This document shows, one piece after another, positions 1 to 64,000 of a stretch of 64,000 nucleotides of DNA; the stretch's first letter is position 1; the number at the start of each line of letters is the position of its first letter. Made by a program: the position numbers and the translations under genes. The notes beneath the pieces were generated by a model. The model was not told where the DNA came from, searched no databases, and saw nothing but the letters and a program-made list of their open reading frames with translations. The stretch spans positions 20,692 through 84,691 of the forward strand of contig JAKAHY010000003.1 of assembly GCA_021814695.1 (NCBI GenBank). The letters are read 5' to 3'. This stretch comes from a bacterium. Lineage in GTDB: Bacteria; Patescibacteriota; Minisyncoccia; UBA6257; JAGOQP01.

Positions 1-1997
1 CGCATTGCCAGGGGCTTGGAACAAAGCTTGAGATTGATTTGGATATTATTCTCGAGCCGACCTTATCGCTTGAAGCCGGCGCCATCAAGCCTCTTTTTTC
101 TTTGAGCCGAATGGCTCGGCGCGCATTGGGGGCCAACTGGCAGCATTTTGTGACAGAAACAATAGTCAGGGACCATGGTTATTCTCCCAAGACTAAATTC
201 GGGGATCTTTCCAAGGAGGTTCAGGATTTGATTCTTTACGGAAGCGGGGAAAATTATATTCAACTTCAAGACGGAGACTGGGAAGGAAAAACTCAGTTTG
301 AAGGAATTTTACCCAGATTGGAGAGGTTATACTACGAAACGGATTCGGATTTTATAAGGCAAGAACTCGGTAAATATATGCGCGAAGCAACTTGTCCGGT
401 TTGTCAGGGAGCCAGAGTAAAAAAAGAGTCGCTGGCGGTAAAAGTCGGGGGAAAAAACATCGCTGAAGTTGCCACGCTACCGGCCCAAAAACTTGTTAAT
501 TTTTGCCGTGCCGAAATATACAAGGGGATGTCCCAAAGCCAAAAATCGGTAGCCGAACCTATAATAAAAGAAATAATTACCAAAACTCAATTTCTCAATG
601 ATGTCGGTTTGGATTATATGACAATCAATCGTTCGGCAACGACGCTTTCGGTGGGTGAAAATCAACGCATTCGTTTGGCGACTCAGCTGGGGTCGGGGCT
701 TTCGGGAGTCATTTACGTTTTGGATGAGCCGACTATCGGTCTTCATCCGCAGGACACCGACAGGTTGATAAATACGTTAAAGACATTAAGAGACCTTCAA
801 AACACCGTTGTTGTTGTTGAACACGACGAAAGAGTTATCGCAGAATCGGATTGGGTGATAGAGATAGGTCCGGGAGCGGGAGAGGATGGGGGCAAGGTTG
901 TTTTTACCGGTACTCCCCAGGAACTTTTGAAATCAAAAACTTTGACCGGAATGTATTTATCGGGCAAAAAAACAACCGAATCCGGACTTGAAAAAAATCT
1001 GACCGACATCAAAGAAAAAGAATCCATTAAAATATTGGGAGCTTCCCAATTTAATCTTAAGGACGTCGATTTTAAGGTGCCGACAAAAAAGTTTGTCTGT
1101 GTTGCGGGAGTTTCGGGTTCGGGAAAAAGCACCTTGGTATTGGATGTATTTGCCAAAGCTCTGGAAAAAGAAGTTCTTAAATATCCGTCGGTACCGGGAG
1201 ATTACAAAAAACTTGAAGGCCAGGACAATATTAATAAGGTGATCGTTATAGACCAAAGCCCGATAGGAAGAACTCCGCGTTCCAATCCGGCCACATATAC
1301 CGGAATTTTTACTCCGATAAGATTGTTTTATTCCCATCTTGAGGAGGCGCAAATCCGCGGATATGGTCCGTCATATTTCAGTTTTAACGTTAAGCCTGGA
1401 AGGTGTGAAGCGTGCAGAGGCGAAGGATACAAAAAGGTAGAAATGTATTTTTTGCCGGATATGTACGTCGAGTGCGAGGTCTGTAAAGGAACCAGGTTTT
1501 CTCAGGAAGTTTTGGATGTTAAATATAAAGACAAGAGCATTGCCGATGTCTTAAATATGAGCGTCAAAGAAGCTTTGGGTTTTTTCGCATCATTCCCTCA
1601 GATTTCAGAAAAGATAAAAGTTCTAAACGAAATCGGTCTTGGATATATGAAACTGGGCCAACCGGCAACGACTTTGTCGGGAGGGGAAGCCCAAAGAATA
1701 AAATTAGCCGACGAGTTGGCTCGACGCTCGACGGGCAAAACTCTTTATGTTTTGGATGAGCCGACGGTGGGCTTGCATTTCGACGACGTTAAAAAACTTC
1801 TTTATATTTTGCGCTCGCTGGTGGTTAAAGGAAATACGGTTTTGGTAATTGAACACAACCTGGACGTATTGAAAGAGGCCGACTGGATTGTTGAGCTTGG
1901 TCCCGGGGGCGGAGAAAGCGGAGGTAAAATTGTTTTCGAGGGAACTCTGGACCAGATAAAAAAGAAAAAAACAACAACCGGAAAGTATTTGATATAA
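1..1997 (+). CDS. uvrA: Excinuclease ABC subunit A, C-terminal ~650 aa; gene continues upstream of the window (no stop in frame back to position 3)
   Basis: Two ABC ATPase modules are present. Signature motifs are LSVGENQRIRLATQL and LSGGEAQRIKLADEL. The Zn-finger CPVCQG...CEAC...CEVC and the Walker A GVSGSGKST are also present. Confidence 0.93.
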   Translation, partial: HCQGLGTKLEIDLDIILEPTLSLEAGAIKPLFSLSRMARRALGANWQHFVTETIVRDHGYSPKTKFGDLSKEVQDLILYGSGENYIQLQDGDWEGKTQFEGILPRLERLYYETDSDFIRQELGKYMREATCPVCQGARVKKESLAVKVGGKNIAEVATLPAQKLVNFCRAEIYKGMSQSQKSVAEPIIKEIITKTQFLNDVGLDYMTINRSATTLSVGENQRIRLATQLGSGLSGVIYVLDEPTIGLHPQDTDRLINTLKTLRDLQNTVVVVEHDERVIAESDWVIEIGPGAGEDGGKVVFTGTPQELLKSKTLTGMYLSGKKTTESGLEKNLTDIKEKESIKILGASQFNLKDVDFKVPTKKFVCVAGVSGSGKSTLVLDVFAKALEKEVLKYPSVPGDYKKLEGQDNINKVIVIDQSPIGRTPRSNPATYTGIFTPIRLFYSHLEEAQIRGYGPSYFSFNVKPGRCEACRGEGYKKVEMYFLPDMYVECEVCKGTRFSQEVLDVKYKDKSIADVLNMSVKEALGFFASFPQISEKIKVLNEIGLGYMKLGQPATTLSGGEAQRIKLADELARRSTGKTLYVLDEPTVGLHFDDVKKLLYILRSLVVKGNTVLVIEHNLDVLKEADWIVELGPGGGESGGKIVFEGTLDQIKKKKTTTGKYLI

Positions 1998-2071
1998 ATA
2001 GATATAAGATTGAGATAAAGTTGATATATTAAGAGAGGTTGTTGTGAAGTGAAGGTGTTTATAAAAAAGAA

Positions 2072-2100
2072 GGGGAGCAGCGCGAAGCTGCTCCCTTTTG
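2072..2100. terminator. Bidirectional intrinsic terminator between uvrA and the convergent high-GC gene
   Basis: Perfect hairpin GGGAGCAGC-GCGAA-GCTGCTCCC, flanked by a T-run on the + strand and an A-run (T-run on the - strand) upstream. Confidence 0.8.
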
Positions 2101-2148
2101 AGACTGGCACGAATGTTTCGGGTTCTTGGTGTTGCGCTAACCCGGAGG

Positions 2149-2607
2149 TTAGCTGAGGAGGTCGATGATGCCGTTCAGCTCGGCCGCCTCGCTGTTGAGC
2201 TTGACCGCTTCCATCTGGAGCTCGGTTGCCTTGGCGTCTGCCTTGCCCTTGGTTTCGTTGACCTTGTAGCTGATCCTGTTGTGGATGGCTGCGATCTTGG
2301 CCTCCAGCCTGGAGATCTTAGCCTCCATCTTGAGGATCATCCGGTCGATAACGTCGCGGGCGCTCGAGAGAACATTGCGCGCCGCATCGTTCAGAGCATG
2401 AGCGCCGCTGACCTTGGCCTCGCGCTCGGACCGGGCCTCGTCAAGAGCGACGAAGTTGATGCCGGCGGACTCCAGGAAGTCCTGGAGATCCTGGACGGCG
2501 TCCTGCGACGCCACCCGACCGCGCGCTTCCCACCGCGTGAGAAGCTTGCGCAGCTCCTCGAGTCCGTACTTCGCCTTGAAAAGGTGAGACAGGGTTGTGA
2601 TCTTCAC
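2149..2607 (-). CDS. Hypothetical alpha-helical / coiled-coil protein, 152 aa, GTG start. It sits in a ~60% GC island inside the AT-rich genome
   Basis: ORF with RBS AAGGGAG 7 nt upstream of GTG. Consensus promoter TTGACT-16-TATAAT (rc of 2710-2738). Terminator at 2072-2100. A/E/R/K-rich heptad-like sequence. Confidence 0.6.
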   Translation of the reverse strand: MKITTLSHLFKAKYGLEELRKLLTRWEARGRVASQDAVQDLQDFLESAGINFVALDEARSEREAKVSGAHALNDAARNVLSSARDVIDRMILKMEAKISRLEAKIAAIHNRISYKVNETKGKADAKATELQMEAVKLNSEAAELNGIIDLLS

Positions 2608-2738
2608 TGGCGACTCCCTTCGGTCCTTTGTGCCCCTTAGTTCTCCTCAAAACCAGAGATTGGGGCTGGTTTTCTTTTCGTGCCTTAGTGTACGATTATT
2701 ACGAATGAAATTATAAACTATTGTATAAAAAAGTCAAC

Positions 2739-2878
2739 CCCGCACCTTTGCTCAACTCAAGCTATCGCTTGAATTAGTATTTATAACCACCAAAGCTGTT
2801 GATTGTTTTAAATTGGGCCGATAGCTTCAGCTCTTACTATCAAAAATGGCCTATTATACAGTTGAGCAAAGGTGCGGG
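2739..2878. repeat. Inverted-repeat element: 18-bp perfect arms CCCGCACCTTTGCTCAAC / GTTGAGCAAAGGTGCGGG, plus an inner IR (AGCTATCG / CGATAGCT)
   Basis: Direct reading of the sequence. The element lies immediately upstream of the -35 of the 2149..2607 gene promoter and between two divergent genes. Confidence 0.75.
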
Positions 2879-2977
2879 ATTAACCCCATTAGAAGCAGAT
2901 ATGCGCTGCGAGCACTTGCAGACTCTATCTGGATAAAGCATCTTAAAAAAGCATCTATTTTGATATAATTTAAAATA

Positions 2978-3196
2978 ATGAAAATAACCGTGATTGCTAA
3001 AGTCGGAAAAAAAGAAGAAAAGATTATCAAATTAAATAACTTGTTGTTTGAAGTCTGGACAAAAATGCCCGCCAAGGAAAACAAGGCCAACGAAGATATT
3101 ATTCGCCAGCTGGCCCAATATTTTAAAATTCCCAAATCCCGAATCAGCCTTTATCTCGGCAGAACTCAAAAAGAAAAAGTTTTTGAAATAAAATAA
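2978..3196 (+). CDS. DUF167 / YggU-family small protein (72 aa)
   Basis: Size and pattern (VxVxAKxxKKEEKI, LxxxFxIPKSRISLYLGRTQKEK) fit UPF0235/DUF167. Followed by hairpin terminator AAAGACCATAATATGGTCTTT. Confidence 0.55.
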   Translation: MKITVIAKVGKKEEKIIKLNNLLFEVWTKMPAKENKANEDIIRQLAQYFKIPKSRISLYLGRTQKEKVFEIK

Positions 3197-3238
3197 AAGA
3201 CCATAATATGGTCTTTAAATTCCGATCTATTATCTCGA

Positions 3239-3457
3239 TTAGTTCTGGTCCGTCTTTCCGGAAAGTCTTTTCAATTTATTTTCCAATTGATACGTTTTTT
3301 CGGTAGCTACGGCCAGGATGTACATTCCGACAAATTCAATACCAAGCGACAAATTTATCAACGATTCGTGCTTACTCGTTGCAAATCCTACCATACCGAT
3401 TACAAGCAATATAACTCCCAATATGACCAATCTGATGATGCGAACCAATCCTATCAT
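3239..3457 (-). CDS. Small membrane protein, 72 aa, two predicted TM helices
   Basis: Hydrophobic ORF with RBS GGAGGT. Shares the convergent bidirectional terminator at 3197-3238. Confidence 0.5.
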   Translation of the reverse strand: MIGLVRIIRLVILGVILLVIGMVGFATSKHESLINLSLGIEFVGMYILAVATEKTYQLENKLKRLSGKTDQN

Positions 3458-3541
3458 TTGGGTACCTCCGAATTTCTACAAATAATATAAGCGGTTTTCT
3501 ATAAGCTGTCAATTTTATTTGATTATCGATTAAGCCCCCGA

Positions 3542-4255
3542 TTATTTTATGTGATGGAAAACATCGACAATAAGCCGATCGTCGGGAGTGATTGTTTTTT
3601 CGATGGCTTTAAAAATAACATCTGCCACCTGTTGAGGGGTGTGGTACGGTTTTTCTTTTGGAAAAAGCCCTTTAAACATTTTTGTATTGGTTGATCCCGG
3701 GCACACCGTCACAAAATTCATTTTCAGTTTTTTTAACTCCTCATTTAATCCCTGGGTAATATTAATAACAGCGGCTTTGGTCGCGGAGTAAACAGCAATT
3801 TCATCAACGCCATAAATTCCTGCTCCGGAAGCGATGTTGATAACAGTTTTCCCTTGGCAAGAATTTGATGTTTCGCATAGTTTTATAAATTCCTGCATGC
3901 AGATAAATACCCCTTTTACATTAACTCCTATTACAAAATCCCAATCCTTTTCGGTTGTTCTCAAAAAATCTTCTCTTTTTGCCACTCCGGCATTATTTAT
4001 TAAGATATCCAGAGAGCCGAACTTTTTTTCAGCCGCCTCCATTGCTTTTCTGACCTGATTTCGTTTTCGGACATCTCCCTTGGCCAATAATACTCGGCCA
4101 TTAAGATTTAACTCCTTCATCTCGGTTGTCTTTGGAATGTCGGGAGAATAGATAACAACGTTGTATCCTTTGGAGAGAAGCAAATGGGCCGTTGCTAGAC
4201 CGATTCCGGAAGCGCCTCCGGTAATAAAAGCGGTTTTGATCTTGGTGGTTGTCAT
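3542..4255 (-). CDS. Short-chain dehydrogenase/reductase (SDR) family oxidoreductase
   Basis: TGGASGIGLATA Rossmann motif, NNAG, and YSATK (YxxxK catalytic motif). Confidence 0.88.
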   Translation of the reverse strand: MTTTKIKTAFITGGASGIGLATAHLLLSKGYNVVIYSPDIPKTTEMKELNLNGRVLLAKGDVRKRNQVRKAMEAAEKKFGSLDILINNAGVAKREDFLRTTEKDWDFVIGVNVKGVFICMQEFIKLCETSNSCQGKTVINIASGAGIYGVDEIAVYSATKAAVINITQGLNEELKKLKMNFVTVCPGSTNTKMFKGLFPKEKPYHTPQQVADVIFKAIEKTITPDDRLIVDVFHHIK

Positions 4256-4279
4256 GATATTATTCAGTATATCACAGTT

Positions 4280-5332
4280 ATGAGTTACGGATTATTTCTC
4301 GCTACGCTGATAGTTGTTCTTGGGGCCGCATTTGTAGCGGCGTACTTTTTGTTCGGAAAAAAGAACAAGGGAGAGGAAAAGACCCAGGATTCCGCCTTTC
4401 TTATGCTTCAAAATCAACTGAACGAAATAACGCGGGTTATGGACAGCAAATTGGGGGAATCACAGAAGGCCACAGTCAGCCAATTCCAGGAAAGTGCCAA
4501 AATAATCCGGGACGTGACCGAAAAATTAACCAAACTGGACGAGACCAACAAACAAGTTATAAATTTTGCCGACCAACTCAAGAATTTGCAGGATATTTTG
4601 AAAAATCCGAAACAGCGGGGAATTTTGGGAGAGTATTATTTGGAAACGGTTTTAAAAAATGTTTTTGCGCCCGGGCAATATCAGATGCAGTATGAGTTCA
4701 AGGATGGAGTGATTGTGGATGCCGTGGTATTTGTAAAGGATAAGATAGTTCCGATTGACTCAAAATTTAGCTTGGAAAATTACAACAGAATTTTGGAAAG
4801 CCGCACCGACGACGAGCGGGAAAGATATGAATCGGCATTTATCAGCGATTTGAAAACAAGAATAGACGAGACTTCCAAATACGTAAAACCCGAAGAGGGT
4901 ACGATGGAGTTTGCTTTCATGTTTATACCTTCCGAGGCCGTCTATTATGATTTGCTGATAAATAAAGTAGGAGCGCTTAAGGCCAATACGAGGGATCTAA
5001 TCGAATATGCCGCTCAAAAGAAAGTTATGGTTGTTTCGCCAACGACATTTCTGGCTTATTTGCAGACGGTTCTCCAGGGCCTTAAAGCAATGCAGATAGA
5101 AGAATCGGCAAAGGAAATCAGAAAAAGAGTTGAGGATTTAGGCAAACATCTGACGGCGTTTGATTCGTATATGGGAAAACTCGCCGGCCATCTGAGCACT
5201 ACCGTAAACACTTTCAATACTGCCCACAAAGAGCTTGGAAAAATAGATAAAGACGTTCTCAAGATAACCGGAGATTCGGGCGGAATAGAAATTAAGCAGA
5301 TTGAAAAGCCGACACTGTTTGACGAAGAATAA
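4280..5332 (+). CDS. rmuC: DNA recombination protein RmuC (short paralog, 350 aa)
   Basis: N-terminal TM helix, coiled-coil region, and the RmuC core FMFIPSEAVYYDLL...VMVVSPTTFLAYLQTV. Confidence 0.8.
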   Translation: MSYGLFLATLIVVLGAAFVAAYFLFGKKNKGEEKTQDSAFLMLQNQLNEITRVMDSKLGESQKATVSQFQESAKIIRDVTEKLTKLDETNKQVINFADQLKNLQDILKNPKQRGILGEYYLETVLKNVFAPGQYQMQYEFKDGVIVDAVVFVKDKIVPIDSKFSLENYNRILESRTDDERERYESAFISDLKTRIDETSKYVKPEEGTMEFAFMFIPSEAVYYDLLINKVGALKANTRDLIEYAAQKKVMVVSPTTFLAYLQTVLQGLKAMQIEESAKEIRKRVEDLGKHLTAFDSYMGKLAGHLSTTVNTFNTAHKELGKIDKDVLKITGDSGGIEIKQIEKPTLFDEE

Positions 5333-5442
5333 AATATCCGCCTGGTAGGCGGATTTATTTTGGGTGCGTGGGGTTGACTTTCTTTCCGGCGCGACTAAAA
5401 TTGCTATACGAATCAACTTTATAAGTAAAATATTTAAGCGAT

Positions 5443-5730
5443 ATGAACTTAAAACCGCTCTCAAACCATATTCTCATCCAACCTTTGGAGGAAGAAAAAA
5501 CAACGAAGTCGGGATTGGTGTTGCCGGAAAACGCTTCGGAAAAACCGACGCGAGGTAAAATCATTGCCGTAGGTTCCGGAAAGAAAGACGAAAAGGGACA
5601 ATTAATTTCCATGACCGTAAAAGTCGGCGATATTGTTTTGTTCAAAAAATACGGCCCTGACGAAATAGAAATGGATGGGGTTAAGTATCTTATAGGAGAT
5701 GAGGATGATGTATTGGCAATAATCGAATAA
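5443..5730 (+). CDS. groES: Co-chaperonin GroES
   Basis: 95 aa. LKPLSNHILIQP...KSGLVLPE...GKIIAVGSG is the classic Cpn10 sequence. Confidence 0.95.
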   Translation: MNLKPLSNHILIQPLEEEKTTKSGLVLPENASEKPTRGKIIAVGSGKKDEKGQLISMTVKVGDIVLFKKYGPDEIEMDGVKYLIGDEDDVLAIIE

Positions 5731-5769
5731 ATAATTGGTGGTAATTAGTAAATAATAATTTTTTAAACT

Positions 5770-7410
5770 ATGGCTAAGCAAATACTTTTTAATGAAAAAG
5801 CTAGGGATGCTATAAAAAGAGGAATCGATAAATTGGCCGAAGCGGTCAAGATGACCTTGGGTCCCAGAGGAAGAGCGGTTGTTATTGAAAAGGGATACGG
5901 CGCTCCGCAGGTAACTTTCGATGGAGTGACGGTTGCAAAGGAGATTGAGCTCGAAGATAAGTATGAAAATCTCGGAGCCGAATTCATAAAGCAGGCAGCC
6001 GACAAGACAAACGACGTCGTAGGCGATGGAACGACAACGTCGGTTGTACTTGCTCATGCGATGATAAACGAAGGCGAGAGGCTTATTCGCGAGAAAGGAT
6101 TTAATGTGATTCAGCTTTCGGAGGCTCTCAAAAAAATGAGCACGGACGTTATTAAAGAGCTCGAATCTCAAAGAGAGGTAATAGCGGACGACAAAAAAAT
6201 AAAAGAAGTCGCCACCCTTTCGGCGAAAGACGAAGGCATCGGAGAAAAAATAGCCGAAGTGATGAAAAAGATGGGCAAAGAAGGAGTTGTCACGGTTGAA
6301 GATTCAAATGCTATCGGAATAGACCACGAAATGGTGGAAGGAATGCAATTTGATAGGGGATACATTTCTGCTTATATGGTAACCAACCCCGATAAGATGG
6401 AGGCGACCATCGAAGATCCTTATATTCTTGTGACCGATAAGAAAATTTCCGCAATAAACGAAATTGTTCCGCTTTTGGAGAAAGTGATAAAGACCGGAAA
6501 AAAAGAAATGGTAATTATCGCCGATGACGTTGATGGAGAGGCTTTGGCAACTCTGGTACTCAACAAGCTTCGCGGAATATTTACCGTACTGGCTCTTAAA
6601 GCTCCGGGATTTGGGGACAGAAAAAAAGAAATGCTTCAGGACATCTGTGTTGTCACGGGAGCCGAATTTATTTCCGAAGAAATGGGCAGAAAGCTTGAAA
6701 ATGTAGATGTCACCAATTTAGGAACAGCCCGAAGAGTGGTGTCCAATAAGGACAATACAACAATAGTAGACGGAAAAGGCGGCAAGGACGCGATCGAAAA
6801 GCGCATCGCTCAGATTCGTTCACAGTTACAGAAAACGGAATCCGATTTCGATAAAGAAAAACTTCAGGAACGCTTGGGAAAACTTTCCGGAGGCGTGGGA
6901 GTTATCAAAGTTGGAGCTCCGACCGAATCGGCCCAAAAAGAACTGAAACAAAGAGTTGAAGATGCCGTAGCTGCCACAAAGGCGGCCATGGAAGAGGGAA
7001 TAGTCCCCGGAGGAGGAATGGCTCTTTACAATGTTTCTGTTAAGGGAGTTAAGCTTGCCGATGGATTTGATAAACATGTTTCGGAAGCGGCCAACTCAAT
7101 CATTCAAAAAGCCCTTCAGTCTCCTTTAGAGGCGATAGCGATCAACAGCGGTGCCGATTATAAAGGTGTTGTCGAAAAACTCGGAAAAGAAAAAGGAGAC
7201 AATTCATGGTTCGGATATAATGCGATGACCGATGAAGTGGGAGATTTAAAAGAGGCCGGCATTATTGATCCGCTGAAAGTTACCAAAACTGCTTTTATAA
7301 ACGCTCTTTCGGTTGCCGGAAATTATCTGACAATTGGAGCGGCGGTTACCGACATTCCGGAAAAGAAAGAAGAACCCAAAGGGATGCCGCATATGCATGA
7401 TTATGAATAG
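5770..7410 (+). CDS. groEL: Chaperonin GroEL
   Basis: 546 aa. AKQILFNEKARDAIKRGIDKLAEAVKMTLGPRGR is near-consensus Cpn60. A terminator hairpin follows at 7437-7468. Confidence 0.97.
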   Translation: MAKQILFNEKARDAIKRGIDKLAEAVKMTLGPRGRAVVIEKGYGAPQVTFDGVTVAKEIELEDKYENLGAEFIKQAADKTNDVVGDGTTTSVVLAHAMINEGERLIREKGFNVIQLSEALKKMSTDVIKELESQREVIADDKKIKEVATLSAKDEGIGEKIAEVMKKMGKEGVVTVEDSNAIGIDHEMVEGMQFDRGYISAYMVTNPDKMEATIEDPYILVTDKKISAINEIVPLLEKVIKTGKKEMVIIADDVDGEALATLVLNKLRGIFTVLALKAPGFGDRKKEMLQDICVVTGAEFISEEMGRKLENVDVTNLGTARRVVSNKDNTTIVDGKGGKDAIEKRIAQIRSQLQKTESDFDKEKLQERLGKLSGGVGVIKVGAPTESAQKELKQRVEDAVAATKAAMEEGIVPGGGMALYNVSVKGVKLADGFDKHVSEAANSIIQKALQSPLEAIAINSGADYKGVVEKLGKEKGDNSWFGYNAMTDEVGDLKEAGIIDPLKVTKTAFINALSVAGNYLTIGAAVTDIPEKKEEPKGMPHMHDYE

Positions 7411-7555
7411 TAATCAGTAAATAGTAATTAATAAATAAAACGGGGGTGATAAACGCCCCCGTTTTTATGTAGAGTTTTTTCGCTAATTACTAATAACCGA
7501 TTACCATTTACTGATAACGGGCGTTTTGTTTTTTATGCGATTATGATACAATTGA

Positions 7556-8143
7556 TTGGTAATAATTAATAATAACAATATGGATATTCTTTCATCGTTG
7601 AACGTTCTCTGGATTCTTTTGGTTCTGATCGTGTTGGCGACCATTTTCATTTACAACGGCCTTATCCGTACTCGTACCCGGGTTAAAGAAGCCTGGTCCG
7701 ATATTGAGGTACAACTCAAACGGAGATATGACCTGATTCCTAACTTGGTAAGTACGGTCAAAGGATATGCGTCACACGAGCAGGGAGTATTTGAAGACGT
7801 AACCAATGCCCGGGCAAACGCTCTTTCTGCGGGCTCCAAAGACGAAAAAGCTCAGGCAGAAAATGCTCTTTCGGGAACTCTAAAATCGCTTTTTGCGGTT
7901 GCCGAAAATTACCCCGATCTTAAAGCCAATCAAAACTTTTTGGATCTTCAGAGCCAACTGACCGATACCGAAGATAAAATTCAGGCAGCGCGCAGATTCT
8001 ACAACAGCATCGTAATGGATTTGAACACGCGAGTTCAGACGTTTCCTACCAATTTTTTGGCAAGAATATTTGGCATCGGACAAGAAGAATTTTTCGGGGT
8101 CGAATCCGAGGCGGAAAAATCTCCTGTAGAAGTAAAATTTTAA
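7556..8143 (+). CDS. lemA: LemA family protein (the true start may be ATG at 7580, MDILSS...)
   Basis: N-terminal TM helix then the LemA helical domain (IRTRTRVKEAWSDIEVQLKRRYDLIPNLV). Confidence 0.85.
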   Translation: MVIINNNNMDILSSLNVLWILLVLIVLATIFIYNGLIRTRTRVKEAWSDIEVQLKRRYDLIPNLVSTVKGYASHEQGVFEDVTNARANALSAGSKDEKAQAENALSGTLKSLFAVAENYPDLKANQNFLDLQSQLTDTEDKIQAARRFYNSIVMDLNTRVQTFPTNFLARIFGIGQEEFFGVESEAEKSPVEVKF

Positions 8144-8147
8144 TAAA

Positions 8148-8387
8148 ATGTCTTGGCAATATTTAAGTGGTCAGTTTGGAATGAATGCATGGGCATTGGT
8201 GGTGCTTGTTATCTGGACTCTTTTCTGGAAAGGATGGGCTTTATGGAAGTCTGCCAGAAGGGGAGAAAAATATTGGTTTGCTGCTTTGCTTATAATCAAT
8301 CTCCTGGGACTCCTGGAAATGCTTTATATCTTTGTGATTACACCCTGGATTGATTCCAAGAAAAAGAAAGCGGAGGTTAAAGAATAA
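8148..8387 (+). CDS. Small Trp-rich membrane protein (79 aa) between lemA and htpX
   Basis: Two hydrophobic helices. Operon position. Confidence 0.5.
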   Translation: MSWQYLSGQFGMNAWALVVLVIWTLFWKGWALWKSARRGEKYWFAALLIINLLGLLEMLYIFVITPWIDSKKKKAEVKE

Positions 8388-8454
8388 TTGACGTTTAAAA
8401 TAGGTTGTGAGAAAATTGCTCCGCATATCAAGCGGAGTAATTTATTAAATACTT

Positions 8455-9360
8455 ATGTCTACTACAGCATATTCATTCCGGGATTCAAACATAAGAAAAA
8501 CATGGGCGATATTTACGCTGTTTTTGATAATTGTTATCGGAGTGGGATGGATAATTTCACTGGCTTATAATGATGCCTCGATTCTTTATTTTGCGGTTAT
8601 TTTCAGTTTGGTAATGAACCTGATTGCTTATTGGAAATCGGATTCAATCGCGCTCTCTTTGTCACGGGCTCATGAGGCTGATAAAAATACCAACAGAGAT
8701 TTATTTAATGTTGTAGAAAATCTATCTATCACTACCGGAATTCCGACGCCCAAGATTTATATTATTGAAGATTCTTCGGCAAATGCATTTGCTACAGGAA
8801 GAAATCCAAAACATGCTTCGATTGCGGTAACTACCGGATTGTTGCAAAGGCTTAATAAGACCGAGTTGGAAGGGGTTATCGCTCATGAGATGTCTCATGT
8901 AAAAAATTACGACATTCTCGTTTCTACTGTTGTGGTTGTTTTGGTCGGGTTTATCACGATTCTTACGGATTTTTTTATGAGAAGTTTGTGGTGGCGGGGG
9001 CGGGATAGCCGCGAAAACAATGGATCTATCTTTATGATAATCGGAATTGCTACCGCTATTCTGGCTCCAATACTGGCGACAATTATTCAGATGGCCATTT
9101 CCAGAAAAAGGGAATTTTTGGCCGATGCGTCCGGAGCGTTGATAACCCGATACCCGGAAGGGCTGGCTTCGGCTCTTGAAAAAATATCCTCCGATAGGCC
9201 TATGGCACATCCCCAAAATGCCACGGCTCATATGTTTTTTTCCAGTCCGTTTAAGGCGGATGCCGGAGGTCAGCAGAAAACTCCGTGGTTTGTAAAATTA
9301 TTTATGACCCACCCGCCCATAGAAGAGCGTATCAAGGCATTGAGGCAAATGTCTCAATAA
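8455..9360 (+). CDS. htpX: HtpX-like M48 zinc metalloprotease
   Basis: HEMSHVKNYD (HExxH) motif, multi-TM topology, and a C-terminal PPIEERI motif. Confidence 0.9.
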   Translation: MSTTAYSFRDSNIRKTWAIFTLFLIIVIGVGWIISLAYNDASILYFAVIFSLVMNLIAYWKSDSIALSLSRAHEADKNTNRDLFNVVENLSITTGIPTPKIYIIEDSSANAFATGRNPKHASIAVTTGLLQRLNKTELEGVIAHEMSHVKNYDILVSTVVVVLVGFITILTDFFMRSLWWRGRDSRENNGSIFMIIGIATAILAPILATIIQMAISRKREFLADASGALITRYPEGLASALEKISSDRPMAHPQNATAHMFFSSPFKADAGGQQKTPWFVKLFMTHPPIEERIKALRQMSQ

Positions 9361-9397
9361 TCTTGCTATTTATTGCCGTTGAATTTATAGTTTCATT

Positions 9398-9730
9398 ATG
9401 AAAGAACTTGCCGGTTCCGAGCGGGCGCCGATGCCCGAACGGGAAGCAATTCGAAAAGAATTGGAGGCGCTCATTCAGATTGAAAATAATCCTCACTTAA
9501 AATCGCTTAATATAAGCGAAATAGGTGATGAAGAAATAGAACTGTTTGGAAAATATCTGAAAGGCTCGCTTGGGGAAATTGAATTAAAAATCCGGATGGA
9601 AGCCATATCCAAAGAGCTTCATTCCAAAGGCATTGGCAGCGAAAAAATCCTTGACGACTCACGGATGAATCTTTTAGCATATCTTTTGAACAAAACAATT
9701 CTTTCAAAAGTTGAAAATAAGCAGAAATAA
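9398..9730 (+). CDS. Hypothetical protein (110 aa)
   Basis: ORF only. Confidence 0.4.
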   Translation: MKELAGSERAPMPEREAIRKELEALIQIENNPHLKSLNISEIGDEEIELFGKYLKGSLGEIELKIRMEAISKELHSKGIGSEKILDDSRMNLLAYLLNKTILSKVENKQK

Positions 9731-9736
9731 AATCAA

Positions 9737-9761
9737 AATCCCGCTTAAAGCGGAAGGGTGC
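9737..9761 (+). repeat. 25-nt exact copy of the sequence spanning the tRNA-Ser 5' flank plus its first 10 nt (AATCCCGCTTAAAGCGGAAGGGTGC). The second copy is at 9948-9972
   Basis: Direct repeat seen in the sequence. Followed by a ~140-nt GC-rich segment (9762-9900) with long-range complementarity (CTGAAGCT / AGCTTCAG). Confidence 0.8.
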
Positions 9762-9962
9762 CCGCCTTGCGCCACCGCTGAAGCTAAGGCGGCACGTGGT
9801 CGCAAACCTCTTTCGCGTAAAGCTTCAGAGGTCACGGAATGCTACGGCGGGCAGGCAAGAGTTAGAGATGGAGAGTTCGCATAGTGGTCTAGTGCGCAAG
9901 ATTGTTCCCGATTTATCTGAAATTTTAAAAATGAAGTTATAAATCGCAATCCCGCTTAAAGC

Positions 9963-10049
9963 GGAAGGGTGCAGGAGTGGTTTAACTGGTGGTCCTGGAA
10001 AGACCATGTGCCAGAAATGGCACCGCGAGTTCGAATCTCGCCCCTTCCG
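9963..10049 (+). tRNA. tRNA-Ser (anticodon GGA), type II with a long variable arm, no encoded CCA
   Basis: Manual fold. Acceptor GGAAGGG/CCCUUCC, D-stem CAG/CUG, anticodon stem UGGUC/GACCA with loop CUGGAAA, variable stem GUGCC/GGCAC, T-arm GCGAG-UUCGAAU-CUCGC, discriminator G. Confidence 0.85.
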
Positions 10050-10053
10050 CTTT

Positions 10054-10141
10054 GTGCGGGAGAAAGCGTGTGTGGGGTAAAACCCACCGAGAGTTCGAAT
10101 CTCTCACCCTCCGCCATGTACGGGAGAAAGCGCGTGTCCCG
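10054..10141 (+). repeat. tRNA-like fragments: a ~60-nt acceptor/T-arm minihelix (…GAGAGUUCGAAUCUCUCACCCUCCGCCA) and a truncated second copy of its 5' 25 nt (10117-10141)
   Basis: Similarity to the tRNA-Ser 3' half (GAGTTCGAATCTC…CCTCCGC). Direct repeat TGTGCGGGAGAAAGCGTGTGTGGGG / TGTACGGGAGAAAGCGCGTGTCCCG. Confidence 0.6.
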
Positions 10142-10156
10142 ATAAATTAAAATTGA

Positions 10157-10186
10157 GAATCCCTGCCTACCGGTAGGCAGGGATTC
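10157..10186. repeat. Perfect 30-nt palindrome GAATCCCTGCCTACCGGTAGGCAGGGATTC
   Basis: Direct reading. It lies at the distal end of the tRNA-fragment cluster. Confidence 0.8.
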
Positions 10187-10267
10187 TAAGGAGGAGCGAA
10201 GCGACCACGTGAGATTCCCTCATCTTACTCATGTGATTTTTTATTTCAAAATATTTAATGTTATAAT

Positions 10268-10597
10268 TTGCACATGGAATACAATAACATTACAACGGTA
10301 CTTGAGTTGCCGGGTAAAAAAATAGTTAAAAACTTCGGTTTAGTGAAGGGGATTACGGTGAGGTCAAGGTCAATTTTCGGAACGCTCGGGGGCGCGCTAC
10401 ATACTCTTGTCGGCGGAAATATTACTTTATTCACCAATCTGTGCGAAAAAACACGCCAGGAGTCTTTTGAGCTGATGGTTAAACACGCGGAGGAAATGGG
10501 AGCCAATGCGATTGTCGGAGTGCGTTACGACGCTAATGACGTTATGTCGGGAGTAACCGAAGTGCTTTGTTACGGAACGGCAGTTTTGGTTGAGTAA
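10268..10597 (+). CDS. YbjQ / UPF0145 (DUF74) family protein
   Basis: SIFGTLGGA...ESFELMVKHAEEMGANAIVGVRYD...GTAVLV matches the YbjQ family pattern. Confidence 0.75.
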   Translation: MHMEYNNITTVLELPGKKIVKNFGLVKGITVRSRSIFGTLGGALHTLVGGNITLFTNLCEKTRQESFELMVKHAEEMGANAIVGVRYDANDVMSGVTEVLCYGTAVLVE

Positions 10598-10731
10598 AAA
10601 ATTTAGCTTCCAAGAAATACCAAGAAGCCGGGAGTTTTTGATAAGAATAAAATAGCAACATTATAATTATATAGTTTCCTGCAGATAAAAACCGCTTTAA
10701 GCAAGGCGGTTTTTCTGGTAAGATAAATCCA

Positions 10732-11307
10732 ATGAAGAAAGAGAAATCGATTTTTATTAAGATACTTTTAATGGCGTTAGGCGTGTTTTTAATTGCGGGA
10801 GCGATGATATTTCTTAATATATTATCGGAAAATTACGTCACAACAATTCGCGATCTTCCCATGTATCTTGCTAATTATTTGTGGTTTTCTAAATCTTCGT
10901 CTCCACTTGAAATAATCAAGATGTCGGTTGATTCGCCCAATTCGCCTAATTTGACATATCCCTTTTCCGACACAAACATCAAAGTTGAATTGAAAAGTAA
11001 TACTTATGCATTTGTGAATGAATATTATTTTCAATTTTATCTGGACGGCGCTTATTATATGGATGGCGAAGGAATGCTCTCTCTTGCTCATGGCGATACA
11101 TATGAAGTGCCGCCTTCAACATTTGAGGCTGTTATTAGTAATATAGCCGAAGCTTGCAAATTCTCCGGCTTAAACGCTGGACAGCATAATCTTCTTTTAA
11201 AAGTCACTACGGACAAAAAAATATCATTAATGACGGATATGTCAGGGCCTACAGTTAGTGAAAAATCAATTCAATTCAATCTTGATAGCTCTTGTCAAAA
11301 AAAGTAG
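10732..11307 (+). CDS. Hypothetical membrane-anchored protein (191 aa)
   Basis: N-terminal TM helix, no recognisable domain. Confidence 0.45.
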   Translation: MKKEKSIFIKILLMALGVFLIAGAMIFLNILSENYVTTIRDLPMYLANYLWFSKSSSPLEIIKMSVDSPNSPNLTYPFSDTNIKVELKSNTYAFVNEYYFQFYLDGAYYMDGEGMLSLAHGDTYEVPPSTFEAVISNIAEACKFSGLNAGQHNLLLKVTTDKKISLMTDMSGPTVSEKSIQFNLDSSCQKK

Positions 11308-11333
11308 CATAAATAAGATTCACGTTTTGTAAT

Positions 11334-12029
11334 ATGTCTTTCGAAAAACCAAAACCAATACCCGAAGAAAACGAACTCCCTCTTAAGATTTCTAAATCAG
11401 AAGCATCTGCTCACCAAGGCAGGGAATCGGCTTTGACCGATATTAAACTTGAAGGCAAGGACCAAGCCTTTGCTTTAAAGGAGGTAAAGAAAGAAGAGTT
11501 TGCATCCATTGAGGAAATGAAAAAGAGCAAGGATTTTTACGACCATCTTAAAAGAATGCCGGGATTGGGAAAATTTGTTTTAAACACCAGTTTTTTCAGC
11601 GCGCGGGAAACCGCTCAGGAAAATCCTCACGCTTACAGAATCCAAAAACTTGTAGAGGGTAAAAGATTGGACGAGCTGAAAGACGAAGAGCTCTATTCCG
11701 ATCCGGAGCTTACAAAGCAGTTGCTTGATTTTGTTGACTCCGCCATCGAATCTCTTAAGAAAGCGAACGAAAGCAAAGAGGGCAGCCCCGATTTTTACGG
11801 GGACAAATTGGCGGCGATTTATCTGTACAATCCCAGATACAGCGGAAACATAATTATTGCCGATAAACCGGATGAAAATGGAAGAAGGATATTTTTAGTG
11901 GATACCAGCCGGCAAGTTCAGCAGGCGAGCAAAATAGGCGGTCTGTATCAAAAACACGTAGGAAGCCAACTGCAGATTATTCAGCTCGAGAGGTGGAAGA
12001 AAAAAATAGAAGAACGCCTGGCTAAATAA
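11334..12029 (+). CDS. Hypothetical protein (231 aa)
   Basis: ORF with plausible spacing. No confident family. Confidence 0.45.
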   Translation: MSFEKPKPIPEENELPLKISKSEASAHQGRESALTDIKLEGKDQAFALKEVKKEEFASIEEMKKSKDFYDHLKRMPGLGKFVLNTSFFSARETAQENPHAYRIQKLVEGKRLDELKDEELYSDPELTKQLLDFVDSAIESLKKANESKEGSPDFYGDKLAAIYLYNPRYSGNIIIADKPDENGRRIFLVDTSRQVQQASKIGGLYQKHVGSQLQIIQLERWKKKIEERLAK

Positions 12030-12054
12030 GAATTCGAACCGGCTACGTTGCGTA

Positions 12055-13380
12055 TTAGCCGCCGATTACAACTTTGGAAATTCCGAATATATTCCTGACC
12101 GAATAGTGGTCGGAAAAACTTATATCTTTTCCATTTGCGATATACGGGTCGCGCATAAGATATTTTCCTCTACTGCCACTGACCAGAACGACAAAATGGG
12201 TTCCTCCATAAGCCTTAAGCCCGATAACGACAGGGTTGCCGGTTGAAAGCGTTGAATCGATTGCGGCGGTTTTACGCGTCACACTCACGCCGTCGACGTT
12301 GATGGTATACAAAAGATATGCCGGATAATAGACGGCAAAATTATCCGGATTGGAATTTATCGTCACGGGAGTAACGTCCCGATAATTATAGTGAGTCATT
12401 ATCATCGCCATAGATGTAACCAGACATCCGTCGCTGGCAAGATTAAATTGCGTTCCGTTGAGAGCGTTGCTGCCCCAAGCCATATCCCGCTGATTGTAAT
12501 AGCAGCCCCAAGCATCGCAGACGGTTTGATTGGGGAGTAGTTTTGAACCGCCGGCATTTTTGACGAAATCCGAAAAACTTTTTACCTGAGCTTCTGCGGC
12601 GGCGAGTAATTTTTGGTAATTCGATTCCTGAGCCTTTGTGTCGGCAAGCAACTGGTTTTTGGATTGGACTGTTGCGGCCAGAGATTTTTGCTGAAGCGCC
12701 AGAGATTTATTTTGCGCCGTAAGTGTGGCCTGTTTTTCCCTGGATGCAGCCTGAGAATTGGTCAGATCAACTTTCTGCGCTTTGAGGGAGCTGATATTGT
12801 CTTGGATGTCGTTTTCCAGCTGGATGTTGGCGTTGATGTCGTCCCAAATCTGGGAAATGGTATCGGATGATAACATTTGCATAAGTAACGATTGCCCGTC
12901 GGCTATTTGAAGGTTTCTCAAATATGCCCCAAGCGTTGTTCTGTTTGTGGCGATTGTTTTTTCCGTATCCACTATTTTCCCTCCCAACTGTTTAATTTGC
13001 AGTTGAGTCGTGTTTATCTGGCGTTGAGTCACCGATATCTGTGCCTCCACTTTTTTTCGCTGCAAGTCGAGAGTGTTAATTGCGGCCTGAAGCGTTTTTT
13101 TATCCGCTCCTATCTGCTGAAGTTTTACCTGATATTGTGCAATTTGCAGATTTAGGGTGGCTATCTGCTGATTATCGGCATCAATTTGAGCCTGAAGAGA
13201 GTTTGAATCCGGCGTCGCTGTTGTGGTTGCTGCCTGAACTGCCATCGATCCCCAAACGATAATGACATAAATAAAAACGGCAGTAAAAAGCGTGGCGAAT
13301 GTTATTTTGCGTGTTATGTGTGAATTCATCAGAGTTAAACCTATTCTATTCATTTTTCCCGATATTGGATGCTTCGTCAA
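12055..13380 (-). CDS. PcsB-like secreted coiled-coil protein with a C-terminal papain-like (C39-like/CHAP-like) peptidase domain. Putative cell-wall hydrolase
   Basis: N-terminal TM/signal, ~200 aa of Q/L-rich heptads, and a C-terminal Cys...His pair (GCLVTSMAMIMTHY ... GGTHFVVLVSG). Confidence 0.6.
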   Translation of the reverse strand: MTKHPISGKMNRIGLTLMNSHITRKITFATLFTAVFIYVIIVWGSMAVQAATTTATPDSNSLQAQIDADNQQIATLNLQIAQYQVKLQQIGADKKTLQAAINTLDLQRKKVEAQISVTQRQINTTQLQIKQLGGKIVDTEKTIATNRTTLGAYLRNLQIADGQSLLMQMLSSDTISQIWDDINANIQLENDIQDNISSLKAQKVDLTNSQAASREKQATLTAQNKSLALQQKSLAATVQSKNQLLADTKAQESNYQKLLAAAEAQVKSFSDFVKNAGGSKLLPNQTVCDAWGCYYNQRDMAWGSNALNGTQFNLASDGCLVTSMAMIMTHYNYRDVTPVTINSNPDNFAVYYPAYLLYTINVDGVSVTRKTAAIDSTLSTGNPVVIGLKAYGGTHFVVLVSGSRGKYLMRDPYIANGKDISFSDHYSVRNIFGISKVVIGG

Positions 13381-13493
13381 ATGCTGTTTATTTATTTGAT
13401 TTTATTATTTGCACCAAAAACATAAAACCGCACGTATTATTACCTGTAGGGTTAGAAAAGCCATCTAACTCAAATAATTAATAATAAAAAATT

Positions 13494-14342
13494 ATGTTAA
13501 GAAAAAATTACGTTTCTTTGTTGGCAATATTAGGCGTAGCAATCGTTGTAGTTTTAATCGCGCCGATGGTGGCCCAAACTATGGGACTGGCAATGGGAAT
13601 TGCCTCGGTTACTCCGGTATTTGCCGAGACGACAAGTGCCAACAGCAATGTGCCTGTAGGACATTTTTATCGGGGAGAGGGTTCCGATAGGGAAAACGGA
13701 GCCAATATGAGACCCGCGGTCTTTGGAACGGTCTCGGCGGTAAATGGAAACATGATTACCGTTACCAGTAAGCTCAGATTTAGACGTAGCGGCAATAATG
13801 CCACGACCACCGCCGCCACTACTGCGACCTATACGGTTGATGCGAGCAAGGCTACCGTTACAAAAAACGGAGCAAGCTCATCGGTCGCAAATATTGCGGT
13901 CGGAGACATGATCATGGTTCAGGGAACCGTTAGCGGAACAAATGTTACCGCAACGGCAATCAGAGATAATGTTGTCCAGCGGGATTTTCAAAGAACGCAG
14001 CCAAACCCGATAATTCAGGGAAATGGCCAGCCGATAGTCAGCGGTAGCGTGACTGCGATCAACGGTAATACCATTACTATTACCAATAAGAGCAATGTCA
14101 CTTACACTATTGATGCTTCCGGCGCCACGGTTCAGAGCGGAAACTCAACCTCGACTCTTTCAAGCATAGTTACCGGCGATAATGTGATTGTCCAGGGTGC
14201 CGTAAACGGAACTTCGGTGACTGCGTCCTCAATTATCGTTCAGGGAAAGCCCGCCAATACGGCGTCTGAAGATTCATCCAGACCTCGATTGGGATTTCTT
14301 GGGGGAATATTCGGATTCTTCCAGCATTTATTTGGATTTTAA
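13494..14342 (+). CDS. Secreted protein with two tandem DUF5666-like beta domains
   Basis: Signal/TM, internal ~70-aa duplication (…INGNTITITNKSNVTYTIDASGATV…), Thr/Ala-rich. Confidence 0.6.
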   Translation: MLRKNYVSLLAILGVAIVVVLIAPMVAQTMGLAMGIASVTPVFAETTSANSNVPVGHFYRGEGSDRENGANMRPAVFGTVSAVNGNMITVTSKLRFRRSGNNATTTAATTATYTVDASKATVTKNGASSSVANIAVGDMIMVQGTVSGTNVTATAIRDNVVQRDFQRTQPNPIIQGNGQPIVSGSVTAINGNTITITNKSNVTYTIDASGATVQSGNSTSTLSSIVTGDNVIVQGAVNGTSVTASSIIVQGKPANTASEDSSRPRLGFLGGIFGFFQHLFGF

Positions 14343-14472
14343 TCATTGAAATTAATTGGATGTCAAAAACAGAAGGATTGTCGCCCTTCTGTTTTTTGCG
14401 GAAAGATAGGTCCCATTCTTTTCTGGTATAATTATTGACAGGAAAGGATAAAAACAAGTATCGTGCCAACCT

Positions 14473-15018
14473 ATGCAATCTGATGAGCAATTAGTCGGCT
14501 TATATCTGAAAGGGGAGGAACACTCGCTTGAGATTTTGATAGGCAGGCATGCCGGCCATGTTTTTAATTTTATACATCAGTACGTAAAGAACTCCGACCA
14601 AGCCGAGGATTTGACTCAGGAAACTTTCGTAAAGATTTGGAAAAACATAAAAAAGTTTGACGTTAAAAAAAGTTTTCGGATCTGGATGTTTCAGATTGCC
14701 CGCAACACGACCATAGATTTTTTAAGAAAGAAGAAGAACATAAATTTTTCCGAATTGGAAAAAAATGACGGGACCGAATTTGATGCCGTAGACGAATCCT
14801 TAAACCCCGAAGAAATTTTGGAGAGGAAATCATCCGAAGAGGCCGTAACAGGAGCGTTGGAAAAAATTTCGGACAAACACCGTTCGGTAATTACTCTTTA
14901 CTATCGCGAAGGATTTAATTTGAGGGAAATATCCGAAATTATGGATCAACCGTTGGATACCATCAAAAGCCGTCATCGCAGGGCTTTAGGGGAGCTTAAA
15001 AGATTGTTGTCCAAATGA
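14473..15018 (+). CDS. ECF-type RNA polymerase sigma-70 factor
   Basis: Region 2 (DLTQETFVKIWKN..., FRIWMFQIARNTTIDFLRKK) and region 4 (LREISEIMDQPLDTIKSRHRRALGELKRLL). Confidence 0.88.
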   Translation: MQSDEQLVGLYLKGEEHSLEILIGRHAGHVFNFIHQYVKNSDQAEDLTQETFVKIWKNIKKFDVKKSFRIWMFQIARNTTIDFLRKKKNINFSELEKNDGTEFDAVDESLNPEEILERKSSEEAVTGALEKISDKHRSVITLYYREGFNLREISEIMDQPLDTIKSRHRRALGELKRLLSK

Positions 15019-15062
15019 CGAAAATGCACCAAAATTATAAGATAATGCGTATATAACAGCGT

Positions 15063-15500
15063 ATGGAAAAACGGGAAAAAATTGAAAATATTCTTTCCGG
15101 ATCATTGATTCAGTCCCCGGAAGGGCTTTCGGATAAAATTATTTTGGCAATCAGCATCCGAGCCAAAAGATCCGCAAGAATCAGAGCGTATGTTTTTTCC
15201 GCCACCTCGTTTGCGTCGGCGGTTTTGTTGTATCTTACGGGTAAGATGGCCGTCTCCGAATTGTACAGGAGCGGCACCTCTCAAGTTTTCTCTCTCGTAT
15301 TTTCCGATTTTCAAACGGTTGTGAGTAATTTAAGCTCGTTTGTCCTGACTATCGCCGAATCGTTGCCGGTTTTGCCGATAGTATATGCAATCTCGAGCGC
15401 CGTTGCTCTTTTTGTCCTGTCGGCTTTTGCGATAAACAATATTAAAAAAACGGAGTCGATCAAAATAAATTTTTATAAAAATGGATACAAACATGCTTAA
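15063..15500 (+). CDS. Putative membrane anti-sigma factor (145 aa)
   Basis: Position directly after the ECF sigma gene. Hydrophobic segments. Confidence 0.45.
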   Translation: MEKREKIENILSGSLIQSPEGLSDKIILAISIRAKRSARIRAYVFSATSFASAVLLYLTGKMAVSELYRSGTSQVFSLVFSDFQTVVSNLSSFVLTIAESLPVLPIVYAISSAVALFVLSAFAINNIKKTESIKINFYKNGYKHA

Positions 15501-15984
15501 GTCGAAATGGTTTAGGATAGCGGTCTGCTCGGCATTGGGGCTTATTGTCCTTTTGCTGGTTTTTTTGTTGGGCGCGTATATAGGCGAAAAGAAAGCCGAG
15601 TTCGGATACCAGTGGGGACAAAATTACGGAAGATTTTTTGGCGAACCCAGAGTGGGATTCTTCAATAACGCCACCGGGAGCAGCATGCAGGGTCCGCAAG
15701 GGCCGATGGGAATGAATGCCTTCGGTAATGGAGGAGTTGTGTTGAAAGTCGACGGTTCCACGATGGCGATAAAAGGTAATGACAATATAGAAAAAGTTGT
15801 CGCTATCGATGCTCAAACTCTTATCCGGGAAGGAAACACCGCCGTTTCTTTGAGTGATGTCGAGCCCGGGGACCAAGTTGTAGTTATCGGTTCTCCCAAT
15901 AACAGCGGACAGATAATTGCCAGATTTATTCGCGTGTTTGAACGCCAAACTCAGCCGACTCCGACAAGCACTATCAATAAATAA
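15481..15984 (+). CDS. Secreted DUF5666-like domain protein
   Basis: Signal/TM plus the domain VLKVDGSTMAIKGN...GDQVVVIGSPNNSGQIIARFI. Confidence 0.55.
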   Translation: MDTNMLKSKWFRIAVCSALGLIVLLLVFLLGAYIGEKKAEFGYQWGQNYGRFFGEPRVGFFNNATGSSMQGPQGPMGMNAFGNGGVVLKVDGSTMAIKGNDNIEKVVAIDAQTLIREGNTAVSLSDVEPGDQVVVIGSPNNSGQIIARFIRVFERQTQPTPTSTINK

Positions 15985-16006
15985 TTAAATTAATTTCAAT
16001 AAAAAA

Positions 16007-17752
16007 ATGAGCTGGATAAAAAGCACCGCCGGTCTGGTTTGGAGTAAGGCAATAGCGCATAAATTTATAGCATTTATCATTATCGTCGCTGTTGTCGGCG
16101 GAGGATACTACGAATACAAACATTTAACTGCGGGAACGGTGACGACTCAGTATGTTACTTCGGCCGCGGAGAAAGGAACTCTTGTTGTTTCTGTTTCGGG
16201 AAGCGGCCAGGTTTCGGCTTCCAATCAGACCAATATTCAGGCGCAGGTGTCGGGAATAGTTTCCAGCGTTCCGGTAACCGATAACCAGAAAGTTAAAGCC
16301 GGACAAATCCTTGTGATCTTGGATACGACAAATGACGAAAGGGCTGTCCGCAATGCGCAATCCAGTTTGGAAAATGCGCAACTGGCATTACAAACTCTTT
16401 TACAGCCGCCAAGTACGTCTACATTGCTTCAATCCCAGCAATCAGTGGTTCAATCCCAGCAGTCTCTTCAGAACGGACAAAATAGTCTAGCTTCGGATTA
16501 TACGAGCGCTTACGCCGACGTCTCGAATGTTTTTATTGACCTTTCCGGGGTCATGGCCGGACTGAATAATGTTTTGTACAGTACGAGCATTAACAAAATT
16601 CAGGCCAATGTTGACGCGTACACAAATCTGATAGCCGATATCAATGCCAATGCCACTCAATATCATGACAGCGCCATATCCGGATATCAGGCAGCCTATG
16701 CCGCATACAATCAGGCTTTGGCGGATTATAAAAACTCGAGTATAAACTCCAGCACTTCAACAATAGAATCTTTACTCTCCGAAACATACGGTACGCTCAA
16801 AATAGTTTCTACCGCCAACAGCAATGTCAAAAATTTGCTGGACTTGGTCAACACAACTTTGCAGCAGCAGGGGAATTTAAAAATTCCGGCTCAGTTGAAT
16901 GTGGACGAAACGAGCATGCAGTCTTATATCTCGACGACAAATAATCATCTCCAGACAATTTTACAGATTCAAAATTCTATTCAATCCGATAAGCAGGCGA
17001 TAACCATCGGACAAATTTCGGTAAAACAAACAGCCGCAGCTCTTGAACAGCTTCAGAGCGGACCGACTCAGCTTCAGATTCAAACTCAGAAATTGTCGGT
17101 GACTCAGGCGCAAAATGCGCTCTCGGACGCAAAAGAAAATCTTAACAACGATTATGTTAGGGCTCCTTTTGACGGAATTATTACCGACATAACCGCCCGC
17201 GTGGGACAGCCGGCAAGTGGTACTCTGGCGGTTCTTGTCAGCAATGCTCAGCTGGCTCAGGCGACCCTCAACGAAGTGGACGTGGTTAATGTTAAAGTCG
17301 GCCAGCAGGCGACCGTGACTTTTGATGCTCTTCCGGATATGACGCTTACGGGAAAAGTATCCGAAGTTGATACTATAGGCACCGTTGTCCAGGGAGTTGT
17401 GAGTTATAACGTTCAGGTAGCGTTGGACGTTTCGAATGATCAAGTCAGGCCGGGGATGAGTGATACTTTGGCGATAATTACCAATGTAAAACAGGATGTT
17501 CTGCTTGTTCCCAATGCCGCAATCAGCACCAAGAGTGACGCCTCATATGTCCAGGTTTTGGGCGCGGATGGATTGCCGACACAGGTGGAAGTAACGACCG
17601 GATTGGCAAACGATACCCAAACCGAAATTCTTTCGGGAATTAATGAGGGAGACAAAGTCGTAACCAGAACAATTACATCAACCGCAACGACCCCGACAAC
17701 GCAATCTTCGGGCGGGTTGGGCGGAATTAGAATTCCGGGAATCGGGCGATAA
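16007..17752 (+). CDS. HlyD/MacA-family periplasmic adaptor (membrane fusion protein), with long coiled-coil
   Basis: N-terminal TM, lipoyl/biotinyl-like motifs (VSGIVSSVPVTDNQKVKAGQILVILD; YVRAPFDGIITDITARVGQ). Confidence 0.82.
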   Translation: MSWIKSTAGLVWSKAIAHKFIAFIIIVAVVGGGYYEYKHLTAGTVTTQYVTSAAEKGTLVVSVSGSGQVSASNQTNIQAQVSGIVSSVPVTDNQKVKAGQILVILDTTNDERAVRNAQSSLENAQLALQTLLQPPSTSTLLQSQQSVVQSQQSLQNGQNSLASDYTSAYADVSNVFIDLSGVMAGLNNVLYSTSINKIQANVDAYTNLIADINANATQYHDSAISGYQAAYAAYNQALADYKNSSINSSTSTIESLLSETYGTLKIVSTANSNVKNLLDLVNTTLQQQGNLKIPAQLNVDETSMQSYISTTNNHLQTILQIQNSIQSDKQAITIGQISVKQTAAALEQLQSGPTQLQIQTQKLSVTQAQNALSDAKENLNNDYVRAPFDGIITDITARVGQPASGTLAVLVSNAQLAQATLNEVDVVNVKVGQQATVTFDALPDMTLTGKVSEVDTIGTVVQGVVSYNVQVALDVSNDQVRPGMSDTLAIITNVKQDVLLVPNAAISTKSDASYVQVLGADGLPTQVEVTTGLANDTQTEILSGINEGDKVVTRTITSTATTPTTQSSGGLGGIRIPGIGR

Positions 17753-17756
17753 AAAT

Positions 17757-18473
17757 ATGATTGAACTTAAAGGCGTAAATAAAGTTTATAAAACCGGAGA
17801 CGTAGAAACGTGGGCCTTAAAAGATATTTCATTCAAAGTGAATGACGGAGAATTTATTTCCATTATGGGGCCTTCGGGTTCGGGAAAATCAACGCTGATG
17901 CACATCATCGGAGCGTTGGATACTCCCACAAGCGGCGAGTATCTTCTGGACGGCAAGGATGTTTCCAAAATGGCCGACGACGAGTTGGCCGATATCCGAA
18001 ACGATAAAATCGGATTTGTTTTTCAGCAGTTTAATCTTTTACCAAGAATCACGGTTTTTCGTAACGTTATGCTTCCGCTTATATATGCCGGGACTCCAAA
18101 AGAAGCGCGCGAAGAATCGGCGCGTAAAGCTTTGATTTCGGCCGCGTTGCCGGAAAATTGGTGGACTCATCATTCCAACCAGCTTTCGGGAGGACAGATG
18201 CAACGTGTGGCTATTGCCAGAGCATTGGTCAATAATCCGACGATAATTTTAGCCGATGAGCCGACGGGAAATTTGGATTCCAAAACCGGAGAAATAGTTT
18301 TAGGCACATTTCAGAAACTTCACGAACAGGGGCGCACAATAGTTTTGATTACCCACGAACTTTATGTTGCCGAACACGCCGAGAGAATCATTCACATTGT
18401 TGACGGCCAGGTAAAATCCGACAGCAAGAGCCATCCCCGAAGAAAAATATCAATGAAAGATTACAAAGATTAA
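17757..18473 (+). CDS. ABC transporter ATP-binding protein (MacB/LolD type)
   Basis: [36 protein letters not shown]. Confidence 0.93.
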
Positions 18474-18482
18474 CACCCAAAT

Positions 18483-19706
18483 ATGGAAATATCGGAATTA
18501 TTACAAGAAGCATTTTCAGCCGTGACGCTCAATAAGGCGCGCTCGGGTTTGACGATTTTGGGTATAGTCATCGGAATCGGTTCGGTTATTGCCATGATCT
18601 CCATCGGCCAGGGGGCTCAGGGTTCCATTACTTCAAGTATTCAATCTATCGGCTCCAATCTTATTTTGATTACGCCCGGATTTCAGCGGACTCCCGGAAG
18701 CCAGGTGAGCGCCGGCCGCGGGAGTGCCGAAACTTTGCGTCAGGAAGACGCCGACGCCATCGCCAACCAGGTATCAATGATACAAGCAGTTGCTCCCGAA
18801 ATAACCCGTCGCTATCAGATTACGGCATTGGGTAAAAACACGAATACCTCCGTTGTCGGAACCGTTTCCAGTTATCCGGAAGTAAGAAACATTCAGATAG
18901 ATTTGGGAAATTTTATTACCGACCAAAACGTAAAGGACGGTTCCAAAGTGGCCGTGCTGGGTCCGACTACCCGGGACGATCTTTTCGGTACCGGCGTGGA
19001 CCCAACGGGAAAAACCATCCGTATTAATAATATAAATTTCCAGGTGGTCGGAGTTACCGTAGCTAAAGGTGGAAGCGGATTTGGGAGCCAGGATGATATG
19101 ATATTTGTTCCGATTTCAACGGCTCAAAGATATTTGGAAGGGGATACTTATGTAACCACAATCAGCGTCGAGGCGCAGGATGCGCAATCGATGACTCAAG
19201 TTCAGGATCAGATAACCAGCCTGCTTTTGGAAAGGCATCATATTTCCGATCCGACTCTGGCGGATTTTCAGGTATTAAACCAAACCGATATTCTTTCGAC
19301 GGCATCGACCATTACCAATACCTTCACTATTCTCTTGGCTTCAATTGCAGGAATTTCTTTGATTGTCGGAGGTATCGGAATCATGAATATGATGCTCACA
19401 ACCGTTACCGAGAGAACGCGTGAAATAGGATTAAGAAAAGCCATCGGCGCCAAGAAGCGGGATATCAGCACTCAGTTTCTGATAGAGTCGGTGATGCTGA
19501 CTTTCTTGGGTGGTATAGTGGGAATTATATTAGGCTGGATGCTTTCAATGCTGGTAACTTATTTTGCGGGTATTACCACGAGTATTTCCTGGTGGTCAAT
19601 TCTGCTGGCATTTGGAGTGTCGGCCGGAATCGGAATCGTATTCGGATATTATCCGGCCCGTCGTGCGGCCTCTCTTAATCCGATAGAAGCTTTGAGATAC
19701 GAATAA
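18483..19706 (+). CDS. ABC transporter permease, MacB/FtsX family
   Basis: MacB_PCD-like periplasmic domain plus a C-terminal FtsX 4-TM segment. Confidence 0.88.
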   Translation: MEISELLQEAFSAVTLNKARSGLTILGIVIGIGSVIAMISIGQGAQGSITSSIQSIGSNLILITPGFQRTPGSQVSAGRGSAETLRQEDADAIANQVSMIQAVAPEITRRYQITALGKNTNTSVVGTVSSYPEVRNIQIDLGNFITDQNVKDGSKVAVLGPTTRDDLFGTGVDPTGKTIRINNINFQVVGVTVAKGGSGFGSQDDMIFVPISTAQRYLEGDTYVTTISVEAQDAQSMTQVQDQITSLLLERHHISDPTLADFQVLNQTDILSTASTITNTFTILLASIAGISLIVGGIGIMNMMLTTVTERTREIGLRKAIGAKKRDISTQFLIESVMLTFLGGIVGIILGWMLSMLVTYFAGITTSISWWSILLAFGVSAGIGIVFGYYPARRAASLNPIEALRYE

Positions 19707-19734
19707 TAAATATAAAAACAACTAAAATAAAAAA

Positions 19735-20178
19735 ATGAATAACAAAAAAGATATGAAAAAAATGTTGCCAATGGCAATAGTGGCAGTCGTCGCTTTGGTA
19801 GCGGGATATTTTGCGGGCGCGCATTTCGGTTCGGGCACTCAGCCTTCGAGCACAAGAAATTTCGGCAATTATCAGCAAGCCGGAGGCGCTGCTGCCGGTA
19901 GAAGAGTCGGAGCAGTCGGTGCGGGTTTTGTCCGCGGAAACATCATTTCCAAAAACGATACCAGCATAACCATCCAACAGCCGGACGGAAGTTCCAAAAT
20001 AATATTATTTTCCGCTTCTACGCCGGTTATGAAATCGGTAACGGGAAGCTCCACTGATCTATCCACGGGACAGGAAGCAACAGTCATCGGAACGACAAAT
20101 TCCGACGGCAGTGTAACGGCGCAATCGATTCAATTGGGACAACAAAGGCCGCAAATTCAAACTCAAACAAATCAATGA
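19735..20178 (+). CDS. Secreted DUF5666-like domain protein
   Basis: Signal/TM plus VRGNIISKNDTSITIQQPDGSS...GQEATVIGTTNSDGSVTAQSI. Confidence 0.55.
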   Translation: MNNKKDMKKMLPMAIVAVVALVAGYFAGAHFGSGTQPSSTRNFGNYQQAGGAAAGRRVGAVGAGFVRGNIISKNDTSITIQQPDGSSKIILFSASTPVMKSVTGSSTDLSTGQEATVIGTTNSDGSVTAQSIQLGQQRPQIQTQTNQ

Positions 20179-20594
20179 AAAAATACATAATCACTACGGT
20201 TTCGATTATCGCCGCCGTAGCATTGTTGGTGGTGGGTTATTTTGTCTTTGTAGGAATGTCTGGAAAAACAGTTTCCACAACTCCCGGAGCCAAACTTTCC
20301 GACCAACCTTACGCTAAATTCGCTTATTTAGTTTCGGGCGACACGTTAAGTCCCGAGGCTCAAACCGCACTTGCCGGATTTACCGTCCAAAAACAACCGG
20401 CGTCCGATGGGGGAACGGATATCACTTTAAAATCAACTCAGGCCGGCGGACAGGACCTGCAATATCATTTACAGAAAGGCCAGCAACTATATTTCGTTGA
20501 GACCAGTATGGGAGACGATCAGGGCAATCAGGAATATGGGATGTACGACGATAAAGGAGTGATAACGGATGCCAACGGATATATAGTTCAATAA
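20175..20594 (+). CDS. Hypothetical secreted protein (139 aa)
   Basis: N-terminal TM/signal. Start overlaps the upstream stop. Confidence 0.45.
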   Translation: MKKYIITTVSIIAAVALLVVGYFVFVGMSGKTVSTTPGAKLSDQPYAKFAYLVSGDTLSPEAQTALAGFTVQKQPASDGGTDITLKSTQAGGQDLQYHLQKGQQLYFVETSMGDDQGNQEYGMYDDKGVITDANGYIVQ

Positions 20595-20713
20595 GCGGTG
20601 GGGAAAATGGGGCTATGGCCTCATTTTTTATATCGGCAGCAGTAACAAAATAAAATAAACGATAAAAGCATTTGACAAACGAATAAAATAATGATATAAA
20701 AAACCTACTGGAG

Positions 20714-20932
20714 GTGTTCTTGAAAGACCAAGCTTCGTGTCCGCGACTCGCTCAGGCAGAACCGTCCACCGAAGGTGGCAAAGCGCTGATCGATTGCATC
20801 GGTCCGTCCGAGAAGTGCTCGGACTGTCCGCTCCGTGACAGCGACTGCCAGATCGCCTGGTTCGGGCAGGAGCCCGACAGGTTCAACAGTTTCCAGCGCC
20901 GTCGGGCGCTCAAGGATCTTCTGGGGGATTAG
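20714..20932 (+). CDS. High-GC small Cys-containing protein (~70 aa; GTG at 20714 or TTG at 20720)
   Basis: Promoter TTGACA-17-TATAAA, RBS GGAGG, terminator CCAGGCGTCGCCTGG plus T7. Five Cys (CPRL...C...C..C...C). Confidence 0.5.
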   Translation: MFLKDQASCPRLAQAEPSTEGGKALIDCIGPSEKCSDCPLRDSDCQIAWFGQEPDRFNSFQRRRALKDLLGD

Positions 20933-21043
20933 CTCTTTATATGTTATTTGTTCGTGCCAGGCGTCGCCTGGTATTTTTTTACGTTTTTTCTTGATTTTAA
21001 ATTTGTTTTGGCTAAACTACAGGCAGTTCTCATTGGAGGGGAA

Positions 21044-21298
21044 ATGTCGAGACCGACGAATACTAAAACGGTATCATTGAAAATCAGGCATCTTCTGATC
21101 TTTGTTATTATGGTCGGGTTGATTCCAACAATTATGATGATGGGAGTTTTGCTAGGAAGTTTCTATCTGGCGGAACTCTTGAAGTTGTATTTGCTGGCCC
21201 CGATTGGTGTTTTTCTGGGCTTGATGATTATTTTACCCGTATCATTTAAGGGGAATGATTTGTTTAGAAAGTGGTATCCGCAGTATTTTACCGACTGA
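21044..21298 (+). CDS. Small membrane protein (start chosen at the ATG after GGAGGGG; the ORF track starts at 20948)
   Basis: Two or three hydrophobic helices. Confidence 0.45.
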   Translation: MSRPTNTKTVSLKIRHLLIFVIMVGLIPTIMMMGVLLGSFYLAELLKLYLLAPIGVFLGLMIILPVSFKGNDLFRKWYPQYFTD

Positions 21299-21401
21299 AT
21301 TTTGGTCGGTTTTTTTGTGAACATAAATATGTGTCCGATAATTTGACTATTGTCTGAAATGATGTTTTTATACTGCCAGTACGCGAAAAAGGAGAACGAA
21401 G

Positions 21402-21926
21402 ATGAACTCTGACAATGGCAGTTTGGAGAATGTCGACGTATCTTCGTTTGCAACCAAAACCAAAAAGGGACTGTCCGTACTCGCTATTTTGGGGATTGTG
21501 GCAGTCGCTGTTGTGTGCCTGGTGTCGGTTTTTAAAGGCCGAGAAGATGCGAATGCGATGAATGAAAGGGTAGGCGCCGGGTTTTCTAAAGAGGAAATCG
21601 CCGGTATGGAAAAGACTGTTAATGCGGCAAAGTCCATCAACGTCGATGTTTTCAAGTTGATTGCCAAACTGAACGCAGAAGGCACAATCGTTCCGCCGTC
21701 TATGGCAGCAGCTGCGTTTGAGGCCGATAGGAGCCTCGACGGTGCAATCAGAGATTATATTGATGCTCTCCATCTGCAGATCCGTTGCATTGAAGATAAA
21801 AGTCTTACAAAAGATTCCATCAGCTCTGAAGCGGATGCCATTCGGGTAAGATTCAGAGGGCATTTTTATAGGGCGTCGTACATTTGGTATAGAATCGCAA
21901 TAGAGGCCAAAAGAATCGCCAGATAA
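21402..21926 (+). CDS. Hypothetical membrane-anchored protein (174 aa)
   Basis: RBS AAAAAGGAGAACGAAG-ATG. Terminator CCGGAGTTTATGCTCCGG plus T-run. Confidence 0.55.
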   Translation: MNSDNGSLENVDVSSFATKTKKGLSVLAILGIVAVAVVCLVSVFKGREDANAMNERVGAGFSKEEIAGMEKTVNAAKSINVDVFKLIAKLNAEGTIVPPSMAAAAFEADRSLDGAIRDYIDALHLQIRCIEDKSLTKDSISSEADAIRVRFRGHFYRASYIWYRIAIEAKRIAR

Positions 21927-21986
21927 CCGGAGTTTATGCTCCGGATTTTTTTATCCTTTTGTCGGCACGAAAGACAGTAAAAACAT

Positions 21987-22550
21987 TTATCTGATCCCCG
22001 TATCGCAGAAAATAGTTGTTGTGGCGTAAGAATCGGGGCCGACGGTTACTTGCGGATGGTCGCAACGGGGAAGATTGCTTTCTCCCGCTCCCAAAGTGTA
22101 GTCACCGGGAGGAAGTGATAGCGAGAATTTTCCATCGGCTCCGCTGTTGGTAAATGCTATGGCATGCACCGGATCGTTTGAGCGAAAAACCGCGACCATT
22201 GTTTGGTATGGTTTGTCGGCGCAGTTGGGGTCGGGCGGATTTTTTTGAACGGGGCAGGTCGGACCCAGCATCACAATTCCTTTTATTCCAGATTTGTAAG
22301 GCAGTATTCCTTGTGTGCCGGTTCCTTCTTGAGGGCTGGTTGTTGTAGTTGCAGTTGGGCAGGGAGTGAATTCGCAGTTGGGTCCTGTGCGGCCGACATA
22401 CGAACCGTCCGGACAAAGTTTAGCTTCCTGAGTGCAGGCAATTTGCGAAGGAATAGTTTGTATGGGGAGTGAATTGGAAAACAACCAATAGACACCTAAA
22501 GTGGCGGCAATGGAAATTAAAGCGAAGATAATTAAATTGGTTTTGCTCAT
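21987..22550 (-). CDS. Secreted Cys/Pro/Thr-rich hypothetical protein (187 aa)
   Basis: Signal peptide and paired cysteines. Confidence 0.5.
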   Translation of the reverse strand: MSKTNLIIFALISIAATLGVYWLFSNSLPIQTIPSQIACTQEAKLCPDGSYVGRTGPNCEFTPCPTATTTTSPQEGTGTQGILPYKSGIKGIVMLGPTCPVQKNPPDPNCADKPYQTMVAVFRSNDPVHAIAFTNSGADGKFSLSLPPGDYTLGAGESNLPRCDHPQVTVGPDSYATTTIFCDTGIR

Positions 22551-22645
22551 ATTTTTATTATCTTATATATAACTTTATTAGAAGTATACATAATTTTATC
22601 GGAAGTGGTTTAAAATTAACAGAGTAATATTTTTCAATTTATAAA

Positions 22646-22679
22646 ATCACGCATTTCGGCGATCGTCGAAATGCGTGAT
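22646..22679. promoter_or_regulatory. 13-bp perfect hairpin/palindrome ATCACGCATTTCG…CGAAATGCGTGAT between divergent genes
   Basis: Direct reading. Followed by GGGGTTGTTTTTTGGG on the + strand. Confidence 0.5.
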
Positions 22680-22741
22680 CGAGGGGTTGTTTTTTGGGAA
22701 ATTTTGTTTAGAATATCAGCAGTTCTTAATGGGAGGGTAAA

Positions 22742-23113
22742 ATGATGTCCCCTGAAAAGGAAAAAGCACTTGAAGATAAGTATCTGTTTTTTCGACCCGT
22801 CTGGGGAGTGGAATGCGGTGATGGCTGGTTTGGAATTATTGACGAGCTGTGCGCTAAACTTTCAAGGATGGATTTGAGTGGCGCAAGAATAGAATTTATC
22901 AAAGAAAAATTTGGTGGCATGAGAGTCGGACTTTCTCACGTCGGAGGGAAAAACTATGGAGACGCACTTTCTATTATTGAGTATGCCTACGATAGAAGCA
23001 TGGAGACATGCGAGGAATGCGGACGGCCCGGCATCTTGAGGGACATTAAGGGATGGTTTAAGACGTTGTGTGACGGATGTTTTGCCAAGACATTGAGTCG
23101 GTCGAATGAATGA
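22742..23113 (+). CDS. Hypothetical protein (123 aa) with a C-terminal CxxC…CxxC motif
   Basis: RBS GGGAGGG. CEECGRPG…CDGC. The stop overlaps the start of the next small ORF (ATGAATGA). Confidence 0.55.
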   Translation: MMSPEKEKALEDKYLFFRPVWGVECGDGWFGIIDELCAKLSRMDLSGARIEFIKEKFGGMRVGLSHVGGKNYGDALSIIEYAYDRSMETCEECGRPGILRDIKGWFKTLCDGCFAKTLSRSNE

Positions 23114-23255
23114 AATCAAAGTAGCAAATGCTATTTTACCGGAAGAGTTGAACCTCGCCGACGACGACAATTGTTGCCCGGCCTGGTCGGGACCAATTTC
23201 CGAATCACCGGATAAACCGATACGAGATGAATGTTGTGATGATGACGACGACTAA
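23106..23255 (+). CDS. 49-aa strongly acidic CC-motif peptide (MNEIKVANAILPEELNLADDDNCCPAWSGPISESPDKPIRDECCDDDDD), translationally coupled to 22742..23113
   Basis: ATG overlaps the upstream stop. Clean intrinsic terminator AAGACGACTTAAAGTCGTCTT plus T7 directly after. Below the ORF-track size cutoff. Confidence 0.45.
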   Translation: MNEIKVANAILPEELNLADDDNCCPAWSGPISESPDKPIRDECCDDDDD

Positions 23256-23338
23256 AACCAAAAGACGACTTAAAGTCGTCTTATTTTTTTATCTTGTTAA
23301 AAATAAAATTAAAATGCCATAAATGGCAGGGATTTTTT

Positions 23339-23580
23339 GTCACCCCTTTAATCGTAAAAGAGTGGCGCCAAAACTATTATATTTTTTATCTATGAAGAGA
23401 TGGTGGATATTTTGCTACTTTTTGGGTCGGCAAAAAGTAGCGCAAAAACCGACAGGCTTTTGCAAATCTTATAATTAATTTATTTCGTTTGGGCTTCTGT
23501 CCAAAACTCAACCTCATTACATTCGGGATTTAAACAGTTGGACAGATTGCTTTGCAACCGCCCTCACTCGCATAAATTAA
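23339..23580 (+). repeat. Repeat element copy 1 (hairpin CACCCCTTTA…AAAAGAGTGG followed by a ~200-nt conserved tail with CTGTCCAAAACTC…TTGGACAG)
   Basis: Alignable to 24705-24880 and partly to 49845-50040. Confidence 0.65.
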
Positions 23581-23730
23581 TTAGATAAGATTTTCGGCCT
23601 GGTGTTTCCCTTATGTCATTCCAGCGGACGCTGGAATCCAGTATTCATCTATAAGATTTCTGGCTCAGGCTTATAAAAAATAAAAAAAACAGCTTGGCAG
23701 ATGCCAAGCTTGATGAGGATGAAGAAGGGT

Positions 23731-24054
23731 TCAGTTTGTGTGAGGGGGCTTCTCAACGAAGCCGTTGTCTTCCGCCCAGGCACGGAAGTCCGGTCCGGCG
23801 ACCTGGACGATGTTCTTGATCTCGACGATGAAGATCGTGCGCGGTCGGTAGTCGGTCGGGTCGGTGAACGCCTCCAGCTCTTCTTTGCAGTAGGCGATAC
23901 CGGCGGCCGAGAACATCGGGTTCTGGAGCAGCACTACCGGCAGGCATCCGGAGGGGACGGCGTCCCACTCCAGCGTTTTTCCTGGCACCTCGGTCCCGTA
24001 TTCGACGAGGAAGGTCTCCTTACTCATGTTGCGCGGGTTGATGTAGTAGCCCAT
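23731..24054 (-). CDS. High-GC hypothetical protein (107 aa)
   Basis: Promoter TTGACT-17-TATTAT, RBS AAGGAG, terminator AAGCTTGGCATCTGCCAAGCT plus T-run. Confidence 0.55.
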   Translation of the reverse strand: MGYYINPRNMSKETFLVEYGTEVPGKTLEWDAVPSGCLPVVLLQNPMFSAAGIAYCKEELEAFTDPTDYRPRTIFIVEIKNIVQVAGPDFRAWAEDNGFVEKPPHTN

Positions 24055-24229
24055 TGCCCTCTCCTTTCTTTTCCTTATTTGAGTTAACAGCTAGTTAAAT
24101 AATAACATAATTAGTCAAATAAGTCAATAATTGAATATCAAATTCCTAATTACTAATGTCTAATTACTAACACACATAAGTAAAAAAAGTGGCCCATCTC
24201 CGAAGAGTTGGGCCGTTGGGTGCTGATTT

Positions 24230-24313
24230 CTACTTCCCGTTGGAAGAGTTGGCCTCCTCGATGAGGGGATCGAAGAAGCTGTTGAGTGCGTCGTCGAAGG
24301 TATCGAATTCCAT
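24230..24313 (-). CDS. 27-aa acidic peptide (MEFDTFDDALNSFFDPLIEEANSSNGK)
   Basis: Promoter TTGACA-16/17-TATACT, RBS AAAGGAGG 6 nt from ATG, intrinsic terminator GGCCCAACTC-TTCG-GAGATGGGCC plus T7. Confidence 0.45.
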   Translation of the reverse strand: MEFDTFDDALNSFFDPLIEEANSSNGK

Positions 24314-24704
24314 TTCCGGCCTCCTTTTGAAGTTCTAAACTGTTTAAAGTATAGCATAAAATTAAGATTTGTCAATAAGGTGTGATTAATTACTATTAAC
24401 TGTTTACTATTAACTGATTACTTGTTATCATTCAATTACAACTTAATAGAAGTTATCAAGAGTGGCGGGGAGGGAATTGGCCCCATGATCCGCCCAGCAA
24501 CTTGTCTTAGGTCTCGACGCTTAGGATAAAGTGCTAAATCCAATCCCCGAAGGCGTACTCGTCCTGAGCTCGCCGAAGGAGAGAGATAAGGTAGGTCGAT
24601 TTTTAATGCCTTTAAACTCTTTCCTTCTCGGGAGAGAGTTTTTCTTTGCCTCGTCGAAGCTTTAGCGAAGGCGGGTATTTATTATCCTTTCGGGCAATGG
24701 CTGT

Positions 24705-24880
24705 TTGCCACCCTTTTGACCGCAAAAGGGTGGCGTCTAAAACTCCCAGGCTTAACATATGCTTATAATTCAGTCGATTCGCGCTTCGCTCCTGTCCACA
24801 ACTCGCTTCGCTCAAACAAGTGGACAGCAAAACAGCTCGCGCTCATCTGACTGGATTAAATAAGCATATGTGGCCTGGCC
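24705..24880 (+). repeat. Repeat element copy 2 (hairpin CCACCCTTTTG-ACCG-CAAAAGGGTGG plus conserved tail CTGTCCACAACTC…GTGGACAG)
   Basis: Direct-orientation partner of copy 1. Compensatory changes preserve the stem. Confidence 0.65.
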
Positions 24881-24968
24881 GTTGAGAGTTATCACGGATA
24901 TCAAAAAATCCGTATAAATCCGTTACATCAGCATTAATCCGTGTAGTAATTAATATCTAACTAATAAC

Positions 24969-25172
24969 ATGATCATAAACGCAAACGATGAAAATAACAG
25001 AAAAGGTTTCATAATTGGAACCAGCGTGGCTCATCTGAAAAAATATAAAAAAACCGTAATACAAAGGGCGGTCGATAACGAACTCATTCCTATAAGTACT
25101 AAGGGAAAAACAAAAGAAGAGATTGTTAAAGAACTGATGAAACAAGCGAAACATATTATTGATCGCAATTAA
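24969..25172 (+). CDS. Hypothetical small basic protein (67 aa)
   Basis: ORF only. Confidence 0.35.
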   Translation: MIINANDENNRKGFIIGTSVAHLKKYKKTVIQRAVDNELIPISTKGKTKEEIVKELMKQAKHIIDRN

Positions 25173-25216
25173 TCTCAACTTCTATCCATTTATATCAACT
25201 AATATCTATTAACATC

Positions 25217-26182
25217 ATGCTTAACGAAAAAATAAGAACCTGCGAATACGTCTCCCCAAAACATCCAGATAAAATCTGTGACCAAATTGCCGATGCTATT
25301 CTGTCCGCTTATCTGAAAAAAGACAAAAAAGCGCGGGTGGCGGTGGAAGTTATGGGCGGGCACGGAGTGATAAATATATCGGGAGAAATAACCAGTAAAG
25401 CGAAAGGCATAAAAATACGAGATATAGTAGAGAAAGTGATATATGAGGGAACCGATATAGATAGAGATAGATTGAGATACGGTGGAGATAATATAAAAAA
25501 TAGAGATAAATTAAAACACAATAGATACAAAATCAATATAAACATTACTCATCAAAGCCCGTTTATTGCGCATGGAGTGGATACCGGCGGAGCGGGAGAT
25601 CAGGGAGTTATGGTCGGCTATGCCTGCAACGAGACCAAATCGCTGATGCCTCTGGAATACGAACTGGCCAAAAATTTGTGCCTGAATATTTACAAAAAAT
25701 ATCCTTATGACGGAAAAACTCAGGTAACTATAGACGGCAAAAAAGTTACGGCAGTTGTCGCCAGTTTTCAAAACACCAAAACTCCGGAATTGGAAAAATT
25801 GGTCAGGCGGCTCATAAAATCGGAAAAATATTTTATCAATCCTGCGGGGGAATGGCCGGTCGGAGGATTTGACGCCGACAGTGGGCTTTCGGGAAGAAAA
25901 ATTGTAGTTGATGCTTACGGACCAAACGTTCCGGTCGGAGGCGGAAGTTTTGCCGGCAAAGACCTGACTAAAGTAGACCGAAGCGGAGCGATGATGGCCC
26001 GAAAAATTGCCGTTGAGCTTCTAAAAAAGCACAAAGCCAAAGAGGTGCTGGTGAAACTGGCTTATGTAATTGGCGTACAACAGCCGGTAATGGCAGTGGC
26101 TTTAGCTGATGGAAAGTTGATTGAAGTAAAAGGCAGGGATTTGAGTACGAAGGGGATAGTGGAAACTTTGAGTTTTATCTGA
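25217..26182 (+). CDS. metK: S-adenosylmethionine synthetase, unusually short (321 aa), with a low-complexity insert encoded by GATA-rich DNA
   Basis: HPDKICDQIADA, GAGDQGVMVGYA, and GGGSFAGKDLTKVDRSGAMMARKIA are MetK motifs. Confidence 0.82.
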   Translation: MLNEKIRTCEYVSPKHPDKICDQIADAILSAYLKKDKKARVAVEVMGGHGVINISGEITSKAKGIKIRDIVEKVIYEGTDIDRDRLRYGGDNIKNRDKLKHNRYKININITHQSPFIAHGVDTGGAGDQGVMVGYACNETKSLMPLEYELAKNLCLNIYKKYPYDGKTQVTIDGKKVTAVVASFQNTKTPELEKLVRRLIKSEKYFINPAGEWPVGGFDADSGLSGRKIVVDAYGPNVPVGGGSFAGKDLTKVDRSGAMMARKIAVELLKKHKAKEVLVKLAYVIGVQQPVMAVALADGKLIEVKGRDLSTKGIVETLSFI

Positions 26183-26221
26183 AAAAGGCATAAAATATGA
26201 TCAATCGTATCTAAACTCAGC

Positions 26222-29200
26222 ATGCCCCAAAAGATCTCAGATTATATAACCGAGGTATCAGATAAATATAAAACTGGCCGTGCCGGAGAGCATGCTTATA
26301 GGCCCACTTTTGAAAAGCTCATTAAGTCGATAGATCCAAAACTTTCGATCATTAACGATCCGAAACGTACAGAACACGGAGCGCCTGATTTTATATTTGT
26401 AAGGGGAGACTTGATAGCGGGCTATGTTGAGACAAAAGATATAGATGAGGATCTTGATAAGACTGAAAAATCAGAACAGATAGAAAGATATTTAGGTTAT
26501 TCAAATCTAATTCTCACTAATTATCTCGAATTTCGTTTTTTTAGAAACGGAGAACATTATGGCGAGCATATTATTATAGGGAAGATAATTGACGGAGTCG
26601 TTAAAATTCAAGAAGATCAGATCAGTTCTTTGGAAGATGTTATTTTTGATTTTTTATCTGCTAAGCCAGAAGCTATAAAAAGTGGAATTCGTCTGGCAAA
26701 AATTATGGGAGGTAAGGCGCGCCGTATAAGAGATAGCGTAAAACAATTTCTGACTAAAGAATCGGAAGATAATCAAGAACTCTCGCGCGTTTACGAAACA
26801 ATAAAAAAACTTCTGGTTCACGATTTAACTTCCGAATCATTTGCGGATATGTACGCTCAGACTCTTGTTTATGGGCTTTTTGTGGCTCGTTATTATGACG
26901 AATCTCCGGATAATTTTACGCGTCAAGAAGCGCGTGATCTTATACCGGCATCAAATCCATTTCTGCGTCATTTCTTTGACCATATTGCTGGTCCGGATTT
27001 TGATAAACGATTAGCTTATATAGTAAATGAACTTTGTGAGGTTTTCTCGGTCGCGGATGTTCAAGTTCTCATGAGTCAGTATTTTAAGCAAGAGGATTTG
27101 TGGGGGAAGATACATAAAGGCCCTGATCCGGTTATCCATTTTTATGAGGATTTTTTAAAAGAATATGATTCTGAATTGCGTAAAAAAATGGGAGCATTTT
27201 ATACTCCATTACCAGTTGTAGATTTTATTGTCCGGTCAGTTGATTATCTCCTCAAAAAAGAGTTTAACTTATCCGGGGGCCTTGCTGATGCTACTAAGAC
27301 AGGGTTAGTGCACAAAGTTCAAATTCTTGATCCAGCCGTAGGGACGGGAACATTTATTAGTGAAATTATTCGTACTATCTATCAAAGTTTTTCTGGGCAA
27401 GAAGGACGTTGGCCGACTTATGTTTATCATGATCTTTTGCCTCGTTTACATGGCTTTGAATTAATGATGGCGCCTTACACCATTGCCCACCTTAAATTTA
27501 GTATGATGTTAAAGGAGACGGGTTTTAAACACTTTAACAATAGTAGGCTTGGTATCTATCTGACAAATTCTCTAGAGAATGGAGACGCTCAAGATAGTTT
27601 ATTTACAGGATTTGGTTTTGCCGAGAGTATTGCGGAGGAATCCAAAGAGGCGTCAAAAATCAAGAATGAAAAACCAATCATGGTTGTTGTTGGTAACCCG
27701 CCATATAGCATTAGCTCCTCGAATAAGGGTGAGTGGATTCTAAATCTTATTAAAGACTACAAAAAAGACTTGGGCGAAAGAAAAATTAATCTAGATGATG
27801 ACTATATAAAATTTATTCGTTTTGCAGAACATTTTATAGAAAAAAATGGAAGTGGTATTGTAGCTATGATAACCAATAATTCATTTATTGATGGAATTAC
27901 TCATCGTCAAATGAGGAAGCATTTATTGGAAACATTCGACAATGTTTATATTCTTAATTTGCACGGCAATTCTAAGAAAAAAGAAAAGTGTCCAGACGGT
28001 AGTAAAGATGAGAATGTTTTTGATATTCAACAAGGCGTATCTATTTCAATTTTTGTAAGAAAAGAAGGCAAAAAACAAGAATTAGGAAAAGTATTCCACT
28101 CTGAATTATACGGCAGACGTCAAGATAAGTTTGAGAAACTTAATTCTTTTGATTTAGAAAACATAAAATGGCAAAGACTTAATACCATAGAGCCTTATTA
28201 TTTCTTTATCCCAAAAGATTTTAGTTTGAGTGATTCTTATGATAACTTTTTCTCTATAACAGATCTGTTCAAAATTTATTCAGCAGGGATAAAAACTAAA
28301 GTTGATAACATATCAATAGACTTTGAAAGAGAATCACTCGGGAAAAGAGTTGAAGACATACTTACAAATAAATATTCATTGCAAGAAGTCATTAAAAAAT
28401 TTAGCTTGAATCCAAAAACTACCTGGGAATACAACAATGTTCTGAGGGCGAGTTTTAACGATAAAGTTTTGTCTTTCTATGATTATAGGCCGTTTGATAG
28501 AAGATTTATCTACTATGATAAAAATTTTCTTTCCAGAAGTAGATCGCAAGTAATGGATAATTTTTTTAATAAAGATAATATAGGCTTAGAAACTTCACGT
28601 ATGGGTGATTACATTTTTATTTCTAAAAATATTTCAGACGAGCATTTTGTTTCAGATAATTCATTTAAATTTCCACTTTATCTGTACCTAGATAATGGTC
28701 AGCAAATATCCAATCTTAAAAATGAGATCGTGGGAAAAATTACAGGAATTACTGGCAAAGCAGCTCCCATAGATATTCTTGATTATATTTATGCAGTCCT
28801 CCATTCGCCTAATTATAGAAAAAAATATGAGGAATTTTTAAAAATTGACTTCCCGCGGATACCATATCCAAAAGACAGAAAAACCTTTGAGAAATTAGTG
28901 AGTTTTGGAAAAGAGTTGAGAGAACTGCATCTTTTAGAATCTACAAAGCTTAAAAACTTTATCACGACATTTCCAGAATCAGAAAGTGATCTCGTTGAGT
29001 CAAAATATCCAAAATATAAGGATGGGAATGTTTATATAAATAGTACTCAATATTTTGGTAATGTTTCAGAAGTTATCTGGAATTTCTACATAGGAGGATA
29101 TCAACCTGCTCAAAAATGGCTTAAAGATCGCCAAGGCCGAAAACTTTCAAATGAAGACATTGAACACTATCAAAAGATGATTGTAGCTTTGATGGAGACA

Positions 29201-29242
29201 GACGGGGTTATAAAAGAAATTGATAAAATTTATGTTCAATAA
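26222..29242 (+). CDS. Type IIG restriction-modification enzyme (MmeI-like PD-(D/E)XK endonuclease fused to a gamma-class N6-adenine methyltransferase and a target-recognition region)
   Basis: N-terminal PD…ExK (APDFIF…GYVETKD), MTase motif I (ILDPAVGTGTF), motif IV (VVVGNPPYS). 1006 aa. Confidence 0.8.
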   Translation: MPQKISDYITEVSDKYKTGRAGEHAYRPTFEKLIKSIDPKLSIINDPKRTEHGAPDFIFVRGDLIAGYVETKDIDEDLDKTEKSEQIERYLGYSNLILTNYLEFRFFRNGEHYGEHIIIGKIIDGVVKIQEDQISSLEDVIFDFLSAKPEAIKSGIRLAKIMGGKARRIRDSVKQFLTKESEDNQELSRVYETIKKLLVHDLTSESFADMYAQTLVYGLFVARYYDESPDNFTRQEARDLIPASNPFLRHFFDHIAGPDFDKRLAYIVNELCEVFSVADVQVLMSQYFKQEDLWGKIHKGPDPVIHFYEDFLKEYDSELRKKMGAFYTPLPVVDFIVRSVDYLLKKEFNLSGGLADATKTGLVHKVQILDPAVGTGTFISEIIRTIYQSFSGQEGRWPTYVYHDLLPRLHGFELMMAPYTIAHLKFSMMLKETGFKHFNNSRLGIYLTNSLENGDAQDSLFTGFGFAESIAEESKEASKIKNEKPIMVVVGNPPYSISSSNKGEWILNLIKDYKKDLGERKINLDDDYIKFIRFAEHFIEKNGSGIVAMITNNSFIDGITHRQMRKHLLETFDNVYILNLHGNSKKKEKCPDGSKDENVFDIQQGVSISIFVRKEGKKQELGKVFHSELYGRRQDKFEKLNSFDLENIKWQRLNTIEPYYFFIPKDFSLSDSYDNFFSITDLFKIYSAGIKTKVDNISIDFERESLGKRVEDILTNKYSLQEVIKKFSLNPKTTWEYNNVLRASFNDKVLSFYDYRPFDRRFIYYDKNFLSRSRSQVMDNFFNKDNIGLETSRMGDYIFISKNISDEHFVSDNSFKFPLYLYLDNGQQISNLKNEIVGKITGITGKAAPIDILDYIYAVLHSPNYRKKYEEFLKIDFPRIPYPKDRKTFEKLVSFGKELRELHLLESTKLKNFITTFPESESDLVESKYPKYKDGNVYINSTQYFGNVSEVIWNFYIGGYQPAQKWLKDRQGRKLSNEDIEHYQKMIVALMETDGVIKEIDKIYVQ

Positions 29243-29294
29243 AATAAAAATAATATAAATTTTAAATAAGTTTTGATGATGGTACGATAATTTT

Positions 29295-31454
29295 ATGAAA
29301 AAAATACAATTAAAATTAGCAAATTGCTACGGAATTAAGAAATTAGAAAGAGATTTTGATTTTTCGAATAACGGTACTTATGTAATTTATGCTCCCAATG
29401 GAGTTATGAAAACTTCATTTGCGAAGACATTTAAAGACTTAAGTTTAGGATTAAATTCTAAAGATTTGATTTTTCCAGAAATAGAGACGATCCGTGAGAT
29501 TAATAAAGAGAACAATACTAATTTGTCTAAAGAGGAAGTTTTTGTTGTAGAGCCATATAATGAGGATTTTAATTCAGAAAAAATATCTACCCTTTTGGTT
29601 AATAAAGAATTGAAAGGCAGATATGATAAAATCCATTTAAAAATTGATGAAGAAAAGAGCGGGTTACTAAAAGAATTAAAAAACTTATCTGGATTTCGAG
29701 ATGATATCGAAGAAGAAATTTCTCAAGCTTTTACAAGTGAGGACGATAGATTATTTGATTCTCTAGAAAGGGTGGAAAAAGAAGTTATGGATATTTCAGA
29801 ACCTGTGTATTCTGATATTTCTTATAAAGAGATTTTCAATGAAAAGGTTCTAAATTTTCTGATGACTAAGGATTTCAAAGAAAAAATTGAGCAATATATT
29901 AAAAAATATGACGAATTAATTGAAAGTTCAAAATATTTTAAAAAAGGTATATTTAATCATAATAATGCATCAGTTATAGCCAAGAGTTTAGTAGATAATG
30001 GTTTCTTTAAAGCACAACATTCCATTTCTTTAAATACAAGAGAAAGTAAAAATGAAATTTACACCAAAGAAGAACTTGAAAAAGTCATTGATGAAGAAAA
30101 AAACGCTATATTGAATAACCCTGATTTGGTGAAAGTTTTTGAAGAGTTGGACAGCAAATTAAAAGCTAATAAAGAATTGCGTGATTTCAGAGATTATTTG
30201 TTAAATAATCCAAAAATTTTACCAGAACTGAAAAATCTTGATAGTTTTCGACAAAAATTATGGGTATCCTATTTTAAGAGTCAAAAAGATTTATACGAGA
30301 GTTTCTTAAAGGAATACCATTCTGGAAAAAGTGAATTGGACAAAATAATAGAACAAGCTAAAACAGAAGCAACGCACTGGATGGATGTGATAGACATCTT
30401 TAATGAAAGGTTTTCAGTTCCGTTTAAGCTTAGTATAAAAAATCAGGGTGATGTTATTTTAAAACGAGATGTTCCTAGTATCGCTTTTATATTTAAAGAT
30501 TCAAATGGCGAAGTTCCTGTAGAAAAATTAAATTTACTCCAAGTATTAAGTAGCGGAGAGAAACGTGCTCTGTATATCTTAAACATAATTTTTGAAGTTC
30601 AAGCAAGAAAAGAAGAAAATCAGGAAACCCTATTTATTATTGATGATATAGCAGATTCTTTTGACTATAAAAATAAATACGCGATTGTTGAATATTTGAA
30701 AGATATTTCGGAAGAAACAAATTTTTATCAAATAATTTTAACTCATAACTTCGATTTTTTTAGAACCGTTCAGAGCAGGTTTGTTCCTTATGATAATTGT
30801 TTAATGGTTGAAAAAACAACTGAAGAATTAAAAATAGTAAAAGCAGATTATATAAAAAATCCATTCAAATACTGGATGAATCATTTAGATGATGATAAAA
30901 AATTAATAGCATCAATTCCGTTTGTAAGAAATCTTATTGAATACACAAAAGACACAAACGATGATGATTTTTTGAAATTAACATCATTATTACACGTTAA
31001 ATCAAATTCCGATTCTATTTTTAAAAGCGATTTACAAAATATTTATAAAAGTATATTTCCTAACTTATCACTAACCTTAATAGGTAAAGATGAAAAGGTT
31101 ATTAATTTAATTTTTAATTTAGCAGATACCTGTTTAACTGCGACCGTAGGCATAAATCTAGAAAATAAGATTCTTCTTTCTATTGCTATTAGATTGGTAG
31201 CGGAAAAATTTATTTTAAGTAAGATAACTGATAAAAGTGAGATTGTCGGAAAACAAACAAGGAAACTTTTTGAAAGATTTAGAAATGAATTTAATAAAGA
31301 TAATTTTGAACAAGAAAATATTAAAATACTAGAGCAAGTTAATCTTATGACTCCAGAAAATATACACTTTAATTCATTTATGTATGAGCCTATTTTAGAT
31401 ATGTCGGATGATCATTTGAAAAACTTATATAACGAAGTGAAAAAATTAAAATAA
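29295..31454 (+). CDS. SMC/OLD-like ABC ATPase (719 aa) with a degenerate Walker A and a ~390-aa helical insert between Walker A and the signature motif
   Basis: The N-terminus follows the OLD/AAA_21 pattern (MKKIQLKLANCYGIKKLE…YAPNGVMKTSFAKT). Signature LSSGEKRALYIL, Walker B/D-loop LFIIDDIADSFD, H-loop ILTHN. Confidence 0.65.
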   Translation: MKKIQLKLANCYGIKKLERDFDFSNNGTYVIYAPNGVMKTSFAKTFKDLSLGLNSKDLIFPEIETIREINKENNTNLSKEEVFVVEPYNEDFNSEKISTLLVNKELKGRYDKIHLKIDEEKSGLLKELKNLSGFRDDIEEEISQAFTSEDDRLFDSLERVEKEVMDISEPVYSDISYKEIFNEKVLNFLMTKDFKEKIEQYIKKYDELIESSKYFKKGIFNHNNASVIAKSLVDNGFFKAQHSISLNTRESKNEIYTKEELEKVIDEEKNAILNNPDLVKVFEELDSKLKANKELRDFRDYLLNNPKILPELKNLDSFRQKLWVSYFKSQKDLYESFLKEYHSGKSELDKIIEQAKTEATHWMDVIDIFNERFSVPFKLSIKNQGDVILKRDVPSIAFIFKDSNGEVPVEKLNLLQVLSSGEKRALYILNIIFEVQARKEENQETLFIIDDIADSFDYKNKYAIVEYLKDISEETNFYQIILTHNFDFFRTVQSRFVPYDNCLMVEKTTEELKIVKADYIKNPFKYWMNHLDDDKKLIASIPFVRNLIEYTKDTNDDDFLKLTSLLHVKSNSDSIFKSDLQNIYKSIFPNLSLTLIGKDEKVINLIFNLADTCLTATVGINLENKILLSIAIRLVAEKFILSKITDKSEIVGKQTRKLFERFRNEFNKDNFEQENIKILEQVNLMTPENIHFNSFMYEPILDMSDDHLKNLYNEVKKLK

Positions 31455-31470
31455 ATAATTAAAAGATTTT

Positions 31471-32880
31471 ATGACCATAATGATTTTACTAATAATAAAT
31501 ACTTTTGGAATCGCTCTTTTGACATTTCTGTTTTTTAAGAATAAACAATCTGATAATGCCGGCCAAATAACAAAAGCTGTTGAGATTTTATTTGATAGAA
31601 TGGATAAGGCTTTTAAGGAAGAAATGTCTCTAAATAGAAAAGAGTCGGCAGACTCAGAAAAAAGATTACGCGAAGAAATTTCTAGCTCATTTAAGGGATT
31701 TGGAGATTCGCTTGATAAAAGAATGTCCGAACTTGCTAGTACTCAAAATAAGAATTTTGAAGGATTTTCTATAAAACTTACAGAATTAATTGATAAGAAT
31801 GATACAAAAATAGAAAAAGTCAGAGAAACAGTTGAAAGAAAGCTTGAAAATATACAAAAAGACAACGGCGAAAAATTAGAAATGATGAGGCAGACAGTAG
31901 ACGAGAAGCTCCAATCTACCTTAGAGAAGAGACTGGGAGAATCATTCAGGCAAGTAAGCGACAAACTGGATTCTGTCCATGTCGGGCTTGGAGAAATGAG
32001 AAATCTGGCGTCTGACGTTGGTGGTCTAAAAAAAGTTTTAACAAATGTAAAAACACGCGGTATCTGGGGTGAGGCACAACTGGGTGCTTTACTGGACCAG
32101 GTATTATCTCCGGAACAGTATGCAAGTAACGTTGCAGTTAAGCGTGATGGCAGAGAAAGAGTAGAATATGCTATCAAATTACCAGGCACTAAAGAAGACG
32201 GAAGTGATCCCGTGTGGTTGCCTATAGATTCAAAATTTCCTCAAGAAGATTATGATCGTCTAATTAGCGCATACGAACAAGCAGATGCCAATGCAATTGA
32301 TGTAGCGTCTAAACAACTGGAGCTTAGGATTCGCAATGAAGCCAAAAGTATCAACGAAAAATATATTGATCCACCCAATACAACAGATTTTGCCATATTA
32401 TTTTTACCATATGAAAGTTTATATGCAGAGGTTATTAGGCGCCCCGGTCTCTGCGAAACAATTCAAAGAAGCTACAGGGTTACAATAACGTGTCCGTCAA
32501 CATTGGGTGCTTTATTAACCAGTCTTCAAATGGGATTTAAAACTCTTGCTATACAAAAGAGATCAAGTGAAGTGTGGGAAGTGCTCGGAGCAGTAAAAAC
32601 GCAATTTGGTAAATTTTCTAACTTGCTCGAAAAAACTCAAAGACAATTGAAAACCGTAGCTGGTACAATTGAAGAAGCTACTAAAAAAACCAAGACAATT
32701 GAGGGTAAACTAAGAAAAGTACAACAATTACCAGAATCTTTATCAATTAAGGTACTAAAAGGAGTGGAAGAGTTGGAAAATAGCCAGGAGGATGCAGAAG
32801 GAATAGAAAAGACGTCAATTTCTGAGACGCAAGAAGATTTTTCAGATAAAGAGATTAGATCAGAAGACCTACCGTTTTAG
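31471..32880 (+). CDS. rmuC: DNA recombination protein RmuC, second full-length paralog (469 aa)
   Basis: TM helix, coiled coil, RmuC core DFAILFLPYESLYAEVIRRPGL…RVTITCPSTLGALLTSLQMGF. Confidence 0.85.
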   Translation: MTIMILLIINTFGIALLTFLFFKNKQSDNAGQITKAVEILFDRMDKAFKEEMSLNRKESADSEKRLREEISSSFKGFGDSLDKRMSELASTQNKNFEGFSIKLTELIDKNDTKIEKVRETVERKLENIQKDNGEKLEMMRQTVDEKLQSTLEKRLGESFRQVSDKLDSVHVGLGEMRNLASDVGGLKKVLTNVKTRGIWGEAQLGALLDQVLSPEQYASNVAVKRDGRERVEYAIKLPGTKEDGSDPVWLPIDSKFPQEDYDRLISAYEQADANAIDVASKQLELRIRNEAKSINEKYIDPPNTTDFAILFLPYESLYAEVIRRPGLCETIQRSYRVTITCPSTLGALLTSLQMGFKTLAIQKRSSEVWEVLGAVKTQFGKFSNLLEKTQRQLKTVAGTIEEATKKTKTIEGKLRKVQQLPESLSIKVLKGVEELENSQEDAEGIEKTSISETQEDFSDKEIRSEDLPF

Positions 32881-35800
32881 GTATCATTCTTCAATAAATC
32901 CTCCTCAAAACTTTTGATTCCGTTGAAGCCCATTTCTGCGTATTTTGATATGTCCGGAAAGTCGAGATTTATTATTTTCTTATAAACAATGCCTATTAAG
33001 GCCTTTAGGCGCTCAACTTCTTGCGGATCTATGTCCAGTGTTAGCCCAACGAGTTCTTTATGAAGGGGTTCTATAAAGCTTATAACTCCTTTATTTACCG
33101 TATATTTATTTCCGAATGCTTTGGAGTTTTCTATAAGGAGTTTATAGAATATTAACTGATTACGGTTGCGCCAGGCCTTAATTTTTGCGTACTGGTCGGT
33201 TGGGGACCAGCTATCTATTGGTTTTCCGGTTTTAAAATCCTCAACTATCATTTTGTTCCCTTCGATTTTTATTTTATCTATTCTTCCTGTTATGGGCGTT
33301 CCGTCTATAATTGCCCCCTCCTTTTTGAAATCAAATTCACTCTTATCGTCAATTGAAAAAGATTTCTTCTTCTGATTATAAAAGTTTTCAATTGCTTTCT
33401 GTCCTCTTTGCAGTAGGAGATCAAAATCCTTTTGGTTGAGCCGTCCGTTTTTTAGGGATTCTTCAAACCAAATTAACACCTCTTTAGTCGGAGGTAGTTT
33501 TTTATTATTTTTTAGGTAGTTGTATGTGCGTTTGATAGTTTCATGAGCGGCCGATCCAAGAATGCCACTTGGGGTCTTTGGTTCAGGAAATAAAAGCAGA
33601 TTTTTTTCAAAGAAAGTTGCTGGTCCGCCATCAACAACATTTAAGAAATTCTGTAAATGAGTAACGTTGAGTTTATAGTCGTCCAAAATTGGTTTTAAAA
33701 GCGCTTTTTCTTCGGCTACAAAAGGGGGAGTGTGCAACATATTTAATTGATCAACTAGCATCTCTTCCGGAACTCGATTAATATCTTTTATTTCAATAAA
33801 TTCTGGTTCAAAAGATTTTAAAGCACCTTCCGGGGATATAAATCCAAGGCGAGAAGATTCTTTTCCCTTGTTGTCATATTTATATGATGTCAGATATAAC
33901 AATCTTTTGGCTCTGGTGATGGCAACATAAAAAAGTCGGAGTTGATCATCTATATTGTCTCCTGCTGGGCTGATGGGTAAATTCGATGGCAGGGTTATAT
34001 TATTTCTACCTCGTCCGGTTCCGGCCCAGGAATCTTCCTGGCAATTTAAAACAAATACGGCTTCAAATTCCAATCCTTTGGCTTTGTGTGCGCTCATCAA
34101 TTGGACCGCTTCGTTGGAATTAATAAAAGGACTGGTGTTATTTATGGGGAGGTTGTTTTTTGTGTGGATGTCAAAAAATTCAATCATCTCTCCAATATTT
34201 ACTCTTTTACCACGTCTATATTCTCTTAGGGATTCAATAAATGATTTTAATGAAGATAGAAAATTTAAATAATCTGCTCTGTGTTTGGTAAATTTGTCCT
34301 TGTTAAAATAATAAGATCTAAATGGACTAAACATATCATTGCTACCCGCAGTTTCTTCCTCGGTTTTTTCATCTGAAAGGATTTGCTGGGGTCCACCAAT
34401 GAGCTCCTGGAGAACTTCTTCTGCCGTTGCGTAAGTTGCTAGTCCTCCCAAGTTAATGAAAAATTCCGCTATGTCACTTAGCTGTCCTCCTAATTCTTTC
34501 ATAACCATAAGCCACGGCTTGTTTTCTTTTATAGCCTTTATAGAAAGCTCCCAAATCATTGATCGTTTTATATTCCAGAACGGATAGTTTAATATCTCCG
34601 GTAAAAAGTTATCGGCATCGTCCGATTTTTTCATTATAGAGTCAACAAATTTGGCCATCGTGATAAGTTCCAAAATGTGCGGTTCCTGCAAAACATTTTG
34701 CTGGCGTTCGTAAGCAATTGGAATTTTAGCCATGTGGAAATAAGGAGCTAGAGATTCAAGGTCTTTATGTTCGCGAGCGATAACGGCAATTTCTTTGGGG
34801 GATATGCCTTGTTCAATCAATTTTTTTATTTCGGTTGTTATCCAATGATATTCTATTTCTTTGGAAGCAAATTCTTTTGAATGGATTTTTCCATCTTTTA
34901 TATTTTTATTACTGGCGATCAGCTCTTTTTTTAATTCTGGAAAGATATTTTCAAGACGATTAACACCTTTTTTAATTATAAGTTTTGCTGCGTCTAATAT
35001 GTCTTGAGTTGATCGATAATTTTCTTTAAGAACTATTAGCTCTGGTTTGCGGTATGTGTTTTGAAAACCGCTGACGTTGGTAATTTCTGCCCCCTGAAAT
35101 TTGAAAATTGCCTGGTCATCGTCTCCGACAACCATTATATTGGGTCTGCCTTCGTTGACAGGGTTATCAGTTAGAAGCTTCAATAACCTCATTTGGGCAT
35201 CATTGGTGTCTTGAAATTCATCCACAAGAATATATTGGTAGCGTTCCTGTAAGTCCAGTTTTACGTTTAAATTGTTTTCGAGCACGGAGATTGCGTCCAG
35301 GATCATATCGTCAAAATCATAATATTCGTTTTCTCTCAACTTCTTCATATATTTTTCGTATATGTCGGCTAACGCCTCCATCCTTTCGATGTTTAAAAGA
35401 TCGGTGATATGCCTGAATCCATCCTCGCCTTTTTCTGTCCATTCATTTTTCCATTCTGTTACTGGGGATGTTGCATTCAAATCCTCGGCGTTTTTGACGG
35501 CTTGGGCGAGTGAGTACGCTAGTGATTGAGCAAAAGGTCTAAAGAAGCCCGGTAATTTTTTAGATTTAAAAGCGCCGATCTCCTTGGCGGCTGAAATTGC
35601 GGCAGGATATAATTTTTTTGAGATCCTGTCATTAAAAACAGATTTGATTATTGGGTCTGCATGTTCTATTTCTTTTTTATTTTCGGCTAATATAGTTTTG
35701 AATTCATCCGGAGTAAGCCCGGCTTTTTTAAGATATTCGATCGCCTTTTTTGTTTTATATAAGTAAGTAAATTGACCATTGAACTCTGATCGCAGGGGAT

Positions 35801-36203
35801 TATCATATGGAAGTTCGGTAAATATTTTTTCTAATATTTCTGTCTGTGTTATCTGGTCAGCAGGAAGAAGAGTGGCGCCATTATAAAAATATTCCGGATA
35901 ATAATTTATTATTTCAACTCCAAAACTATGAAAAGTATGGATAGAAACTCTGTATGCGTCATGGCCGATAAGACCAGCTAATCGGTTGCGCATATTGAAT
36001 GCGGCGGCGTCGGTAAATGTTAAACACAATATATTTCCTGGGGAGGCGTCAGTATTTTTTAAAATATTAGCCACACGCAAGCTCAGAAGCTCGGTTTTTC
36101 CGGATCCCGGCCCGGCTATAACCATCACGGGGCCATCTATGGTATCAACGGCCTGTTTTTGTTGTTTATTTAAATTTTTAATCCTATCTTCAAATGTGCT
36201 CAT
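32877..36203 (-). CDS. UvrD/PcrA-like superfamily-1 helicase fused to a C-terminal RecB-family PD-(D/E)XK nuclease domain (1108 aa)
   Basis: Helicase motifs: AGPGSGKT, DEFQDTN, VGDDDQAIFKFQGA, NYRST. Nuclease motif: GRIDKIKIEGNKMIVEDFKTGK. Confidence 0.85.
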   Translation of the reverse strand: MSTFEDRIKNLNKQQKQAVDTIDGPVMVIAGPGSGKTELLSLRVANILKNTDASPGNILCLTFTDAAAFNMRNRLAGLIGHDAYRVSIHTFHSFGVEIINYYPEYFYNGATLLPADQITQTEILEKIFTELPYDNPLRSEFNGQFTYLYKTKKAIEYLKKAGLTPDEFKTILAENKKEIEHADPIIKSVFNDRISKKLYPAAISAAKEIGAFKSKKLPGFFRPFAQSLAYSLAQAVKNAEDLNATSPVTEWKNEWTEKGEDGFRHITDLLNIERMEALADIYEKYMKKLRENEYYDFDDMILDAISVLENNLNVKLDLQERYQYILVDEFQDTNDAQMRLLKLLTDNPVNEGRPNIMVVGDDDQAIFKFQGAEITNVSGFQNTYRKPELIVLKENYRSTQDILDAAKLIIKKGVNRLENIFPELKKELIASNKNIKDGKIHSKEFASKEIEYHWITTEIKKLIEQGISPKEIAVIAREHKDLESLAPYFHMAKIPIAYERQQNVLQEPHILELITMAKFVDSIMKKSDDADNFLPEILNYPFWNIKRSMIWELSIKAIKENKPWLMVMKELGGQLSDIAEFFINLGGLATYATAEEVLQELIGGPQQILSDEKTEEETAGSNDMFSPFRSYYFNKDKFTKHRADYLNFLSSLKSFIESLREYRRGKRVNIGEMIEFFDIHTKNNLPINNTSPFINSNEAVQLMSAHKAKGLEFEAVFVLNCQEDSWAGTGRGRNNITLPSNLPISPAGDNIDDQLRLFYVAITRAKRLLYLTSYKYDNKGKESSRLGFISPEGALKSFEPEFIEIKDINRVPEEMLVDQLNMLHTPPFVAEEKALLKPILDDYKLNVTHLQNFLNVVDGGPATFFEKNLLLFPEPKTPSGILGSAAHETIKRTYNYLKNNKKLPPTKEVLIWFEESLKNGRLNQKDFDLLLQRGQKAIENFYNQKKKSFSIDDKSEFDFKKEGAIIDGTPITGRIDKIKIEGNKMIVEDFKTGKPIDSWSPTDQYAKIKAWRNRNQLIFYKLLIENSKAFGNKYTVNKGVISFIEPLHKELVGLTLDIDPQEVERLKALIGIVYKKIINLDFPDISKYAEMGFNGIKSFEEDLLKNDT

Positions 36204-36422
36204 AGTTAAAACAATACTTCAAATTTTAGATCACGTCTATTGTGAGTATGATATAATAATACAAATGTTTCATCTGCCACCAAATTTTGCTTGGGAATTG
36301 ATAAAGAACATGGTCTTTGTTTGGTGGTTGCTAATTAAAGCATTCTGGCCGTTTTTGGTTTTATTAGCCCTTTTCTACGTTCTTGATTATTGGATTAGTA
36401 ATAAAAAAAGAAAAAATAAAAA

Positions 36423-36896
36423 ATGAATGATATTGAATTTTCTAGAGATTTAATAAAAGGTAAAATTGCGGAAGTCGTGTTTGAGCAAATGTTTAGATCC
36501 TCAGGGAAATATACGATACTGCATTCCGGTTACGAATATACACTTCCTGAACTTGCACAGTATCAGCATATAGCGGAAGTGAAAGCCGTTATCGAAAATA
36601 TAAGAAATGCTCCTGATTTTGTTTTAATATCTCAGGATAAAAAAGAAGTGCATTTAGTAGAGGTAAAATATCGTACACATAGACGTCCAAATGAATTAAA
36701 GGAAATCGCGGAGGATGTGTTAAAAATCTGGAATCCATGTTGGCTATTTGTTGCATCTCCAGACGGTTTCTTTTTTGAACCCTGTAATACTGTTGTAAAT
36801 AATAATGGTGAGATGGGATTGCTTTATTCAAAATGGGTCAACGAAGACATTCAGCGAGAATTTCTTAAATTATTGAACGAATTTGAAAAAAAATAA
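36423..36896 (+). CDS. Small PD-(D/E)XK nuclease-fold protein (YraN/UPF0102-like)
   Basis: GKIAEVVFE … APDFVLIS…VHLVEVKYR (E / PD / EVK). Confidence 0.55.
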   Translation: MNDIEFSRDLIKGKIAEVVFEQMFRSSGKYTILHSGYEYTLPELAQYQHIAEVKAVIENIRNAPDFVLISQDKKEVHLVEVKYRTHRRPNELKEIAEDVLKIWNPCWLFVASPDGFFFEPCNTVVNNNGEMGLLYSKWVNEDIQREFLKLLNEFEKK

Positions 36897-37149
36897 ACCC
36901 ATGAGCAAGGATGAAGAGTTGATATATGAAAATTGCCCCATATGTCTTAAAACGGGATTTGATGGGCACCTGGCTTATCTGGCAATATTGCATTACCAGA
37001 TTGAAGCCGGAAAAGAAGAAGGCGTCCCGATTGACAAGGTTTTCGATAAAACTCAGGCACTCAAGCATTCTATTAATAAAGAAAATGTGCATGAAAATAT
37101 CATCATTTCTCTGAGGCGGCTTGAAAAAATTGAAAAAAATAATAAATAA
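36883..37149 (+). CDS. Hypothetical small protein (88 aa; alternative start 36901)
   Basis: ORF overlapping the preceding stop. Terminator AATCCGCCCAAGGCGGATT plus T-run. Confidence 0.4.
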   Translation: MKKNKPMSKDEELIYENCPICLKTGFDGHLAYLAILHYQIEAGKEEGVPIDKVFDKTQALKHSINKENVHENIIISLRRLEKIEKNNK

Positions 37150-37247
37150 TCCGCCCAAGGCGGATTTTGTGTAGACAAATTGACGCTATAATCTTTTTAA
37201 TGTAGCTTGAATTCAGCAACTATATAAAACCAAAGGAGGGGCGACAG

Positions 37248-37703
37248 ATGCCTAAAAAAATCCAATGCTATCTAGCCGGTTCGTTTATTCCATTTGGAGG
37301 TTGCGAAGATTGGCGCGATTATGTTGAGTCGAATTGTCTGTGCGGAAAAATCTCATTTTATGATCCCAGATCAGATACTGAGCAGGAATCTATAGCATCT
37401 TTTACGTCTCAGGATTTGAAAGGGGTAGGGTCGAGTGATGTCATCTTCTGTTTTATGGATAAGAACGCGGGTGAGGTCGGATCTGCTGCAGAATGCGGAT
37501 TTGGCCTTGCTAAAAATCGGATGGTAATTCTTTGTATTGGGGAGGACGTTGACTTCCCTCATCCGTTTATGTTGGGGCTTGCGCGTCGAGTGATTATCGG
37601 ACTTGATGCCGGAATAGAATATCTCAAAGGTCTTGCTGATTATGGAATTGAGAATGAATTTGCTGTTGCCTACGATTTTTTGAAAGATAAGAGCCAAAAA
37701 TAA
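37248..37703 (+). CDS. Nucleoside 2-deoxyribosyltransferase-like (NDT/Rcl-fold) protein
   Basis: CYLAGSFIPFGG motif and flavodoxin-like layout. Near-identical terminator TTCCGCCCAAGGCGGATT plus T-run. Confidence 0.5.
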   Translation: MPKKIQCYLAGSFIPFGGCEDWRDYVESNCLCGKISFYDPRSDTEQESIASFTSQDLKGVGSSDVIFCFMDKNAGEVGSAAECGFGLAKNRMVILCIGEDVDFPHPFMLGLARRVIIGLDAGIEYLKGLADYGIENEFAVAYDFLKDKSQK

Positions 37704-37722
37704 TTCCGCCCAAGGCGGATTT

Positions 37723-37920
37723 TTGTTGTATAATAAACTCATGAGCAATAAATATCATAGCGGGGGAGCGAGTGCGGTCTACGGCCTGGGGTTTGTCGGC
37801 GCGGCTATATATTTCATCGGCCACGCGGCAACTTTCTGGCTGGGAGTTTTAGGCTTTCTTAAAGCCCTTGTCTGGCCGGCATACGTCGTCTACTACGCCC
37901 TCCAAGTTCTGGTAAAATAA
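37723..37920 (+). CDS. Small membrane protein (65 aa)
   Basis: Two hydrophobic helices. Confidence 0.4.
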   Translation: MLYNKLMSNKYHSGGASAVYGLGFVGAAIYFIGHAATFWLGVLGFLKALVWPAYVVYYALQVLVK

Positions 37921-37970
37921 TTCCATTACAGACATTCCAATCCCGATATATCGGGATTGGAATGTCGTAA

Positions 37971-38672
37971 GTGAAGAAAAATAAAAAAATGCGAACGGAT
38001 AAAAAAATATTTACAATCGTTCTGCTGGTTTTGGGATTGGCTTGGGCCGGAATCACCAGCGCCCATCAGCCCAGGATTGAATTTAATTCCAATCCGACAA
38101 TCGACAATCCCGTTCCAATTTCCAATCCGGGAGTTTCTCAGGCATTTTACGGCGATCTTAAGGGTAGTCCCCAGTACTACGAAATCAAACTTGATAGCCC
38201 TTTAGATTTTTATTTTGGTGTTTTGGTTCCGGATGTTCCGGGAATCGGGAAAAATGTTTCGGCCGGGCTTATCATAGAAAATTCGCCAAAAAGTTCGTAT
38301 GCCGCTTTTCTGGACGCCTCCAGGTCTGACTGGAATATATTTTACGAGGAATTTGCAGGAGATAATTATTTTTTTGGACCCGATACCACAATAAATCTTC
38401 CGGCGGGAAATTATCTGATCAAGGTATTTAATCCTGACAATGTCGGAAAATATGTTTTAGTTGTCGGAAAGGAAGAAGTCTTTCCTCCAAGTGAATGGCT
38501 GAGTGCGGCAATAAAATTGCCTTTGCTAAAAACCCAGTTTTTTGAAAAACCGATATGGTCGTTATGGGAAGGAAAAATCGGAAAATATCTGGTTATTGGG
38601 TATCTGATATTTATTATTCTGGTTATTGGCGCAATTTATCTAATTGTAAAAAAATTAGTTGCAAGAAAATGA
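37971..38672 (+). CDS. Secreted hypothetical protein with a C-terminal TM anchor (233 aa)
   Basis: Signal peptide plus C-terminal hydrophobic helix. Confidence 0.5.
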   Translation: MKKNKKMRTDKKIFTIVLLVLGLAWAGITSAHQPRIEFNSNPTIDNPVPISNPGVSQAFYGDLKGSPQYYEIKLDSPLDFYFGVLVPDVPGIGKNVSAGLIIENSPKSSYAAFLDASRSDWNIFYEEFAGDNYFFGPDTTINLPAGNYLIKVFNPDNVGKYVLVVGKEEVFPPSEWLSAAIKLPLLKTQFFEKPIWSLWEGKIGKYLVIGYLIFIILVIGAIYLIVKKLVARK

Positions 38673-39178
38673 AGCCAAAAACGGTCACGGTCAATGACAA
38701 AATGCAGAAAGGGTATAAATATACTCTAACCGAACCGGCCGGAAGAAATTTTGACCCGAGATTCAAGCCGGAGCTGACTCCAAAACAAATGCTTGAGTTG
38801 GGAGTCTTTGGCGGGAAATATATGACCGACTGCGGGAAAGAATTTCCCAAAAGCTGGTTTACGAGGGCAAAGCTTTCTCCCGAGCACCACGATGACTCTC
38901 TTAATTTTTTCCATAAGCACGCGAGCCAGCCGCTTAAAGTTTGGAGGGAAAAGTGATGGATTTATCCGATGGATCCTAGGGGTTGGTTTCAATGGTACTG
39001 CCGCTATTATATGGGGCGCAGAATTCCCGGAGAGGATGAGCGTCAGATAAAGCGTTGGCTGGCGATAAGGCGCCATATCGCGCAATTGAAAAAAAATTGC
39101 CGAAAAGGTGACCTTAAATGCCGGCCCGTCCAAAGGCAGGCGTTGCTCCATTGGGCGTACGACTCCCGCCGTTATTAA
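38669..39178 (+). pseudogene. Conserved hypothetical gene interrupted by a single in-frame TGA (38954-38956). The two halves (MKPKTV…VWREK / [14 protein letters not shown]…) are in the same frame
   Basis: Frame arithmetic (38954-38669=285). The ATG overlaps the upstream stop (ATGA). TGA is a genuine stop elsewhere in the window. Confidence 0.5.
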
Positions 39179-39215
39179 AATATCGACTCCGGTCGAATTT
39201 TGGTATAATGGATTT

Positions 39216-39776
39216 ATGAACAATACAAAATTTATAGCAATTCTTATCGTCGTGGCTTTGGTCGTTGTTGGGGTTTATATGCTTGAAAACAGAAACGCAA
39301 CAGCTCCCGTTGTTTCCATGTCCGGCCAGACCCAAACATCGTTTGACCCGATGAATGCCACTTATAATATAGATGGTAAAGCTTACGCGCTCGTCAACGG
39401 AGTATCGGAAGTAGAGGCCGCTCCCGGATCGGCGTCAAAAATAACCACCCGTTATTTTGGCAATCAGGCCAGCGGAGACCTTAACGGAGATGGAGTGCCC
39501 GATTATGGATTTTTGATTACCCAAGACGGGGGAGGCAGCGGAACTTTTTTCTATGCGGTTGCGGCGATAAAAACGTCTTCCGGATATCAAATGACAAACG
39601 CCTATATTTTGGGAGATAGGATTGCTCCTCAGACTACGGAAATTATGGGTCAGGAGTTGGTGGTAAATTATGCGGATAGAAATCCCGGTGAGCCGATGAC
39701 CGCCCAGCCATCTTTGGGAGTATCAAAATATTTTAAAGTTACGCCCGATAATCAGCTTTTAGAAATTACTCCGTAG
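39216..39776 (+). CDS. Secreted/membrane-anchored hypothetical protein (start at MNNTKF…; the ORF track extends to 39108)
   Basis: TATAAT 8 nt upstream of the ATG. Signal/TM helix. Confidence 0.5.
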   Translation: MNNTKFIAILIVVALVVVGVYMLENRNATAPVVSMSGQTQTSFDPMNATYNIDGKAYALVNGVSEVEAAPGSASKITTRYFGNQASGDLNGDGVPDYGFLITQDGGGSGTFFYAVAAIKTSSGYQMTNAYILGDRIAPQTTEIMGQELVVNYADRNPGEPMTAQPSLGVSKYFKVTPDNQLLEITP

Positions 39777-39807
39777 TTATTTTTGGCGATAGTTATATAA
39801 TAAACAT

Positions 39808-40110
39808 ATGAGAGGATTTATTAATTTTATTCGTGAACAGGGAGTTGTGGGCCTTGCGGTCGGATTTATTTTAGGCGGCGCGGTATCCAAAGTAGTCTCT
39901 GCCCTGATAACCGACATTATCAATCCGATTTTGGGATTAATTTTGGGATTGGCGGGGGATTTAAAAACAGCATCGTTTGGCATCGGTTCGGCACAGGTTA
40001 TGTATGGGGATCTTATCAGTGTGCTTATAGATTTTATCGTGATTGCGCTGGTTGTTTATTTCGGAGTCAAAGTCATAGGGCTCGACAGATTGGATAAGAA
40101 AAAGGAATAG
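39808..40110 (+). CDS. mscL: Large-conductance mechanosensitive channel MscL
   Basis: FIREQGVVGLAVGFILGGAVSKVVSALITDIINPILG matches the MscL TM1 region. 100 aa. Confidence 0.88.
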   Translation: MRGFINFIREQGVVGLAVGFILGGAVSKVVSALITDIINPILGLILGLAGDLKTASFGIGSAQVMYGDLISVLIDFIVIALVVYFGVKVIGLDRLDKKKE

Positions 40111-40240
40111 TAGCCGGTAATAAAAAGACCGGTTTTTTATATCCCGAATGTAATTGACTAAATTATTAAATAATGATATAATCTTTTTGTGAACTAAAGC
40201 AGTACTTTACAACAAAACCAAACCGGAAAGGAGGCGTCAG

Positions 40241-40855
40241 ATGAGCGCGGAGCTGTTTGGCCTTCTTTCGGGAGGCCTCGTGGTGGTGAGCATTATCCCA
40301 TACTCAATTCGGACGTATCAGAGGAAAGTTGCTCCGAGACTCACGAGTTGGGCGCTTTGGTCATCGATCGGACTCATTCTGCTCCTCACTTACAGAAGTT
40401 CGGGAGCGGAAGCAAACATCTGGCCGGCAGTTTTCGGATTTTTCAATCCGATGCTTATCGTGCTTATCATCATCATAAGACAGCGCGGTAAGTTGGAATG
40501 GCCGAACAATCTGGAGATTGCCTGCATCGTGATCAGCATGACATCTCTTGTCATGTGGGTCATGGCGCATGAGAACAAAGAGCTTTCGCAATATGCTCTA
40601 TACATGGCGATCGTCGCCGACATCTTCGCTTCGATTCCGACCATCGACTTTGTATGGAGGCATCCGGACGAAGATCGGCCGTTTGCTTGGGCGTTGTTTG
40701 CAATTGGATACGGACTCGCGTTCTTCGCGATTCCCGAATCCACATTTGCAAACTACATTTTGCCCGCCTACATGGTTACCGCTTCTCTCAACATCATGTT
40801 CCCGTTGGTTTTGTACAGGCTAAAGAAAAACATTCCACTCAAAGAGTGGATCTAG
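40241..40855 (+). CDS. Hypothetical polytopic membrane protein (204 aa), moderately GC-rich
   Basis: Promoter TTGACT-17-TGATATAAT, RBS AAAGGAGG. 6-7 TM helices. Confidence 0.55.
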   Translation: MSAELFGLLSGGLVVVSIIPYSIRTYQRKVAPRLTSWALWSSIGLILLLTYRSSGAEANIWPAVFGFFNPMLIVLIIIIRQRGKLEWPNNLEIACIVISMTSLVMWVMAHENKELSQYALYMAIVADIFASIPTIDFVWRHPDEDRPFAWALFAIGYGLAFFAIPESTFANYILPAYMVTASLNIMFPLVLYRLKKNIPLKEWI

Positions 40856-40950
40856 CCCCGCATAGAAGATTCTATTTCTCCTGCGGGGTTTTTGTTTTAA
40901 TTTTGCGATGATATAATAACCTTAGAACACAACACAAAAGGAGAGTGTTT

Positions 40951-41327
40951 ATGGGTAAAGGCCGAAAACTTAGCCTTAAGAAAGCCAAAGAGAATTTGGG
41001 CAAGGCGATGGAAGAAGGGGATCCGAAGAAAATCGCTGCCGCTGCCGCAAGAGTGATGCTGGCCGATCCCATGTCAAATAATGTTTTTTGTACGGCCTCG
41101 CTCTTTTACCGCTGCTTTCTAAATTGGTTAAGGACAAGCGATATGAGCCCTACGTTGACCATGTCATCAGGCCGATGATTTTGGCGGAAATGAAAGAGAT
41201 AAAAAAGAAGGTCGGCAAGCCTCTTCCAAGGCATTACAAGGAGATTGTCATTAAGTCATTTATGTACGCGCTCAGGAAACCGTTGCGGAAAAACAAAGCA
41301 CCTCAGGAATCAAATAAAGAAGAATAA
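40951..41327 (+). pseudogene. Small basic protein gene apparently split by a frameshift at a T6 homopolymer (41084-41089). Adding one T fuses the two ORFs into ~125 aa
   Basis: RBS AAAGGAGAG. The two ORFs (40945..41178, 41088..41327) are contiguous in shifted frames. Confidence 0.45.
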
Positions 41328-41474
41328 CCGGGAAAGCCCGGATTTTTTTATAAAGAATTGACTTAGGTATTTGCTTTAGATAGCGCTTTTTAATATTCAA
41401 AACCTTTTTGAGGGCTTTATTTAACCATAAAAAACGTCTATAATAGGGATTATAATAATAGTCTAATTTAATTA

Positions 41475-43040
41475 ATGAAAAACATTCTTTTCAAAGTGTG
41501 GGGGTTTGTAAAACGTCGATGGCTTTTGGTTTCTATTCTTGTGATTATTCTTTTGGTTGTCGTTCTCTTGTTTAGCAAGGGCAATGGCGCCATTTCAACG
41601 GTTGCCGTAACCAGAGGCTCGGTTGTTTCTTTGGTAAATATCACCGGACAAGTAAGGCCGCCACAAAGTTTGGATATGGCTTTCTTGCAGGGGGGAAGAA
41701 TAGCAAAAATATATGTTTCCGTGGGAGATAAGGTTTCAGCCGGACAAACTCTGGCTCATTTGGAGAACGCCGATCTTGTTGCTCAGGTGGCTCAAGCGGA
41801 GGCCAGCGTTAAATCGCAGCAGGCTCAATTGGACGAGCTTGTAAACGGAACGCGCCCCGAAACTTTGCAATCCAAAAAAGCCGAACTCGACCAGGCTAAA
41901 GCGCTTTTGGCCAGTTATCAGACCAATGCCATAAACGTTCTTAACGATGCTTATGCCAAATCGGATGATGCGGTGAGAAAACAAACCGACGGAATGTTTA
42001 ATAACGATAATTCAAATTATCCGACACTGACTTTTTCTTCCGGTGATGCCCAAGCCGTTATTGACGCTCAATCGCTCCGGGTAAGTGCCGGATCCGAATT
42101 AAGCAAATGGCAAACCGAGCTTTTGCAGCTGCAATCCGGATTCACCTCAGATTCCATAGACGCGGCGCTTGCCAGCGGACAAAACCATCTGACGGTTATC
42201 AGAAACTTTCTTCAAAGAGTTTCGGATGCGCTCGAAAGCCCCATAGGGATATCCGCCGCTACCGTCGATTCCTATAAACTTAACGTCAATACCGGACGCA
42301 CAAACGTAAATACCGCTTCAACCAACATTACCAGCCAACAGCAGTTGATTGTTTCCCAAAAATTATCCGTAGATAAAATCCAAAGCGACTACGATCTGCT
42401 CGTTGCCGGTTCGACCCCCGAACAAATTGCCTCCCAACAGGCGCAGGTTGATGAAGCCAAAGCAAACGCTCTATACCAGGAAGCCTTGTACGAAAAAACT
42501 TTAATCAGAGCTCCGTTTGACGGAACCGTTACAAGATTGCCGTTTAGGCAAGGAGATACGGTCACGATAAGCGACGCGGTGGTTTCTCTCGTGGGAACCG
42601 GAAAAATGCAGATTGAAGGAAGCGTTGCCGAGACCGATATATCCAGGGTAAAAATAGGGGAATCGGCTCAGGTGACGCTGGATGCTTATGGACCGAACGT
42701 TATTTTCGATGCCAAAGTTATAAAAATAGACCTTTCGGCAACGGCATTGGAAGGAGTCGCCACCTACAAGACAACTTTAGAATTCAATCAGATGGACTCT
42801 CGGATTTTACCGGGACTGACCGCCAACGTTGATATTCTTTCGGACAAACGGGATAACGTTTTGTACATTCCTACCCGTGACGTAGTGGAGCAAGAAGGAA
42901 AAAAATATGCCAATGTTCTTGTTAATGCCGAAGACAAGCAAACCAAGCAGGTTGAAATAACTACCGGCCTCAGGGGTTCGGACGGAAAAACCGAAATAAC
43001 TTCGGGGCTTAACGAAGGAGATTCGGTTGTGGCTGAATAA
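41475..43040 (+). CDS. HlyD/MacA-family periplasmic adaptor (second paralog)
   Basis: N-terminal TM, coiled coil, LIRAPFDGTVTRLPFRQGDTV. Confidence 0.82.
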   Translation: MKNILFKVWGFVKRRWLLVSILVIILLVVVLLFSKGNGAISTVAVTRGSVVSLVNITGQVRPPQSLDMAFLQGGRIAKIYVSVGDKVSAGQTLAHLENADLVAQVAQAEASVKSQQAQLDELVNGTRPETLQSKKAELDQAKALLASYQTNAINVLNDAYAKSDDAVRKQTDGMFNNDNSNYPTLTFSSGDAQAVIDAQSLRVSAGSELSKWQTELLQLQSGFTSDSIDAALASGQNHLTVIRNFLQRVSDALESPIGISAATVDSYKLNVNTGRTNVNTASTNITSQQQLIVSQKLSVDKIQSDYDLLVAGSTPEQIASQQAQVDEAKANALYQEALYEKTLIRAPFDGTVTRLPFRQGDTVTISDAVVSLVGTGKMQIEGSVAETDISRVKIGESAQVTLDAYGPNVIFDAKVIKIDLSATALEGVATYKTTLEFNQMDSRILPGLTANVDILSDKRDNVLYIPTRDVVEQEGKKYANVLVNAEDKQTKQVEITTGLRGSDGKTEITSGLNEGDSVVAE

Positions 43041-43049
43041 TTTCGCAGC

Positions 43050-43772
43050 ATGGAAAAGCTCATAGAGGTAAAAAATTTAACCAAAGTATACGAGGAGGGG
43101 GATTCCAAAACCTTTGCCGTAGACGATATTTCCCTGACCATCGACAGGGGAGAATTTGTTTCCATAGTCGGACCTTCCGGTTCCGGAAAATCGACCCTGA
43201 TGCATATTTTAGGATGCTTAGACAGGCCGACTTCGGGAAAATATTTTTTTAACGGCAAAGAGATTAATTCATATTCGGACGAGGAGCTTGCCAAAATCCG
43301 GAATAAGGAAATAGGGTTCGTGTTTCAGGCATTCAATCTTCTGCCGCGTTTATCGGTAATGGAAAACGTTATGATGCCGCTGGTGTATGCCGGAATTCCG
43401 GAGTCCAAGCGGTTGACACAATGCGAAAGAGCCGTGGATTTGGTCGGGCTTCATGACAGGGAAAAATATCAGACGGCAAAATTATCCGGCGGACAGAAAC
43501 AAAGAGTCGCCATTGCCAGAGCCATCGTAAACGAGCCGGCGATAATATTTGCCGACGAACCTACCGGAAACCTGGACTCAAAGTCCGGGGCGGTTGTTTT
43601 GGAATTTTTGCAGAAGCTTAATAAAGAGGGACACACGATAGTTATCGTTACCCACGAAACTTACGTAGCCGAATCCGCCAGAAGAATAATCTCTATAAAG
43701 GACGGTAAAATAGAAAGCGATATGAAAGTCGAACATCAGAGAATTGTTTCCAAAGACGCTTTAATAAAATAA
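43050..43772 (+). CDS. ABC transporter ATP-binding protein (MacB type, paralog)
   Basis: [36 protein letters not shown]. Confidence 0.93.
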   Translation: MEKLIEVKNLTKVYEEGDSKTFAVDDISLTIDRGEFVSIVGPSGSGKSTLMHILGCLDRPTSGKYFFNGKEINSYSDEELAKIRNKEIGFVFQAFNLLPRLSVMENVMMPLVYAGIPESKRLTQCERAVDLVGLHDREKYQTAKLSGGQKQRVAIARAIVNEPAIIFADEPTGNLDSKSGAVVLEFLQKLNKEGHTIVIVTHETYVAESARRIISIKDGKIESDMKVEHQRIVSKDALIK

Positions 43773-45014
43773 ATGAAAACCAAAGATACTCTAAAAATTG
43801 CAGTCGAAGGCCTGACTACGCATAAATCGCGTACGATGCTGACAATTCTGGGAATAGTTATCGGAATCGCTTCGATCATGCTTGTGATGTCCATCGGGCA
43901 AAGTGCCCAGAATCTGATATTGGGTCAGATACAAAGTTTCGGCCCGACTCTCGTGTCGGTGCACCCGGGACGCCGGCCCCAAAGCTTGGCGGGATTTACG
44001 GGAGTTCTTTTTAACGATTCGCTAAAACAGCGGGACGTTGATACGCTTGCCCAGAAAACAAACGTACCCGACGCGGTTCGTATCGCGCCTTACGTTTTTA
44101 CCAGCACTCCGGTTTCTTTCGGATCGGAATCGTATACAACTTTTGTCATGGGCAGTTCGCAGGATGTTTTTAATTCCTTCCATTTGGACGTAGCCCAGGG
44201 AGTCGCTCTTACGGACTCGGATGTCGCCTCAAGAAGCTCAGTGGCTGTTATCGGACAAAAATTGGCAAACGAACTGTTCGGCGCCAATAATCCGATAGGA
44301 CAAAACATAAAAGTCAAAAATAAAAATTTCAGAGTCATAGGGGTTCTTGCTCCAAAGGGACAGATGGTTTCTTTGAACTGGGATGAAATTGTCTTGACTC
44401 CTTATTCTTCTCTTCAGCAATATGTTTTGGGAATACATTATTTTAACGAAATTTCGGTTGAGGCCAGTTCTTTGGCGACCGTACCGACGGTGATTGCCGA
44501 CATAACCAGAGTTCTCAGGCAAAACCACAACATAACGGATCCGACAAAAGACGACTTTTATATTCAAACTCAGGAAGATGCGGCCAATACCGTCAGCTCC
44601 ATTACCGACATTCTTACATTACTGCTCACCTCCGTTGCCGCTATTTCGCTTGTAGTGGGCGGAATCGGAATTATGAATATAATGTTGGTTTCGGTTACCG
44701 AGCGAACCAGGGAAATCGGGTTGAGAAAATCTTTGGGAGCAACCGATAAAAATATACTTGTCCAATTTTTGACCGAGGCCATTATGCTGACTCTTGCGGG
44801 CGGAATAATCGGAATTATTTTAGGTACGTCTTTAGGACTCGCGATAACTTATATGATAGATAAATTCGGCGGCCTTTCGTTTCCGTATTCGTTTTCTCTT
44901 TCGGGAGCGATATTGGGCGTTATAGTTTCGAGCGTCATCGGATTGGCTTTCGGAATATTTCCGGCAAGGCAGGCATCCCAAAAGAGCCCGATTGAGGCTT
45001 TGCGTTACGAATAG
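43773..45014 (+). CDS. ABC transporter permease, MacB/FtsX family (paralog)
   Basis: Domain architecture as in 18483..19706. Confidence 0.88.
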   Translation: MKTKDTLKIAVEGLTTHKSRTMLTILGIVIGIASIMLVMSIGQSAQNLILGQIQSFGPTLVSVHPGRRPQSLAGFTGVLFNDSLKQRDVDTLAQKTNVPDAVRIAPYVFTSTPVSFGSESYTTFVMGSSQDVFNSFHLDVAQGVALTDSDVASRSSVAVIGQKLANELFGANNPIGQNIKVKNKNFRVIGVLAPKGQMVSLNWDEIVLTPYSSLQQYVLGIHYFNEISVEASSLATVPTVIADITRVLRQNHNITDPTKDDFYIQTQEDAANTVSSITDILTLLLTSVAAISLVVGGIGIMNIMLVSVTERTREIGLRKSLGATDKNILVQFLTEAIMLTLAGGIIGIILGTSLGLAITYMIDKFGGLSFPYSFSLSGAILGVIVSSVIGLAFGIFPARQASQKSPIEALRYE

Positions 45015-45034
45015 AAACTCCGTTTTTTGTTATC

Positions 45035-45185
45035 CACAGCCATTATTGACGCTGTATATTGATAAGGTACAATAAGAGAGCATAAAGCAATTTATTCCAA
45101 TCGTTGCTTATGTTCGCCAAGGGCGAATCGGTTTCTTGGTGTGAGGCCTTGAAATCAAAAAGTAAGGATTGGGCTTCAAGGTCCC
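45035..45185 (+). promoter_or_regulatory. Promoter TTGACG-17-TACAAT followed by a ~110-nt structured leader ending in an intrinsic terminator (CCCCTCCG-TTTG-CGGAGGGG plus T-run), immediately upstream of the ITPase gene
   Basis: Direct reading of the hairpins. Geometry typical of riboswitch / attenuator leaders. Confidence 0.5.
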
Positions 45186-45191
45186 CTCCGT

Positions 45192-45785
45192 TTGCGGAGG
45201 GGATTTTGTGTATATGGAGAATTATTATCGGCTTATGATATAATCGCGTTTATGTTATCTATAGCAGTCGGAACAACTTCCGAACAAAAAATAGGATATC
45301 TCAAGGAAGTATTAAAGGAGCTCAATATTGATGCTCAAATTTTTCCGTGCGAGGTAAAAAGCTTGGTTTCCGAACAGCCGTTGACTTCGCAGGAAACAAA
45401 AGAGGGCTCAATTAACCGCGCCCGGCACGCATTCGAGCTGACAAAAGAATCGAGAAAGTCCGTTGATTTTGCAATCGGAATCGAGGTCGGATACGAAATA
45501 AACGAAAAGGGAAATTACGAAATATTTTGCTGGACTTCGGTTATTGACGGGAAAGGAGACACTATATCGGGGCAATCGAGTAATTTTTTGATGCCCAATT
45601 TATTTCAGAAAGTAATCAAAGAAGACAAATATGTTTATCATTATCTTGATGAATATATGGCGAGCCACAATGACGTCGTAGAAAAAGCAGTCGGAGAAAT
45701 GATCCGCAACAGAAAGCCGTTTATAGTGGATGCCACAAGAAAAGCTCTCATGTACCATCTGAAGAAAGAAGATTTTAAACAATAA
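45192..45785 (+). CDS. YjjX-family non-canonical purine NTP pyrophosphatase (ITPase/XTPase). The likely true start is ATG 45252
   Basis: SEQPLTSQETKEGSINRARHAF … GIEVGY … DGKG … RKPFIVDATR. Compare E. coli YjjX: EQPFGSEETRAGARNR. Confidence 0.7.
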   Translation: MRRGFCVYGELLSAYDIIAFMLSIAVGTTSEQKIGYLKEVLKELNIDAQIFPCEVKSLVSEQPLTSQETKEGSINRARHAFELTKESRKSVDFAIGIEVGYEINEKGNYEIFCWTSVIDGKGDTISGQSSNFLMPNLFQKVIKEDKYVYHYLDEYMASHNDVVEKAVGEMIRNRKPFIVDATRKALMYHLKKEDFKQ

Positions 45786-45795
45786 TCAAAAACAG

Positions 45796-46728
45796 ATGAA
45801 AAAAGCGGTTAAAATTATTTTTTTGATTGCCGTTGTGGGGGTTGCCGGATACGCGTTCCGCAACCAATTGGAATTTGTCGTTTCGAGATTTAAAACCCAA
45901 TTTTTACCCTGCCAGCAGCCGATAACATATTCCATCGGTTCTTTTGATTCGCGGTTCGGCATTACAAAGGAAAACTTTCTCACAGACGTGAATAAAGCGG
46001 TTCAGATATGGGACAAGCCGGTTAACAGGCAATTATTCGAATATTCTCCCACGGGAAGTTTGAAGATTAATCTTATTTATGATTATCGTCAGGAGGCTAC
46101 AAACAAACTTCAGCAATTGGGTATAGTCGTGGATAACACCAATAGCTCATATGACGCAATCAAAACAAGATACGACACGATGATGGCCGACTATCAGCAG
46201 AAGAAATCGGCATTGGATGTTCGCATCGCATCTTTTCAAAGCCAGCAAGACGCGTACAACGCGGAAGTCAGTTCGTGGAATAAAAAAGGAGGAGCGCCGG
46301 AAAATATTTACAATCAGCTCAATCAGCAAAAAGCTTCCCTGGATGCGGAAGTTGTCGCCATAAATCAGGAGGAGTCGGTTCTGAATGCGGAGGCGACAAA
46401 CATCAATGCTTTGATTGTCGCATTAAATCAACTGATTAACGAATTAAATCTGAACATTTCCCAATATAATGCCGTAGGCGGACAACAAGGGGGAGAATTT
46501 GAAGAGGGGAGTTTTCAAAGCGGTCCGGCAGGTGAATCGATTGATGTCTATGAATTTAGCAGTCAGGATAAACTCATCAGGGTATTGGCGCATGAACTTG
46601 GGCACGCGTTGGGTCTTAATCACGTTAATGATCCTAAAGCGATCATGTACAGATTAAATTATTCAACCAACGAAAGTTTATCGACCGCGGATCTGGCGGC
46701 GTTAAAATCATTGTGCGGTATAAAATAG
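45796..46728 (+). CDS. Secreted metzincin-type zinc metalloprotease with coiled-coil region
   Basis: HELGHALGLNH (HExxHxxGxxH) plus Met-turn AIMY. N-terminal signal/TM. Confidence 0.75.
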   Translation: MKKAVKIIFLIAVVGVAGYAFRNQLEFVVSRFKTQFLPCQQPITYSIGSFDSRFGITKENFLTDVNKAVQIWDKPVNRQLFEYSPTGSLKINLIYDYRQEATNKLQQLGIVVDNTNSSYDAIKTRYDTMMADYQQKKSALDVRIASFQSQQDAYNAEVSSWNKKGGAPENIYNQLNQQKASLDAEVVAINQEESVLNAEATNINALIVALNQLINELNLNISQYNAVGGQQGGEFEEGSFQSGPAGESIDVYEFSSQDKLIRVLAHELGHALGLNHVNDPKAIMYRLNYSTNESLSTADLAALKSLCGIK

Positions 46729-46755
46729 TGCGCTTATTCCGGATTCTTGTGTGTA

Positions 46756-46784
46756 TTGACAATTATATTTATATATGATATACT
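46756..46784 (+). promoter_or_regulatory. Consensus sigma70 promoter TTGACA-17-(TGa)TATACT driving the GC-rich RNA
   Basis: Direct reading. Confidence 0.65.
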
Positions 46785-46790
46785 AACATC

Positions 46791-47121
46791 GTTGTACACT
46801 TAATAATGTCTAAGGTGTGTTCGGGGAGGCGCATATCGCGACGAAGCGTAATGTGCCAAACCGGACACCTCCAAAGGCGCTTCGAGCGCCAGACAGTGGA
46901 CCGATGGTCCACACGGGGCGGCTAGTGCTGCTCCACGAGTCCGGCCGTCAAGAATCGGTAATATCCGGCGGCATCAAGCGGATCAACCCGAAAACCACGG
47001 CTCGACTCCAAACACCCGGGGTAGCGCCCATGCATGCCAACCGCGGCTAAGTCCGCAACCGGCTCATAGGGTAATGCGCCCCACTCCAACAACAGGACGT
47101 TTCTTCGGAAACGTCCTTTTT
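46791..47121 (+). ncRNA. Candidate structured ncRNA (~330 nt, ~60% GC) with paired 5'/3' ends (GGCGCAU/AUGCGCC) and an intrinsic terminator. Identity unresolved
   Basis: Promoter plus terminator (GGACGTTTC-TTCG-GAAACGTCC-TTTTT) on the + strand. No credible ORF. Confidence 0.5.
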
Positions 47122-47186
47122 CATTTACCTTTATTTGGCAATTAGTTCTATAATTAAGATATTAGAATTAACCTGTTTAATTTAAT

Positions 47187-47480
47187 ATGACTCCACAACA
47201 ATTAAGGGAAAAACTGGCCAAAGGAGAAAAGGTTAAGATACTCGATGTCCGTGAGCGCGAAGAATATGAGCAGGGAGATAAAATAGAAGGGGCCGAAAAT
47301 ATGCCTATGGGCAGGGTTTTTGTAGAAGCTCAAAAAGGAACATTGCCGAAAGATGAGCATATAGTGACCGTATGCAAAACCGGAGGCAGGTGTGAAATTG
47401 TCGCCCGCGAACTCAAAAACAAGGGTTATAATATAGAGCATCTTGAGGGAGGAATAGATGAGTGGAAAAAACAAAATTAA
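47187..47480 (+). CDS. Single-domain rhodanese-like sulfurtransferase
   Basis: Active-site loop CKTGGRC. 97 aa. Confidence 0.82.
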   Translation: MTPQQLREKLAKGEKVKILDVREREEYEQGDKIEGAENMPMGRVFVEAQKGTLPKDEHIVTVCKTGGRCEIVARELKNKGYNIEHLEGGIDEWKKQN

Positions 47481-47540
47481 GATACAGATAGAAATAAGTT
47501 AATACAAAATAAATTGTCGGGTTTGTGATATAATTTACCT

Positions 47541-47720
47541 ATGAAGAACAAATTTGAAGGAATTTTTGAAATAATTGCGGCACTTATAGTTCTGTTTTCT
47601 TCGATGTGGGATCCGAAAATTTCGATTGTTTTGTCAGTCTCCGCACTGATTATTTTTGGTGTCATTAAATTATTGACCGGCGAAAAAAATAAAAAGTCGC
47701 AGCCGGAAATTAATAACTAA
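47541..47720 (+). CDS. Possible small membrane protein (59 aa), below the ORF-track cutoff
   Basis: Hydrophobic ORF after a TATAAT-like box. The annotated antisense ORF 47477..47665 looks less plausible. Confidence 0.3.
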   Translation: MKNKFEGIFEIIAALIVLFSSMWDPKISIVLSVSALIIFGVIKLLTGEKNKKSQPEINN

Positions 47721-47728
47721 AATAAAAT

Positions 47729-48133
47729 ATGAAAGGTTTTGTAGATAATATAGAGAAGCTTTCATTGGAGAATGAAAACTTCCGCAAAGTTTTGTACACC
47801 GCAAAAAACAGCCAATTAGTGGTGATGAGTCTGTTGCCGGGAGAAGAAATCGGAATGGAGGTCCATCACTTGGATCAATTTATAAGAGTCGAATCCGGAC
47901 AGGGGAAGGCTATTTTGGATGGAGTTGAGCATGATATAAGCGACGGATTTGCCGTAGTTGTCCCGGCCGGGACAAATCACAACATCATCAACACCTCTCA
48001 AGCGGAAAAGATGAAGTTGTATACCGTTTACTCTCCTCCGAATCACAAAGACGGAAAAATACACGTTACCAAAGCGGATGCCGAGGCCGACGAAGGCGAG
48101 CACTTTGAGGGCGTGACAACCGAACAAATGTAA
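47729..48133 (+). CDS. Cupin-domain protein
   Basis: Cupin motifs G(x)5HxH…(MEVHHLDQFIRVESGQG) and PAGTNHNIIN. Confidence 0.75.
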   Translation: MKGFVDNIEKLSLENENFRKVLYTAKNSQLVVMSLLPGEEIGMEVHHLDQFIRVESGQGKAILDGVEHDISDGFAVVVPAGTNHNIINTSQAEKMKLYTVYSPPNHKDGKIHVTKADAEADEGEHFEGVTTEQM

Positions 48134-48141
48134 ATCAATTT

Positions 48142-48669
48142 ATGAACAAAAAGATTTTTGTAATCAGGGGATTGCTCCGATTGGCTTTGGGATGGATATT
48201 CTTGTGGGCATTTTTGGATAAGCTTTTCGGGCTCGGATTCTCTACGGCAAAAAGTTCTTCCTGGATTGCCGGCGGTTCTCCGACTCTCGGTTTTTTAAAA
48301 AATGCCGTTACCGGACCGTTGGCCGGTTTTTATCACGGAATAGCCGGAAATCCCATTGTTGATTGGTTGTTTATGCTCGGGCTTTTGGCGGTAGGACTGC
48401 TTCTTATGCTTGGGGTTGCCATTCGTTTTGCCAGCGCTATCGGAATAGCCATGTTGGCTTTAATGTATTCGGCTCTCTTATTGCCGACAACCAATCCGTT
48501 TTTGGATGAACACCTGATTTACATTCTGATTCTGGCGGCTTTGTACATAAGCGAACCCGGAGAATTTTTAGGACTCGGAAAGTGGTGGAAAAATTACGTG
48601 TTTGCAAAAAAATTCTATATTTGCGGCAATGCGGAAAGTGAGCCGACATCGGGAGCTGTAAACCAATAA
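48142..48669 (+). CDS. DoxX-family membrane protein
   Basis: 4-TM topology and a DoxX-like N-terminus (RLALGWIFLWAFLDKLFG). Confidence 0.65.
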   Translation: MNKKIFVIRGLLRLALGWIFLWAFLDKLFGLGFSTAKSSSWIAGGSPTLGFLKNAVTGPLAGFYHGIAGNPIVDWLFMLGLLAVGLLLMLGVAIRFASAIGIAMLALMYSALLLPTTNPFLDEHLIYILILAALYISEPGEFLGLGKWWKNYVFAKKFYICGNAESEPTSGAVNQ

Positions 48670-48672
48670 ACA

Positions 48673-49785
48673 ATGAAATTCGTCATCTTTATGATACCTG
48701 GGCTGGCTTTTATTGCGGCGGCAAGCTGGCTGATTTATCTTTCAATTGTAAAGTGTTTTTCGATTCAGGCACTCTCGGGGAAGTTGATTGTGGCGGTAGT
48801 ATTGTTTTCCATTATTTTTGGATTCTTTGTAATGTCGGCTATCTCGCGGGCTTATGAAAGTCCGCTGATAAAATATCTTTATCTGATATTTGCCGTGCTG
48901 GTGGGGGTAACGATTTTTGCGTTTTTTGCATCGGTTATCGGATGGATTGTAATAGGCCTTGCAAAGTTGTCGGGAATATCAGCCACGCCTCATATTGTAA
49001 TGATCATAATGATGATCCTGGCGATTATTTTTTCGGGATATAACATCTGGAACGCTTATAATCTGAAAGTAACCGACATTAACGTTCCAATCAGAAACCT
49101 TCCGGATTATTGGAAAGGCAAGACGATAGTCCAGATTTCGGATGTCCATCTGGGGAATGTCCACGGGGTAGCGTTTTTAAATAAGATAGTGGATATGGCC
49201 AACGCCCAAAAACCGGACATTATTGCCATTACCGGAGATTTGTTCGACGGAATGGACGGAGATTTGGCGCCTTTTATCGGTCCGCTCAACAGGCTAAAGG
49301 CCAACGACGGAATCTTTTATATCAGCGGAAATCACGAATTATATCTTGGGCTCGATAAAGCTCTGGCGGTAATTAACCAAACAAAGATTCGGTTTATTGA
49401 TAATAAAATAGTTGATGATAACGGGCTTCAGATAATCGGAATTGGATACGGCCAGGATATGGTGGCACAGGATATCAGAAAAATAATTACTTCAAATCCG
49501 GATTACAATGCGTCTATGCCCAGCGTCCTTTTGTATCACATTCCGCTTCCCAGCCAGATTGAAGTGGCTAAAGAAATGGGAATAGGGCTTTATCTGGCCG
49601 GCCATACTCATGTGGGACAGATGTTTCCGTTCGATTTCATAACCCACATAGTTTATAAGGGATACGATTATGGCATTCATCGGGAAGGGGATTTCACCGA
49701 ATATACATCAAGCGGGGCCGGTACTTGGGGCCCGCCGATGAGAAGCGGAAATACTCCAGAGATTGTTGTCGTTCATTTGCAATAA
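48673..49785 (+). CDS. Membrane-anchored calcineurin-like metallophosphoesterase
   Basis: N-terminal TM helices. ISDVHLG, TGDLFDG, GNHE motifs. Confidence 0.85.
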   Translation: MKFVIFMIPGLAFIAAASWLIYLSIVKCFSIQALSGKLIVAVVLFSIIFGFFVMSAISRAYESPLIKYLYLIFAVLVGVTIFAFFASVIGWIVIGLAKLSGISATPHIVMIIMMILAIIFSGYNIWNAYNLKVTDINVPIRNLPDYWKGKTIVQISDVHLGNVHGVAFLNKIVDMANAQKPDIIAITGDLFDGMDGDLAPFIGPLNRLKANDGIFYISGNHELYLGLDKALAVINQTKIRFIDNKIVDDNGLQIIGIGYGQDMVAQDIRKIITSNPDYNASMPSVLLYHIPLPSQIEVAKEMGIGLYLAGHTHVGQMFPFDFITHIVYKGYDYGIHREGDFTEYTSSGAGTWGPPMRSGNTPEIVVVHLQ

Positions 49786-49844
49786 GTTTTTTATTGCTTT
49801 TAATCATAAACAAATGCTGCCAAAGTCGGCAGCTATTTTTATCA

Positions 49845-50040
49845 CCCTTTGTTCCGGCAAAGGGTGATACCTAAACCGGCAAGTTTTATATATTCTCTCA
49901 ATTAAATCAAAACAAATATTTCGCTTTATCTTGAACTCGTCCTCACTTTGTTCGGACTCAAACAATCAAGACAATTCTCACTTTTTATGAAAAGTGAAAA
50001 ATCGCTTATATTTGCTTGATTTAATTATGCTCGCATATAT
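49845..50040 (+). repeat. Repeat element copy 3 (hairpin TCACCCTTTG-TTCCGG-CAAAGGGTGA plus a partly conserved tail), directly upstream of the 50.2 kb RNA promoter
   Basis: Similarity to the hairpins at 23341 and 24714 and to the flanking …CTAAAAC… tail. Confidence 0.55.
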
Positions 50041-50181
50041 AACTTGATTGATAAGATGAGAGAGCAGAAACCAGTTTTTTAATACAAAAAAGCGCCTAAT
50101 TTTTCGGCGCATCACCTTTCACAATCAAAGATCGTTCGTTGCAATTCAAAAAGAGGCCATATTTGCCGATTCTTGTAAGGC

Positions 50182-50209
50182 TTGACAAATATATTCATTA
50201 TGCTATAAT
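50182..50209 (+). promoter_or_regulatory. Consensus sigma70 promoter TTGACA-16-TATAAT
   Basis: Direct reading. Confidence 0.7.
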
Positions 50210-50216
50210 GCACTCG

Positions 50217-50993
50217 TATTGAAAATCAAATAAAAGGAGGGAGGTGAGTGGAGGCGCAAAAAAGCGCCAGCGTCCGAAACAACAACCGCTACTCGTCGAC
50301 CGCTAACCGACATCGTGTCGGTTCTCAGGGCCCGGACCGAAATCTTGCCCGTGGCCAGAGCCGATTATGACTACTGACCAATTGGTCAGAGTCAATCATG
50401 GCTTTTGGCCCAAGGCGGGGATTTGCGGCAAAGGGGTCCCGAACGCGGTAGTAAAGTCCATGGAGGGCACAATGCTTTAGACTAAGGCCTAAGGCCCAAT
50501 CCGACGACAGACGATCCGCCGAGCCTCCAAGCGCGCAAGGGGTGCGCGCTACTACATAAATGACCCCACGGAAAAAAACGTGAGCGGAGGAAAACACCGG
50601 ACCACCATCTGGCACAGAGTAAAGGACTCTGGATAGCCGGCAAACCGCCGCGCCCCAAGTTAAGACGACGAAGCGGCACAGGGGCGTGGCACGAGAGACG
50701 ACGGAGGAGCCACGAATGCATACACTCCGTAGACTCAACTCATAGAGGGATGAAGCGGCGCCTCTATGAGTAGCTGTCCGAACCCGGGAACGACAGGTTT
50801 CCCAGGGCGTGACGCCGCCGGTTAGGGAGAAGACGGAGCGCTCTCCCGCGTAAAAAATGCTCCAAAAGTACTTTGTGCCCCGGGGATAAATGGGCCAAAC
50901 CCTGGGTGGAACAGGCCTCGTAAGCGCGACCGCGTAAGTGTCCCGCAACCGGGAGCGTCCAGCAAGCAGTACGGACGCTCCTTTTTCTTTTTT
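50217..50993 (+). ncRNA. Candidate large structured ncRNA (~770 nt, ~62% GC) bounded by a consensus promoter and an intrinsic terminator (GGAGCGTCC…GGACGCTCC plus T-run). Identity unresolved
   Basis: Sharp GC jump relative to the flanks. Many internal stems, e.g. CUCAUAGAGG…CCUCUAUGAG. All + strand frames are closed (the track shows no + strand ORF of 60 aa or more). The only long ORF (50325..50948, minus) is antisense to the promoter and terminator and is composition-driven. Confidence 0.55.
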
Positions 50994-51034
50994 AAATATT
51001 CACTAATATTTTTTTATAATGATATAATTAGCTT

Positions 51035-51526
51035 ATGAGGAAATTGAGCTACATTATTATTCCGCTGATTGCTTTGGCTACCGCTTTATCCGGAGGATGG
51101 TTTACCGGAAAGGGAATGAGTTGGTATAAAACAATAAATCTTCCCGATTGGACTCCGCCGGGAAGCGTTATAGGATTTGTTTGGACGGTTATTTTTATAT
51201 TGACGGCAATTTCCGCGATTATCGTTTGGAATAAATCCGAAAGGACAAAAAAATTCAAATGGGTCGTGGCTCTTTTTATAGTTAACATTTTTCTTAATGT
51301 CGGATGGAGCTTGGTATTTTTCTTTCAGCATCAGATCGGAGCGGCCGTTATGGATGCGTTTGCTCTCTGGCTCTCGGTGCTTCTTTTGATTCTTTATATG
51401 CGCATAATGGCTCATCAACAGGGAAAGATGGCGCTGTATTGGGCTTACATCGCATTGCTGCCGTATTTGATTTGGACAACTTTTGCCACATATCTGACCT
51501 ATGCCGTGTGGTTGTTAAACAAATAA
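51035..51526 (+). CDS. TspO/MBR family tryptophan-rich sensory protein
   Basis: 5-TM, Trp-rich (WFTGKGMSWYKTINLPDWTPP…). Confidence 0.85.
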   Translation: MRKLSYIIIPLIALATALSGGWFTGKGMSWYKTINLPDWTPPGSVIGFVWTVIFILTAISAIIVWNKSERTKKFKWVVALFIVNIFLNVGWSLVFFFQHQIGAAVMDAFALWLSVLLLILYMRIMAHQQGKMALYWAYIALLPYLIWTTFATYLTYAVWLLNK

Positions 51527-51531
51527 AATTT

Positions 51532-51879
51532 ATGCTTAAACTCAAACGCGCATACGAACCAGCCCAAAGAGGAGACGGCTTTAGGGTTCTTGTGGATCGT
51601 CTTTGGCCCAGAGGAGTTAGTAAAGCAAAAGCTAAATTTGACTTGTGGCTTAAGGATGTAGGGCCAAGCACTCAGTTGAGAAAGTGGTTTGGCCACGATC
51701 CGAAACGATGGAAGGGGTTCGTTTCTCGGTATAATAAGGAATTGAAATCGAAAGTAGACGATTTTAAAATGCTTAAGGCTAAATCCAAAAGGGGAACCGT
51801 GACTTTGATATATGGTGCCAGGGACAGGGAGCATAATGAGGCATTGGTTATAAAAAAGAAAGTCGAAAAAATGAAATAA
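51532..51879 (+). CDS. DUF488 family protein
   Basis: YEPAQRGDGFRVLVDRLWPRGVSKAKAKFDLWLKDVGPSTQLRKWF fits the DUF488 pattern. Confidence 0.7.
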   Translation: MLKLKRAYEPAQRGDGFRVLVDRLWPRGVSKAKAKFDLWLKDVGPSTQLRKWFGHDPKRWKGFVSRYNKELKSKVDDFKMLKAKSKRGTVTLIYGARDREHNEALVIKKKVEKMK

Positions 51880-51912
51880 AATAATTGTTGGACGGAATAT
51901 TAACGGGTACAA

Positions 51913-52740
51913 TTGATAAAAATGCTAAAGGAGCAGCACTCAAAACACAACAAGCATTTCAATATTATTTATCCGGCATCCACGGTACAAAAGCTGTATT
52001 CTATTTTTGTGACTCCGGTTATAGTCTTGGCGGTTATTTGGGTACTGATAAAAACATTTTCTTTATTTCCCGGAATTCCCAAAGTGGTTGACTATGAAAT
52101 AGTGGCAAAAGCATTCGGATATACCTTTTGGAGACTTTTAGTGGCATATGTTTTGGCGTTGATAGCATCCGTGCCGCTTGCGTTATGGGCAAACAAGAGC
52201 GATACAGCCGAAAGAATTTTATTACCGACGTTTGATATCATCCAGTCGATTCCGGTTCTGGCTTTTTTTCCGATAGTAATTGCGGTTTTCATACAATTTG
52301 GGATGTACAACGGAGCGGCGATATTCATACTTTTTCTGGCAATGCTCTGGAATATGGTTTTTAGTCTTATCGGGGGGCTAAGGTCAATTCCGGCCGATAT
52401 CAAATCCGCGGCTAGAGTTTTTGGCATAACCAAACTCTCTTATCTTAAAAAAATCCTGCTCCCGGCAAGCGTTCCTTATCTTGTTACCGGATCGCTTTTG
52501 GCGTGGGCTCAAGGGTGGAATATTATAATTGTCGCCGAAGTTTTACATACCTATATTCCCGGAGGTACCGCTTCCCAGGACCTTTTTGGAATCGGAAGTA
52601 TGCTGGTAAATGCGGCCGCCGGTTCCCAACAGGAGCTTTTTGTCGCGGCGATTGTGGCGATGGTTATCGGAATTGGGCTGATTAACTTTTTTGTTTGGCA
52701 AAAATTATTACACTATGCAGAACGATTCAAATTTGAATGA
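51913..52740 (+). CDS. ABC transporter permease (NitT/TauT / BPD_transp_1 type)
   Basis: 6-TM topology with the EAA-like loop AARVFGITKLSYLKKILLPASVPY. Confidence 0.85.
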   Translation: MIKMLKEQHSKHNKHFNIIYPASTVQKLYSIFVTPVIVLAVIWVLIKTFSLFPGIPKVVDYEIVAKAFGYTFWRLLVAYVLALIASVPLALWANKSDTAERILLPTFDIIQSIPVLAFFPIVIAVFIQFGMYNGAAIFILFLAMLWNMVFSLIGGLRSIPADIKSAARVFGITKLSYLKKILLPASVPYLVTGSLLAWAQGWNIIIVAEVLHTYIPGGTASQDLFGIGSMLVNAAAGSQQELFVAAIVAMVIGIGLINFFVWQKLLHYAERFKFE

Positions 52741-53443
52741 CATTATAGTTTTTGAAAACGTTTCAAAAACATATCAGCCGCAAAATGATGTTGGAATAAA
52801 AAACGTCAGCTTTTCGGTTCACAAAGGAGAATTTTTATGCCTTATCGGCCCTTCGGGTTGCGGTAAATCGACGGTTCTTAAAATAATTACAGGGCTTGAA
52901 AAAGAAACCTCCGGAAAAGTAATCAAGCCGGAGAAAGTCTCTATGGTATTTCAAAACGGGGCGCTTTTTCCTTGGCTAACCGTTTATGAAAATGTCGCCA
53001 TTGCTCTCCAATCCGAAAATGTCCCCAAGGAAAATATCCAAAAAATGGCGATGAAGCATATCGAGATGATGGGTTTGGGGGAATTTACGAATAAATACCC
53101 CAGGGAACTTTCCGGAGGGCAGCGCCAAAGAGTTGGGATTGCCAGGGCGCTGGCGGTTGATCCGGCGGTGTTGTTATTGGACGAACCATTCTCGGCGTTG
53201 GATGCCAAGACGACCGATGAACTTCACCGGGACATACTTAAAGTATGGGCGGAAACAAAAAAGACCATAATAATGGTTTCTCATTTGATAGAAGAATCGG
53301 CAGCTCTGGCCGATAGAGTGTTGTTGATGAAAGACCAGACTATCGATTATGAATTTAAAATTACACTTCCTCATCCGCGCCACGAACAAGCAGCCGATTT
53401 TTTGAAGTTGATTAACGAGATTCGCAGGAGATTTTTTAGGTAA
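52715..53443 (+). CDS. ABC transporter ATP-binding protein (NitT/TauT type; the ORF-track start is 52691)
   Basis: GPSGCGKST, LSGGQRQRVGIARAL, LLLDEPFSALD. Confidence 0.92.
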   Translation: MQNDSNLNDIIVFENVSKTYQPQNDVGIKNVSFSVHKGEFLCLIGPSGCGKSTVLKIITGLEKETSGKVIKPEKVSMVFQNGALFPWLTVYENVAIALQSENVPKENIQKMAMKHIEMMGLGEFTNKYPRELSGGQRQRVGIARALAVDPAVLLLDEPFSALDAKTTDELHRDILKVWAETKKTIIMVSHLIEESAALADRVLLMKDQTIDYEFKITLPHPRHEQAADFLKLINEIRRRFFR

Positions 53444-53980
53444 TTAACCCAAAAGCCGTGAGGCGGCGACTATAATTGCTATGATAAGGATTTGGCTGGT
53501 CACCCCTAAAACGAGGTGATTTTTAATTTCGTATTTTGTGTGGACCCATCGGTGAAATTTTTGAAGAGAGCGAAACGGCTCTATTTTAAGTTTCCAATAT
53601 ACAAACTGAAGGGCGTCGGGAAGCATTCCTCCAAGAGCTCCTAAAATTAAAATAGAAGCCTGATAATCGGACTTGGGGCTAAACAGCCAGACACTCAGGG
53701 CTATCCCAGCCGCAAAATCAATAAATATTTTTGAAATATCTATAATGAATTTTTTTCCAAAAACCATATCTCCGTTAAGCGGGTCGGAAGGATTGTTTTC
53801 GTGTGAAAGCAGTCTGTAGTTCCAATGGGGAATGGCATCCAATACGAAGTGACTTAAAAAAGCGGCAATGAATGCTGCTGCCGGATTTGAAGGAAAAAGT
53901 CTTGCCGCCGCCGCTCCGGCGATGGCGTGAGTCATTAATATCATTGAGTAAAGTATATCGCCCAAATATCTGGCAATCAA
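53444..53980 (-). CDS. Hypothetical membrane protein, possibly a YdjM-like membrane-bound metal-dependent hydrolase
   Basis: Hydrophobic segments with conserved His (FLSHFVLDAIPHWNY). Confidence 0.45.
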   Translation of the reverse strand: MIARYLGDILYSMILMTHAIAGAAAARLFPSNPAAAFIAAFLSHFVLDAIPHWNYRLLSHENNPSDPLNGDMVFGKKFIIDISKIFIDFAAGIALSVWLFSPKSDYQASILILGALGGMLPDALQFVYWKLKIEPFRSLQKFHRWVHTKYEIKNHLVLGVTSQILIIAIIVAASRLLG

Positions 53981-54006
53981 GAAGATTAGTTATTATAATT
54001 GATTAA

Positions 54007-54549
54007 ATGGAAGGTTATACTATCGCTCTGGGAACTATTTCCGAACGCGAGTTGGAATATCTGAACGAAATTTTAAACGAACTGAATATAAATTCTTTTG
54101 TAGTATCCGTTGAGGCCGACAGCCTAGTTTCAAATCAACCGATTTCATCGGACGAAACCAAAAAAGGATCTTTAAACAGGGCGCGTCATGCATTCCGCAT
54201 AGCCAAAGAACATGGCGAGGGCCAAATTTTAGGCGTTGGAATCGAAGTGGGATACGATAAAAATCGATTCGGCCGATACGAGGTTTTATCTTGGGCATCT
54301 ATTGTGGACGGCAAAGGAAAAGAAATTTCCAAAAAATCGCATTCGTTTCAAATCCCTCTTTTTTTCAACCACGCACTGGAGTCGGGAGAGCATATTTCCG
54401 ATTATGTGGATGAGTATGTCAGTAAAAGAAAGACCGGAGAAGAAAAAATAGTGGCCCATCTTATAAACAACCGGCGCCCGTTTATTGTAGGCGCAACCAG
54501 GGCCGCCTTTGTCCATTATTTACTGGATAAAAAAACTTCCAATAAATGA
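54007..54549 (+). CDS. YjjX-family ITPase/XTPase (second paralog)
   Basis: SNQPISSDETKKGSLNRARHAF…GIEVGY…DGKG…RRPFIVGATR. Paralogous to 45192..45785. Confidence 0.72.
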   Translation: MEGYTIALGTISERELEYLNEILNELNINSFVVSVEADSLVSNQPISSDETKKGSLNRARHAFRIAKEHGEGQILGVGIEVGYDKNRFGRYEVLSWASIVDGKGKEISKKSHSFQIPLFFNHALESGEHISDYVDEYVSKRKTGEEKIVAHLINNRRPFIVGATRAAFVHYLLDKKTSNK

Positions 54550-54556
54550 GAGTCGG

Positions 54557-55588
54557 CTATTGAGTGCTGGATGGGCTGCTTGTCGAGTAATCCGAACGAT
54601 AAGTGCTGAATCCGTTCCATAAAGCCCATCCGGTACATCCGGCATCGGTGCAGGCTCTTATTTGAGCATCTATATCCTGCGGAGTGTAATCCATAAGTTT
54701 CCAGGGAGAAATAGATTCAATGTTGAATGCCTGAATCCACGAACGCAGGCTCGCTATTCTTTTCGGGTCGTCTTTTACTTTTGCCCAACCGGCAGTAAGA
54801 GCTTGAAACACGGTTTGATAAGGTTCGGTTCCCGGATGTTTTATCCCGAAAGTTCCCAGAGCCCAATGCGATGGGTAGGGCATCGGCATTATATAATCAA
54901 AATTCTGGGCAGCGTCTTCCAGGCTTTGGCCGATTCCGGCTTCGGGATTGATAAATGTTGTTCCGAAAATATCGGCCGAAATGGGAAATCCATATTTTTG
55001 CCTTACTTCTTTATTAAGAAACTCAAAGAAAGCCTGAATCGTGGGACGTCTTTGTTCGATGGGGGTTTGGCTTTGAGCTTCGGTCGGACCGCCGTAACGG
55101 ACATAGTCGTAATTGATTTCGTCAAAACCCAAATCGTAAGCGGATTTTGAAGTAGTGGCTATCTGGTCCCAACGCTCTCTGGAAGCCGGATCATACCAGG
55201 ATTTTTCTCCGTTTTTGAAAGCCACAATTCTGCCTATGAGATAAATGTTTTTATCGTGCAATCCCGACAGAATTCCTTTTACCTTTTCGTTATTTATGTC
55301 AAAAAGTCCGGATCCGTCGGAACGGACATCTATTACGAGCGAATTGAATTCATTCTTCTCCAAATTCGATATAACCTCCTGTAATTTTTTAGGGGATTCA
55401 AAGGAGTAGAAGGTAACATACAAAGCTTTGACTACGGCCGGCGTTGCAATATGAATAACCTTAATTTCTTTTACGACCGGTTGTTCTGTCGGGGTGGTTG
55501 CCGAAAGATTAATGGTATTGTGAACAGTAAAAAAAGCCGTTCCGGCCAGAATGAAAACCGCGGCAATTGTGGCATATAACTTAAACAT
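54557..55588 (-). CDS. Secreted putative glycoside hydrolase-like TIM-barrel protein (GHL/DUF4015-like)
   Basis: Signal/TM. Weak family resemblance only. Confidence 0.45.
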   Translation of the reverse strand: MFKLYATIAAVFILAGTAFFTVHNTINLSATTPTEQPVVKEIKVIHIATPAVVKALYVTFYSFESPKKLQEVISNLEKNEFNSLVIDVRSDGSGLFDINNEKVKGILSGLHDKNIYLIGRIVAFKNGEKSWYDPASRERWDQIATTSKSAYDLGFDEINYDYVRYGGPTEAQSQTPIEQRRPTIQAFFEFLNKEVRQKYGFPISADIFGTTFINPEAGIGQSLEDAAQNFDYIMPMPYPSHWALGTFGIKHPGTEPYQTVFQALTAGWAKVKDDPKRIASLRSWIQAFNIESISPWKLMDYTPQDIDAQIRACTDAGCTGWALWNGFSTYRSDYSTSSPSSTQ

Positions 55589-55794
55589 GCTTTAGATAGA
55601 TATTACCACGTGTTTTTTACTTTACAAACCCCACACCTTTTCTCAGCTCGAGCGAAGCTCGAAAAAAAACAAAGTTTTATAATTTGTTTACCAATAAACT
55701 TTATTTGGCAGTCATCAAAAACAGAGGATTTATGATATTGGCTTAGATAAGGTGCGGGGTAAACCCCCCGCGCAAAAAGTGATATAATACAATT

Positions 55795-55962
55795 ATGGAA
55801 AAAAGGACGTGTAAAAAATGTCACGGTCCGGCCGACGAATATATTTGCGAAAGATGCGGCCACGTGATGAAAGATTGCGACCCCAAGCACGAATGCGGAA
55901 TGGAGAATTGCCATCCTCGCTGTACCCAGTGCGGAAAGTCGGAAGAAAATTGCTCGTGCTAA
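55795..55962 (+). CDS. 55-aa Cys-rich protein (12 Cys; CxxC…CxxC…C…C…C…CxxC…CxC), apparently leaderless
   Basis: Extended -10 TGaTATAAT (55780-55788), ATG 7 nt downstream. Below the ORF-track cutoff. Frame verified by hand. Confidence 0.45.
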   Translation: MEKRTCKKCHGPADEYICERCGHVMKDCDPKHECGMENCHPRCTQCGKSEENCSC

Positions 55963-56023
55963 GTAGTCGTATTGTGTCCGCTTAATGGCGGGCAGGGTTT
56001 ATTTTTGCCTTTTAAATTAATAT

Positions 56024-57070
56024 ATGAAAAATAAAGAATTGTTCATATCCTCTGAAGGAGAAACGAAAAAGGGCCCAAAGGAATATTTAGTGGATGAAAT
56101 TATGGCCGATAACGGAGTTTTTGACGACAGCTCTTACGATCTGGTAGTAAAATTTGCCAATGGCCAAAAACTTAATCCGGAAAGAACGGAAAAGGCCAGG
56201 GCAATAATTAGCGAATGGTGGCTTAACAAGTATGGATTTCCATTTGAACTAAAAACGGAGAGAGAAGAGGTATTGAGAAGAAAATACGGCCCCAGCAAGG
56301 AAATGCGCGATTCGGTTTTATTACAAGAGGAGTTGCTTAACGCCATAAAAGAACAGGATAAGGATAAGATTCAGAAATTAAAAATAAAGTACACAAAAGA
56401 ATTCCCCGATCAGTTGGAAGGCGTTGAGGTTCTTTTTGCCTTGCCTGAACTTCTTAAAAAAACCAAAAGTTTTAACAATCATGAAAAAGGAGTGAAATAC
56501 ACTCCCGAAACTTTCAGGGATTTATGTGAAAGCCAATTTCTTGTTACGCATTTTATTTTACTAAACAGTGGCGACAAACCGTTTCTGAGTCAGTTTTGGC
56601 AGGTTATGGAATTTATCGCCGAAAGAGACGGAACCAAACACGAACTCAACATAATAAGAAGAGGCATTGTAAGCCAGGTTTCGGTTGACCTGATTCTCAA
56701 GGAGTTGGGGATGGCTCCACAACTTTCTCATCCAAGAGAGGACGCTTTTGAAAAGACCGATATGTGGATTGAAAATAAAACCCGGGTTCAGGTTAAGGGA
56801 AGTGAATATATTTCGGAGCCGGCCATAATCAGTACGGATGAAGTGGTTTTTCCCGGAGTAGTCACAAAAGAACCCAATCAAGAGACTTATTTTAATTCCA
56901 AATTTTCCTATGAAACGGCACAATTTAGGGCAAAAATAAAAAAAATAAATCCCAAATCAGAGGGAATATTCTTTGTGATCCCGACTCATATGATAGATTT
57001 CGTTACCGGCCAGCCGGACGAAAAGCTTGTGGATTTTTTCAGGAAAAAAATGGAAGAAAGAAAAAAATAA
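56024..57070 (+). CDS. Hypothetical protein (348 aa)
   Basis: ORF only. Confidence 0.5.
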   Translation: MKNKELFISSEGETKKGPKEYLVDEIMADNGVFDDSSYDLVVKFANGQKLNPERTEKARAIISEWWLNKYGFPFELKTEREEVLRRKYGPSKEMRDSVLLQEELLNAIKEQDKDKIQKLKIKYTKEFPDQLEGVEVLFALPELLKKTKSFNNHEKGVKYTPETFRDLCESQFLVTHFILLNSGDKPFLSQFWQVMEFIAERDGTKHELNIIRRGIVSQVSVDLILKELGMAPQLSHPREDAFEKTDMWIENKTRVQVKGSEYISEPAIISTDEVVFPGVVTKEPNQETYFNSKFSYETAQFRAKIKKINPKSEGIFFVIPTHMIDFVTGQPDEKLVDFFRKKMEERKK

Positions 57071-57092
57071 TCCCCCCGGTTGGGGAGTTTTA

Positions 57093-57779
57093 TTATCCGT
57101 CGATCCCGAGAAACTTCAGATCGCGGAAAAGATTCTTTCGGAGATCAAAATATCTCTCGTTGATATCCTTGGGTTTTTCGTTCAAGCTGATAACCACCAA
57201 TTCGTCCCAGGTATGGAACGAACAGGGAAATGGAGTGGTCACGTTTTTTACAACAACGGCGTTGATCACCATTCCGGTATTCTTGATAATATAATCCCTG
57301 TGGATTCCGTCCATAATCACAAGGTCGGCCCCATGTTGTTCAATAATCGGTGGAATATAAAGCGCCATACACTTGCGTTCGTTCTCGTCGCGTCCGAAAG
57401 CAAAGAATGCTCCCAGTTCGCCAAGTCCGCCGGTAATCATAAACTCGTCGAAAATATCGGTTACGCTTTCCAGTAGGTAAACGTAATTTTCCCGGTAAGC
57501 GAATTTCTGGCCGATTTTCAGCAATCGGGGGTCAAGCTTAAGCATTTCAATCTCGTTATCGGCAAATACTGGCTGCCCGTCGAGCGTGGTAATCCGGCTT
57601 ATGAAATAGGCCAGCGTGTTTCTGCGCATAGGAACGATTGATTCTACTTCTTTCATATCCCTGAGAGGCAAAATAACCTGTACGGTATTGAGGTTTGGCA
57701 ATCTTAGGCCGTGATTGAACCGGTCGGGTGAAAAACGCGTCCAAAAGTCATCCGCGGGGATTTCCCATTCGGGCCTCAT
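57093..57779 (-). CDS. Hypothetical protein (228 aa)
   Basis: ORF only. Confidence 0.5.
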   Translation of the reverse strand: MRPEWEIPADDFWTRFSPDRFNHGLRLPNLNTVQVILPLRDMKEVESIVPMRRNTLAYFISRITTLDGQPVFADNEIEMLKLDPRLLKIGQKFAYRENYVYLLESVTDIFDEFMITGGLGELGAFFAFGRDENERKCMALYIPPIIEQHGADLVIMDGIHRDYIIKNTGMVINAVVVKNVTTPFPCSFHTWDELVVISLNEKPKDINERYFDLRKNLFRDLKFLGIDG

Positions 57780-57849
57780 TTTTTAGGCTCCTTTTTTTTG
57801 AATCGTGCTTGGGGTATTATAGTAATGAAAAATTCATCAGTCAAAGAGC

Positions 57850-58407
57850 ATGAAAATAGGATTCGATTTGGACGGAGTAATAATAGACCATACCGACAGC
57901 AAACTGATTCTCGCCAAAAGGCTGGGTTATGATTTGACGCCACAACAAACCGCTTCCGACGAAATTCAAAAAATAATTCCTTCCGAAATCCTTTCCAATA
58001 TTAGAAGTGCCATTTATGACGATGCCGATATAGCGATGTTGGCAAACTTAATGACGGGAGCGGTTGAATCTTTGGATAGCCTAAAAAAATCTTTTGTGCC
58101 GATATTTCTGGTATCTCGAAGGCATAATCCAAATGTACCCATAGATTTTATGAAAGCCAAAGGATTGTGGCCGGAATACTTTAACGCAGAAAACTCCTTT
58201 TTTGTGGCGACGGTTGCGGAAAAAAATTCAAAAGCAAAAGAAATCGGAGTAACCCATTTTTTGGACGACGAAATGAATGTCATAGAAGTTTTGAAAGATG
58301 TTCCGAACAGATTTTATTTTGACAGATTCAATTTATGCGGAGACGGCGACGGATACACCAGAGTTGTTTCCTGGGAAGATTTTTTGAAAAAAGTTTATGG
58401 TTACTAA
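57850..58407 (+). CDS. HAD-superfamily hydrolase (5'(3')-nucleotidase-like)
   Basis: Motif I FDLDGVI. C-terminal FLDDE. Confidence 0.65.
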   Translation: MKIGFDLDGVIIDHTDSKLILAKRLGYDLTPQQTASDEIQKIIPSEILSNIRSAIYDDADIAMLANLMTGAVESLDSLKKSFVPIFLVSRRHNPNVPIDFMKAKGLWPEYFNAENSFFVATVAEKNSKAKEIGVTHFLDDEMNVIEVLKDVPNRFYFDRFNLCGDGDGYTRVVSWEDFLKKVYGY

Positions 58408-58663
58408 TTTTAGGACAAGAGTTTTTGATATAGTCTCCAAAATAAAAAAGGGCCAAACTTTGTCGTACAAAAGCGTTGCGGAAATGGCGGGAAGCCCTAA
58501 GGCTTATCGGGCCGTAGGGAATATACTCCATAGCAATCACAATCCGAAAATTCCGTGCCACAGGGTAATTTGCTCGAATGGAGATATCGGAGGATATAAC
58601 AGAGGAACAAAAAGAAAGGCGATAATGCTTAAAAAAGAAGGGACTACAAAATTTAAACAATAA
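58397..58663 (+). CDS. Methylated-DNA-protein-cysteine methyltransferase DNA-binding/active-site domain protein (MGMT C-domain only, 88 aa)
   Basis: PCHRVI active-site motif, plus FRTRVFD … AYRAVGNILHSN. Confidence 0.8.
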   Translation: MVTNFRTRVFDIVSKIKKGQTLSYKSVAEMAGSPKAYRAVGNILHSNHNPKIPCHRVICSNGDIGGYNRGTKRKAIMLKKEGTTKFKQ

Positions 58664-58690
58664 ATTAATTAATCTCCAATTATCCGAAAT

Positions 58691-59851
58691 ATGCACATAT
58701 TGAATTTTTTGAGGCGTTATAGGGATAAATTTGACGATCCCGCAAGGCACCTTTTACGGATAGAAATAAATTCAAAATATCTTAAGGATAATATCGCCAG
58801 ATTTAAAACGCTTTATCCTCACCATCATTTGGCGGCGGTGCTTAAGAGTAATGCCTATGGCCACGGCCTTAAGGAAGTCGGCAGGTTTTTGGATAGGCAA
58901 AAAGAGGTGGAATGTTTTGTCGTGGACAGCATTATAGAAGCGCAAACTTTACGCGATGTGGGAACGCACAAACCGATAATTGTTTTGGGGTATGTCCCCA
59001 GAGTAGCGCTAAAATCGCTTAAAAAAATAAAACAAGTTATATTTGTCGTTAATTCCGTGGAGCAGGCGGAATTGATGCAGGCGACGATAAATTTCAGGCT
59101 GGAGGTGCATCTTAAAGTCGATACCGGAATGAACCGCCAGGGGATAGCCCTTAGCGAACTGACTCACGTAATAGACGTGCTTAAATCCAATAAAAAAATT
59201 ACCATTGCGGGCATGATGTCTCATTTAGCCGATGCCGACGGCCCTACGGGTCTGGCCACTCAGGAGCAAATAGGAAAATGGAAAATAGCTTTACAAAACT
59301 ACAAGAGAGCGATACCGGAGAGCCGGAATCATATTTTTCATTTTGCGGCAACTGCCGGGGCCAGATATCTTTCTACGGCCGAAAGTAATCTTGTTCGTGC
59401 CGGAATCGGGCTTTACGGTTTTGATACGACTCAGGATAAGCAGCTCAAGGTAAGGCCGGTGCTTTCGTTTTGGTCAAAAATAGTAAATCTTAAAGAAATA
59501 AAAGCGGGGGAAAAAATCGGATACAACTTTACTTTTACGGCGCCTAAAGATATGAAAATTGCCGTTCTTCCCTGCGGTTACTATGAGGGAATTCCCAGGG
59601 CGTTGAGCAATAACGGATTTTTCTATTACAAGGGAACGCCCCTAAAAATTTTGGGGAGAATAAGTATGAATTTAACCGTAGTGGATGTTACCGATGTGAG
59701 CGAACCGCTTCACCTTGAAGACGAGGTGGAAATATATTCGGCAAATCCGGAGCAACCGAATTCTGTGGAGAATATCGCAAAACTTTGTGATACGATTCCT
59801 TACGAAATTTTAGTCCGATTGGCGCCTACGATAAGAAGGGTGATCAAATAA
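58691..59851 (+). CDS. alr: Alanine racemase
   Basis: PLP-lysine motif AVLKSNAYGHG. Length 386 aa. C-terminal beta domain. Confidence 0.85.
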   Translation: MHILNFLRRYRDKFDDPARHLLRIEINSKYLKDNIARFKTLYPHHHLAAVLKSNAYGHGLKEVGRFLDRQKEVECFVVDSIIEAQTLRDVGTHKPIIVLGYVPRVALKSLKKIKQVIFVVNSVEQAELMQATINFRLEVHLKVDTGMNRQGIALSELTHVIDVLKSNKKITIAGMMSHLADADGPTGLATQEQIGKWKIALQNYKRAIPESRNHIFHFAATAGARYLSTAESNLVRAGIGLYGFDTTQDKQLKVRPVLSFWSKIVNLKEIKAGEKIGYNFTFTAPKDMKIAVLPCGYYEGIPRALSNNGFFYYKGTPLKILGRISMNLTVVDVTDVSEPLHLEDEVEIYSANPEQPNSVENIAKLCDTIPYEILVRLAPTIRRVIK

Positions 59852-59927
59852 TCATAAATAATAGTACGGCTATCCTTTGTACCGATTTGCGTTTATACTG
59901 CGTACAACATATTAAATAGATGTATTT

Positions 59928-61652
59928 ATGTCCGATCCCATACAGGAAATAAAAGATAAATTGGATATTGCCGATGTTATCAGGGAATATATTCCCTTAA
60001 TGCCGGCAGGAAAAAATTTGAGAGCCGTGTGTCCGTTTCATAAAGAGAGGACGCCGTCTTTTATAGTTTCTCCCGACAGACAGACATGGCATTGTTTCGG
60101 GTCCTGTAACGAAGGAGGGGATGTTATCAGTTTTGTGATGAAGTATGAGCACGTAGAATTTTATGAGGCTCTGCAAATGCTTGCCCAAAAAGCGGGAATA
60201 GAACTTCGAAGAATAAGCCCGTCCAGCCAAAAAGAATTCGGAATTCTTTACGACATAAATTCCGCCGCAAAAGATTATTTTGTCCAGCAAAGAAACGATG
60301 AACAAGCGGCAAAATACATTTCTTCCAGAGGACTTAAAAACGAAACGCTTGATGATTTTGAAATCGGATACGCGCCCCAAAGCATTGATGGTCTGATAAT
60401 CAATCTTGTAAACGCCGGATATGATGTTGCCGATGTTGAACGTGCGGGACTCGCTTTCAAAACCGAAAGGAAAACTTATATGGACAGATTCCGCGGGAGG
60501 ATTATGTTTCCGATTTACAATACTTTCGGTAAGGTAGTCGGATTTTCAGGACGCATCCTGCCGGAGCTGGATACGGGCGAAATGGGGAAATATGTCAATT
60601 CTCCCGAAACTCCTATTTTCAATAAATCCAGGATTCTTTACGGGCTTCACAGAACAAAACAGAATATCCGGGAAGAAAAAACAGCTTTTCTGGTTGAGGG
60701 CCAGATGGATTTTTTGATGCTTTATCAGGACGGGGTAAAAAATTGCGTTGCGACATCGGGAACTGCTCTTACGCAGCATCATCTGGAAGTGCTTAAAAAG
60801 ATTGCCGAAAAAATTATAGTCGCCTTTGACAGCGATGACGCCGGAATGATAGCCGCGGAACGTGCCATAGATATGGCTCACGCAATAGATTTAAACGTCG
60901 GGGTGTTTCTCTTAAACGACGCCAAGGACGCCGCCGAATACATCCAAAAAAATCCGGGCAAGATAAAACATCTTATAGATTCCGGCTCAATGAGCGCTTT
61001 AGATTTCTATTTCAAGCGGTATATTGATAATTCTGCCGAAGGGGATATGAAAAATAAAACCAGGCATGTTTTGGAAAAAATTCTCCATATTTACAGCCCT
61101 ATGGAACAGAGCCGATGGATAAAAAAAATTGCAGAAAAAATAGGACTTCCCGAATCATCTTTATCCGATGAGCTTAGACTGCTCAAATCCAAGCACCCTC
61201 CAAAAGCGTCTTCGGATACTGGCCAGGCATTAAAAAATGCCGATGAGCCGCCGCTTAAGACCAGAGCCGATAAAGTAGCAATGGAGATAATTTTAATGTC
61301 TCTTTTGGACGAAAGTGAATTACCCAAACTCGAAGACTTTAAGGCATTTTTCCCGGAACGATTTTGTAAGGTTATAGATTTTTTGCAGGGCGTTCAGGTG
61401 GATGATGAGGAAGCAAAAGCATTGGCTCGATTTGCAGAACTGAAATCATCATTGCGTTATGGAGATTTTGATATGGAAAAAGTGCCTTTTGAAATAAACG
61501 TGCTTCTTAAGGAGTTAAAAAAAGAATTTTATAAGGAAAGAAAGGACGTTCTTATGGAGCAGATAAAGAAAGCGGAAAAAGACGGAGATGAAACCAGATC
61601 CTCACAGTTATTGCGGGAATTTGACGAATTGGCAAAATTAGTGAATAATTAG
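59928..61652 (+). CDS. dnaG: DNA primase
   Basis: CHC2 zinc finger CPFHKERTPSF…HCFGSC, TOPRIM (EGQMDFL), DnaB-interaction C-terminus. Confidence 0.93.
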   Translation: MSDPIQEIKDKLDIADVIREYIPLMPAGKNLRAVCPFHKERTPSFIVSPDRQTWHCFGSCNEGGDVISFVMKYEHVEFYEALQMLAQKAGIELRRISPSSQKEFGILYDINSAAKDYFVQQRNDEQAAKYISSRGLKNETLDDFEIGYAPQSIDGLIINLVNAGYDVADVERAGLAFKTERKTYMDRFRGRIMFPIYNTFGKVVGFSGRILPELDTGEMGKYVNSPETPIFNKSRILYGLHRTKQNIREEKTAFLVEGQMDFLMLYQDGVKNCVATSGTALTQHHLEVLKKIAEKIIVAFDSDDAGMIAAERAIDMAHAIDLNVGVFLLNDAKDAAEYIQKNPGKIKHLIDSGSMSALDFYFKRYIDNSAEGDMKNKTRHVLEKILHIYSPMEQSRWIKKIAEKIGLPESSLSDELRLLKSKHPPKASSDTGQALKNADEPPLKTRADKVAMEIILMSLLDESELPKLEDFKAFFPERFCKVIDFLQGVQVDDEEAKALARFAELKSSLRYGDFDMEKVPFEINVLLKELKKEFYKERKDVLMEQIKKAEKDGDETRSSQLLREFDELAKLVNN

Positions 61653-61680
61653 GGTAATTATAGCCATTTAACCAAAGCCT

Positions 61681-62916
61681 ATGGCAAAAAAACCATCTTC
61701 AAAAAAGAAGGCGAATAAAAAGTCGCCAAAGCGTTCTGTTAAACACGTAAAGAAGTCGGTTAAAATTTCCAAAAAAGTCCACAAGAAAGCAGTCAAGAAG
61801 ACAAAGGGGGCAAAGAAGACATCAAAACAATCAAAGAAAAAAACTGTTTTTGATGAAAATCTTATTAACGAACTTGTCACCCGCGGAAAAGGAAGGGGAT
61901 TTGTTACCGACACCGAAATTTTGACTATCTTCCCGAACATCGAAAACGATGTTGATTTTCTGGAGCAAATATATTCCCAGCTCGAACAGCACAATATAAA
62001 AGTTATTGAAGTCAGCCAGTTAATAGATACGCCCGAGACGGCCAAGCCGGTATCGCCCAAAGAAATAAGTTCTTTGGAAGCAACCGAACTTCCCGATGCC
62101 GTTCAGTTATATCTTAAAACTATCGGAAGAACAGCTCTCTTAACGGGACAGGAAGAAAAGGATTTAGCCAAGCGTTCAGAACGGGGAGACGAAGAGGCCC
62201 GCCACAGACTGATTCAGGCAAACTTGCGTCTGGTGGTTTCCATTGCTAAGCACTACGTAAATCGAAGCACAAATCTTGGAATTTTGGATTTGATTCAGGA
62301 GGGAAATATTGGACTTTCTAGAGCGGTTGATAAATTCGATTACCGGAAAGGATTCAAATTTTCAACTTACGCTACTTGGTGGATTCGCCAGGCGATTACC
62401 CGCGCGTTAGCCGATCAGTCGCGCACCATCCGCATTCCGGTGCATATGGTGGAAACGATTTCAAAATATACTCAAATCAGAAGGCGTCTGGCACAGGAAT
62501 TGGGAAGAGAGCCGCTGGCTGAAGAAATTGCTATAGAAATGGGAATCTCGGTGGATAAAATCCGCCATATTCAGGAAATTTCACAGGAAGTTTTATCGCT
62601 TGAATCTCCCGTTGGAGAAGATGAGGACAACTCCACTCTGGCCGAATTCATAAAAGACGAAAAAGGATTGGCTCCCGACCAGGTTACTGCCCATTCGTTG
62701 CTTAAAGAAAAAATAGAAGAAATTATGAATGATTTGGCGCCCCGCGAAAGGGAAATTATCGGAATGCGTTTCGGACTTGAAGACGGAGTGACACACACTC
62801 TTGAAGAAGTCGGACAGAAGTTCGGAGTTACCCGCGAGCGTATCAGGCAGATTGAAGCCAAGGCGCTTGAGAAAATGCGTGAGCACGAAAAATCAAAAGC
62901 GTTGGAGGAATATTAA
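61681..62916 (+). CDS. rpoD: RNA polymerase primary sigma factor with a Lys-rich N-terminal extension
   Basis: Region 2.4 ([27 protein letters not shown]) and region 4.2 ([24 protein letters not shown]). dnaG-rpoD operon order. Confidence 0.95.
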
Positions 62917-63059
62917 AAAGAGGGTATAGGGGTTAGGGTAAGGGGCAAAGTATATAAAAAAATAAAACCAAAGGCCGTCTCATCCGAGGCGGTTTTTGGC
63001 TGTTTGACAAAATATGCGGAGGGGGGGGATAATTAAAGTAATAATTAACAAATAAAAGT

Positions 63060-63494
63060 ATGAGGTTTGAACAATATAAACCAAGCCAAGAAGAAATAAA
63101 GAAAGCTGAGAAAGCAATGACTATCAATCAAGATTTGGCGTCACTTCTAAGGCATAACAAAAAAGAATTTGAAGAACATGTTCAAGAATGGAAGGTTACA
63201 AGAAATGAGAATGGGAGCACTGATGTGAGTGGTATTATTGATGGAACTAAAATACAACTTCACGGGGAGCGATATAAAGGAGGTAATACTATTGGAACTT
63301 ATTGGTCTGGAAAAGTAGGTGTGGGTGGAAGAATGGTAGAGATATCAGAAAATGATGCTATGCATCTATTTGATAAATATAATACAAATAGCGAGGCCGC
63401 TGAAGAACTTCCCGAATATGAAGCTAAAGCCAAAAAGGATATTGAAGAAATGAAATCTGCTAATGAAATTGTAGATAAATTATTGGGCAGATAA
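63060..63494 (+). CDS. Hypothetical protein (144 aa)
   Basis: ORF followed by terminator AAAACCGCCTGTTATGGGCGGTTTT. Confidence 0.45.
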   Translation: MRFEQYKPSQEEIKKAEKAMTINQDLASLLRHNKKEFEEHVQEWKVTRNENGSTDVSGIIDGTKIQLHGERYKGGNTIGTYWSGKVGVGGRMVEISENDAMHLFDKYNTNSEAAEELPEYEAKAKKDIEEMKSANEIVDKLLGR

Positions 63495-63598
63495 CTATTT
63501 AGAATTATCTTTCAATAAAACAAAAAACCGCCTGTTATGGGCGGTTTTGATTTTTGCGTCATAAAAGTATAGAATTCATCTATACTTTTTCGTTTACG

Positions 63599-64000
63599 AT
63601 GTTTTTAGAACTGAGAAAAAAATTTTTTGAATTCTGGAAAGAAAGAGGTCATGCGGTTGTAAAATCGTCGTCTTTGGTGCCCGACGATCCGTCGGTGCTT
63701 TTGACGACAGCAGGGATGCAGCAGTTCAAAAGATATTACACGGGCGAACTTAATGCTCAATCGGATTTCGGTTCGTCCCGCACTACCTCAATCCAAAAAT
63801 GTTTTCGGACTTCCGATATAGAAGAAGTGGGCGACGATACTCACCTGACGTTTTTTGAGATGTTGGGGAATTTTTCATTTGGTCCGGTAAAAAGCGACGA
63901 TCCCAAGGACACAAATGGGAATGGTGGGTATTTCAAAAAAGCGGCTATTGTTTGGGCGTATGAATTTTTGACCAATATTCTGGAAATAGCTCCCGAAAGA
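63599..64000 (+). CDS. alaS: Alanine-tRNA ligase, N-terminal part (continues beyond the window)
   Basis: [11 protein letters not shown] motif and class-II aaRS N-terminus. Confidence 0.85.

Follow-up and report, generated by a model that had tools for sequence, protein, structure and literature searches.

A composite locus in a CPR bacterium with a Type IIG restriction gene, a PDC-S46 family ABC ATPase and an RmuC gene

Gene content and composition of the locus

The window analysed here is a 64,000-nucleotide stretch of contig JAKAHY010000003.1 (Patescibacteriota). Six ORFs of interest were found in it at exactly the coordinates given by a first-pass annotation, most of whose domain calls also held. 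These genes, with the motifs discussed below, are as follows.

26222..29242, + strand: Type IIG RM fusion with an N-terminal region, an Eco57I/N6 methyltransferase and a Type ISP-like C-terminal specificity domain; opens the cassette (PADLOC, Pfam)
29295..31454, + strand: 719-aa PDC-S46 family protein with a predicted SMC/Rad50-class ABC ATPase head, helical insert and C-terminal HEPN-fold domain (PADLOC, modelling)
29388..29417, + strand: variant Walker A, YAPNGVMKTS, with Lys39/Thr40 retained and both consensus glycines substituted (translation)
30546-30560, + strand: ABC signature, LSSGE (translation)
30630-30665, + strand: Walker B/D-loop, LFIIDDIADSFD (translation)
30738-30749, + strand: H-loop, LTHN (translation)
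30846..31451, + strand: predicted C-terminal HEPN-fold domain, residues 518-719 (modelling)
31471..32880, + strand: RmuC2, long-form, with a TM helix (residues 3-22), a coiled coil and an RmuC PD-(D/E)XK-type nuclease domain (Pfam RmuC, 8.8e-74)
32877..36203, - strand: 1108-aa UvrD/PcrA-type SF1 helicase with a RecB/AddA-like PD-(D/E)XK nuclease (Pfam)
36423..36896, + strand: p157, a small predicted PD-(D/E)XK protein, with PDFVL at 36612-36626 and VEVKY at 36657-36671 (motif)
37248..37703, + strand: nucleoside 2-deoxyribosyltransferase-like (NDT-like) protein (Pfam Nuc_deoxyri_tr2, 30.0 bits at a gathering cut-off of 30, borderline)

The PADLOC search that had been proposed as a check matched the first gene to REase_MTase_IIG (PDLC03610, E 1.5e-281) and the second to PDC-S46. 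Pfam matches of the RM enzyme were Type_ISP_C (6e-75), N6_Mtase (5e-13) and Eco57I (2e-11); its description as MmeI-like was loose, since the MmeI_Mtase score (20.2 bits) is below the cut-off of 27. The six genes had been called consecutive and placed between metK and mscL, but small ORFs of 53 and 82 aa are interspersed among them, and mscL, a 100-aa gene at 39808-40110, lies approximately five genes past the end of the cluster. The other rmuC gene, at 4280-5332, is real, and RmuC2 is a second, long-form copy.

The GC trough of the window coincides with the cluster. The GC3 values of the RM (0.272), ATPase, RmuC2 (0.277) and p157 (0.266) genes are between 0.20 and 0.28, versus 0.45 +/- 0.06 in 57 other genes of the window, and the z-scores of the first three (-2.8, -3.9 and -2.8) argue for a foreign origin. 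These three genes occupy 26222-32880 on one strand, in the order Type IIG RM, ATPase, long-form RmuC, and are probably co-transcribed; the gaps between them are 52 and 16 bp, and no terminator-like site was found in these gaps. The results support the view that this left part was acquired horizontally as a defence-type cassette. The region as a whole is composite rather than a single six-gene system.

p157 had no significant family match, and its sub-threshold matches were all to PD-(D/E)XK families (TnsA_N, VRR_NUC); judging from its PD..EVK motif it is plausibly a mini-nuclease, although the label YraN-like found no support. Homologs 40-42% identical to p157 lie directly upstream of RmuC in two loci of the closest RmuC2 relatives (L088 and L089); together with RmuC2, p157 is part of the variable, nuclease-rich surroundings that the RmuC2 subclade typically has. 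The NDT-fold call was retained at exactly the gathering score; no homolog of this protein was found in any related locus examined, nor any sign of linkage to the cassette.

Architecture of the PDC-S46 protein

The 719-aa protein matched the PADLOC candidate PDC-S46 over 718 of its 719 positions (E 5e-282). In modelling, an ABC head of the SMC/Rad50 class is interrupted by a helical insert of ~270 aa and is followed by an all-alpha domain predicted to have a HEPN fold. The closest structural relatives of the modelled head include the defence ATPase PtuA and the ATPases of retrons Ec83/Eco7, and it has a weak resemblance to LmuB (Foldseek 3e-4). The Walker A motif is degenerate, as had been noticed, and this variant is a family trait: among 70 homologs N35, G36, M38, K39 and S41 are invariant and T40 is found in 69, and S419, G421, E422, D450, D451, S455, F456, D457 and H484 are invariant as well. 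Due to the variant Walker A and Walker B (DD) motifs, ATP hydrolysis is uncertain. In the HEPN-fold tail the invariant residues are R545-N546-x3-Y550 (30927-30944), H567, R633-x3-E637 (31191-31205) and T686-P-E-N-I-H691...D702 (31350-31400). Such extreme conservation of polar residues suggests an active site in the tail; the canonical Rx4-6H motif is absent from it in the alignment of 70 homologs. The reported lack of a TOPRIM domain and of a zinc hook was borne out, with no TOPRIM in the Pfam search and no CxxC in the translation, which has three scattered cysteines.

On the modelled folds, this is an ABC-HEPN architecture of the PrrC/RloC type, not that of Gabija/OLD or Lamassu as had been suggested, and the claim that no known system is matched exactly is not supported for the ATPase, which is a catalogued PDC-S46 member. 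PrrC, from the Type Ic EcoprrI locus, likewise combines an ABC ATPase N-terminal part with a C-terminal HEPN fold and is RM-linked, and the second-line logic proposed below would be the same. However, PrrC, at ~400 aa, has no long helical insert; the catalytic Rx4-6H that the window protein lacks is present in it, and it is found inside Type I hsd operons, whereas the PDC-S46 gene follows Type II/IIG/III and other modules. Beyond weak AAA_13 matches in 2 of 15 relatives, no link to PrrC was found at the sequence level. RloC is similar in that a single gene encodes a long ABC ATPase, containing a helical/coiled-coil insert, and a HEPN domain at the C terminus, and some of its members sit in mobile R-M neighbourhoods. 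In contrast, a zinc hook in the Rad50-like region controls RloC, and the window protein has neither CxxC nor Rx4-6H. The identification of the ATPase as a housekeeping SMC, RecN or RecF was rejected, in agreement with the first-pass annotation, because it scores below the NCBIfam equivalog cut-offs and belongs to a phylum-hopping family found on plasmids and integrase islands.

Genomic neighbourhoods of the PDC-S46 family

PDC-S46 is a single-gene phage defence candidate of PADLOC from a "guilt-by-embedding" study (bioRxiv 10.1101/2024.01.29.577857). The genes behind the PDC models were found inside BREX, DISARM or Type I RM systems; these are candidates, and some other PDC-S candidates gave no protection. 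In our literature search the name PDC-S46 did not occur in papers, and no published account of its architecture or activity was found. The family comprises 2041 clusters at 50% identity (837 with E<1e-30), with a uniform length of ~720 aa. Its range of at least 424 species genomes extends from CPR to Woesearchaeota, and it also occurs on 29 plasmids and in one phage record. The ATPase stands alone in ~90% of loci, and no partner family exceeds ~10%. The window protein is thus an end-to-end, RM-adjacent match to a family mostly without a conserved partner, and departs from the single-gene definition in being followed by an RmuC.

The class of gene most often found beside the ATPase is an RM module that precedes it on the same strand, as in the window and in L001, L004-7, the place of P0094, L175 and L033; ABC-HEPN proteins have been described as often located in R-M operons. 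RM families head the Pfam list for the two genes upstream of the ATPase in 74 loci (ResIII 7; N6_N4_Mtase, Eco57I and N6_Mtase 4 each; DNA_methylase, Methylase_S and RE_endonuc 3 each; HSDR_N and Vsr 2 each), and one XhoI and one GmrSD were found downstream. With genes in the related loci called crudely as longest ORFs, a same-strand ORF with a methyltransferase motif was found upstream in 10 of 52 loci versus downstream in 2 of 59 (P=0.012). Two results count against this linkage: the comparison on either strand was not significant (11/52 versus 5/59, P=0.065), and by motif scan RM adjacency occurs in just ~20% of genome loci. It may also reflect the general clustering of genes in defence islands.

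RmuC is a recurrent and statistically enriched neighbour of the family. In ~10% of loci the ATPase has an RmuC or DUF2130 nuclease at its side, via independent juxtapositions. The window, L004-6 and L007 have in common a tight ATPase-to-RmuC junction (-4 to +16 bp) and nothing else, a different RM lying upstream in each. Further juxtapositions occur in Elusimicrobia (L033, 49 bp), Chlorobiaceae (L073) and Bdellovibrionales (L038); in the last, the order is a protein with an MZB (MrfA Zn-binding) domain, which we take to be DUF1998/DrmB-like, then RmuC, then the ATPase. Three immediate RmuC neighbours in 80 loci correspond to a chance P of ~6e-4 to 2e-5, at an assumed background rate. DUF2130, a second family of coiled-coil nucleases, is found beside the ATPase in 5 further loci.

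ShdA, the RmuC protein of Shield, has an N-terminal TM helix and a coiled coil before its RmuC domain, as in RmuC2. In Shield, nucleases with an RmuC domain have a proven part in defence (PMC10270631). RmuC2 is similar to ShdA and to the DISARM-associated RmuC in adjoining restriction-type genes. Shield, however, is reported from Pseudomonas only, with a peptidase and unknowns as ShdB-E and no ABC ATPase among these, and RmuC2 clusters with ordinary long-form RmuCs. PADLOC found no Shield match in the cluster.

RmuC2 could be an optional effector partner of the ATPase or a resident gene beside a landing cassette. The latter, in which an RM and PDC-S46 cassette came by chance to lie upstream of resident RmuC2, helicase and p157 recombination/repair genes and the ATPase works without RmuC, is in our view rather unlikely, with the following points in its favour. 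PADLOC files PDC-S46 as a single-gene module, and the ATPase is alone on plasmids and in most genome loci. Among the 80 closest RmuC2 relatives, none of the 57 with enough upstream sequence has the ATPase and the neighbours are mostly housekeeping genes, and the ATPase-linked RmuCs are polyphyletic; on the same grounds the first-pass suggestion that RmuC2 is dedicated to the island is not supported. Between the window and L004 the ATPases are 84% and the RmuCs 67% identical, suggesting different histories. In the CPR contig L178, RmuC2 adjoins the helicase family with equal divergence of both (64.5% and 64.8%), which fits a resident neighbour of the helicase, and the p157-RmuC pairs described above point the same way. 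Against chance stand the foreign-looking GC3 that RmuC2 and p157 share with the cassette, the tight junction and its recurrence in Elusimicrobia and Bdellovibrionales, an RmuC enrichment far above the assumed chance level, and the replacement of RmuC by DUF2130 elsewhere.

Alternative readings and a proposed role

It is improbable that PDC-S46 serves mobile elements and RM cassettes in maintenance, addiction or DNA transactions (such as DNA handling of the SMC/Rad50 kind, or their post-segregational stabilisation), its HEPN-like tail binding without being catalytic. Members are frequent on plasmids and beside integrases, resolvases and transposases, with integrases and resolvases among the top neighbours; Rx4-6H is absent and the HEPN superfamily has non-catalytic members; both Walker motifs are non-canonical; and the family is a candidate by genomic context, with no experimental defence report in the literature search. 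However, restriction and defence genes rather than replication or partition genes prevail around it, it came to notice through genes lying inside BREX, DISARM or Type I RM systems, and the head's predicted relatives and the tail's conservation also argue against such a role.

The helicase (UvrD-helicase 7e-63, UvrD_C 4e-37, PDDEXK_1 2.6e-8) is, as first described, a convergent fusion, overlapping RmuC2 by 4 bp. Its UvrD N and C domains and C-terminal nuclease resemble AddA/RecB, but its scores fall well short of all NCBIfam equivalog cut-offs (for example, PcrA 273 versus 911 and AddA 126 versus 861), no AddB partner was seen, and its lineage is CPR-specific. All named homologs are from CPR, with identity declining smoothly from 67 to 48%, and in L179 and L180 the gene lies between Obg and an Asp/Asn-tRNA synthetase. 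Its GC3 is just mildly low (z -1.6). Co-localisation was found for the ATPase and RmuC in several loci, but for the ATPase and the helicase family in none of 80 genome loci and 7 extra contexts. Because of this, the CPR-only homologs and the synteny, we judge the helicase to be a vertically inherited CPR core repair gene outside the ATPase system. A novel Gabija/OLD- or Lamassu-like immunity system of ATPase, RmuC2 and helicase-nuclease, with the other genes as further island members, is therefore largely refuted and very improbable, despite the contiguity of the genes, the L178 tandem, a functionally similar set in L176 (where DUF2130 and then the ATPase follow an SF1 helicase that has a nuclease-like MTES_1575 domain) and PADLOC matches to GajB, which are generic UvrD similarity since PcrA, Rep and UvrD score equally. 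The cluster shares with Gabija (GajA OLD-type ATPase-TOPRIM and GajB UvrD helicase) the proximity of an ABC ATPase to a UvrD-family helicase, but its ATPase has no TOPRIM, and its helicase, encoded on the opposite strand, is ~1100 aa long and carries a RecB-type nuclease. With Lamassu (LmuB SMC, LmuA effector, LmuC) it shares the weak head resemblance and the variable nuclease partners; the helical insert, however, is short beside SMC-type arms, the effector-like domain is fused to the ATPase, and PADLOC gave no LmuA, LmuB or LmuC match.

We slightly favour the reading of the region as an RM and PrrC-like accessory defence island to which the helicase-nuclease is merely adjacent. By analogy, the PDC-S46 protein is proposed as a sensor/effector accompanying RM systems: a nucleotide-dependent sensor would guard restriction and trigger a second-line response when restriction fails or is inhibited or when foreign DNA builds up. 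The output might come from its own strictly conserved C-terminal domain, targeting RNA or nucleic acid, or, in a minority of loci, from a coupled adjacent coiled-coil PD-(D/E)XK nuclease, RmuC here and DUF2130 elsewhere. PDC-S46 had been catalogued before this work; what is new is that an ABC ATPase and HEPN-fold architecture, as predicted by modelling, can be assigned to this candidate family.

Gene cluster and its surroundings

All six ORFs that the first-pass annotation had assigned to a defence-like island were found where it had placed them, most of its domain calls were upheld by Pfam, PADLOC and NCBIfam, and the same gene arrangement occurs in two assemblies, one of which is GCA_027341185.1 (contig DAIENI010000001.1). 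The genes discussed here are:

4280-5332, first RmuC gene
25217-26182, metK
26222-29242 (+), Type IIG restriction-modification (RM) enzyme
29295-31454 (+), ATPase of 719 aa (PDC-S46 protein)
31471-32880 (+), RmuC2, the second RmuC gene
32877-36203 (-), UvrD/PD-(D/E)XK helicase-nuclease
36423-36896 (+), p157
37248-37703 (+), NDT-like gene
39808-40110, mscL, 100 aa

The RM enzyme matched the PADLOC model REase_MTase_IIG (1.5e-281) and the Pfam families Type_ISP_C, N6_Mtase and Eco57I, with PADLOC IIG models covering residues 16-972 and 508-1004. Its predicted layout is that of Type IIG enzymes, with a nuclease region, a gamma-class N6 methyltransferase (MTase) and a specificity domain in one polypeptide, so that its description as an MmeI-like RM fusion stands as to the fusion, whereas MmeI_Mtase was matched below threshold only. 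RmuC2 combines a TM segment (MTIMILLIINTFGIALLTFLFF), a coiled coil and an RmuC domain (Pfam RmuC, 8.8e-74, residues 134-422), and the 1108-aa protein is a fusion of UvrD-helicase, UvrD_C and PDDEXK_1. The nucleoside-deoxyribosyltransferase match of the NDT-like protein was borderline (30.0 bits against a cut-off of 30), and p157 (157 aa) had no significant family match, only sub-threshold matches to PD-(D/E)XK families, and carries a PD...EVK signature. The cluster had been said to lie between metK and mscL; metK is indeed directly upstream, but mscL is separated from the end of the cluster by several small genes.

The cluster occupies a compositional trough. GC3 was 0.272 for the RM gene, 0.204 for the ATPase, 0.277 for RmuC2 and 0.266 for p157, against 0.450 +/- 0.063 in the 57 other genes, and was only mildly low for the helicase (0.350, z -1.6) and the NDT-like gene (0.362). 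No convincing att-like repeats, direct or inverted, were found at the borders of the island, and a promoter scan performed no better than shuffled sequence (45 found, 46.4 expected).

Several elements were found around these genes. A SAM riboswitch at 24450-24592 (Rfam RF00162) scored 49.2 bits, the gathering score being 44.4; a terminator-like hairpin comes after it (24614-24641), and both lie upstream of a 67-aa ORF and metK (24969-26182). The RM gene, whose product is SAM-dependent, begins 39 bp past metK with no terminator-like site between them, so the cassette might be transcribed in part by read-through from the SAM-controlled transcript. MetK itself has only 321 aa, and its three S-AdoMet synthetase domains each match Pfam partially (the C-terminal one, for example, over 1-79 of 138); the protein is markedly shortened, a form perhaps typical of CPR. 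A 28-nt element is present at 37141-37168, after the small ORF that follows p157, and at 37696-37723, after the NDT-like gene; it contains the GC-rich hairpin TCCGCCCAAGGCGGA, scored as a terminator in either orientation. A perfect 36-bp palindrome without spacer (GACATTCCAATCCCGATA / TATCGGGATTGGAATGTC, 37931-37966) lies directly upstream of a 233-aa ORF starting at 37971 and could be an operator or another putative protein-binding site. The 14-nt motif TATTAACTG(A/T)TTAC forms a tandem pair just upstream of the riboswitch (24394-24421) and occurs once within the helicase gene (33150-33163), a recurrence that may be due to chance.

Family and architecture of the ATPase

The ATPase aligned end to end with the PADLOC model PDC-S46 (PDLC05023; E 5e-282, 935.8 bits, residues 1-718 on profile positions 1-718 of 719), and it is thus a new addition to a catalogued candidate family rather than part of a system matching no known one exactly, as had been proposed. 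According to the preprint that introduced the PDC models (bioRxiv 10.1101/2024.01.29.577857), they derive from genes lying inside BREX, DISARM or Type I RM systems, and all 145 PDCs are untested candidates. The window ATPase lies next to an RM gene, the Type IIG gene ending 52 bp upstream of it. The name PDC-S46 was absent from the full texts searched; in another study, eight other candidate systems, six of them PDC-S, were assayed and four of the eight were protective.

The family is large and uniform, with at least 7643 matches among 8000 candidates scored and 2041 clusters at 50% identity in a representative library, 837 of them with E<1e-30. The best 120 relatives are 53-84% identical to the window ATPase and have about 716-750 aa when complete. 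Members were found in at least 424 species-level genomes (CPR, Proteobacteria, Bacteroidota, Acidobacteriota, Firmicutes, Cyanobacteria and Woesearchaeota), in one phage record and on 29 plasmids of very different genera, whose records label them "hypothetical", "AAA family ATPase" or "phage infection protein". A housekeeping SMC, RecN or RecF homolog, an identity that would have undermined the island proposal, was rejected on the basis of the RecF score (26 bits against a cut-off of 172) and the mobile distribution.

The Walker A motif had been called degenerate. It does depart from the consensus (YAPNGVMKTS), but all 70 homologs compared have N35, G36, M38, K39 and S41, and 69 of them have T40, so that it is a conserved family variant and not a product of decay. 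The LSxGE, DDxADSFD and LTHN motifs are conserved as strongly. As had been noted, there is neither a TOPRIM match (Pfam, PADLOC) nor a zinc hook: cysteines occur at residues 11, 502 and 613 only, with no CxxC, in contrast to RloC, which has a CxxC zinc hook in its Rad50-like region. The helical insert includes a small subdomain with beta structure (residues 221-243, 29955-30023), whose motifs are strictly conserved (GxFNHxNA ... NGFFxAxH; H222, N224, G236-F238 and H242 invariant) and which may serve as a further functional site in addition to the tail.

The C-terminal domain is all-alpha and is predicted to be HEPN-like by fold alone; no HEPN family was matched when it was run against Pfam by itself. 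According to the HEPN superfamily analysis, an ABC ATPase with a C-terminal HEPN domain is the arrangement of PrrC, RloC and their kin, "often found in R-M operon", and these nucleases require the catalytic motif Rx4-6H, in which the His is essential and the Arg is needed in PrrC. The modelled architecture of the window ATPase resembles theirs and would place it in this known, RM-linked ABC-HEPN class, but at no position do more than 2 of 70 homologs have the catalytic motif. Invariant in its place are R545-N546-x3-Y550, H567, R633-x3-E637 and T686-P-E-N-I-H691 (70 homologs). Furthermore, no HEPN, PrrC or RloC sequence model was matched by the window ATPase. PADLOC returned PDC-S46 and a weak mad8 match only, a result whose weight hinges on the library holding PrrC/RloC models; Pfam AAA_13 was matched by 2 of 15 relatives (7e-8) and not by the window ATPase, and a PDB sequence search with the protein and profiles gave marginal SMC matches only. 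Because both the motif and the sequence models fail, we regard the ATPase as built like PrrC/RloC, and possibly working like them, without filing it there.

Genomic partners of the ATPase

Genes of related loci from other genomes and metagenomes were called crudely as longest ORFs, and the neighbourhood scans used samples of at most 80 loci each. In annotated contexts, the ATPase gene comes directly after an RM module, which differs from locus to locus; besides the IIG enzyme of the window, these are an N6_N4 MTase and MvaI/BcnI in one locus (L001), a C-protein, a Dam-type MTase and a 365-aa gene in three metagenome loci and a Moranbacteria locus (L004-6 and L007), an N6_N4 MTase at the P0094 place, DpnII and an N6_N4 MTase in L175, and a PLD-SNF2 helicase with an Eco57I/TaqI_C MTase in the Elusimicrobia locus L033. 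Across 74 loci, the two genes upstream of the ATPase matched ResIII (7), DEAD (5), N6_N4_Mtase, Eco57I and N6_Mtase (4 each), DNA_methylase, Methylase_S and RE_endonuc (3 each), and HSDR_N and Vsr (2 each), and the two genes downstream gave one XhoI and one GmrSD. In a motif scan, an ORF with an MTase motif lay within 4 kb upstream in 11 of 52 loci (10 on the same strand), compared with 5 of 59 downstream (2 on the same strand; Fisher's P = 0.065 for any strand, 0.012 for the same strand).

When all genes within 5 kb on either side of 81 ATPase loci were clustered without bias, no partner exceeded about 10% of the loci; the counts were integrase 8, HTH 7, RmuC 5 including the window, C5 MTase and N6_N4 MTase 5 each, DUF5131 and resolvase 4 each, and Vsr, Type III Res, DUF2130 and Type I S 3 each. 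Plasmid copies stand alone amid toxin-antitoxin, HNH, IS and restriction genes. From the upstream RM families, the absence of any partner above that level and the stand-alone plasmid copies, the ATPase behaves like a mobile module of one gene, with a preference for the place behind restriction systems. The window and its closest ATPase or RmuC loci had nothing in common beyond the module itself.

RmuC is one of the recurrent partners. The window, the three metagenome loci and the Moranbacteria locus have only the pair ATPase and RmuC2 in common, with gaps of -4 to +16 bp, while their upstream RM systems and flanks differ. The same order is found in the Elusimicrobia locus (49-bp gap), and RmuC lies 1.7 kb upstream on the opposite strand in a Chlorobiaceae locus (L073). 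In a Bdellovibrionales locus (L038, 184-6201), an MZB protein, RmuC, the PDC-S46 ATPase and a Ser/Thr protein kinase follow in order; the MZB (MrfA Zn-binding) domain is presumably DUF1998, the DrmB domain. RmuC was the immediate neighbour three times in 80 loci, for which P is about 6e-4 to 2e-5 under an assumed background of one RmuC in 1000-3000 genes. Five further loci have DUF2130, a coiled-coil family bearing the signature GxD...ExK, beside the ATPase; its homology to RmuC was not significant by hhalign, and the two were therefore handled as separate families.

From the side of RmuC2, none of the 57 relatives with enough upstream sequence, among the 80 closest in metagenomes (48-79% identity), had the ATPase nearby, and their neighbours were ABC transporters and GGDEF/PAS/HD genes. 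In a neighbour-joining tree, the ATPase-linked RmuCs are polyphyletic: RmuC2 groups with L087 and the p157-linked L088/L089, those of L004 and L007 are sister to L090, and those of L033, L073 and L038 are on separate branches. Moreover, L004 and the window share 84% identity in the ATPase but only 67% in RmuC2. The pairing therefore arose several times, which may reflect either selection for adjacency or an insertion preference, and a functional link between the two proteins is in our judgement possible, with the odds somewhat against it.

In addition, a conserved trio of a DUF2779 protein, a p157 homolog (40-42% identity) and one of the closest RmuC2 relatives (71-75% identity) was found in L088 (65-3091), beside a serine recombinase and a Rep protein, and in L089 (4492-7872), beside an N6_N4 MTase and BsaWI pair. 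From these trios and their flanks, the RmuC2 subclade lives in variable, nuclease-rich neighbourhoods, and the trio may form a separate nuclease module. The helicase gene separates p157 from RmuC2 in the window.

The helicase-nuclease had been proposed as the third member of a trio with the ATPase and RmuC, and this proposal did not hold. A homolog was near the ATPase in none of 80 loci, the single match having 9% coverage, and in none of 7 further contexts; the window holds no second copy. The named homologs, of about 1100 aa, are all from CPR (Woese-, Colwell-, Wolfe- and Azambacteria and Paceibacterota), identity falls smoothly from 67% to 48%, and the gene lies between an Obg GTPase and an Asp/Asn-tRNA synthetase in two loci (L179, L180) and beside an Mrr-type gene and ExoVII-S in another (L169). 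We judge it to be a CPR core gene, and from these homologs the organism itself belongs to the CPR/Patescibacteria. With scores far below the NCBIfam equivalog cut-offs (PcrA 273 vs 911, Rep 246 vs 951, AddA 126 vs 861, RecB 120 vs 696), it can be placed in the UvrD superfamily only, below the level of AddA, RecB or PcrA, and because the PcrA, Rep and UvrD models score equally, its GajB matches are generic.

The cassette may also have landed next to genes already resident, namely RmuC2 and the helicase. This is favoured by one related locus (L178), where a co-directional pair consists of an RmuC2-type gene (64.5% identical) and, 8 bp downstream, this helicase (64.8% identical). The two genes may therefore have long been neighbours in the lineage, and the first-pass proposal is partly rescued in this respect. 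L178 (1-9321) and L176 (1-8151) also have in common a giant SF1 helicase (AAA_11/AAA_12) that carries an MTES_1575 REase-like domain at its C-terminus; RmuC2 and the UvrD-nuclease come after it in L178, DUF2130 and the PDC-S46 ATPase in L176. Parts of similar kinds, namely a helicase-nuclease, a coiled-coil nuclease and an ATPase or helicase, are combined from different families in such loci.

Relation to known systems and proposed role

Gabija/OLD and Lamassu were rejected, the former because the ATPase has no TOPRIM (Pfam, PADLOC), its C-terminal domain is all-alpha and the helicase is unlinked, and the latter because none of eight proteins matched an Lmu model of PADLOC at E<=0.01; Lamassu combines an LmuB SMC with an LmuA effector and LmuC, whereas the cluster has no such match. 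In Shield, ShdA is reportedly anchored in the membrane and joins a coiled coil to a C-terminal RmuC domain, a layout that the TM helix, coiled coil and RmuC domain of RmuC2 match; its partners are ShdB-E. RmuC2 groups with ordinary long-form RmuCs in a comparison from which the ShdA clade itself is absent, and no ShdB-like peptidase is adjacent to RmuC2. The Shield paper presents RmuC-domain proteins as proven defence nucleases, reports Shield only in Pseudomonas, places about 70 RmuC homologs in DISARM-like operons, and lists in Table S7 a recurrent "AAA family ATPase/hypothetical" cluster in Pseudomonas DISARM-like RmuC loci (PMC10270631). The Bdellovibrionales locus resembles these DISARM-associated loci, which are reported from Pseudomonas only; a Pseudomonas plasmid copy of PDC-S46 had no RmuC nearby.

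Overall, the cluster is defence-island-like, as first thought, but it is not a novel trio. The locus may combine restriction with an accessory function. The IIG enzyme would restrict unmodified DNA, and, by analogy with PrrC/RloC and other defence ABC ATPases, the head and insert of the ATPase would detect that restriction has failed or been inhibited, or that aberrant DNA is present. The response would then come from the conserved C-terminal domain of the PDC-S46 protein, from the neighbouring membrane-anchored RmuC nuclease, or from both. The absent Rx4-6H motif and the variant Walker A and Walker B (DD) are real uncertainties for this mechanism. A more far-reaching model, which we consider unlikely, is that PDC-S46 is a very widespread RM-guarding ABC ATPase whose divergent HEPN-fold tail, with RNxxxY and TPENIH instead of Rx4-6H, is a new sensor or catalytic module, that membrane-anchored or coiled-coil PD-(D/E)XK nucleases (RmuC, DUF2130) have been recruited repeatedly, each time independently, as switchable DNA-degrading effectors, and that the window holds, in a CPR bacterium, a three-layer unit of IIG restriction, ATPase sensor and RmuC executioner.

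What is new is the fold assignment, the conserved non-canonical motifs, the preferred place downstream of RM genes and the recurrent RmuC/DUF2130 partners, the last providing a testable hypothesis for the control of RmuC-type nucleases in defence. For annotation, the CPR core UvrD-nuclease should not be taken for a GajB-like defence gene. In bacteria, the genome-reduced CPR among them, and in archaea, PDC-S46 is found with modules of Type II, IIG and III and with DISARM-like ones. If the ATPase does guard restriction as a second line of defence, a function would be assigned to one of PADLOC's untested candidates, and the PrrC paradigm would extend well past the Type I systems of enterobacteria.

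What the first reader, a model, noticed from the sequence alone, without database searches (positions are those of the whole stretch)
31471..32880. Two rmuC paralogs; the second sits inside the defence-like cluster
rmuC is normally single-copy. Here a 350-aa copy follows uvrA (4280..5332), and a full-length 469-aa copy (TM, coiled coil, nuclease-like core) lies between the SMC-like ATPase and the helicase-nuclease. This position suggests that RmuC, a predicted membrane-tethered PD-(D/E)XK-like nuclease, serves here as an effector partner of the ATPase.
Basis: inference. Interest (0 to 1): 0.55.

Follow-up and report, generated by a model that had tools for sequence, protein, structure and literature searches.

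The report
Island-borne RmuC nuclease trailing restriction genes
This candidate-phylum bacterium has its normal RmuC gene plus a second, horizontally acquired, membrane-anchored RmuC nuclease at the tail of a restriction-enzyme/ATPase cassette, which resembles the known "Shield" defence protein but was recruited independently and is not tied specifically to the ATPase.

Summary
Both ORFs are strong RmuC (PF02646) matches and lie 27 kb apart on one real 335-kb Patescibacteria contig. They are not recent paralogues (25% identity).

RmuC1 (350 aa) is the lineage's complete, resident RmuC, with core-like codon GC, a conserved uvr/groESL neighbourhood and a smooth identity gradient across Patescibacteria. 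RmuC2 (469 aa) has a TM helix, a ~180-aa coiled coil and an intact PD-(D/E)XK core. Its GC3 (0.28) matches the type IIG enzyme (0.27) and the ATPase (0.20), not the core (0.40-0.50).

The ATPase is a full-length PADLOC PDC-S46 candidate with a Rad50/SMC-like fold, usually embedded in RM loci. Only 4 of 80 ATPase loci carry an RmuC, and 0 of 81 broader RmuC2-type loci carry the ATPase.

In 8 of 10 sampled contexts, close RmuC2 relatives sit directly downstream of varied defence genes: type II, IIG and III RM, PDC-S37-like helicase-nucleases, or PDC-S46. RmuC2 is itself a recombinant, with a breakpoint near 31,800-31,850.

Best reading: a Shield-like nuclease add-on to restriction operons, recruited from a different RmuC lineage than Pseudomonas ShdA. 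A dedicated ATPase-RmuC pair is possible but a minority reading. All function is inferred.

The parts
4280..5332 (+). RmuC1: the resident (housekeeping-type) RmuC of this Patescibacteria lineage, 350 aa, with an N-terminal hydrophobic helix, a short coiled coil and an RmuC core.
   Evidence: PF02646 E=3e-56. GC3 0.476, like core genes. The identical protein occurs on 11 contigs in a conserved uvrB-uvrC-uvrA...SDR-rmuC-groES-groEL context. Identity falls smoothly from 100% to 67%, and every named hit is Patescibacteria. An orthologue (55% identity, E=1e-127) lies in the backbone of another CPR contig, L175. Catalytic E118, D160/K162 and E219 are conserved.
25217..26182 (+). Short MetK (321 aa) marking the left edge of the low-GC segment. 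It is core-like in composition and is not counted as island cargo.
   Evidence: All three S-AdoMet synthetase Pfam domains are present. TIGR01034 scores 229.9 bits, below the 309.4 cutoff. GC3 is 0.416. A SAM riboswitch lies upstream at 24450-24592.
26222..29242 (+). Type IIG (Type ISP-like specificity domain) restriction-modification enzyme, 1006 aa; first gene of the island cassette.
   Evidence: Type_ISP_C E=6e-75, N6_Mtase and Eco57I. PADLOC REase_MTase_IIG E=1.5e-281. GC3 is 0.272, with the 3' specificity half at 0.243.
29295..31454 (+). Rad50/SMC-like ABC ATPase, 719 aa, a member of the PADLOC single-gene defence candidate family PDC-S46. It has an ATPase head, a helical insert (about aa 104-372) and an uncharacterised C-terminal helical domain (about aa 520-719).
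   Evidence: PDC-S46 E=5e-282, aligned 1-718 of 719. AlphaFold model pLDDT 83.4. Foldseek hits to Rad50, SMC heads, the retron Ec83 ATPase, LmuB, PtuA and AriA. GC3 is 0.204. Upstream neighbours in 62 other genomes are dominated by RM genes.
31471..32880 (+). RmuC2: island-borne RmuC-family protein, 469 aa (NCBI calls the start at 31480, giving 466 aa). Layout: TM helix aa 2-23 (31474-31539), coiled coil aa 30-211 (31558-32103), PD-(D/E)XK-like core aa 214-340 (32110-32490), long C-terminal helix aa 342-419 (32494-32727).
31800..31850 (+). Recombination breakpoint inside RmuC2. The 5' third shares ancestry with the ATPase-linked 439-aa cluster, and the 3' two-thirds with the P0002/P0003/P0006/P0014 subclade.
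   Evidence: Sliding-window identity flips at about aa 110-127 (protein; DNA). It coincides with a GC step from about 0.25 to about 0.43. DNA homology to L175 and L014 begins 5 bp before the ATPase ATG, at window 29290.
32877..36203 (-). UvrD/PcrA-type helicase with a C-terminal PD-(D/E)XK nuclease, 1108 aa, convergent with RmuC2 and overlapping it by 4 bp. Probably a resident gene and not part of the cassette; status uncertain.
   Evidence: UvrD-helicase, UvrD_C and PDDEXK_1 domains. GC3 is 0.350, intermediate. A same-architecture homologue (43% identity over the N-terminus) lies in the backbone about 8 kb from the island on L175. It recurs next to neither RmuC2-type genes nor the ATPase elsewhere.

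Best explanation
RmuC2 is a horizontally acquired RmuC-family nuclease embedded in a defence locus. It resembles the Shield protein ShdA in architecture: membrane anchor, long coiled coil and a cytoplasmic PD-(D/E)XK nuclease domain.

In Patescibacteria and a few other phyla, this sublineage travels as the last, probably co-transcribed gene of varied restriction or defence operons. In this genome the cassette is type IIG restriction-modification enzyme, then PDC-S46 Rad50/SMC-like ATPase, then RmuC2.

Shown by the data:
- the island origin of RmuC2;
- its architecture and intact catalytic residues;
- its recurrent 3'-terminal position behind different defence genes;
- the independent embedding of the ATPase in RM loci;
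- the chimeric origin of RmuC2, in which the ATPase plus the first ~115 codons of rmuC2 share ancestry with the L175/L014-type module and appear to have recombined into an rmuC2 of a different sublineage.

Inferred, not shown:
- RmuC2 acts as a membrane-proximal, largely non-specific DNase that supplements restriction, for example by degrading incoming or already restricted DNA as proposed for ShdA;
- the ATPase is a separable, optional module and not RmuC2's obligate partner.

RmuC1 remains the housekeeping RmuC.
For: **Island origin.** GC3 is 0.277 for RmuC2, 0.272 for the IIG gene and 0.204 for the ATPase, against 0.40-0.50 for core genes including RmuC1. The same pattern holds in L175 and L014.

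**Two lineages.** RmuC1-type and RmuC2-type share 21-28% identity. A second CPR contig (L175) also carries both types, with the short one orthologous to RmuC1.

**Ten sampled contexts of RmuC2's close relatives (58-98% identity).** Eight have a restriction or defence gene directly upstream on the same strand, from a 4-bp overlap to a 16-bp gap:
- type IIG + ATPase (window);
- D12 MTase + putative REase + ATPase (L175-178 and L014);
- EcoRV-like REase + D12 MTase;
- type III Mod + Res;
- SF1 helicase + MTES_1575, which matches PADLOC PDC-S37 at E=1e-61 to 1e-70, in three sublineages.

The other two contexts are integrase or recombinase islets.

**Contrast.** Upstream neighbours of 55 RmuC2-type genes at 46-64% identity from other phyla are ordinary housekeeping genes.

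**Precedent.** ShdA (TM helix + RmuC domain) alone confers phage defence, degrades DNA in vitro and is found in DISARM loci (PMC10270631) and in type I RM loci in Pseudomonas (PMC11090510).

**Mosaicism.**
Against: No experiment bears on RmuC2. Anti-phage activity and DNase activity are extrapolated from ShdA, which is only 26% identical and belongs to the E. coli-type lineage.

The RmuC2 lineage as a whole is the canonical bacterial rmuC: about 50% identity to annotated rmuC of Rhizobium and Ralstonia, in housekeeping contexts in other phyla. A repair or anti-recombination role retained in an island setting cannot be excluded.

The context sample for close relatives is small (10 distinct contexts). 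I could not show that CPR genomes carrying RmuC2-type genes generally also have an RmuC1-type gene; this is known for only two.

Co-transcription is inferred from short gaps and the absence of terminator-like sites, not shown.
Confidence: 0.55

Rival explanations
1. The PDC-S46 Rad50/SMC-like ATPase and RmuC2 form a dedicated two-component defence system, with an ATPase sensor or motor and a membrane-tethered nuclease effector, analogous to Septu PtuA/PtuB, Lamassu LmuB/LmuA or PARIS AriA/AriB. The restriction enzyme is merely a neighbour.
For: The ATPase and RmuC are directly adjacent on the same strand in the window (16-bp gap), in L175-178 and L014 (4-bp overlap), in L040 (48-bp gap) and in L045 (11-bp gap, reversed order). 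In L080 they are 1.6 kb apart and divergent.

These cases involve two deep RmuC lineages (RmuC2-type and E. coli/ShdA-type) and at least three or four independent origins on the RmuC tree.

Two or more immediate same-strand downstream adjacencies in 71 loci has P of about 1e-4 to 4e-3 under a random-gene null.

The ATPase fold resembles defence ATPases that pair with nucleases. The ATPase and the 5' third of rmuC2 share ancestry. In three other loci a DUF2130 coiled-coil protein lies directly next to the ATPase's 3' end.
Against: 76 of 80 ATPase loci have no RmuC in the available flanks, up to 10 kb each side. The family was defined as a single-gene candidate.

0 of 81 RmuC2-type loci at 46-64% identity carry the ATPase, and 7 of 10 close-relative contexts lack it.

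ATPase-linked RmuCs are 89-95% identical to copies behind type II RM, type III RM or SF1 helicase-nuclease genes, so there is no ATPase-specific clade. The same N-terminal RmuC type occurs in the ATPase-free P0012 context.

Both genes are independently attracted to RM loci. Co-embedding alone would therefore produce some adjacency, and the random-gene null overstates the significance.

No profile similarity was found between RmuC2 and DUF2130.
Confidence: 0.18
2. RmuC2 is not a defence gene. It is a second recombination-limiting or repair RmuC that hitch-hikes in variable regions. Alternatively, it mainly serves as a conserved flank where incoming cassettes recombine, or it protects the host from its own restriction enzymes by processing self-inflicted breaks.
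For: The RmuC2 lineage is the canonical rmuC of many bacteria and sits in housekeeping contexts outside CPR. A recombination breakpoint lies inside the gene, and the cassette upstream differs between near-identical RmuC copies. That is what a conserved recombination anchor would look like. No defence-library HMM other than a reverse-transcriptase-associated RmuC model hits it.
Against: The genome already has a resident RmuC1 with intact catalytic residues. RmuC2 has island-like GC3 in three genomes. It lies on the same strand and is tightly spaced behind many unrelated defence genes, including on small islets with only a recombinase. Identical proteins recur on 24 or more contigs together with their cassettes. 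Membrane-anchored RmuC domains are experimentally defensive in Pseudomonas (PMC10270631).
Confidence: 0.2

Closest known systems
Shield system core protein ShdA (Pseudomonas; Macdonald et al., PLoS Genet 2023, PMC10270631), including the ShdA homologues embedded in DISARM and type I RM loci (PMC10270631; PMC11090510)
   Same: The architecture is the same: an N-terminal transmembrane helix, a long coiled coil and a C-terminal PF02646 RmuC domain. Both sit in defence islands and are embedded in or next to restriction-type systems. The catalytic E...DxK...E residues are shared.
   Different: The RmuC lineage differs. ShdA II is 45% identical to E. coli RmuC (E=3e-107) but only 26.5% identical to RmuC2 (E=3e-7), so the recruitment was independent. 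The hosts differ (Patescibacteria, Elusimicrobia and Chlorobiaceae against Pseudomonas only). RmuC2 is the last gene behind its partners, whereas Shield accessory genes lie downstream of shdA. No ShdB-E-type partner is present. No functional data exist for RmuC2.
Housekeeping RmuC (E. coli yigN/rmuC, a putative recombination-limiting protein; canonical rmuC of Rhizobium and Ralstonia)
   Same: The Pfam family, the TM + coiled coil + nuclease-like layout and the conserved catalytic residues are shared. RmuC2 is about 50% identical to annotated rmuC of Alpha- and Betaproteobacteria.
   Different: E. coli RmuC is only 21-23% identical to either window copy, and the NCBIfam equivalog is not met. 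RmuC2 is a second, island-borne copy with foreign codon composition. In this genome the housekeeping role is filled by RmuC1.
PADLOC phage-defence candidate PDC-S46 (the neighbouring ATPase); PDC candidates are defined by recurrent embedding in RM, BREX and DISARM loci (PMC12881386)
   Same: The window ATPase is a full-length member (E=5e-282) and sits directly behind a type IIG RM gene, as the definition predicts.
   Different: PDC-S46 is catalogued as a single-gene candidate. The window and a few other loci add an RmuC (or elsewhere DUF2130) gene next to it. I found no experimental test of PDC-S46.
ABC/SMC-type ATPase plus nuclease defence pairs (Septu PtuAB, Lamassu LmuABC, PARIS AriAB, the type I-A retron ATPase + HNH)
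   Same: The ATPase head resembles them at fold level, and a nuclease-fold protein is encoded next door.
   Different: There is no HMM-level membership in any of these families. The pairing is facultative (4 of 80 loci), whereas those systems have obligate partners.

Membership tests
RmuC family (Pfam PF02646) | Match to the family HMM above the gathering score (26 bits) | tested here: met
   RmuC1 scores 191.1 bits and RmuC2 scores 248.7 bits.
RmuC family (Pfam PF02646) | Restriction-endonuclease-like core with conserved acidic and lysine residues | tested here: met
E. coli-type RmuC equivalog (NCBIfam NF007686 / PRK10361) | Score at or above the curated 810-bit cutoff | tested here: not met
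   RmuC1 scores 41.9 bits. RmuC2 has no hit at E<=0.001.
Shield / ShdA | N-terminal transmembrane helix plus C-terminal RmuC domain | tested here: met
   Hydrophobic residues 2-23 followed by KNK. Helix 2-23 in the model. PF02646 spans aa 134-422.
Shield / ShdA | Sequence membership in the ShdA clade | tested here: not met
   ShdA II, taken from the paper's S2 Fig (machine-read), is 26.5% identical to RmuC2 over 200 aa (E=3e-7) but 45% identical to E. coli RmuC (E=3e-107). Whether PADLOC-DB 2.0.0 holds a ShdA model is unknown; none was hit.
Shield / ShdA | Location in defence islands or next to known defence systems | tested here: met
   Adjacent to a type IIG RM gene and PDC-S46. Island GC3. 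Close relatives lie behind RM or PDC-S37-like genes.
Shield / ShdA | Accessory genes ShdB-E encoded downstream (subtypes II-IV) | tested here: not met
   The only downstream gene is a convergent UvrD-type helicase-nuclease on the opposite strand. Subtype I (ShdA alone) needs no partner.
Shield / ShdA | Anti-phage activity and non-specific DNase activity | not testable with these tools
   Requires phage plating assays and nuclease assays.
PADLOC PDC-S46 (the ATPase) | Full-length HMM match and embedding in a known defence locus | tested here: met
   E=5e-282 over 1-718 of 719. It lies 52 bp downstream of the type IIG gene. The RM-embedded pattern is confirmed in other genomes.
Obligate ABC-ATPase + nuclease two-gene defence system (Septu / Lamassu / PARIS type) | Conserved, near-universal adjacency of the ATPase with its nuclease partner | tested here: not met
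   An RmuC lies next to the ATPase in 4 of 80 reference-genome loci. The ATPase lies next to RmuC2-type genes in 0 of 81 metagenome loci.
Obligate ABC-ATPase + nuclease two-gene defence system (Septu / Lamassu / PARIS type) | HMM membership of the ATPase in PtuA, LmuB, AriA or GajA | tested here: not met
   No such PADLOC hit at E<=0.01. The similarity is at fold level only.
PrrC/RloC-type restriction-linked ABC ATPases (considered for the ATPase) | AAA_13-type ATPase with a C-terminal anticodon-nuclease domain | tested here: inconclusive
   PF13166 is hit weakly by 2 of 58 homologues (E about 7e-8, below its cutoff) and not by the window protein. The C-terminal 219 aa hit no Pfam family. No PrrC or RloC sequence was available for direct comparison.

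The most novel reading that the evidence does not exclude
The PDC-S46 Rad50/SMC-like ATPase and an RmuC-family membrane nuclease form a real, modular two-component defence unit. The ATPase can plug in alternative coiled-coil nuclease-type partners: RmuC2-type, E. coli/ShdA-type RmuC, or DUF2130.

More broadly, RmuC-family proteins would be ancient, repeatedly recruited accessory nucleases of restriction systems. That could explain the long-obscure role of housekeeping RmuC as a limiter of foreign or aberrant DNA recombination.
Probability: 0.18. Interest if true: 0.65.

Novelty: new variant of a known kind. Interest (0 to 1): 0.45.

Why it matters
RmuC has lacked a clear function for 25 years. 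Its only experimentally established defence role (Shield) was reported as confined to Pseudomonas.

These data show that a different RmuC lineage has independently become a mobile gene trailing restriction operons in Patescibacteria and some other phyla. It sits next to two untested PADLOC candidate families (PDC-S46, and PDC-S37-like helicase-nucleases).

If RmuC2 is active, it would extend Shield-like defence well beyond Pseudomonas. It would also give a simple, testable cassette (restriction enzyme, ATPase, RmuC) for asking how membrane-tethered nucleases cooperate with restriction. Finally, it would add to the sparse picture of immunity in small-genome CPR bacteria.

Tried and rejected
- **MAG chimera.** I suspected the two RmuC genes came from two concatenated MAG contigs, because one assembly has a contig start at window 24210. 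Rejected: the window matches one 335-kb contig with 0 mismatches across that point.
- **Island next to a resident rmuC.** I considered that RmuC2 is the resident gene and the island merely inserted beside it. Rejected on GC3 and on the presence of a resident RmuC1 orthologue series.
- **Rate discordance.** I first took ATPase 84% against RmuC 65% identity (window vs L175) as evidence of separate histories. Withdrawn: L175 vs L014 show the same divergence ratio (92% vs 83%). The within-gene mosaic is the valid evidence.
- **DUF2130 as a distant RmuC homologue.** hhalign probability is below 1%. Only the position and general layout are parallel.
- **Solved structures by sequence.** None for RmuC2 or the ATPase.
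- **Viral contigs.** One weak RmuC2-type hit. In the phage collection there were only five unannotated metagenomic fragments, so RmuC2 is not typically phage-borne.
- **Plasmids.** Only chromid or megaplasmid rmuC at about 50% identity.
- **Literature.** No paper mentions PDC-S46, and none mentions RmuC together with Patescibacteria.
- **Scan sensitivity.** My first phmmer scan with RmuC1 and RmuC2 missed an E. coli/ShdA-type RmuC next to the ATPase in L045. It was recovered with a broader profile.
- **Island boundaries.** I could not delimit them against a relative lacking the island, because every contig recovered with the identical MetK or helicase that extends far enough carries it.
Full report
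**1. Observation**

The 4280-5332 ORF (350 aa) hits PF02646 at E=3e-56, and the 31471-32880 ORF (469 aa) at E=8.8e-74. RmuC2 is flanked upstream by a 719-aa ATPase (29295-31454). Downstream lies a convergent 1108-aa UvrD-type helicase with a PD-(D/E)XK domain (32877-36203, minus strand).

One public assembly (GCA_027423255.1) has a contig that starts at window 24210. That raised the possibility of a chimeric window. However, window 15217-36182 is identical, with 0 mismatches, to a stretch of a 335-kb contig of sister assembly GCA_027341185.1. That same contig carries RmuC1, so both genes lie on one replicon about 27 kb apart. Every contig shown with the identical MetK or helicase that extends far enough carries the same MetK-IIG-ATPase-RmuC2-helicase order. 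The arrangement therefore appears fixed in this population.

**2. The two copies are not duplicates**

They share 25% identity. Both have an N-terminal hydrophobic helix. They differ mainly in coiled-coil length.

RmuC1 has these properties:
- core-like codon composition (GC3 0.476, against 0.40-0.50 for uvrA, groEL, metK and the efflux genes);
- a conserved uvrB-uvrC-uvrA...SDR-rmuC-groES-groEL neighbourhood on 11 contigs;
- a smooth series of homologues from 100% down to 67% identity, 327-369 aa for all but one listed hit, and every named hit is Patescibacteria.

It is the lineage's complete resident RmuC, not a truncated paralogue. It also does not directly follow uvrA; about 2.3 kb and four small genes lie between them.

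RmuC2 has GC3 0.277. That matches the type IIG gene (0.272) and sits near the ATPase (0.204), well below the core. On a neighbour-joining tree, E. coli RmuC, the RmuC1 type and the RmuC2 type are three deep lineages at 21-28% mutual identity.

A second CPR contig (L175) shows the same duality. It carries an island-borne 439-aa RmuC2-type gene and, 1.5 kb away, a 337-aa orthologue of RmuC1 (55% identity, E=1e-127).

**3. Anatomy of RmuC2**

The AlphaFold model (pLDDT 72.8) has:
- a TM helix at residues 2-23;
- helices 30-74 and 81-211 (the coiled-coil region);
- an alpha/beta core at 214-340;
- a long helix at 342-419.

**4. The neighbours**

The upstream 1006-aa protein is a type IIG restriction-modification enzyme: Type_ISP_C E=6e-75, and PADLOC REase_MTase_IIG E=1.5e-281.

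The ATPase is a full-length member of the PADLOC candidate family PDC-S46 (E=5e-282). Its model (pLDDT 83.4) has a Rad50/SMC-type head. Foldseek hits include Rad50, cohesin and condensin heads, and the defence ATPases of retron Ec83, Lamassu, Septu and PARIS. The C-terminal ~200 residues match no Pfam family.

PDC candidates were defined by recurrent embedding in RM, BREX or DISARM loci (PMC12881386). I found no paper on PDC-S46 itself.

No terminator-like site lies in the 52-bp and 16-bp gaps between the three genes. This is consistent with co-transcription but does not prove it.

**5. Testing the proposed ATPase-RmuC linkage**

*Starting from the ATPase.* I fetched 80 loci from one-genome-per-species references, with ATPase identity of 46-83% across many phyla. 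Four have an RmuC nearby:
- L014 (Moranbacteria): RmuC directly downstream, 4-bp overlap;
- L040 (Elusimicrobia): downstream, 48-bp gap;
- L080 (Chlorobiaceae): 1.6 kb upstream, divergent;
- L045 (Bdellovibrionales): an E. coli/ShdA-type RmuC directly upstream, 11-bp gap.

The other 76 have none. In three loci a DUF2130 protein lies directly next to the ATPase's 3' end: same strand in L023 and L046, convergent in L057. It shows no profile similarity to RmuC2. The ATPase's immediate upstream neighbours in 62 loci are dominated by RM components: N6_Mtase 7, Eco57I 5, ResIII 5, HSDR_N 3, and Type_ISP_C, Methylase_S, HpaII, DpnII and PstI-type REases.

*Starting from RmuC2.* None of 81 RmuC2-type loci at 46-64% identity (80 metagenome contigs plus one viral contig) carries the ATPase. 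Their upstream neighbours are ordinary housekeeping genes. Annotated rmuC genes of Rhizobium and Ralstonia belong to this lineage at about 50% identity.

The picture changes for the closest relatives (58-98% identity, mostly CPR). Among ten distinct sampled contexts, eight have a restriction or defence gene directly upstream on the same strand, from a 4-bp overlap to a 16-bp gap:
- type IIG + ATPase (the window);
- HTH + D12 MTase + putative REase + ATPase (L175-178, beside an rve-family transposase/integrase gene);
- D12 MTase + unknown ORF + ATPase (L014);
- EcoRV-like REase + D12 MTase (P0012);
- type III Mod + Res (P0048, on 24 or more contigs);
- SF1 helicase + MTES_1575 nuclease in three sublineages (P0033, P0006, P0071). 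These match PADLOC PDC-S37 at E=1e-61 to 1e-70 and resemble Hhe and Mokosh proteins.

The remaining two contexts are an integrase/methyltransferase element (P0003) and a recombinase-only islet between smpB and infC (P0014).

On the tree, ATPase-linked copies do not form a clade. In the 439-aa cluster they are 89-95% identical to copies behind type II RM, type III RM or SF1-helicase genes. The core of the window's own RmuC2 groups with P0003, P0006 and P0014, none of which is ATPase-linked. L040, L080 and L045 lie far away.

The linkage is therefore real but facultative. It arose several times. It is best seen as two independently RM-embedded genes that sometimes end up side by side. Two or more immediate downstream adjacencies in 71 loci gives P of about 1e-4 to 4e-3 under a random-gene null. 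That null ignores the shared attraction of both genes to RM loci, so it overstates the significance.

**6. Mosaic origin**

Residues 1-120 of the window's RmuC2 are 68-90% identical to the 439-aa cluster (P0021, P0012) and only 20-77% identical to P0003 and P0006. From about residue 120 onward this reverses: 85-100% against 47-75%.

The flip is also visible in DNA at about window 31,800-31,850, where it coincides with a GC jump from about 0.25 to about 0.43. DNA homology to the L175 and L014 modules begins 5 bp before the ATPase start codon.

The simplest reading is that the ATPase plus the 5' third of rmuC2 entered by recombination into an rmuC2 of a different sublineage. This is an inference. 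I withdrew an earlier argument based on unequal ATPase and RmuC divergence, because L175 vs L014 show the same ratio.

**7. Comparison with what is known**

The closest described system is Shield. ShdA is a membrane-bound RmuC-domain protein that alone protects Pseudomonas and E. coli from phages, lowers transformation and degrades DNA in vitro. It was reported only from Pseudomonas, with about 70 further homologues inside DISARM loci (PMC10270631). Koonin and colleagues noted TM + coiled-coil + RmuC-like genes inside Pseudomonas type I RM loci (PMC11090510).

RmuC2 shares the architecture and the RM-embedded setting, but not the lineage. ShdA II, read from the paper's S2 Fig, is 45% identical to E. 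coli RmuC and only 26-28% identical to either window copy. This is therefore an independent recruitment of an RmuC lineage into defence loci. The hosts and partners differ, and RmuC2 is the last gene of the operon instead of the first.

No searchable paper links RmuC with Patescibacteria. PADLOC has no model that captures RmuC2 apart from a weak match to a reverse-transcriptase-associated RmuC model.

**8. Verdict**

All functional statements are inferred from architecture, context and the Shield precedent.

Novelty: a new variant of a known kind. Interest is moderate.

Noticed in passing
window 24450-26182: A SAM riboswitch (24450-24592) with a terminator-like hairpin (24614-24641) precedes a 67-aa ORF and an unusually short MetK (321 aa; TIGR01034 scores 229.9 bits, below the 309.4 cutoff). 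MetK ends 39 bp before the SAM-dependent type IIG enzyme, and no terminator-like site lies between metK and the end of RmuC2. The island may be read through from a SAM-regulated promoter.
   Followed up: partly
window 26222-29242: The type IIG gene is compositionally mosaic. The 5' half has GC3 0.30 and the 3' half, which encodes the Type_ISP_C specificity domain, has GC3 0.24. This suggests a swapped target-recognition domain.
   Followed up: no
window ~16007-19706 and 41475-45014: Two paralogous MacAB-like triplets (membrane-fusion protein, ABC ATPase, FtsX permease; 581/238/407 aa and 521/240/413 aa) flank the ~22-kb region that contains the island.
   Followed up: no
L023 12130-13602; L046 3459-4664; L057 2812-4134 (minus strand): In three other genomes the PDC-S46 ATPase has a DUF2130 coiled-coil protein (PF09903, E=1e-61 to 1e-75) directly next to its 3' end: same strand in L023 and L046, convergent in L057. 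No profile similarity to RmuC2 was detected.
   Followed up: partly
L179 292-6438; L187 2824-8377; L194 3757-8386: A recurrent module pairs an SF1 helicase (AAA_11/AAA_12) fused to an MTES_1575 nuclease, which matches PADLOC candidate PDC-S37 and resembles Hhe and Mokosh proteins, with an RmuC2-type gene directly downstream (with a 307-aa ORF between them in L187). It occurs in three RmuC2 sublineages and may be a defence module in its own right.
   Followed up: partly
L045 184-6204: A Bdellovibrionales contig reads: protein with an MZB (DUF1998-like, DISARM DrmB-type) domain, then an E. coli/ShdA-type RmuC (483 aa), then the PDC-S46 ATPase, then a Ser/Thr protein kinase. This is the only case found with the ShdA-like RmuC lineage next to this ATPase.
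   Followed up: partly
L175 49-9570: In another CPR genome the cassette (rve-family transposase/integrase, HTH, D12 MTase, putative REase, ATPase, RmuC2-type) sits only 1.5 kb upstream of the resident RmuC1-type gene. I could not tell whether this proximity is coincidence or a preferred insertion region.
   Followed up: no
window 36423-37703: Two small low-GC ORFs without family matches (157 aa at 36423-36896, GC3 0.27; 82 aa at 36901-37149) and a borderline nucleoside 2-deoxyribosyltransferase-like ORF (37248-37703; 30.0 bits, equal to the cutoff) lie just beyond the helicase. The right-hand boundary of the acquired segment is therefore unclear.
   Followed up: no
window 29295-31454 (aa ~520-719): The ATPase's C-terminal helical domain has strongly conserved polar residues (R545, N546, H567, K625, R633, the T686-P-E-N-I-H691 motif, E698, D702) and no Pfam match. 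Two homologues weakly hit AAA_13, a Pfam ATPase family that, from memory, includes PrrC/RloC-type proteins. An intrinsic effector domain is possible but untested.
   Followed up: partly

What the first reader, a model, noticed from the sequence alone, without database searches (positions are those of the whole stretch)
36423..37703. YraN-like PD-(D/E)XK mini-nuclease and NDT/Rcl-fold protein with duplicated terminators at the island edge
A 157-aa protein with an E / PD / EVK arrangement, an 88-aa Cys-containing protein and a 151-aa YLAG-motif (nucleoside deoxyribosyltransferase / nucleotide-hydrolase fold) protein follow the helicase gene. The last two genes are each followed by an almost identical terminator (ATCCGCCCAAGGCGGATT), which points to a local cassette duplication. 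NDT/Rcl-like nucleotide-processing domains are recurring accessory components of anti-phage systems.
Basis: partly seen in the sequence, partly recalled or inferred. Interest (0 to 1): 0.5.

Follow-up and report, generated by a model that had tools for sequence, protein, structure and literature searches.

The report
Three unrelated small genes, twin terminators
At the edge of a low-GC island in a Patescibacteria genome sit three unrelated small genes: an unnamed but very conserved nuclease, an orphan ORF and a rare nucleoside-transferase-fold enzyme; they do not form a system with each other or with the neighbouring helicase.

Summary
The three ORFs, the E/PD/EVK and YLAG motifs, and two copies of TCCGCCCAAGGCGGATTTT at the stop codons are all present.

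The "cassette duplication / anti-phage accessory module" reading is not supported.
- The repeat is only about 29 nt and the flanking genes are unrelated.
- In 35 other Patescibacteria loci with full-length p157 homologues, none carries the 82-aa ORF or NDT151; one has a weak helicase match 4.6 kb away.
- NDT151 has host-like GC (42%) and its own ribosome-binding site. Its nearest relatives sit by NDK/HAD, a class II ribonucleotide reductase or DUF4406, not defence genes.

The most interesting piece is p157. It founds an unannotated family seen almost only in Patescibacteria (363+ clusters, 45-80% identity, invariant E17/D65/E80/K82). It is solitary, GC-poor relative to its flanks, and in an estimated third of loci lies next to restriction-modification, OLD-family or recombinase genes. 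Its substrate and role are unknown.

Overall this is mostly ordinary, with one family worth an assay.

The parts
36265..36426 (+). tm53: a 53-aa hydrophobic small ORF whose stop overlaps the p157 start (ATGA). It is hypothetical and found only in this species.
   Evidence: Public gene call. Singleton 90% cluster. Not found upstream of p157 homologues elsewhere. GC 30.9%.
36423..36896 (+). p157: a solitary PD-(D/E)XK-fold nuclease, founding member of an unannotated family seen almost only in Patescibacteria.
36901..37149 (+). p82: an orphan 82-aa ORF (88 aa from the TTG at 36883) with CxxC...H...H spacing. Function unknown; reality as a gene unproven.
   Evidence: Gene call. Singleton cluster. 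No family hit. No relative in IMG/VR, GenBank phages or 39 related loci. Ends exactly at terminator 1.
37148..37170 (+). Terminator 1: AATCCGCC-CAA-GGCGGATT followed by a T-run, straight after the p82 stop codon. It closes the tm53-p157-p82 unit and coincides with the GC step.
   Evidence: -13 kcal/mol, z -3.9; GC data.
37248..37703 (+). NDT151: a divergent protein with the nucleoside 2-deoxyribosyltransferase fold. It is monocistronic, with a strong AAAGGAGG ribosome-binding site 8 nt upstream of the ATG.
37703..37727 (+). Terminator 2: TCCGCC-CAA-GGCGGA followed by a T-run, 1 nt after the NDT151 stop codon. It is a near-identical copy of terminator 1.
   Evidence: -11 kcal/mol. Both copies are conserved in a second strain, L003.

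Best explanation
The interval holds two independent transcription units, not one system.

Unit 1 is tm53-p157-p82, closed by terminator 1. It is the GC-poor right end of a variable island that also carries a type IIG restriction-modification (RM) enzyme, a PDC-S46 homologue, RmuC and a UvrD-type helicase-nuclease.

p157 is a small metal-dependent endonuclease of the PD-(D/E)XK superfamily. It has an Hjc-like catalytic set (E17 on the first helix, D65, E80, K82). It also has a family-specific, nearly invariant helical insert (GYEYTLPELAQYQH) and a C-terminal extension.

p157 works without a fixed partner. Across Patescibacteria it is a solitary gene, is usually GC-poorer than its surroundings, and can occur twice in one genome. 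By my estimate, in about a third of loci it lies next to RM, OLD-family, Endonuc_Holl or recombinase genes. My best guess (inferred, not shown) is a stand-alone nucleic-acid endonuclease that belongs to the flexible, conflict-related gene pool. Its strong sequence constraint would come from a specific, conserved substrate or structure that it recognises.

Unit 2 is NDT151, with its own ribosome-binding site and terminator 2. It has host-like composition and the nucleoside 2-deoxyribosyltransferase fold. It most likely breaks or transfers the N-glycosidic bond of a (deoxy)nucleoside or nucleotide through a covalent sugar-Glu82 intermediate, and serves nucleotide salvage in an organism that depends on scavenged nucleotides.

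The two terminators are ordinary intrinsic terminators. They share recent ancestry through a roughly 29-nt duplication, gene conversion or recombination joint at the island edge. They are not the trace of a duplicated gene cassette.
For: Shown:
- p157 fold and active site.
- No conserved neighbour in 35-36 other loci, plus four further contigs.
- Defence or mobile-type neighbours of p157 homologues: an OLD-family nuclease adjacent in L008, L010 and L027; MmeI 6 nt upstream in L017; a type I S subunit 25 nt upstream in L007; Endonuc_Holl adjacent in L021, L028 and L032; serine recombinases, ParB and HEPN_AbiU2 in one JGI contig.
- Housekeeping neighbours in other loci: TrxB-like, TyrRS/TrpRS, guanylate kinase/SSB/ATP synthase.
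- Gene GC below locus GC in 28 of 35 loci, 39.7 vs 44.3%, Wilcoxon p=1e-5.
- Two copies in one MAG (L009 and L024).
- Absent from IMG/VR, GenBank phages and PLSDB plasmids.
- NDT151 fold, catalytic Glu and small family. Composition step between p82 and NDT151.
- Contexts of NDT151 relatives: divergent NDK plus an overlapping HAD hydrolase (L052); DUF4406 (L051); a class II ribonucleotide reductase (RNR) two genes away (L055). Distant relatives sit in phage-like contigs with RNR, MazG and methylases.
- The terminator repeat is limited to about 29 nt. A third terminator with the same 7-bp stem but another loop follows an unrelated gene at 5336.

Inferred: metal dependence, the substrate and the biological role of p157; the substrate of NDT151; the origin of the repeat.
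Against: - p157 is as conserved as core enzymes. A 546-aa housekeeping-type protein of the window is 70% identical to its L021 homologue, against 66% for p157 in the same locus. Its GC also tracks host GC (r=0.75). Both fit long residence and a housekeeping role better than a fast-evolving defence gene.
- Most loci show no defence neighbour.
- The estimate of about one third has no background control. It rests on crude ORF calls and on family counts, not on a per-locus tally.
- No biochemical data exist for any member of either family.
- NDT151 contexts are few (about 8) and not uniform.
- The word-indexed and pattern-based searches miss divergent homologues, so rarity and taxonomic restriction may be overstated.
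Confidence: 0.6

Rival explanations
1. One reading: p157, p82 and NDT151 are accessory parts of an anti-phage system built around the neighbouring helicase-nuclease, and the module grew by duplication of a cassette.
For: All of them lie at the end of an island that carries a type IIG RM enzyme and a full-length PDC-S46 homologue. The helicase scores against GajB models. The terminators are near-identical.
Against: No co-occurrence of p157 with p82 or NDT151 in 35 loci, and only one weak (28%) helicase match, 4.6 kb away in L019. None of the three proteins matches a PADLOC model. NDT151 has host-like GC and sits behind a terminator. The repeat covers about 29 nt only. The GajB hits are generic UvrD-domain hits; the protein also scores against PcrA, Rep and AddA models.
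Confidence: 0.07
2. p157 is a housekeeping DNA-repair or recombination nuclease, for example an Hjc-type junction resolvase or structure-specific endonuclease, in the Patescibacteria that carry it.
Against: Only 39 loci were found among 185,579 GTDB species representatives, although the scan was limited to exact peptide patterns. Two copies in one MAG. No syntenic position. GC below the flanks in 28 of 35 loci. Frequent RM, OLD or recombinase neighbours. No match to the Hjc or Endonuc_Holl Pfam models, and hhalign probability of 4% against adjacent Endonuc_Holl proteins.
Confidence: 0.25
3. NDT151 is an inserted gene cassette. The 555-bp unit (intergenic region + NDT151 + terminator) was inserted at a pre-existing terminator, which explains the flanking 29-nt direct repeats.
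For: The two repeat copies bracket exactly the intergenic region plus the gene. The gene belongs to a very small family, with 17 clusters at E<=1e-10 among 1.84 billion representatives. The terminator sequence occurs in none of the 59 other loci fetched (L007-L065), including those with NDT151 relatives.
Against: NDT151 has the host's GC. No empty site was found, because no close relative with synteny was available. A third terminator with the same stem elsewhere (5336) shows that this stem recurs in the genome. No recombinase lies nearby.
Confidence: 0.15
4. p157 is a selfish or addictive element, such as a free-standing homing endonuclease or a toxin-like nuclease, rather than a cellular function.
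Against: It is not inside an intron or intein in any locus examined. No antitoxin-like conserved partner. Very strong purifying selection on the whole protein is unusual for homing endonucleases.
Confidence: 0.1

Closest known systems
Archaeal Holliday junction resolvase Hjc (PDB 1gef, 2wcw, 1ob8)
   Different: p157 is about 35 aa longer, with a conserved two-helix insert (GYEYTLPELAQYQH) and a C-terminal beta-hairpin plus helices. It matches no Hjc or Endonuc_Holl Pfam model. It is seen almost only in Patescibacteria. Junction cleavage is untested.
Influenza PA-N and bunyavirus cap-snatching endonucleases (PDB 5w3i, 4cgx, 7ewu)
   Different: 4-13% sequence identity. H49, my guess at a counterpart of the PA-N metal-binding His (no residue-level superposition was available), is not conserved in divergent members. 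The BFVD matches are weak, with TM <= 0.47. Nothing indicates an RNA substrate.
YraN / UPF0102 (PF02021; PDB 3fov)
   Same: Similar linear motif logic: G-x3-E on helix 1 and a VEVK-x-R strand. Small stand-alone protein.
Nucleoside 2-deoxyribosyltransferases and PF15891 'Nuc_deoxyri_tr2' (PDB 7o62, 7m5h, 6evs, 1f8x)
   Different: 14-20% identity. PF05014 is below its cut-off (23 vs 28.8 bits). The family-specific motifs DWRD and DPRxDxxQ, plus several conserved Arg residues, hint at a phosphorylated substrate (this is an inference). The family is small, with 82 representative clusters.
YtoQ of Bacillus subtilis (PDB 8of6)
   Different: YtoQ has Asp where this family has the invariant Glu (alignment). 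The function of YtoQ is itself unknown, and no paper found addresses it.

Membership tests
PD-(D/E)XK nuclease superfamily (p157) | Alpha-beta-beta-beta-alpha-beta core fold | tested here: met
PD-(D/E)XK nuclease superfamily (p157) | Catalytic E ... (P)D ... (D/E)xK residues conserved | tested here: met
   E17, P64, D65, E80 and K82 are invariant in 34 sequences, down to 44% identity.
PD-(D/E)XK nuclease superfamily (p157) | Metal-dependent phosphodiester cleavage | not testable with these tools
   Needs a biochemical assay.
YraN / UPF0102 (p157) | Match to the family model PF02021 | tested here: not met
   Not listed at E<=1. The only weak hits are TnsA_N (E 0.042) and VRR_NUC (E 0.14).
YraN / UPF0102 (p157) | Closest structural neighbour is a UPF0102 protein | tested here: not met
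Hjc / Endonuc_Holl resolvases (p157) | Match to the family models (PF01870, PF10107) | tested here: not met
   No Pfam hit. hhalign against three adjacent PF10107 proteins gives 4% probability, although the PD/EVK motifs do align.
Hjc / Endonuc_Holl resolvases (p157) | Dimeric, cleaves four-way junctions | not testable with these tools
   No oligomer prediction or assay was available.
Known anti-phage defence systems in PADLOC (p157, p82, NDT151) | Match to a defence-protein model | tested here: not met
   No PADLOC family at E<=0.01 for any of the three proteins.
Known anti-phage defence systems in PADLOC (p157, p82, NDT151) | Conserved co-occurrence with the neighbouring helicase-nuclease or with each other | tested here: not met
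   In 35 loci with a full-length p157 homologue, none has p82 or NDT151. One (L019) has a 28% helicase match 4.6 kb away.
Nucleoside 2-deoxyribosyltransferase-like superfamily (NDT151) | Match to the family models | tested here: met
   PF15891 scores 30.0 bits at a cut-off of 30, which is borderline. PF05014 scores 23 against a cut-off of 28.8 and is not met. The family profile hits the solved NDT 6evs at 2.1e-8.
Nucleoside 2-deoxyribosyltransferase-like superfamily (NDT151) | Rossmann-like NDT fold | tested here: met
Nucleoside 2-deoxyribosyltransferase-like superfamily (NDT151) | Catalytic nucleophile Glu | tested here: met
   E82 is invariant in 30 sequences and aligns with the Glu of 'GTAWELG' in 6evs.
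Nucleoside 2-deoxyribosyltransferase-like superfamily (NDT151) | Transferase or hydrolase activity on (deoxy)nucleosides or nucleotides | not testable with these tools
   Needs an enzyme assay.
LOG / cytokinin riboside 5'-monophosphate phosphoribohydrolase (NDT151) | Match to the LOG family model, with LOG proteins as closest structures | tested here: not met
Rcl / DNPH1 nucleotide N-hydrolases (NDT151) | Sequence-profile relatedness | tested here: inconclusive
Intrinsic (Rho-independent) terminators | GC-rich hairpin followed by a U-run just after a stop codon | tested here: met
   Stems of 6-8 bp with 5 GC pairs, a 3-nt loop and a T-run, placed 0-1 nt after TAA.
Intrinsic (Rho-independent) terminators | Actual termination of transcription | not testable with these tools
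   Needs Term-seq or RNA-seq.

The most novel reading that the evidence does not exclude
The p157 family is a so-far unrecognised nuclease of the flexible genome, seen almost only in Patescibacteria. It would be either a single-gene defence effector or a shared accessory nuclease recruited by RM and OLD-type systems. Its unusually strong sequence constraint would reflect recognition of a specific conserved nucleic-acid structure.
Probability: 0.2. Interest if true: 0.55.

Novelty: new member of a known kind. Interest (0 to 1): 0.3.

Why it matters
Patescibacteria (CPR) genomes are tiny and largely unannotated, and families specific to them are the main gap in understanding these episymbionts.

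p157 defines a compact nuclease family with no entry in any library searched here. It is as conserved as core enzymes yet patchy and positionally mobile. That makes it a cheap and well-defined target for biochemical work: 157 aa, a confident model and four obvious mutants.

NDT151 adds a rare branch to the deoxyribosyltransferase superfamily. That superfamily is of interest for nucleotide salvage and for biocatalysis.

For the genome scan itself, the practical result is negative. This interval should not be scored as part of the neighbouring defence system, and identical terminators alone are not evidence of a duplicated cassette.

Tried and rejected
- Conserved operon partners of p157. tblastn of 15 window proteins, and all-against-all clustering of ORFs in 39 GTDB loci, found no fixed neighbour. 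The small ORFs tm53, p82 and p59 were sought with relaxed short-query tblastn and not found.
- p157 as a phage or plasmid gene. No relative in IMG/VR, INPHARED phages or PLSDB. BFVD gave only generic weak fold matches.
- Sequence-level link of p157 to solved structures. Nothing below E=0.3.
- p157 as a paralogue of the adjacent Endonuc_Holl proteins. hhalign probability 4%.
- A PA-N-like His ligand at H49. The residue is not conserved in divergent members.
- The terminator as a widespread repeat. No copy with up to 3 mismatches in any of the 59 other loci (L007-L065), and only two copies in the window. The rest of the 335-kb contig could not be read.
- Known RNA families in 36000-38300. Nothing near a gathering score.
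- Context of NDT151 relatives. A three-sequence alignment gave 8 loci.
- The afdb50 fold library was not available.
- Literature. YtoQ papers say nothing on its function, and PDC-S46 is not mentioned in the library.
- Purifying selection on p82 from strain comparison. Uninformative, because the second strain is identical over p82.

Full report
**Source and setting**

The window is part of contig DAIENI010000001.1 of the Patescibacteria MAG GCA_027341185.1. The same arrangement occurs in several near-identical assemblies. The window averages 41.5% GC.

A GC-poor stretch runs from about 26.2 to 37.15 kb. It carries:
- a type IIG/ISP restriction-modification enzyme (26222-29242, 34% GC);
- a full-length homologue of the PADLOC candidate PDC-S46 (29295-31454, 26.7% GC, 936 bits);
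- RmuC (31471-32880);
- on the minus strand, a 1108-aa UvrD-type helicase with a C-terminal PD-(D/E)XK domain (32877-36203).

The finding covers the genes that diverge from that helicase.

**Check of the observation**

All three ORFs exist at the stated coordinates. Public gene calls start the middle one at ATG 36901, giving 82 aa instead of 88. They add a 53-aa hydrophobic ORF (36265-36426) whose stop overlaps the start of the 157-aa gene. The E / PD / EVK and YLAG motifs are there.

The 19-mer TCCGCCCAAGGCGGATTTT occurs exactly twice, at 37150 and 37705, with 0.02 matches expected by chance. Each copy begins 0-1 nt after a TAA stop. Each folds as a GC-rich hairpin followed by a U-run, at -13 and -11 kcal/mol. 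The helicase, however, is on the other strand.

**The 157-aa protein (p157)**

It has no significant Pfam, NCBIfam, PHROG or PADLOC family. The only hints are sub-threshold TnsA_N and VRR_NUC hits over the PD...EVK segment.

It nevertheless has 363 homologous clusters. The best 120 are 62-80% identical. Of the 13 that carry a source name, 11 are from Patescibacteria lineages or are unspecific, one is labelled Bacteroidetes, and one is annotated YlxM.

A scan of GTDB species representatives returned 39 loci, from Paceibacteria, Wolfebacteria, Adlerbacteria, Magasanikbacteria, Doudnabacteria, Uhrbacteria, Microgenomates and others. One short contig labelled Bacteroidetes is probably mis-binned (my inference).

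In 34 sequences, down to 44% identity, these residues are invariant: L10, K12, G13, E17, F20, E21, M23, G36, Y37, E38, P64, D65, E80, K82, F109 and F116. That set includes the full E-D-E-K catalytic set.

The family profile finds no solved structure by sequence.

**Does p157 belong to a system?**

No fixed partner was found. In 35 other loci with a full-length homologue, tblastn finds neither the 82-aa ORF nor the 151-aa protein. It finds only one weak helicase match, 4.6 kb away. Clustering of all flanking ORFs gives no neighbour family present in more than 7 loci, and none in a fixed position. The small ORFs around p157 in the window are not found elsewhere.

The neighbours are a mixture. 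Defence or mobile-type neighbours recur:
- an OLD-family ATPase-TOPRIM nuclease directly adjacent in L008, L010 and L027;
- MmeI 6 nt upstream in L017;
- a type I specificity subunit 25 nt upstream in L007;
- a 57%-identical relative of the window's type IIG enzyme two genes upstream in L027;
- Endonuc_Holl proteins adjacent in L021, L028 and L032;
- a DinG-like helicase in L009;
- two serine recombinases, ParB and HEPN_AbiU2 in a JGI contig.

Other loci are plainly housekeeping: thioredoxin-reductase-like, TyrRS/TrpRS, uridine kinase, guanylate kinase/SSB/ATP synthase.

Further properties:
- The gene is GC-poorer than its locus in 28 of 35 cases (39.7 vs 44.3%, p=1e-5), yet its GC follows that of the host (r=0.75).
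- One MAG carries two copies (L009 and L024).
- It was not found in IMG/VR, GenBank phages or plasmids.
- Its conservation is on a par with a core enzyme. A 546-aa protein of the window is 70% identical to its L021 homologue, where p157 is 66%.

This picture, a solitary, patchy, positionally mobile but strongly constrained small nuclease, fits a stand-alone enzyme of the flexible genome better than a component of the adjacent helicase. It does not settle whether the role is defence, repair or something else. I rank defence/conflict first (about 0.4), repair/resolvase second (about 0.25-0.3), and selfish element or RNA processing lower.

**The 82/88-aa ORF (p82)**

It is a singleton in the 15-billion-protein collection. 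It matches no family and has no relative in IMG/VR, phages or the related loci. It has C12-x2-C15-x7-H23-x7-H31, which does not fit a classical zinc-finger spacing (read from the sequence).

Its only support as a gene is the gene call and the terminator placed exactly at its stop. The second strain is identical here, so selection could not be measured.

**The 151-aa protein (NDT151)**

- It reaches the PF15891 cut-off exactly, at 30.0 bits.
- A filter-free HMMER search of 1.84 billion representatives finds only 82 clusters at E<=1e-3 and 17 at E<=1e-10. The best is 48% identical.
- G11, D56 and E82 are invariant. Y8, W22, P40, Q46 and G78 are nearly so.
- The family profile hits solved deoxyribosyltransferases at 2e-8, and E82 aligns with their nucleophile Glu. 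YtoQ is also hit.

So it has the NDT fold, is not a LOG protein, and is not an orthologue of any characterised enzyme.

Composition (42.3% GC), its own AAAGGAGG site, and its position after a terminator put it outside the island as a separate unit.

The nearest relatives (41-51% identity) lie in varied chromosomal contexts:
- next to a divergent NDK and an overlapping HAD hydrolase (L052);
- after a DUF4406 protein (L051);
- two genes from a class II ribonucleotide reductase, with an ADP-ribosylglycohydrolase nearby (L055);
- among unrelated genes (L053, L057).

Relatives at about 30% identity are in phage-like contigs with ribonucleotide reductase, MazG and DNA methylases. None is in a recognisable defence operon.

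It is established knowledge that CPR bacteria generally lack de novo nucleotide synthesis (my own knowledge, not a tool result). Together with these contexts, a salvage role is the most economical reading. The conserved Arg residues and the DPRxDxxQ motif hint at a phosphorylated substrate; this is an inference.

**The terminators**

The similarity is about 29 nt and ends there. The genes upstream of the two copies are unrelated. A third terminator at 5336 follows an unrelated 350-aa ORF. It uses the same 7-bp stem (ATCCGCC/GGCGGAT) with a different loop.

The exact sequence is absent from all other loci fetched, including those with NDT151 relatives, which have their own different terminators. 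Both copies are kept in a second strain.

Two identical hairpins with identical loops are unlikely to be independent. A short duplication, a gene conversion or a recombination joint is likely. Because the copies bracket the intergenic region plus NDT151, insertion of that 555-bp unit at a pre-existing terminator is possible (about 0.15). However, the gene's host-like GC, and the lack of an empty site to compare with, leave this open. 'Cassette duplication' in the sense of duplicated genes is not supported.

**Verdict**

The functional framing as helicase accessories, an anti-phage NDT domain and a duplicated cassette does not survive comparison with other genomes. The interval holds two independent units.

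The one item of real interest is the p157 family: unannotated, seen almost only in Patescibacteria, strongly conserved, with an intact nuclease site and an unresolved role.

**Limits**
- The large word-indexed search and the pattern-based locus scans miss divergent relatives.
- ORF calling in the related loci was crude.
- The estimate of about a third of loci with defence or mobile-type neighbours is my own, made from family counts and a subset of individually scanned neighbours, and has no background control.
- p82 could not be searched in the large database.
- The AFDB fold library was unavailable.

Noticed in passing
window 37909-37966 (palindrome 37931-37966), between the 59-aa ORF (stop at 37920) and the 233-aa ORF (start at 37971): This is a perfect 36-nt palindrome (RNA hairpin -31 kcal/mol, z -8.5). 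Against a second strain (L003, GCA_027423305.1), 18 of the 19 differences in about 15 kb fall inside this 58-nt stretch. That strain has a different hairpin whose two arms changed together, i.e. compensatory changes. Neither arm occurs elsewhere in the window, and no Rfam family matches. This looks like replacement of a segment or a hypervariable hairpin; it is unexplained.
   Followed up: partly
window 29295-31454 (+): A 719-aa ABC/SMC-like ATPase matches the PADLOC candidate PDC-S46 end to end (936 bits) and phrog_38705 (763 bits). At 26.7% GC it is the most atypical gene in the island. The paper library does not mention PDC-S46.
   Followed up: partly
L008 818-2575, L010 6524-8146, L027 4255-5892: In three loci an OLD-family nuclease (AAA_15 plus OLD-like TOPRIM) lies directly next to the p157 homologue on the same strand, in both gene orders and without a GajB-type helicase. 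In L027 it is preceded by a type IIG enzyme 57% identical to the window's. This may be a two-gene association or only shared island residence.
   Followed up: partly
L021 6495-6947, L028 6492-7040, L032 2059-2487: A membrane-anchored Endonuc_Holl (PF10107) protein lies adjacent to the p157 homologue in three loci. That places two different small PD-(D/E)XK nucleases side by side. Profile comparison aligns their PD/EVK motifs but is not significant.
   Followed up: partly
L009 and L024 (two contigs of MAG MFD03726.bin.1.80): One MAG carries two p157 paralogues, 77% and 64% identical to the window protein.
   Followed up: no
window 5336-5354: A third terminator has the same stem as the twin terminators (ATCCGCC/GGCGGAT) but a different loop. 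It sits 3 nt after the stop of an unrelated 350-aa ORF, which suggests a recurrent terminator type in this genome.
   Followed up: partly
window 10156-10187: A perfect 32-nt palindrome (AGAATCCCTGCCTACC/GGTAGGCAGGGATTCT) lies about 100 nt downstream of the only tRNA gene in the window (tRNA-Ser, 9963-10050).
   Followed up: no
L047 / L048 and L050: Distant (about 30% identity) relatives of the 151-aa protein sit in phage-like, single-strand gene arrays. These carry a class II ribonucleotide reductase, MazG, an RNA ligase (RLIG1), a radical SAM enzyme and N6/N4 methylases, i.e. a nucleotide-metabolism or modification module.
   Followed up: no
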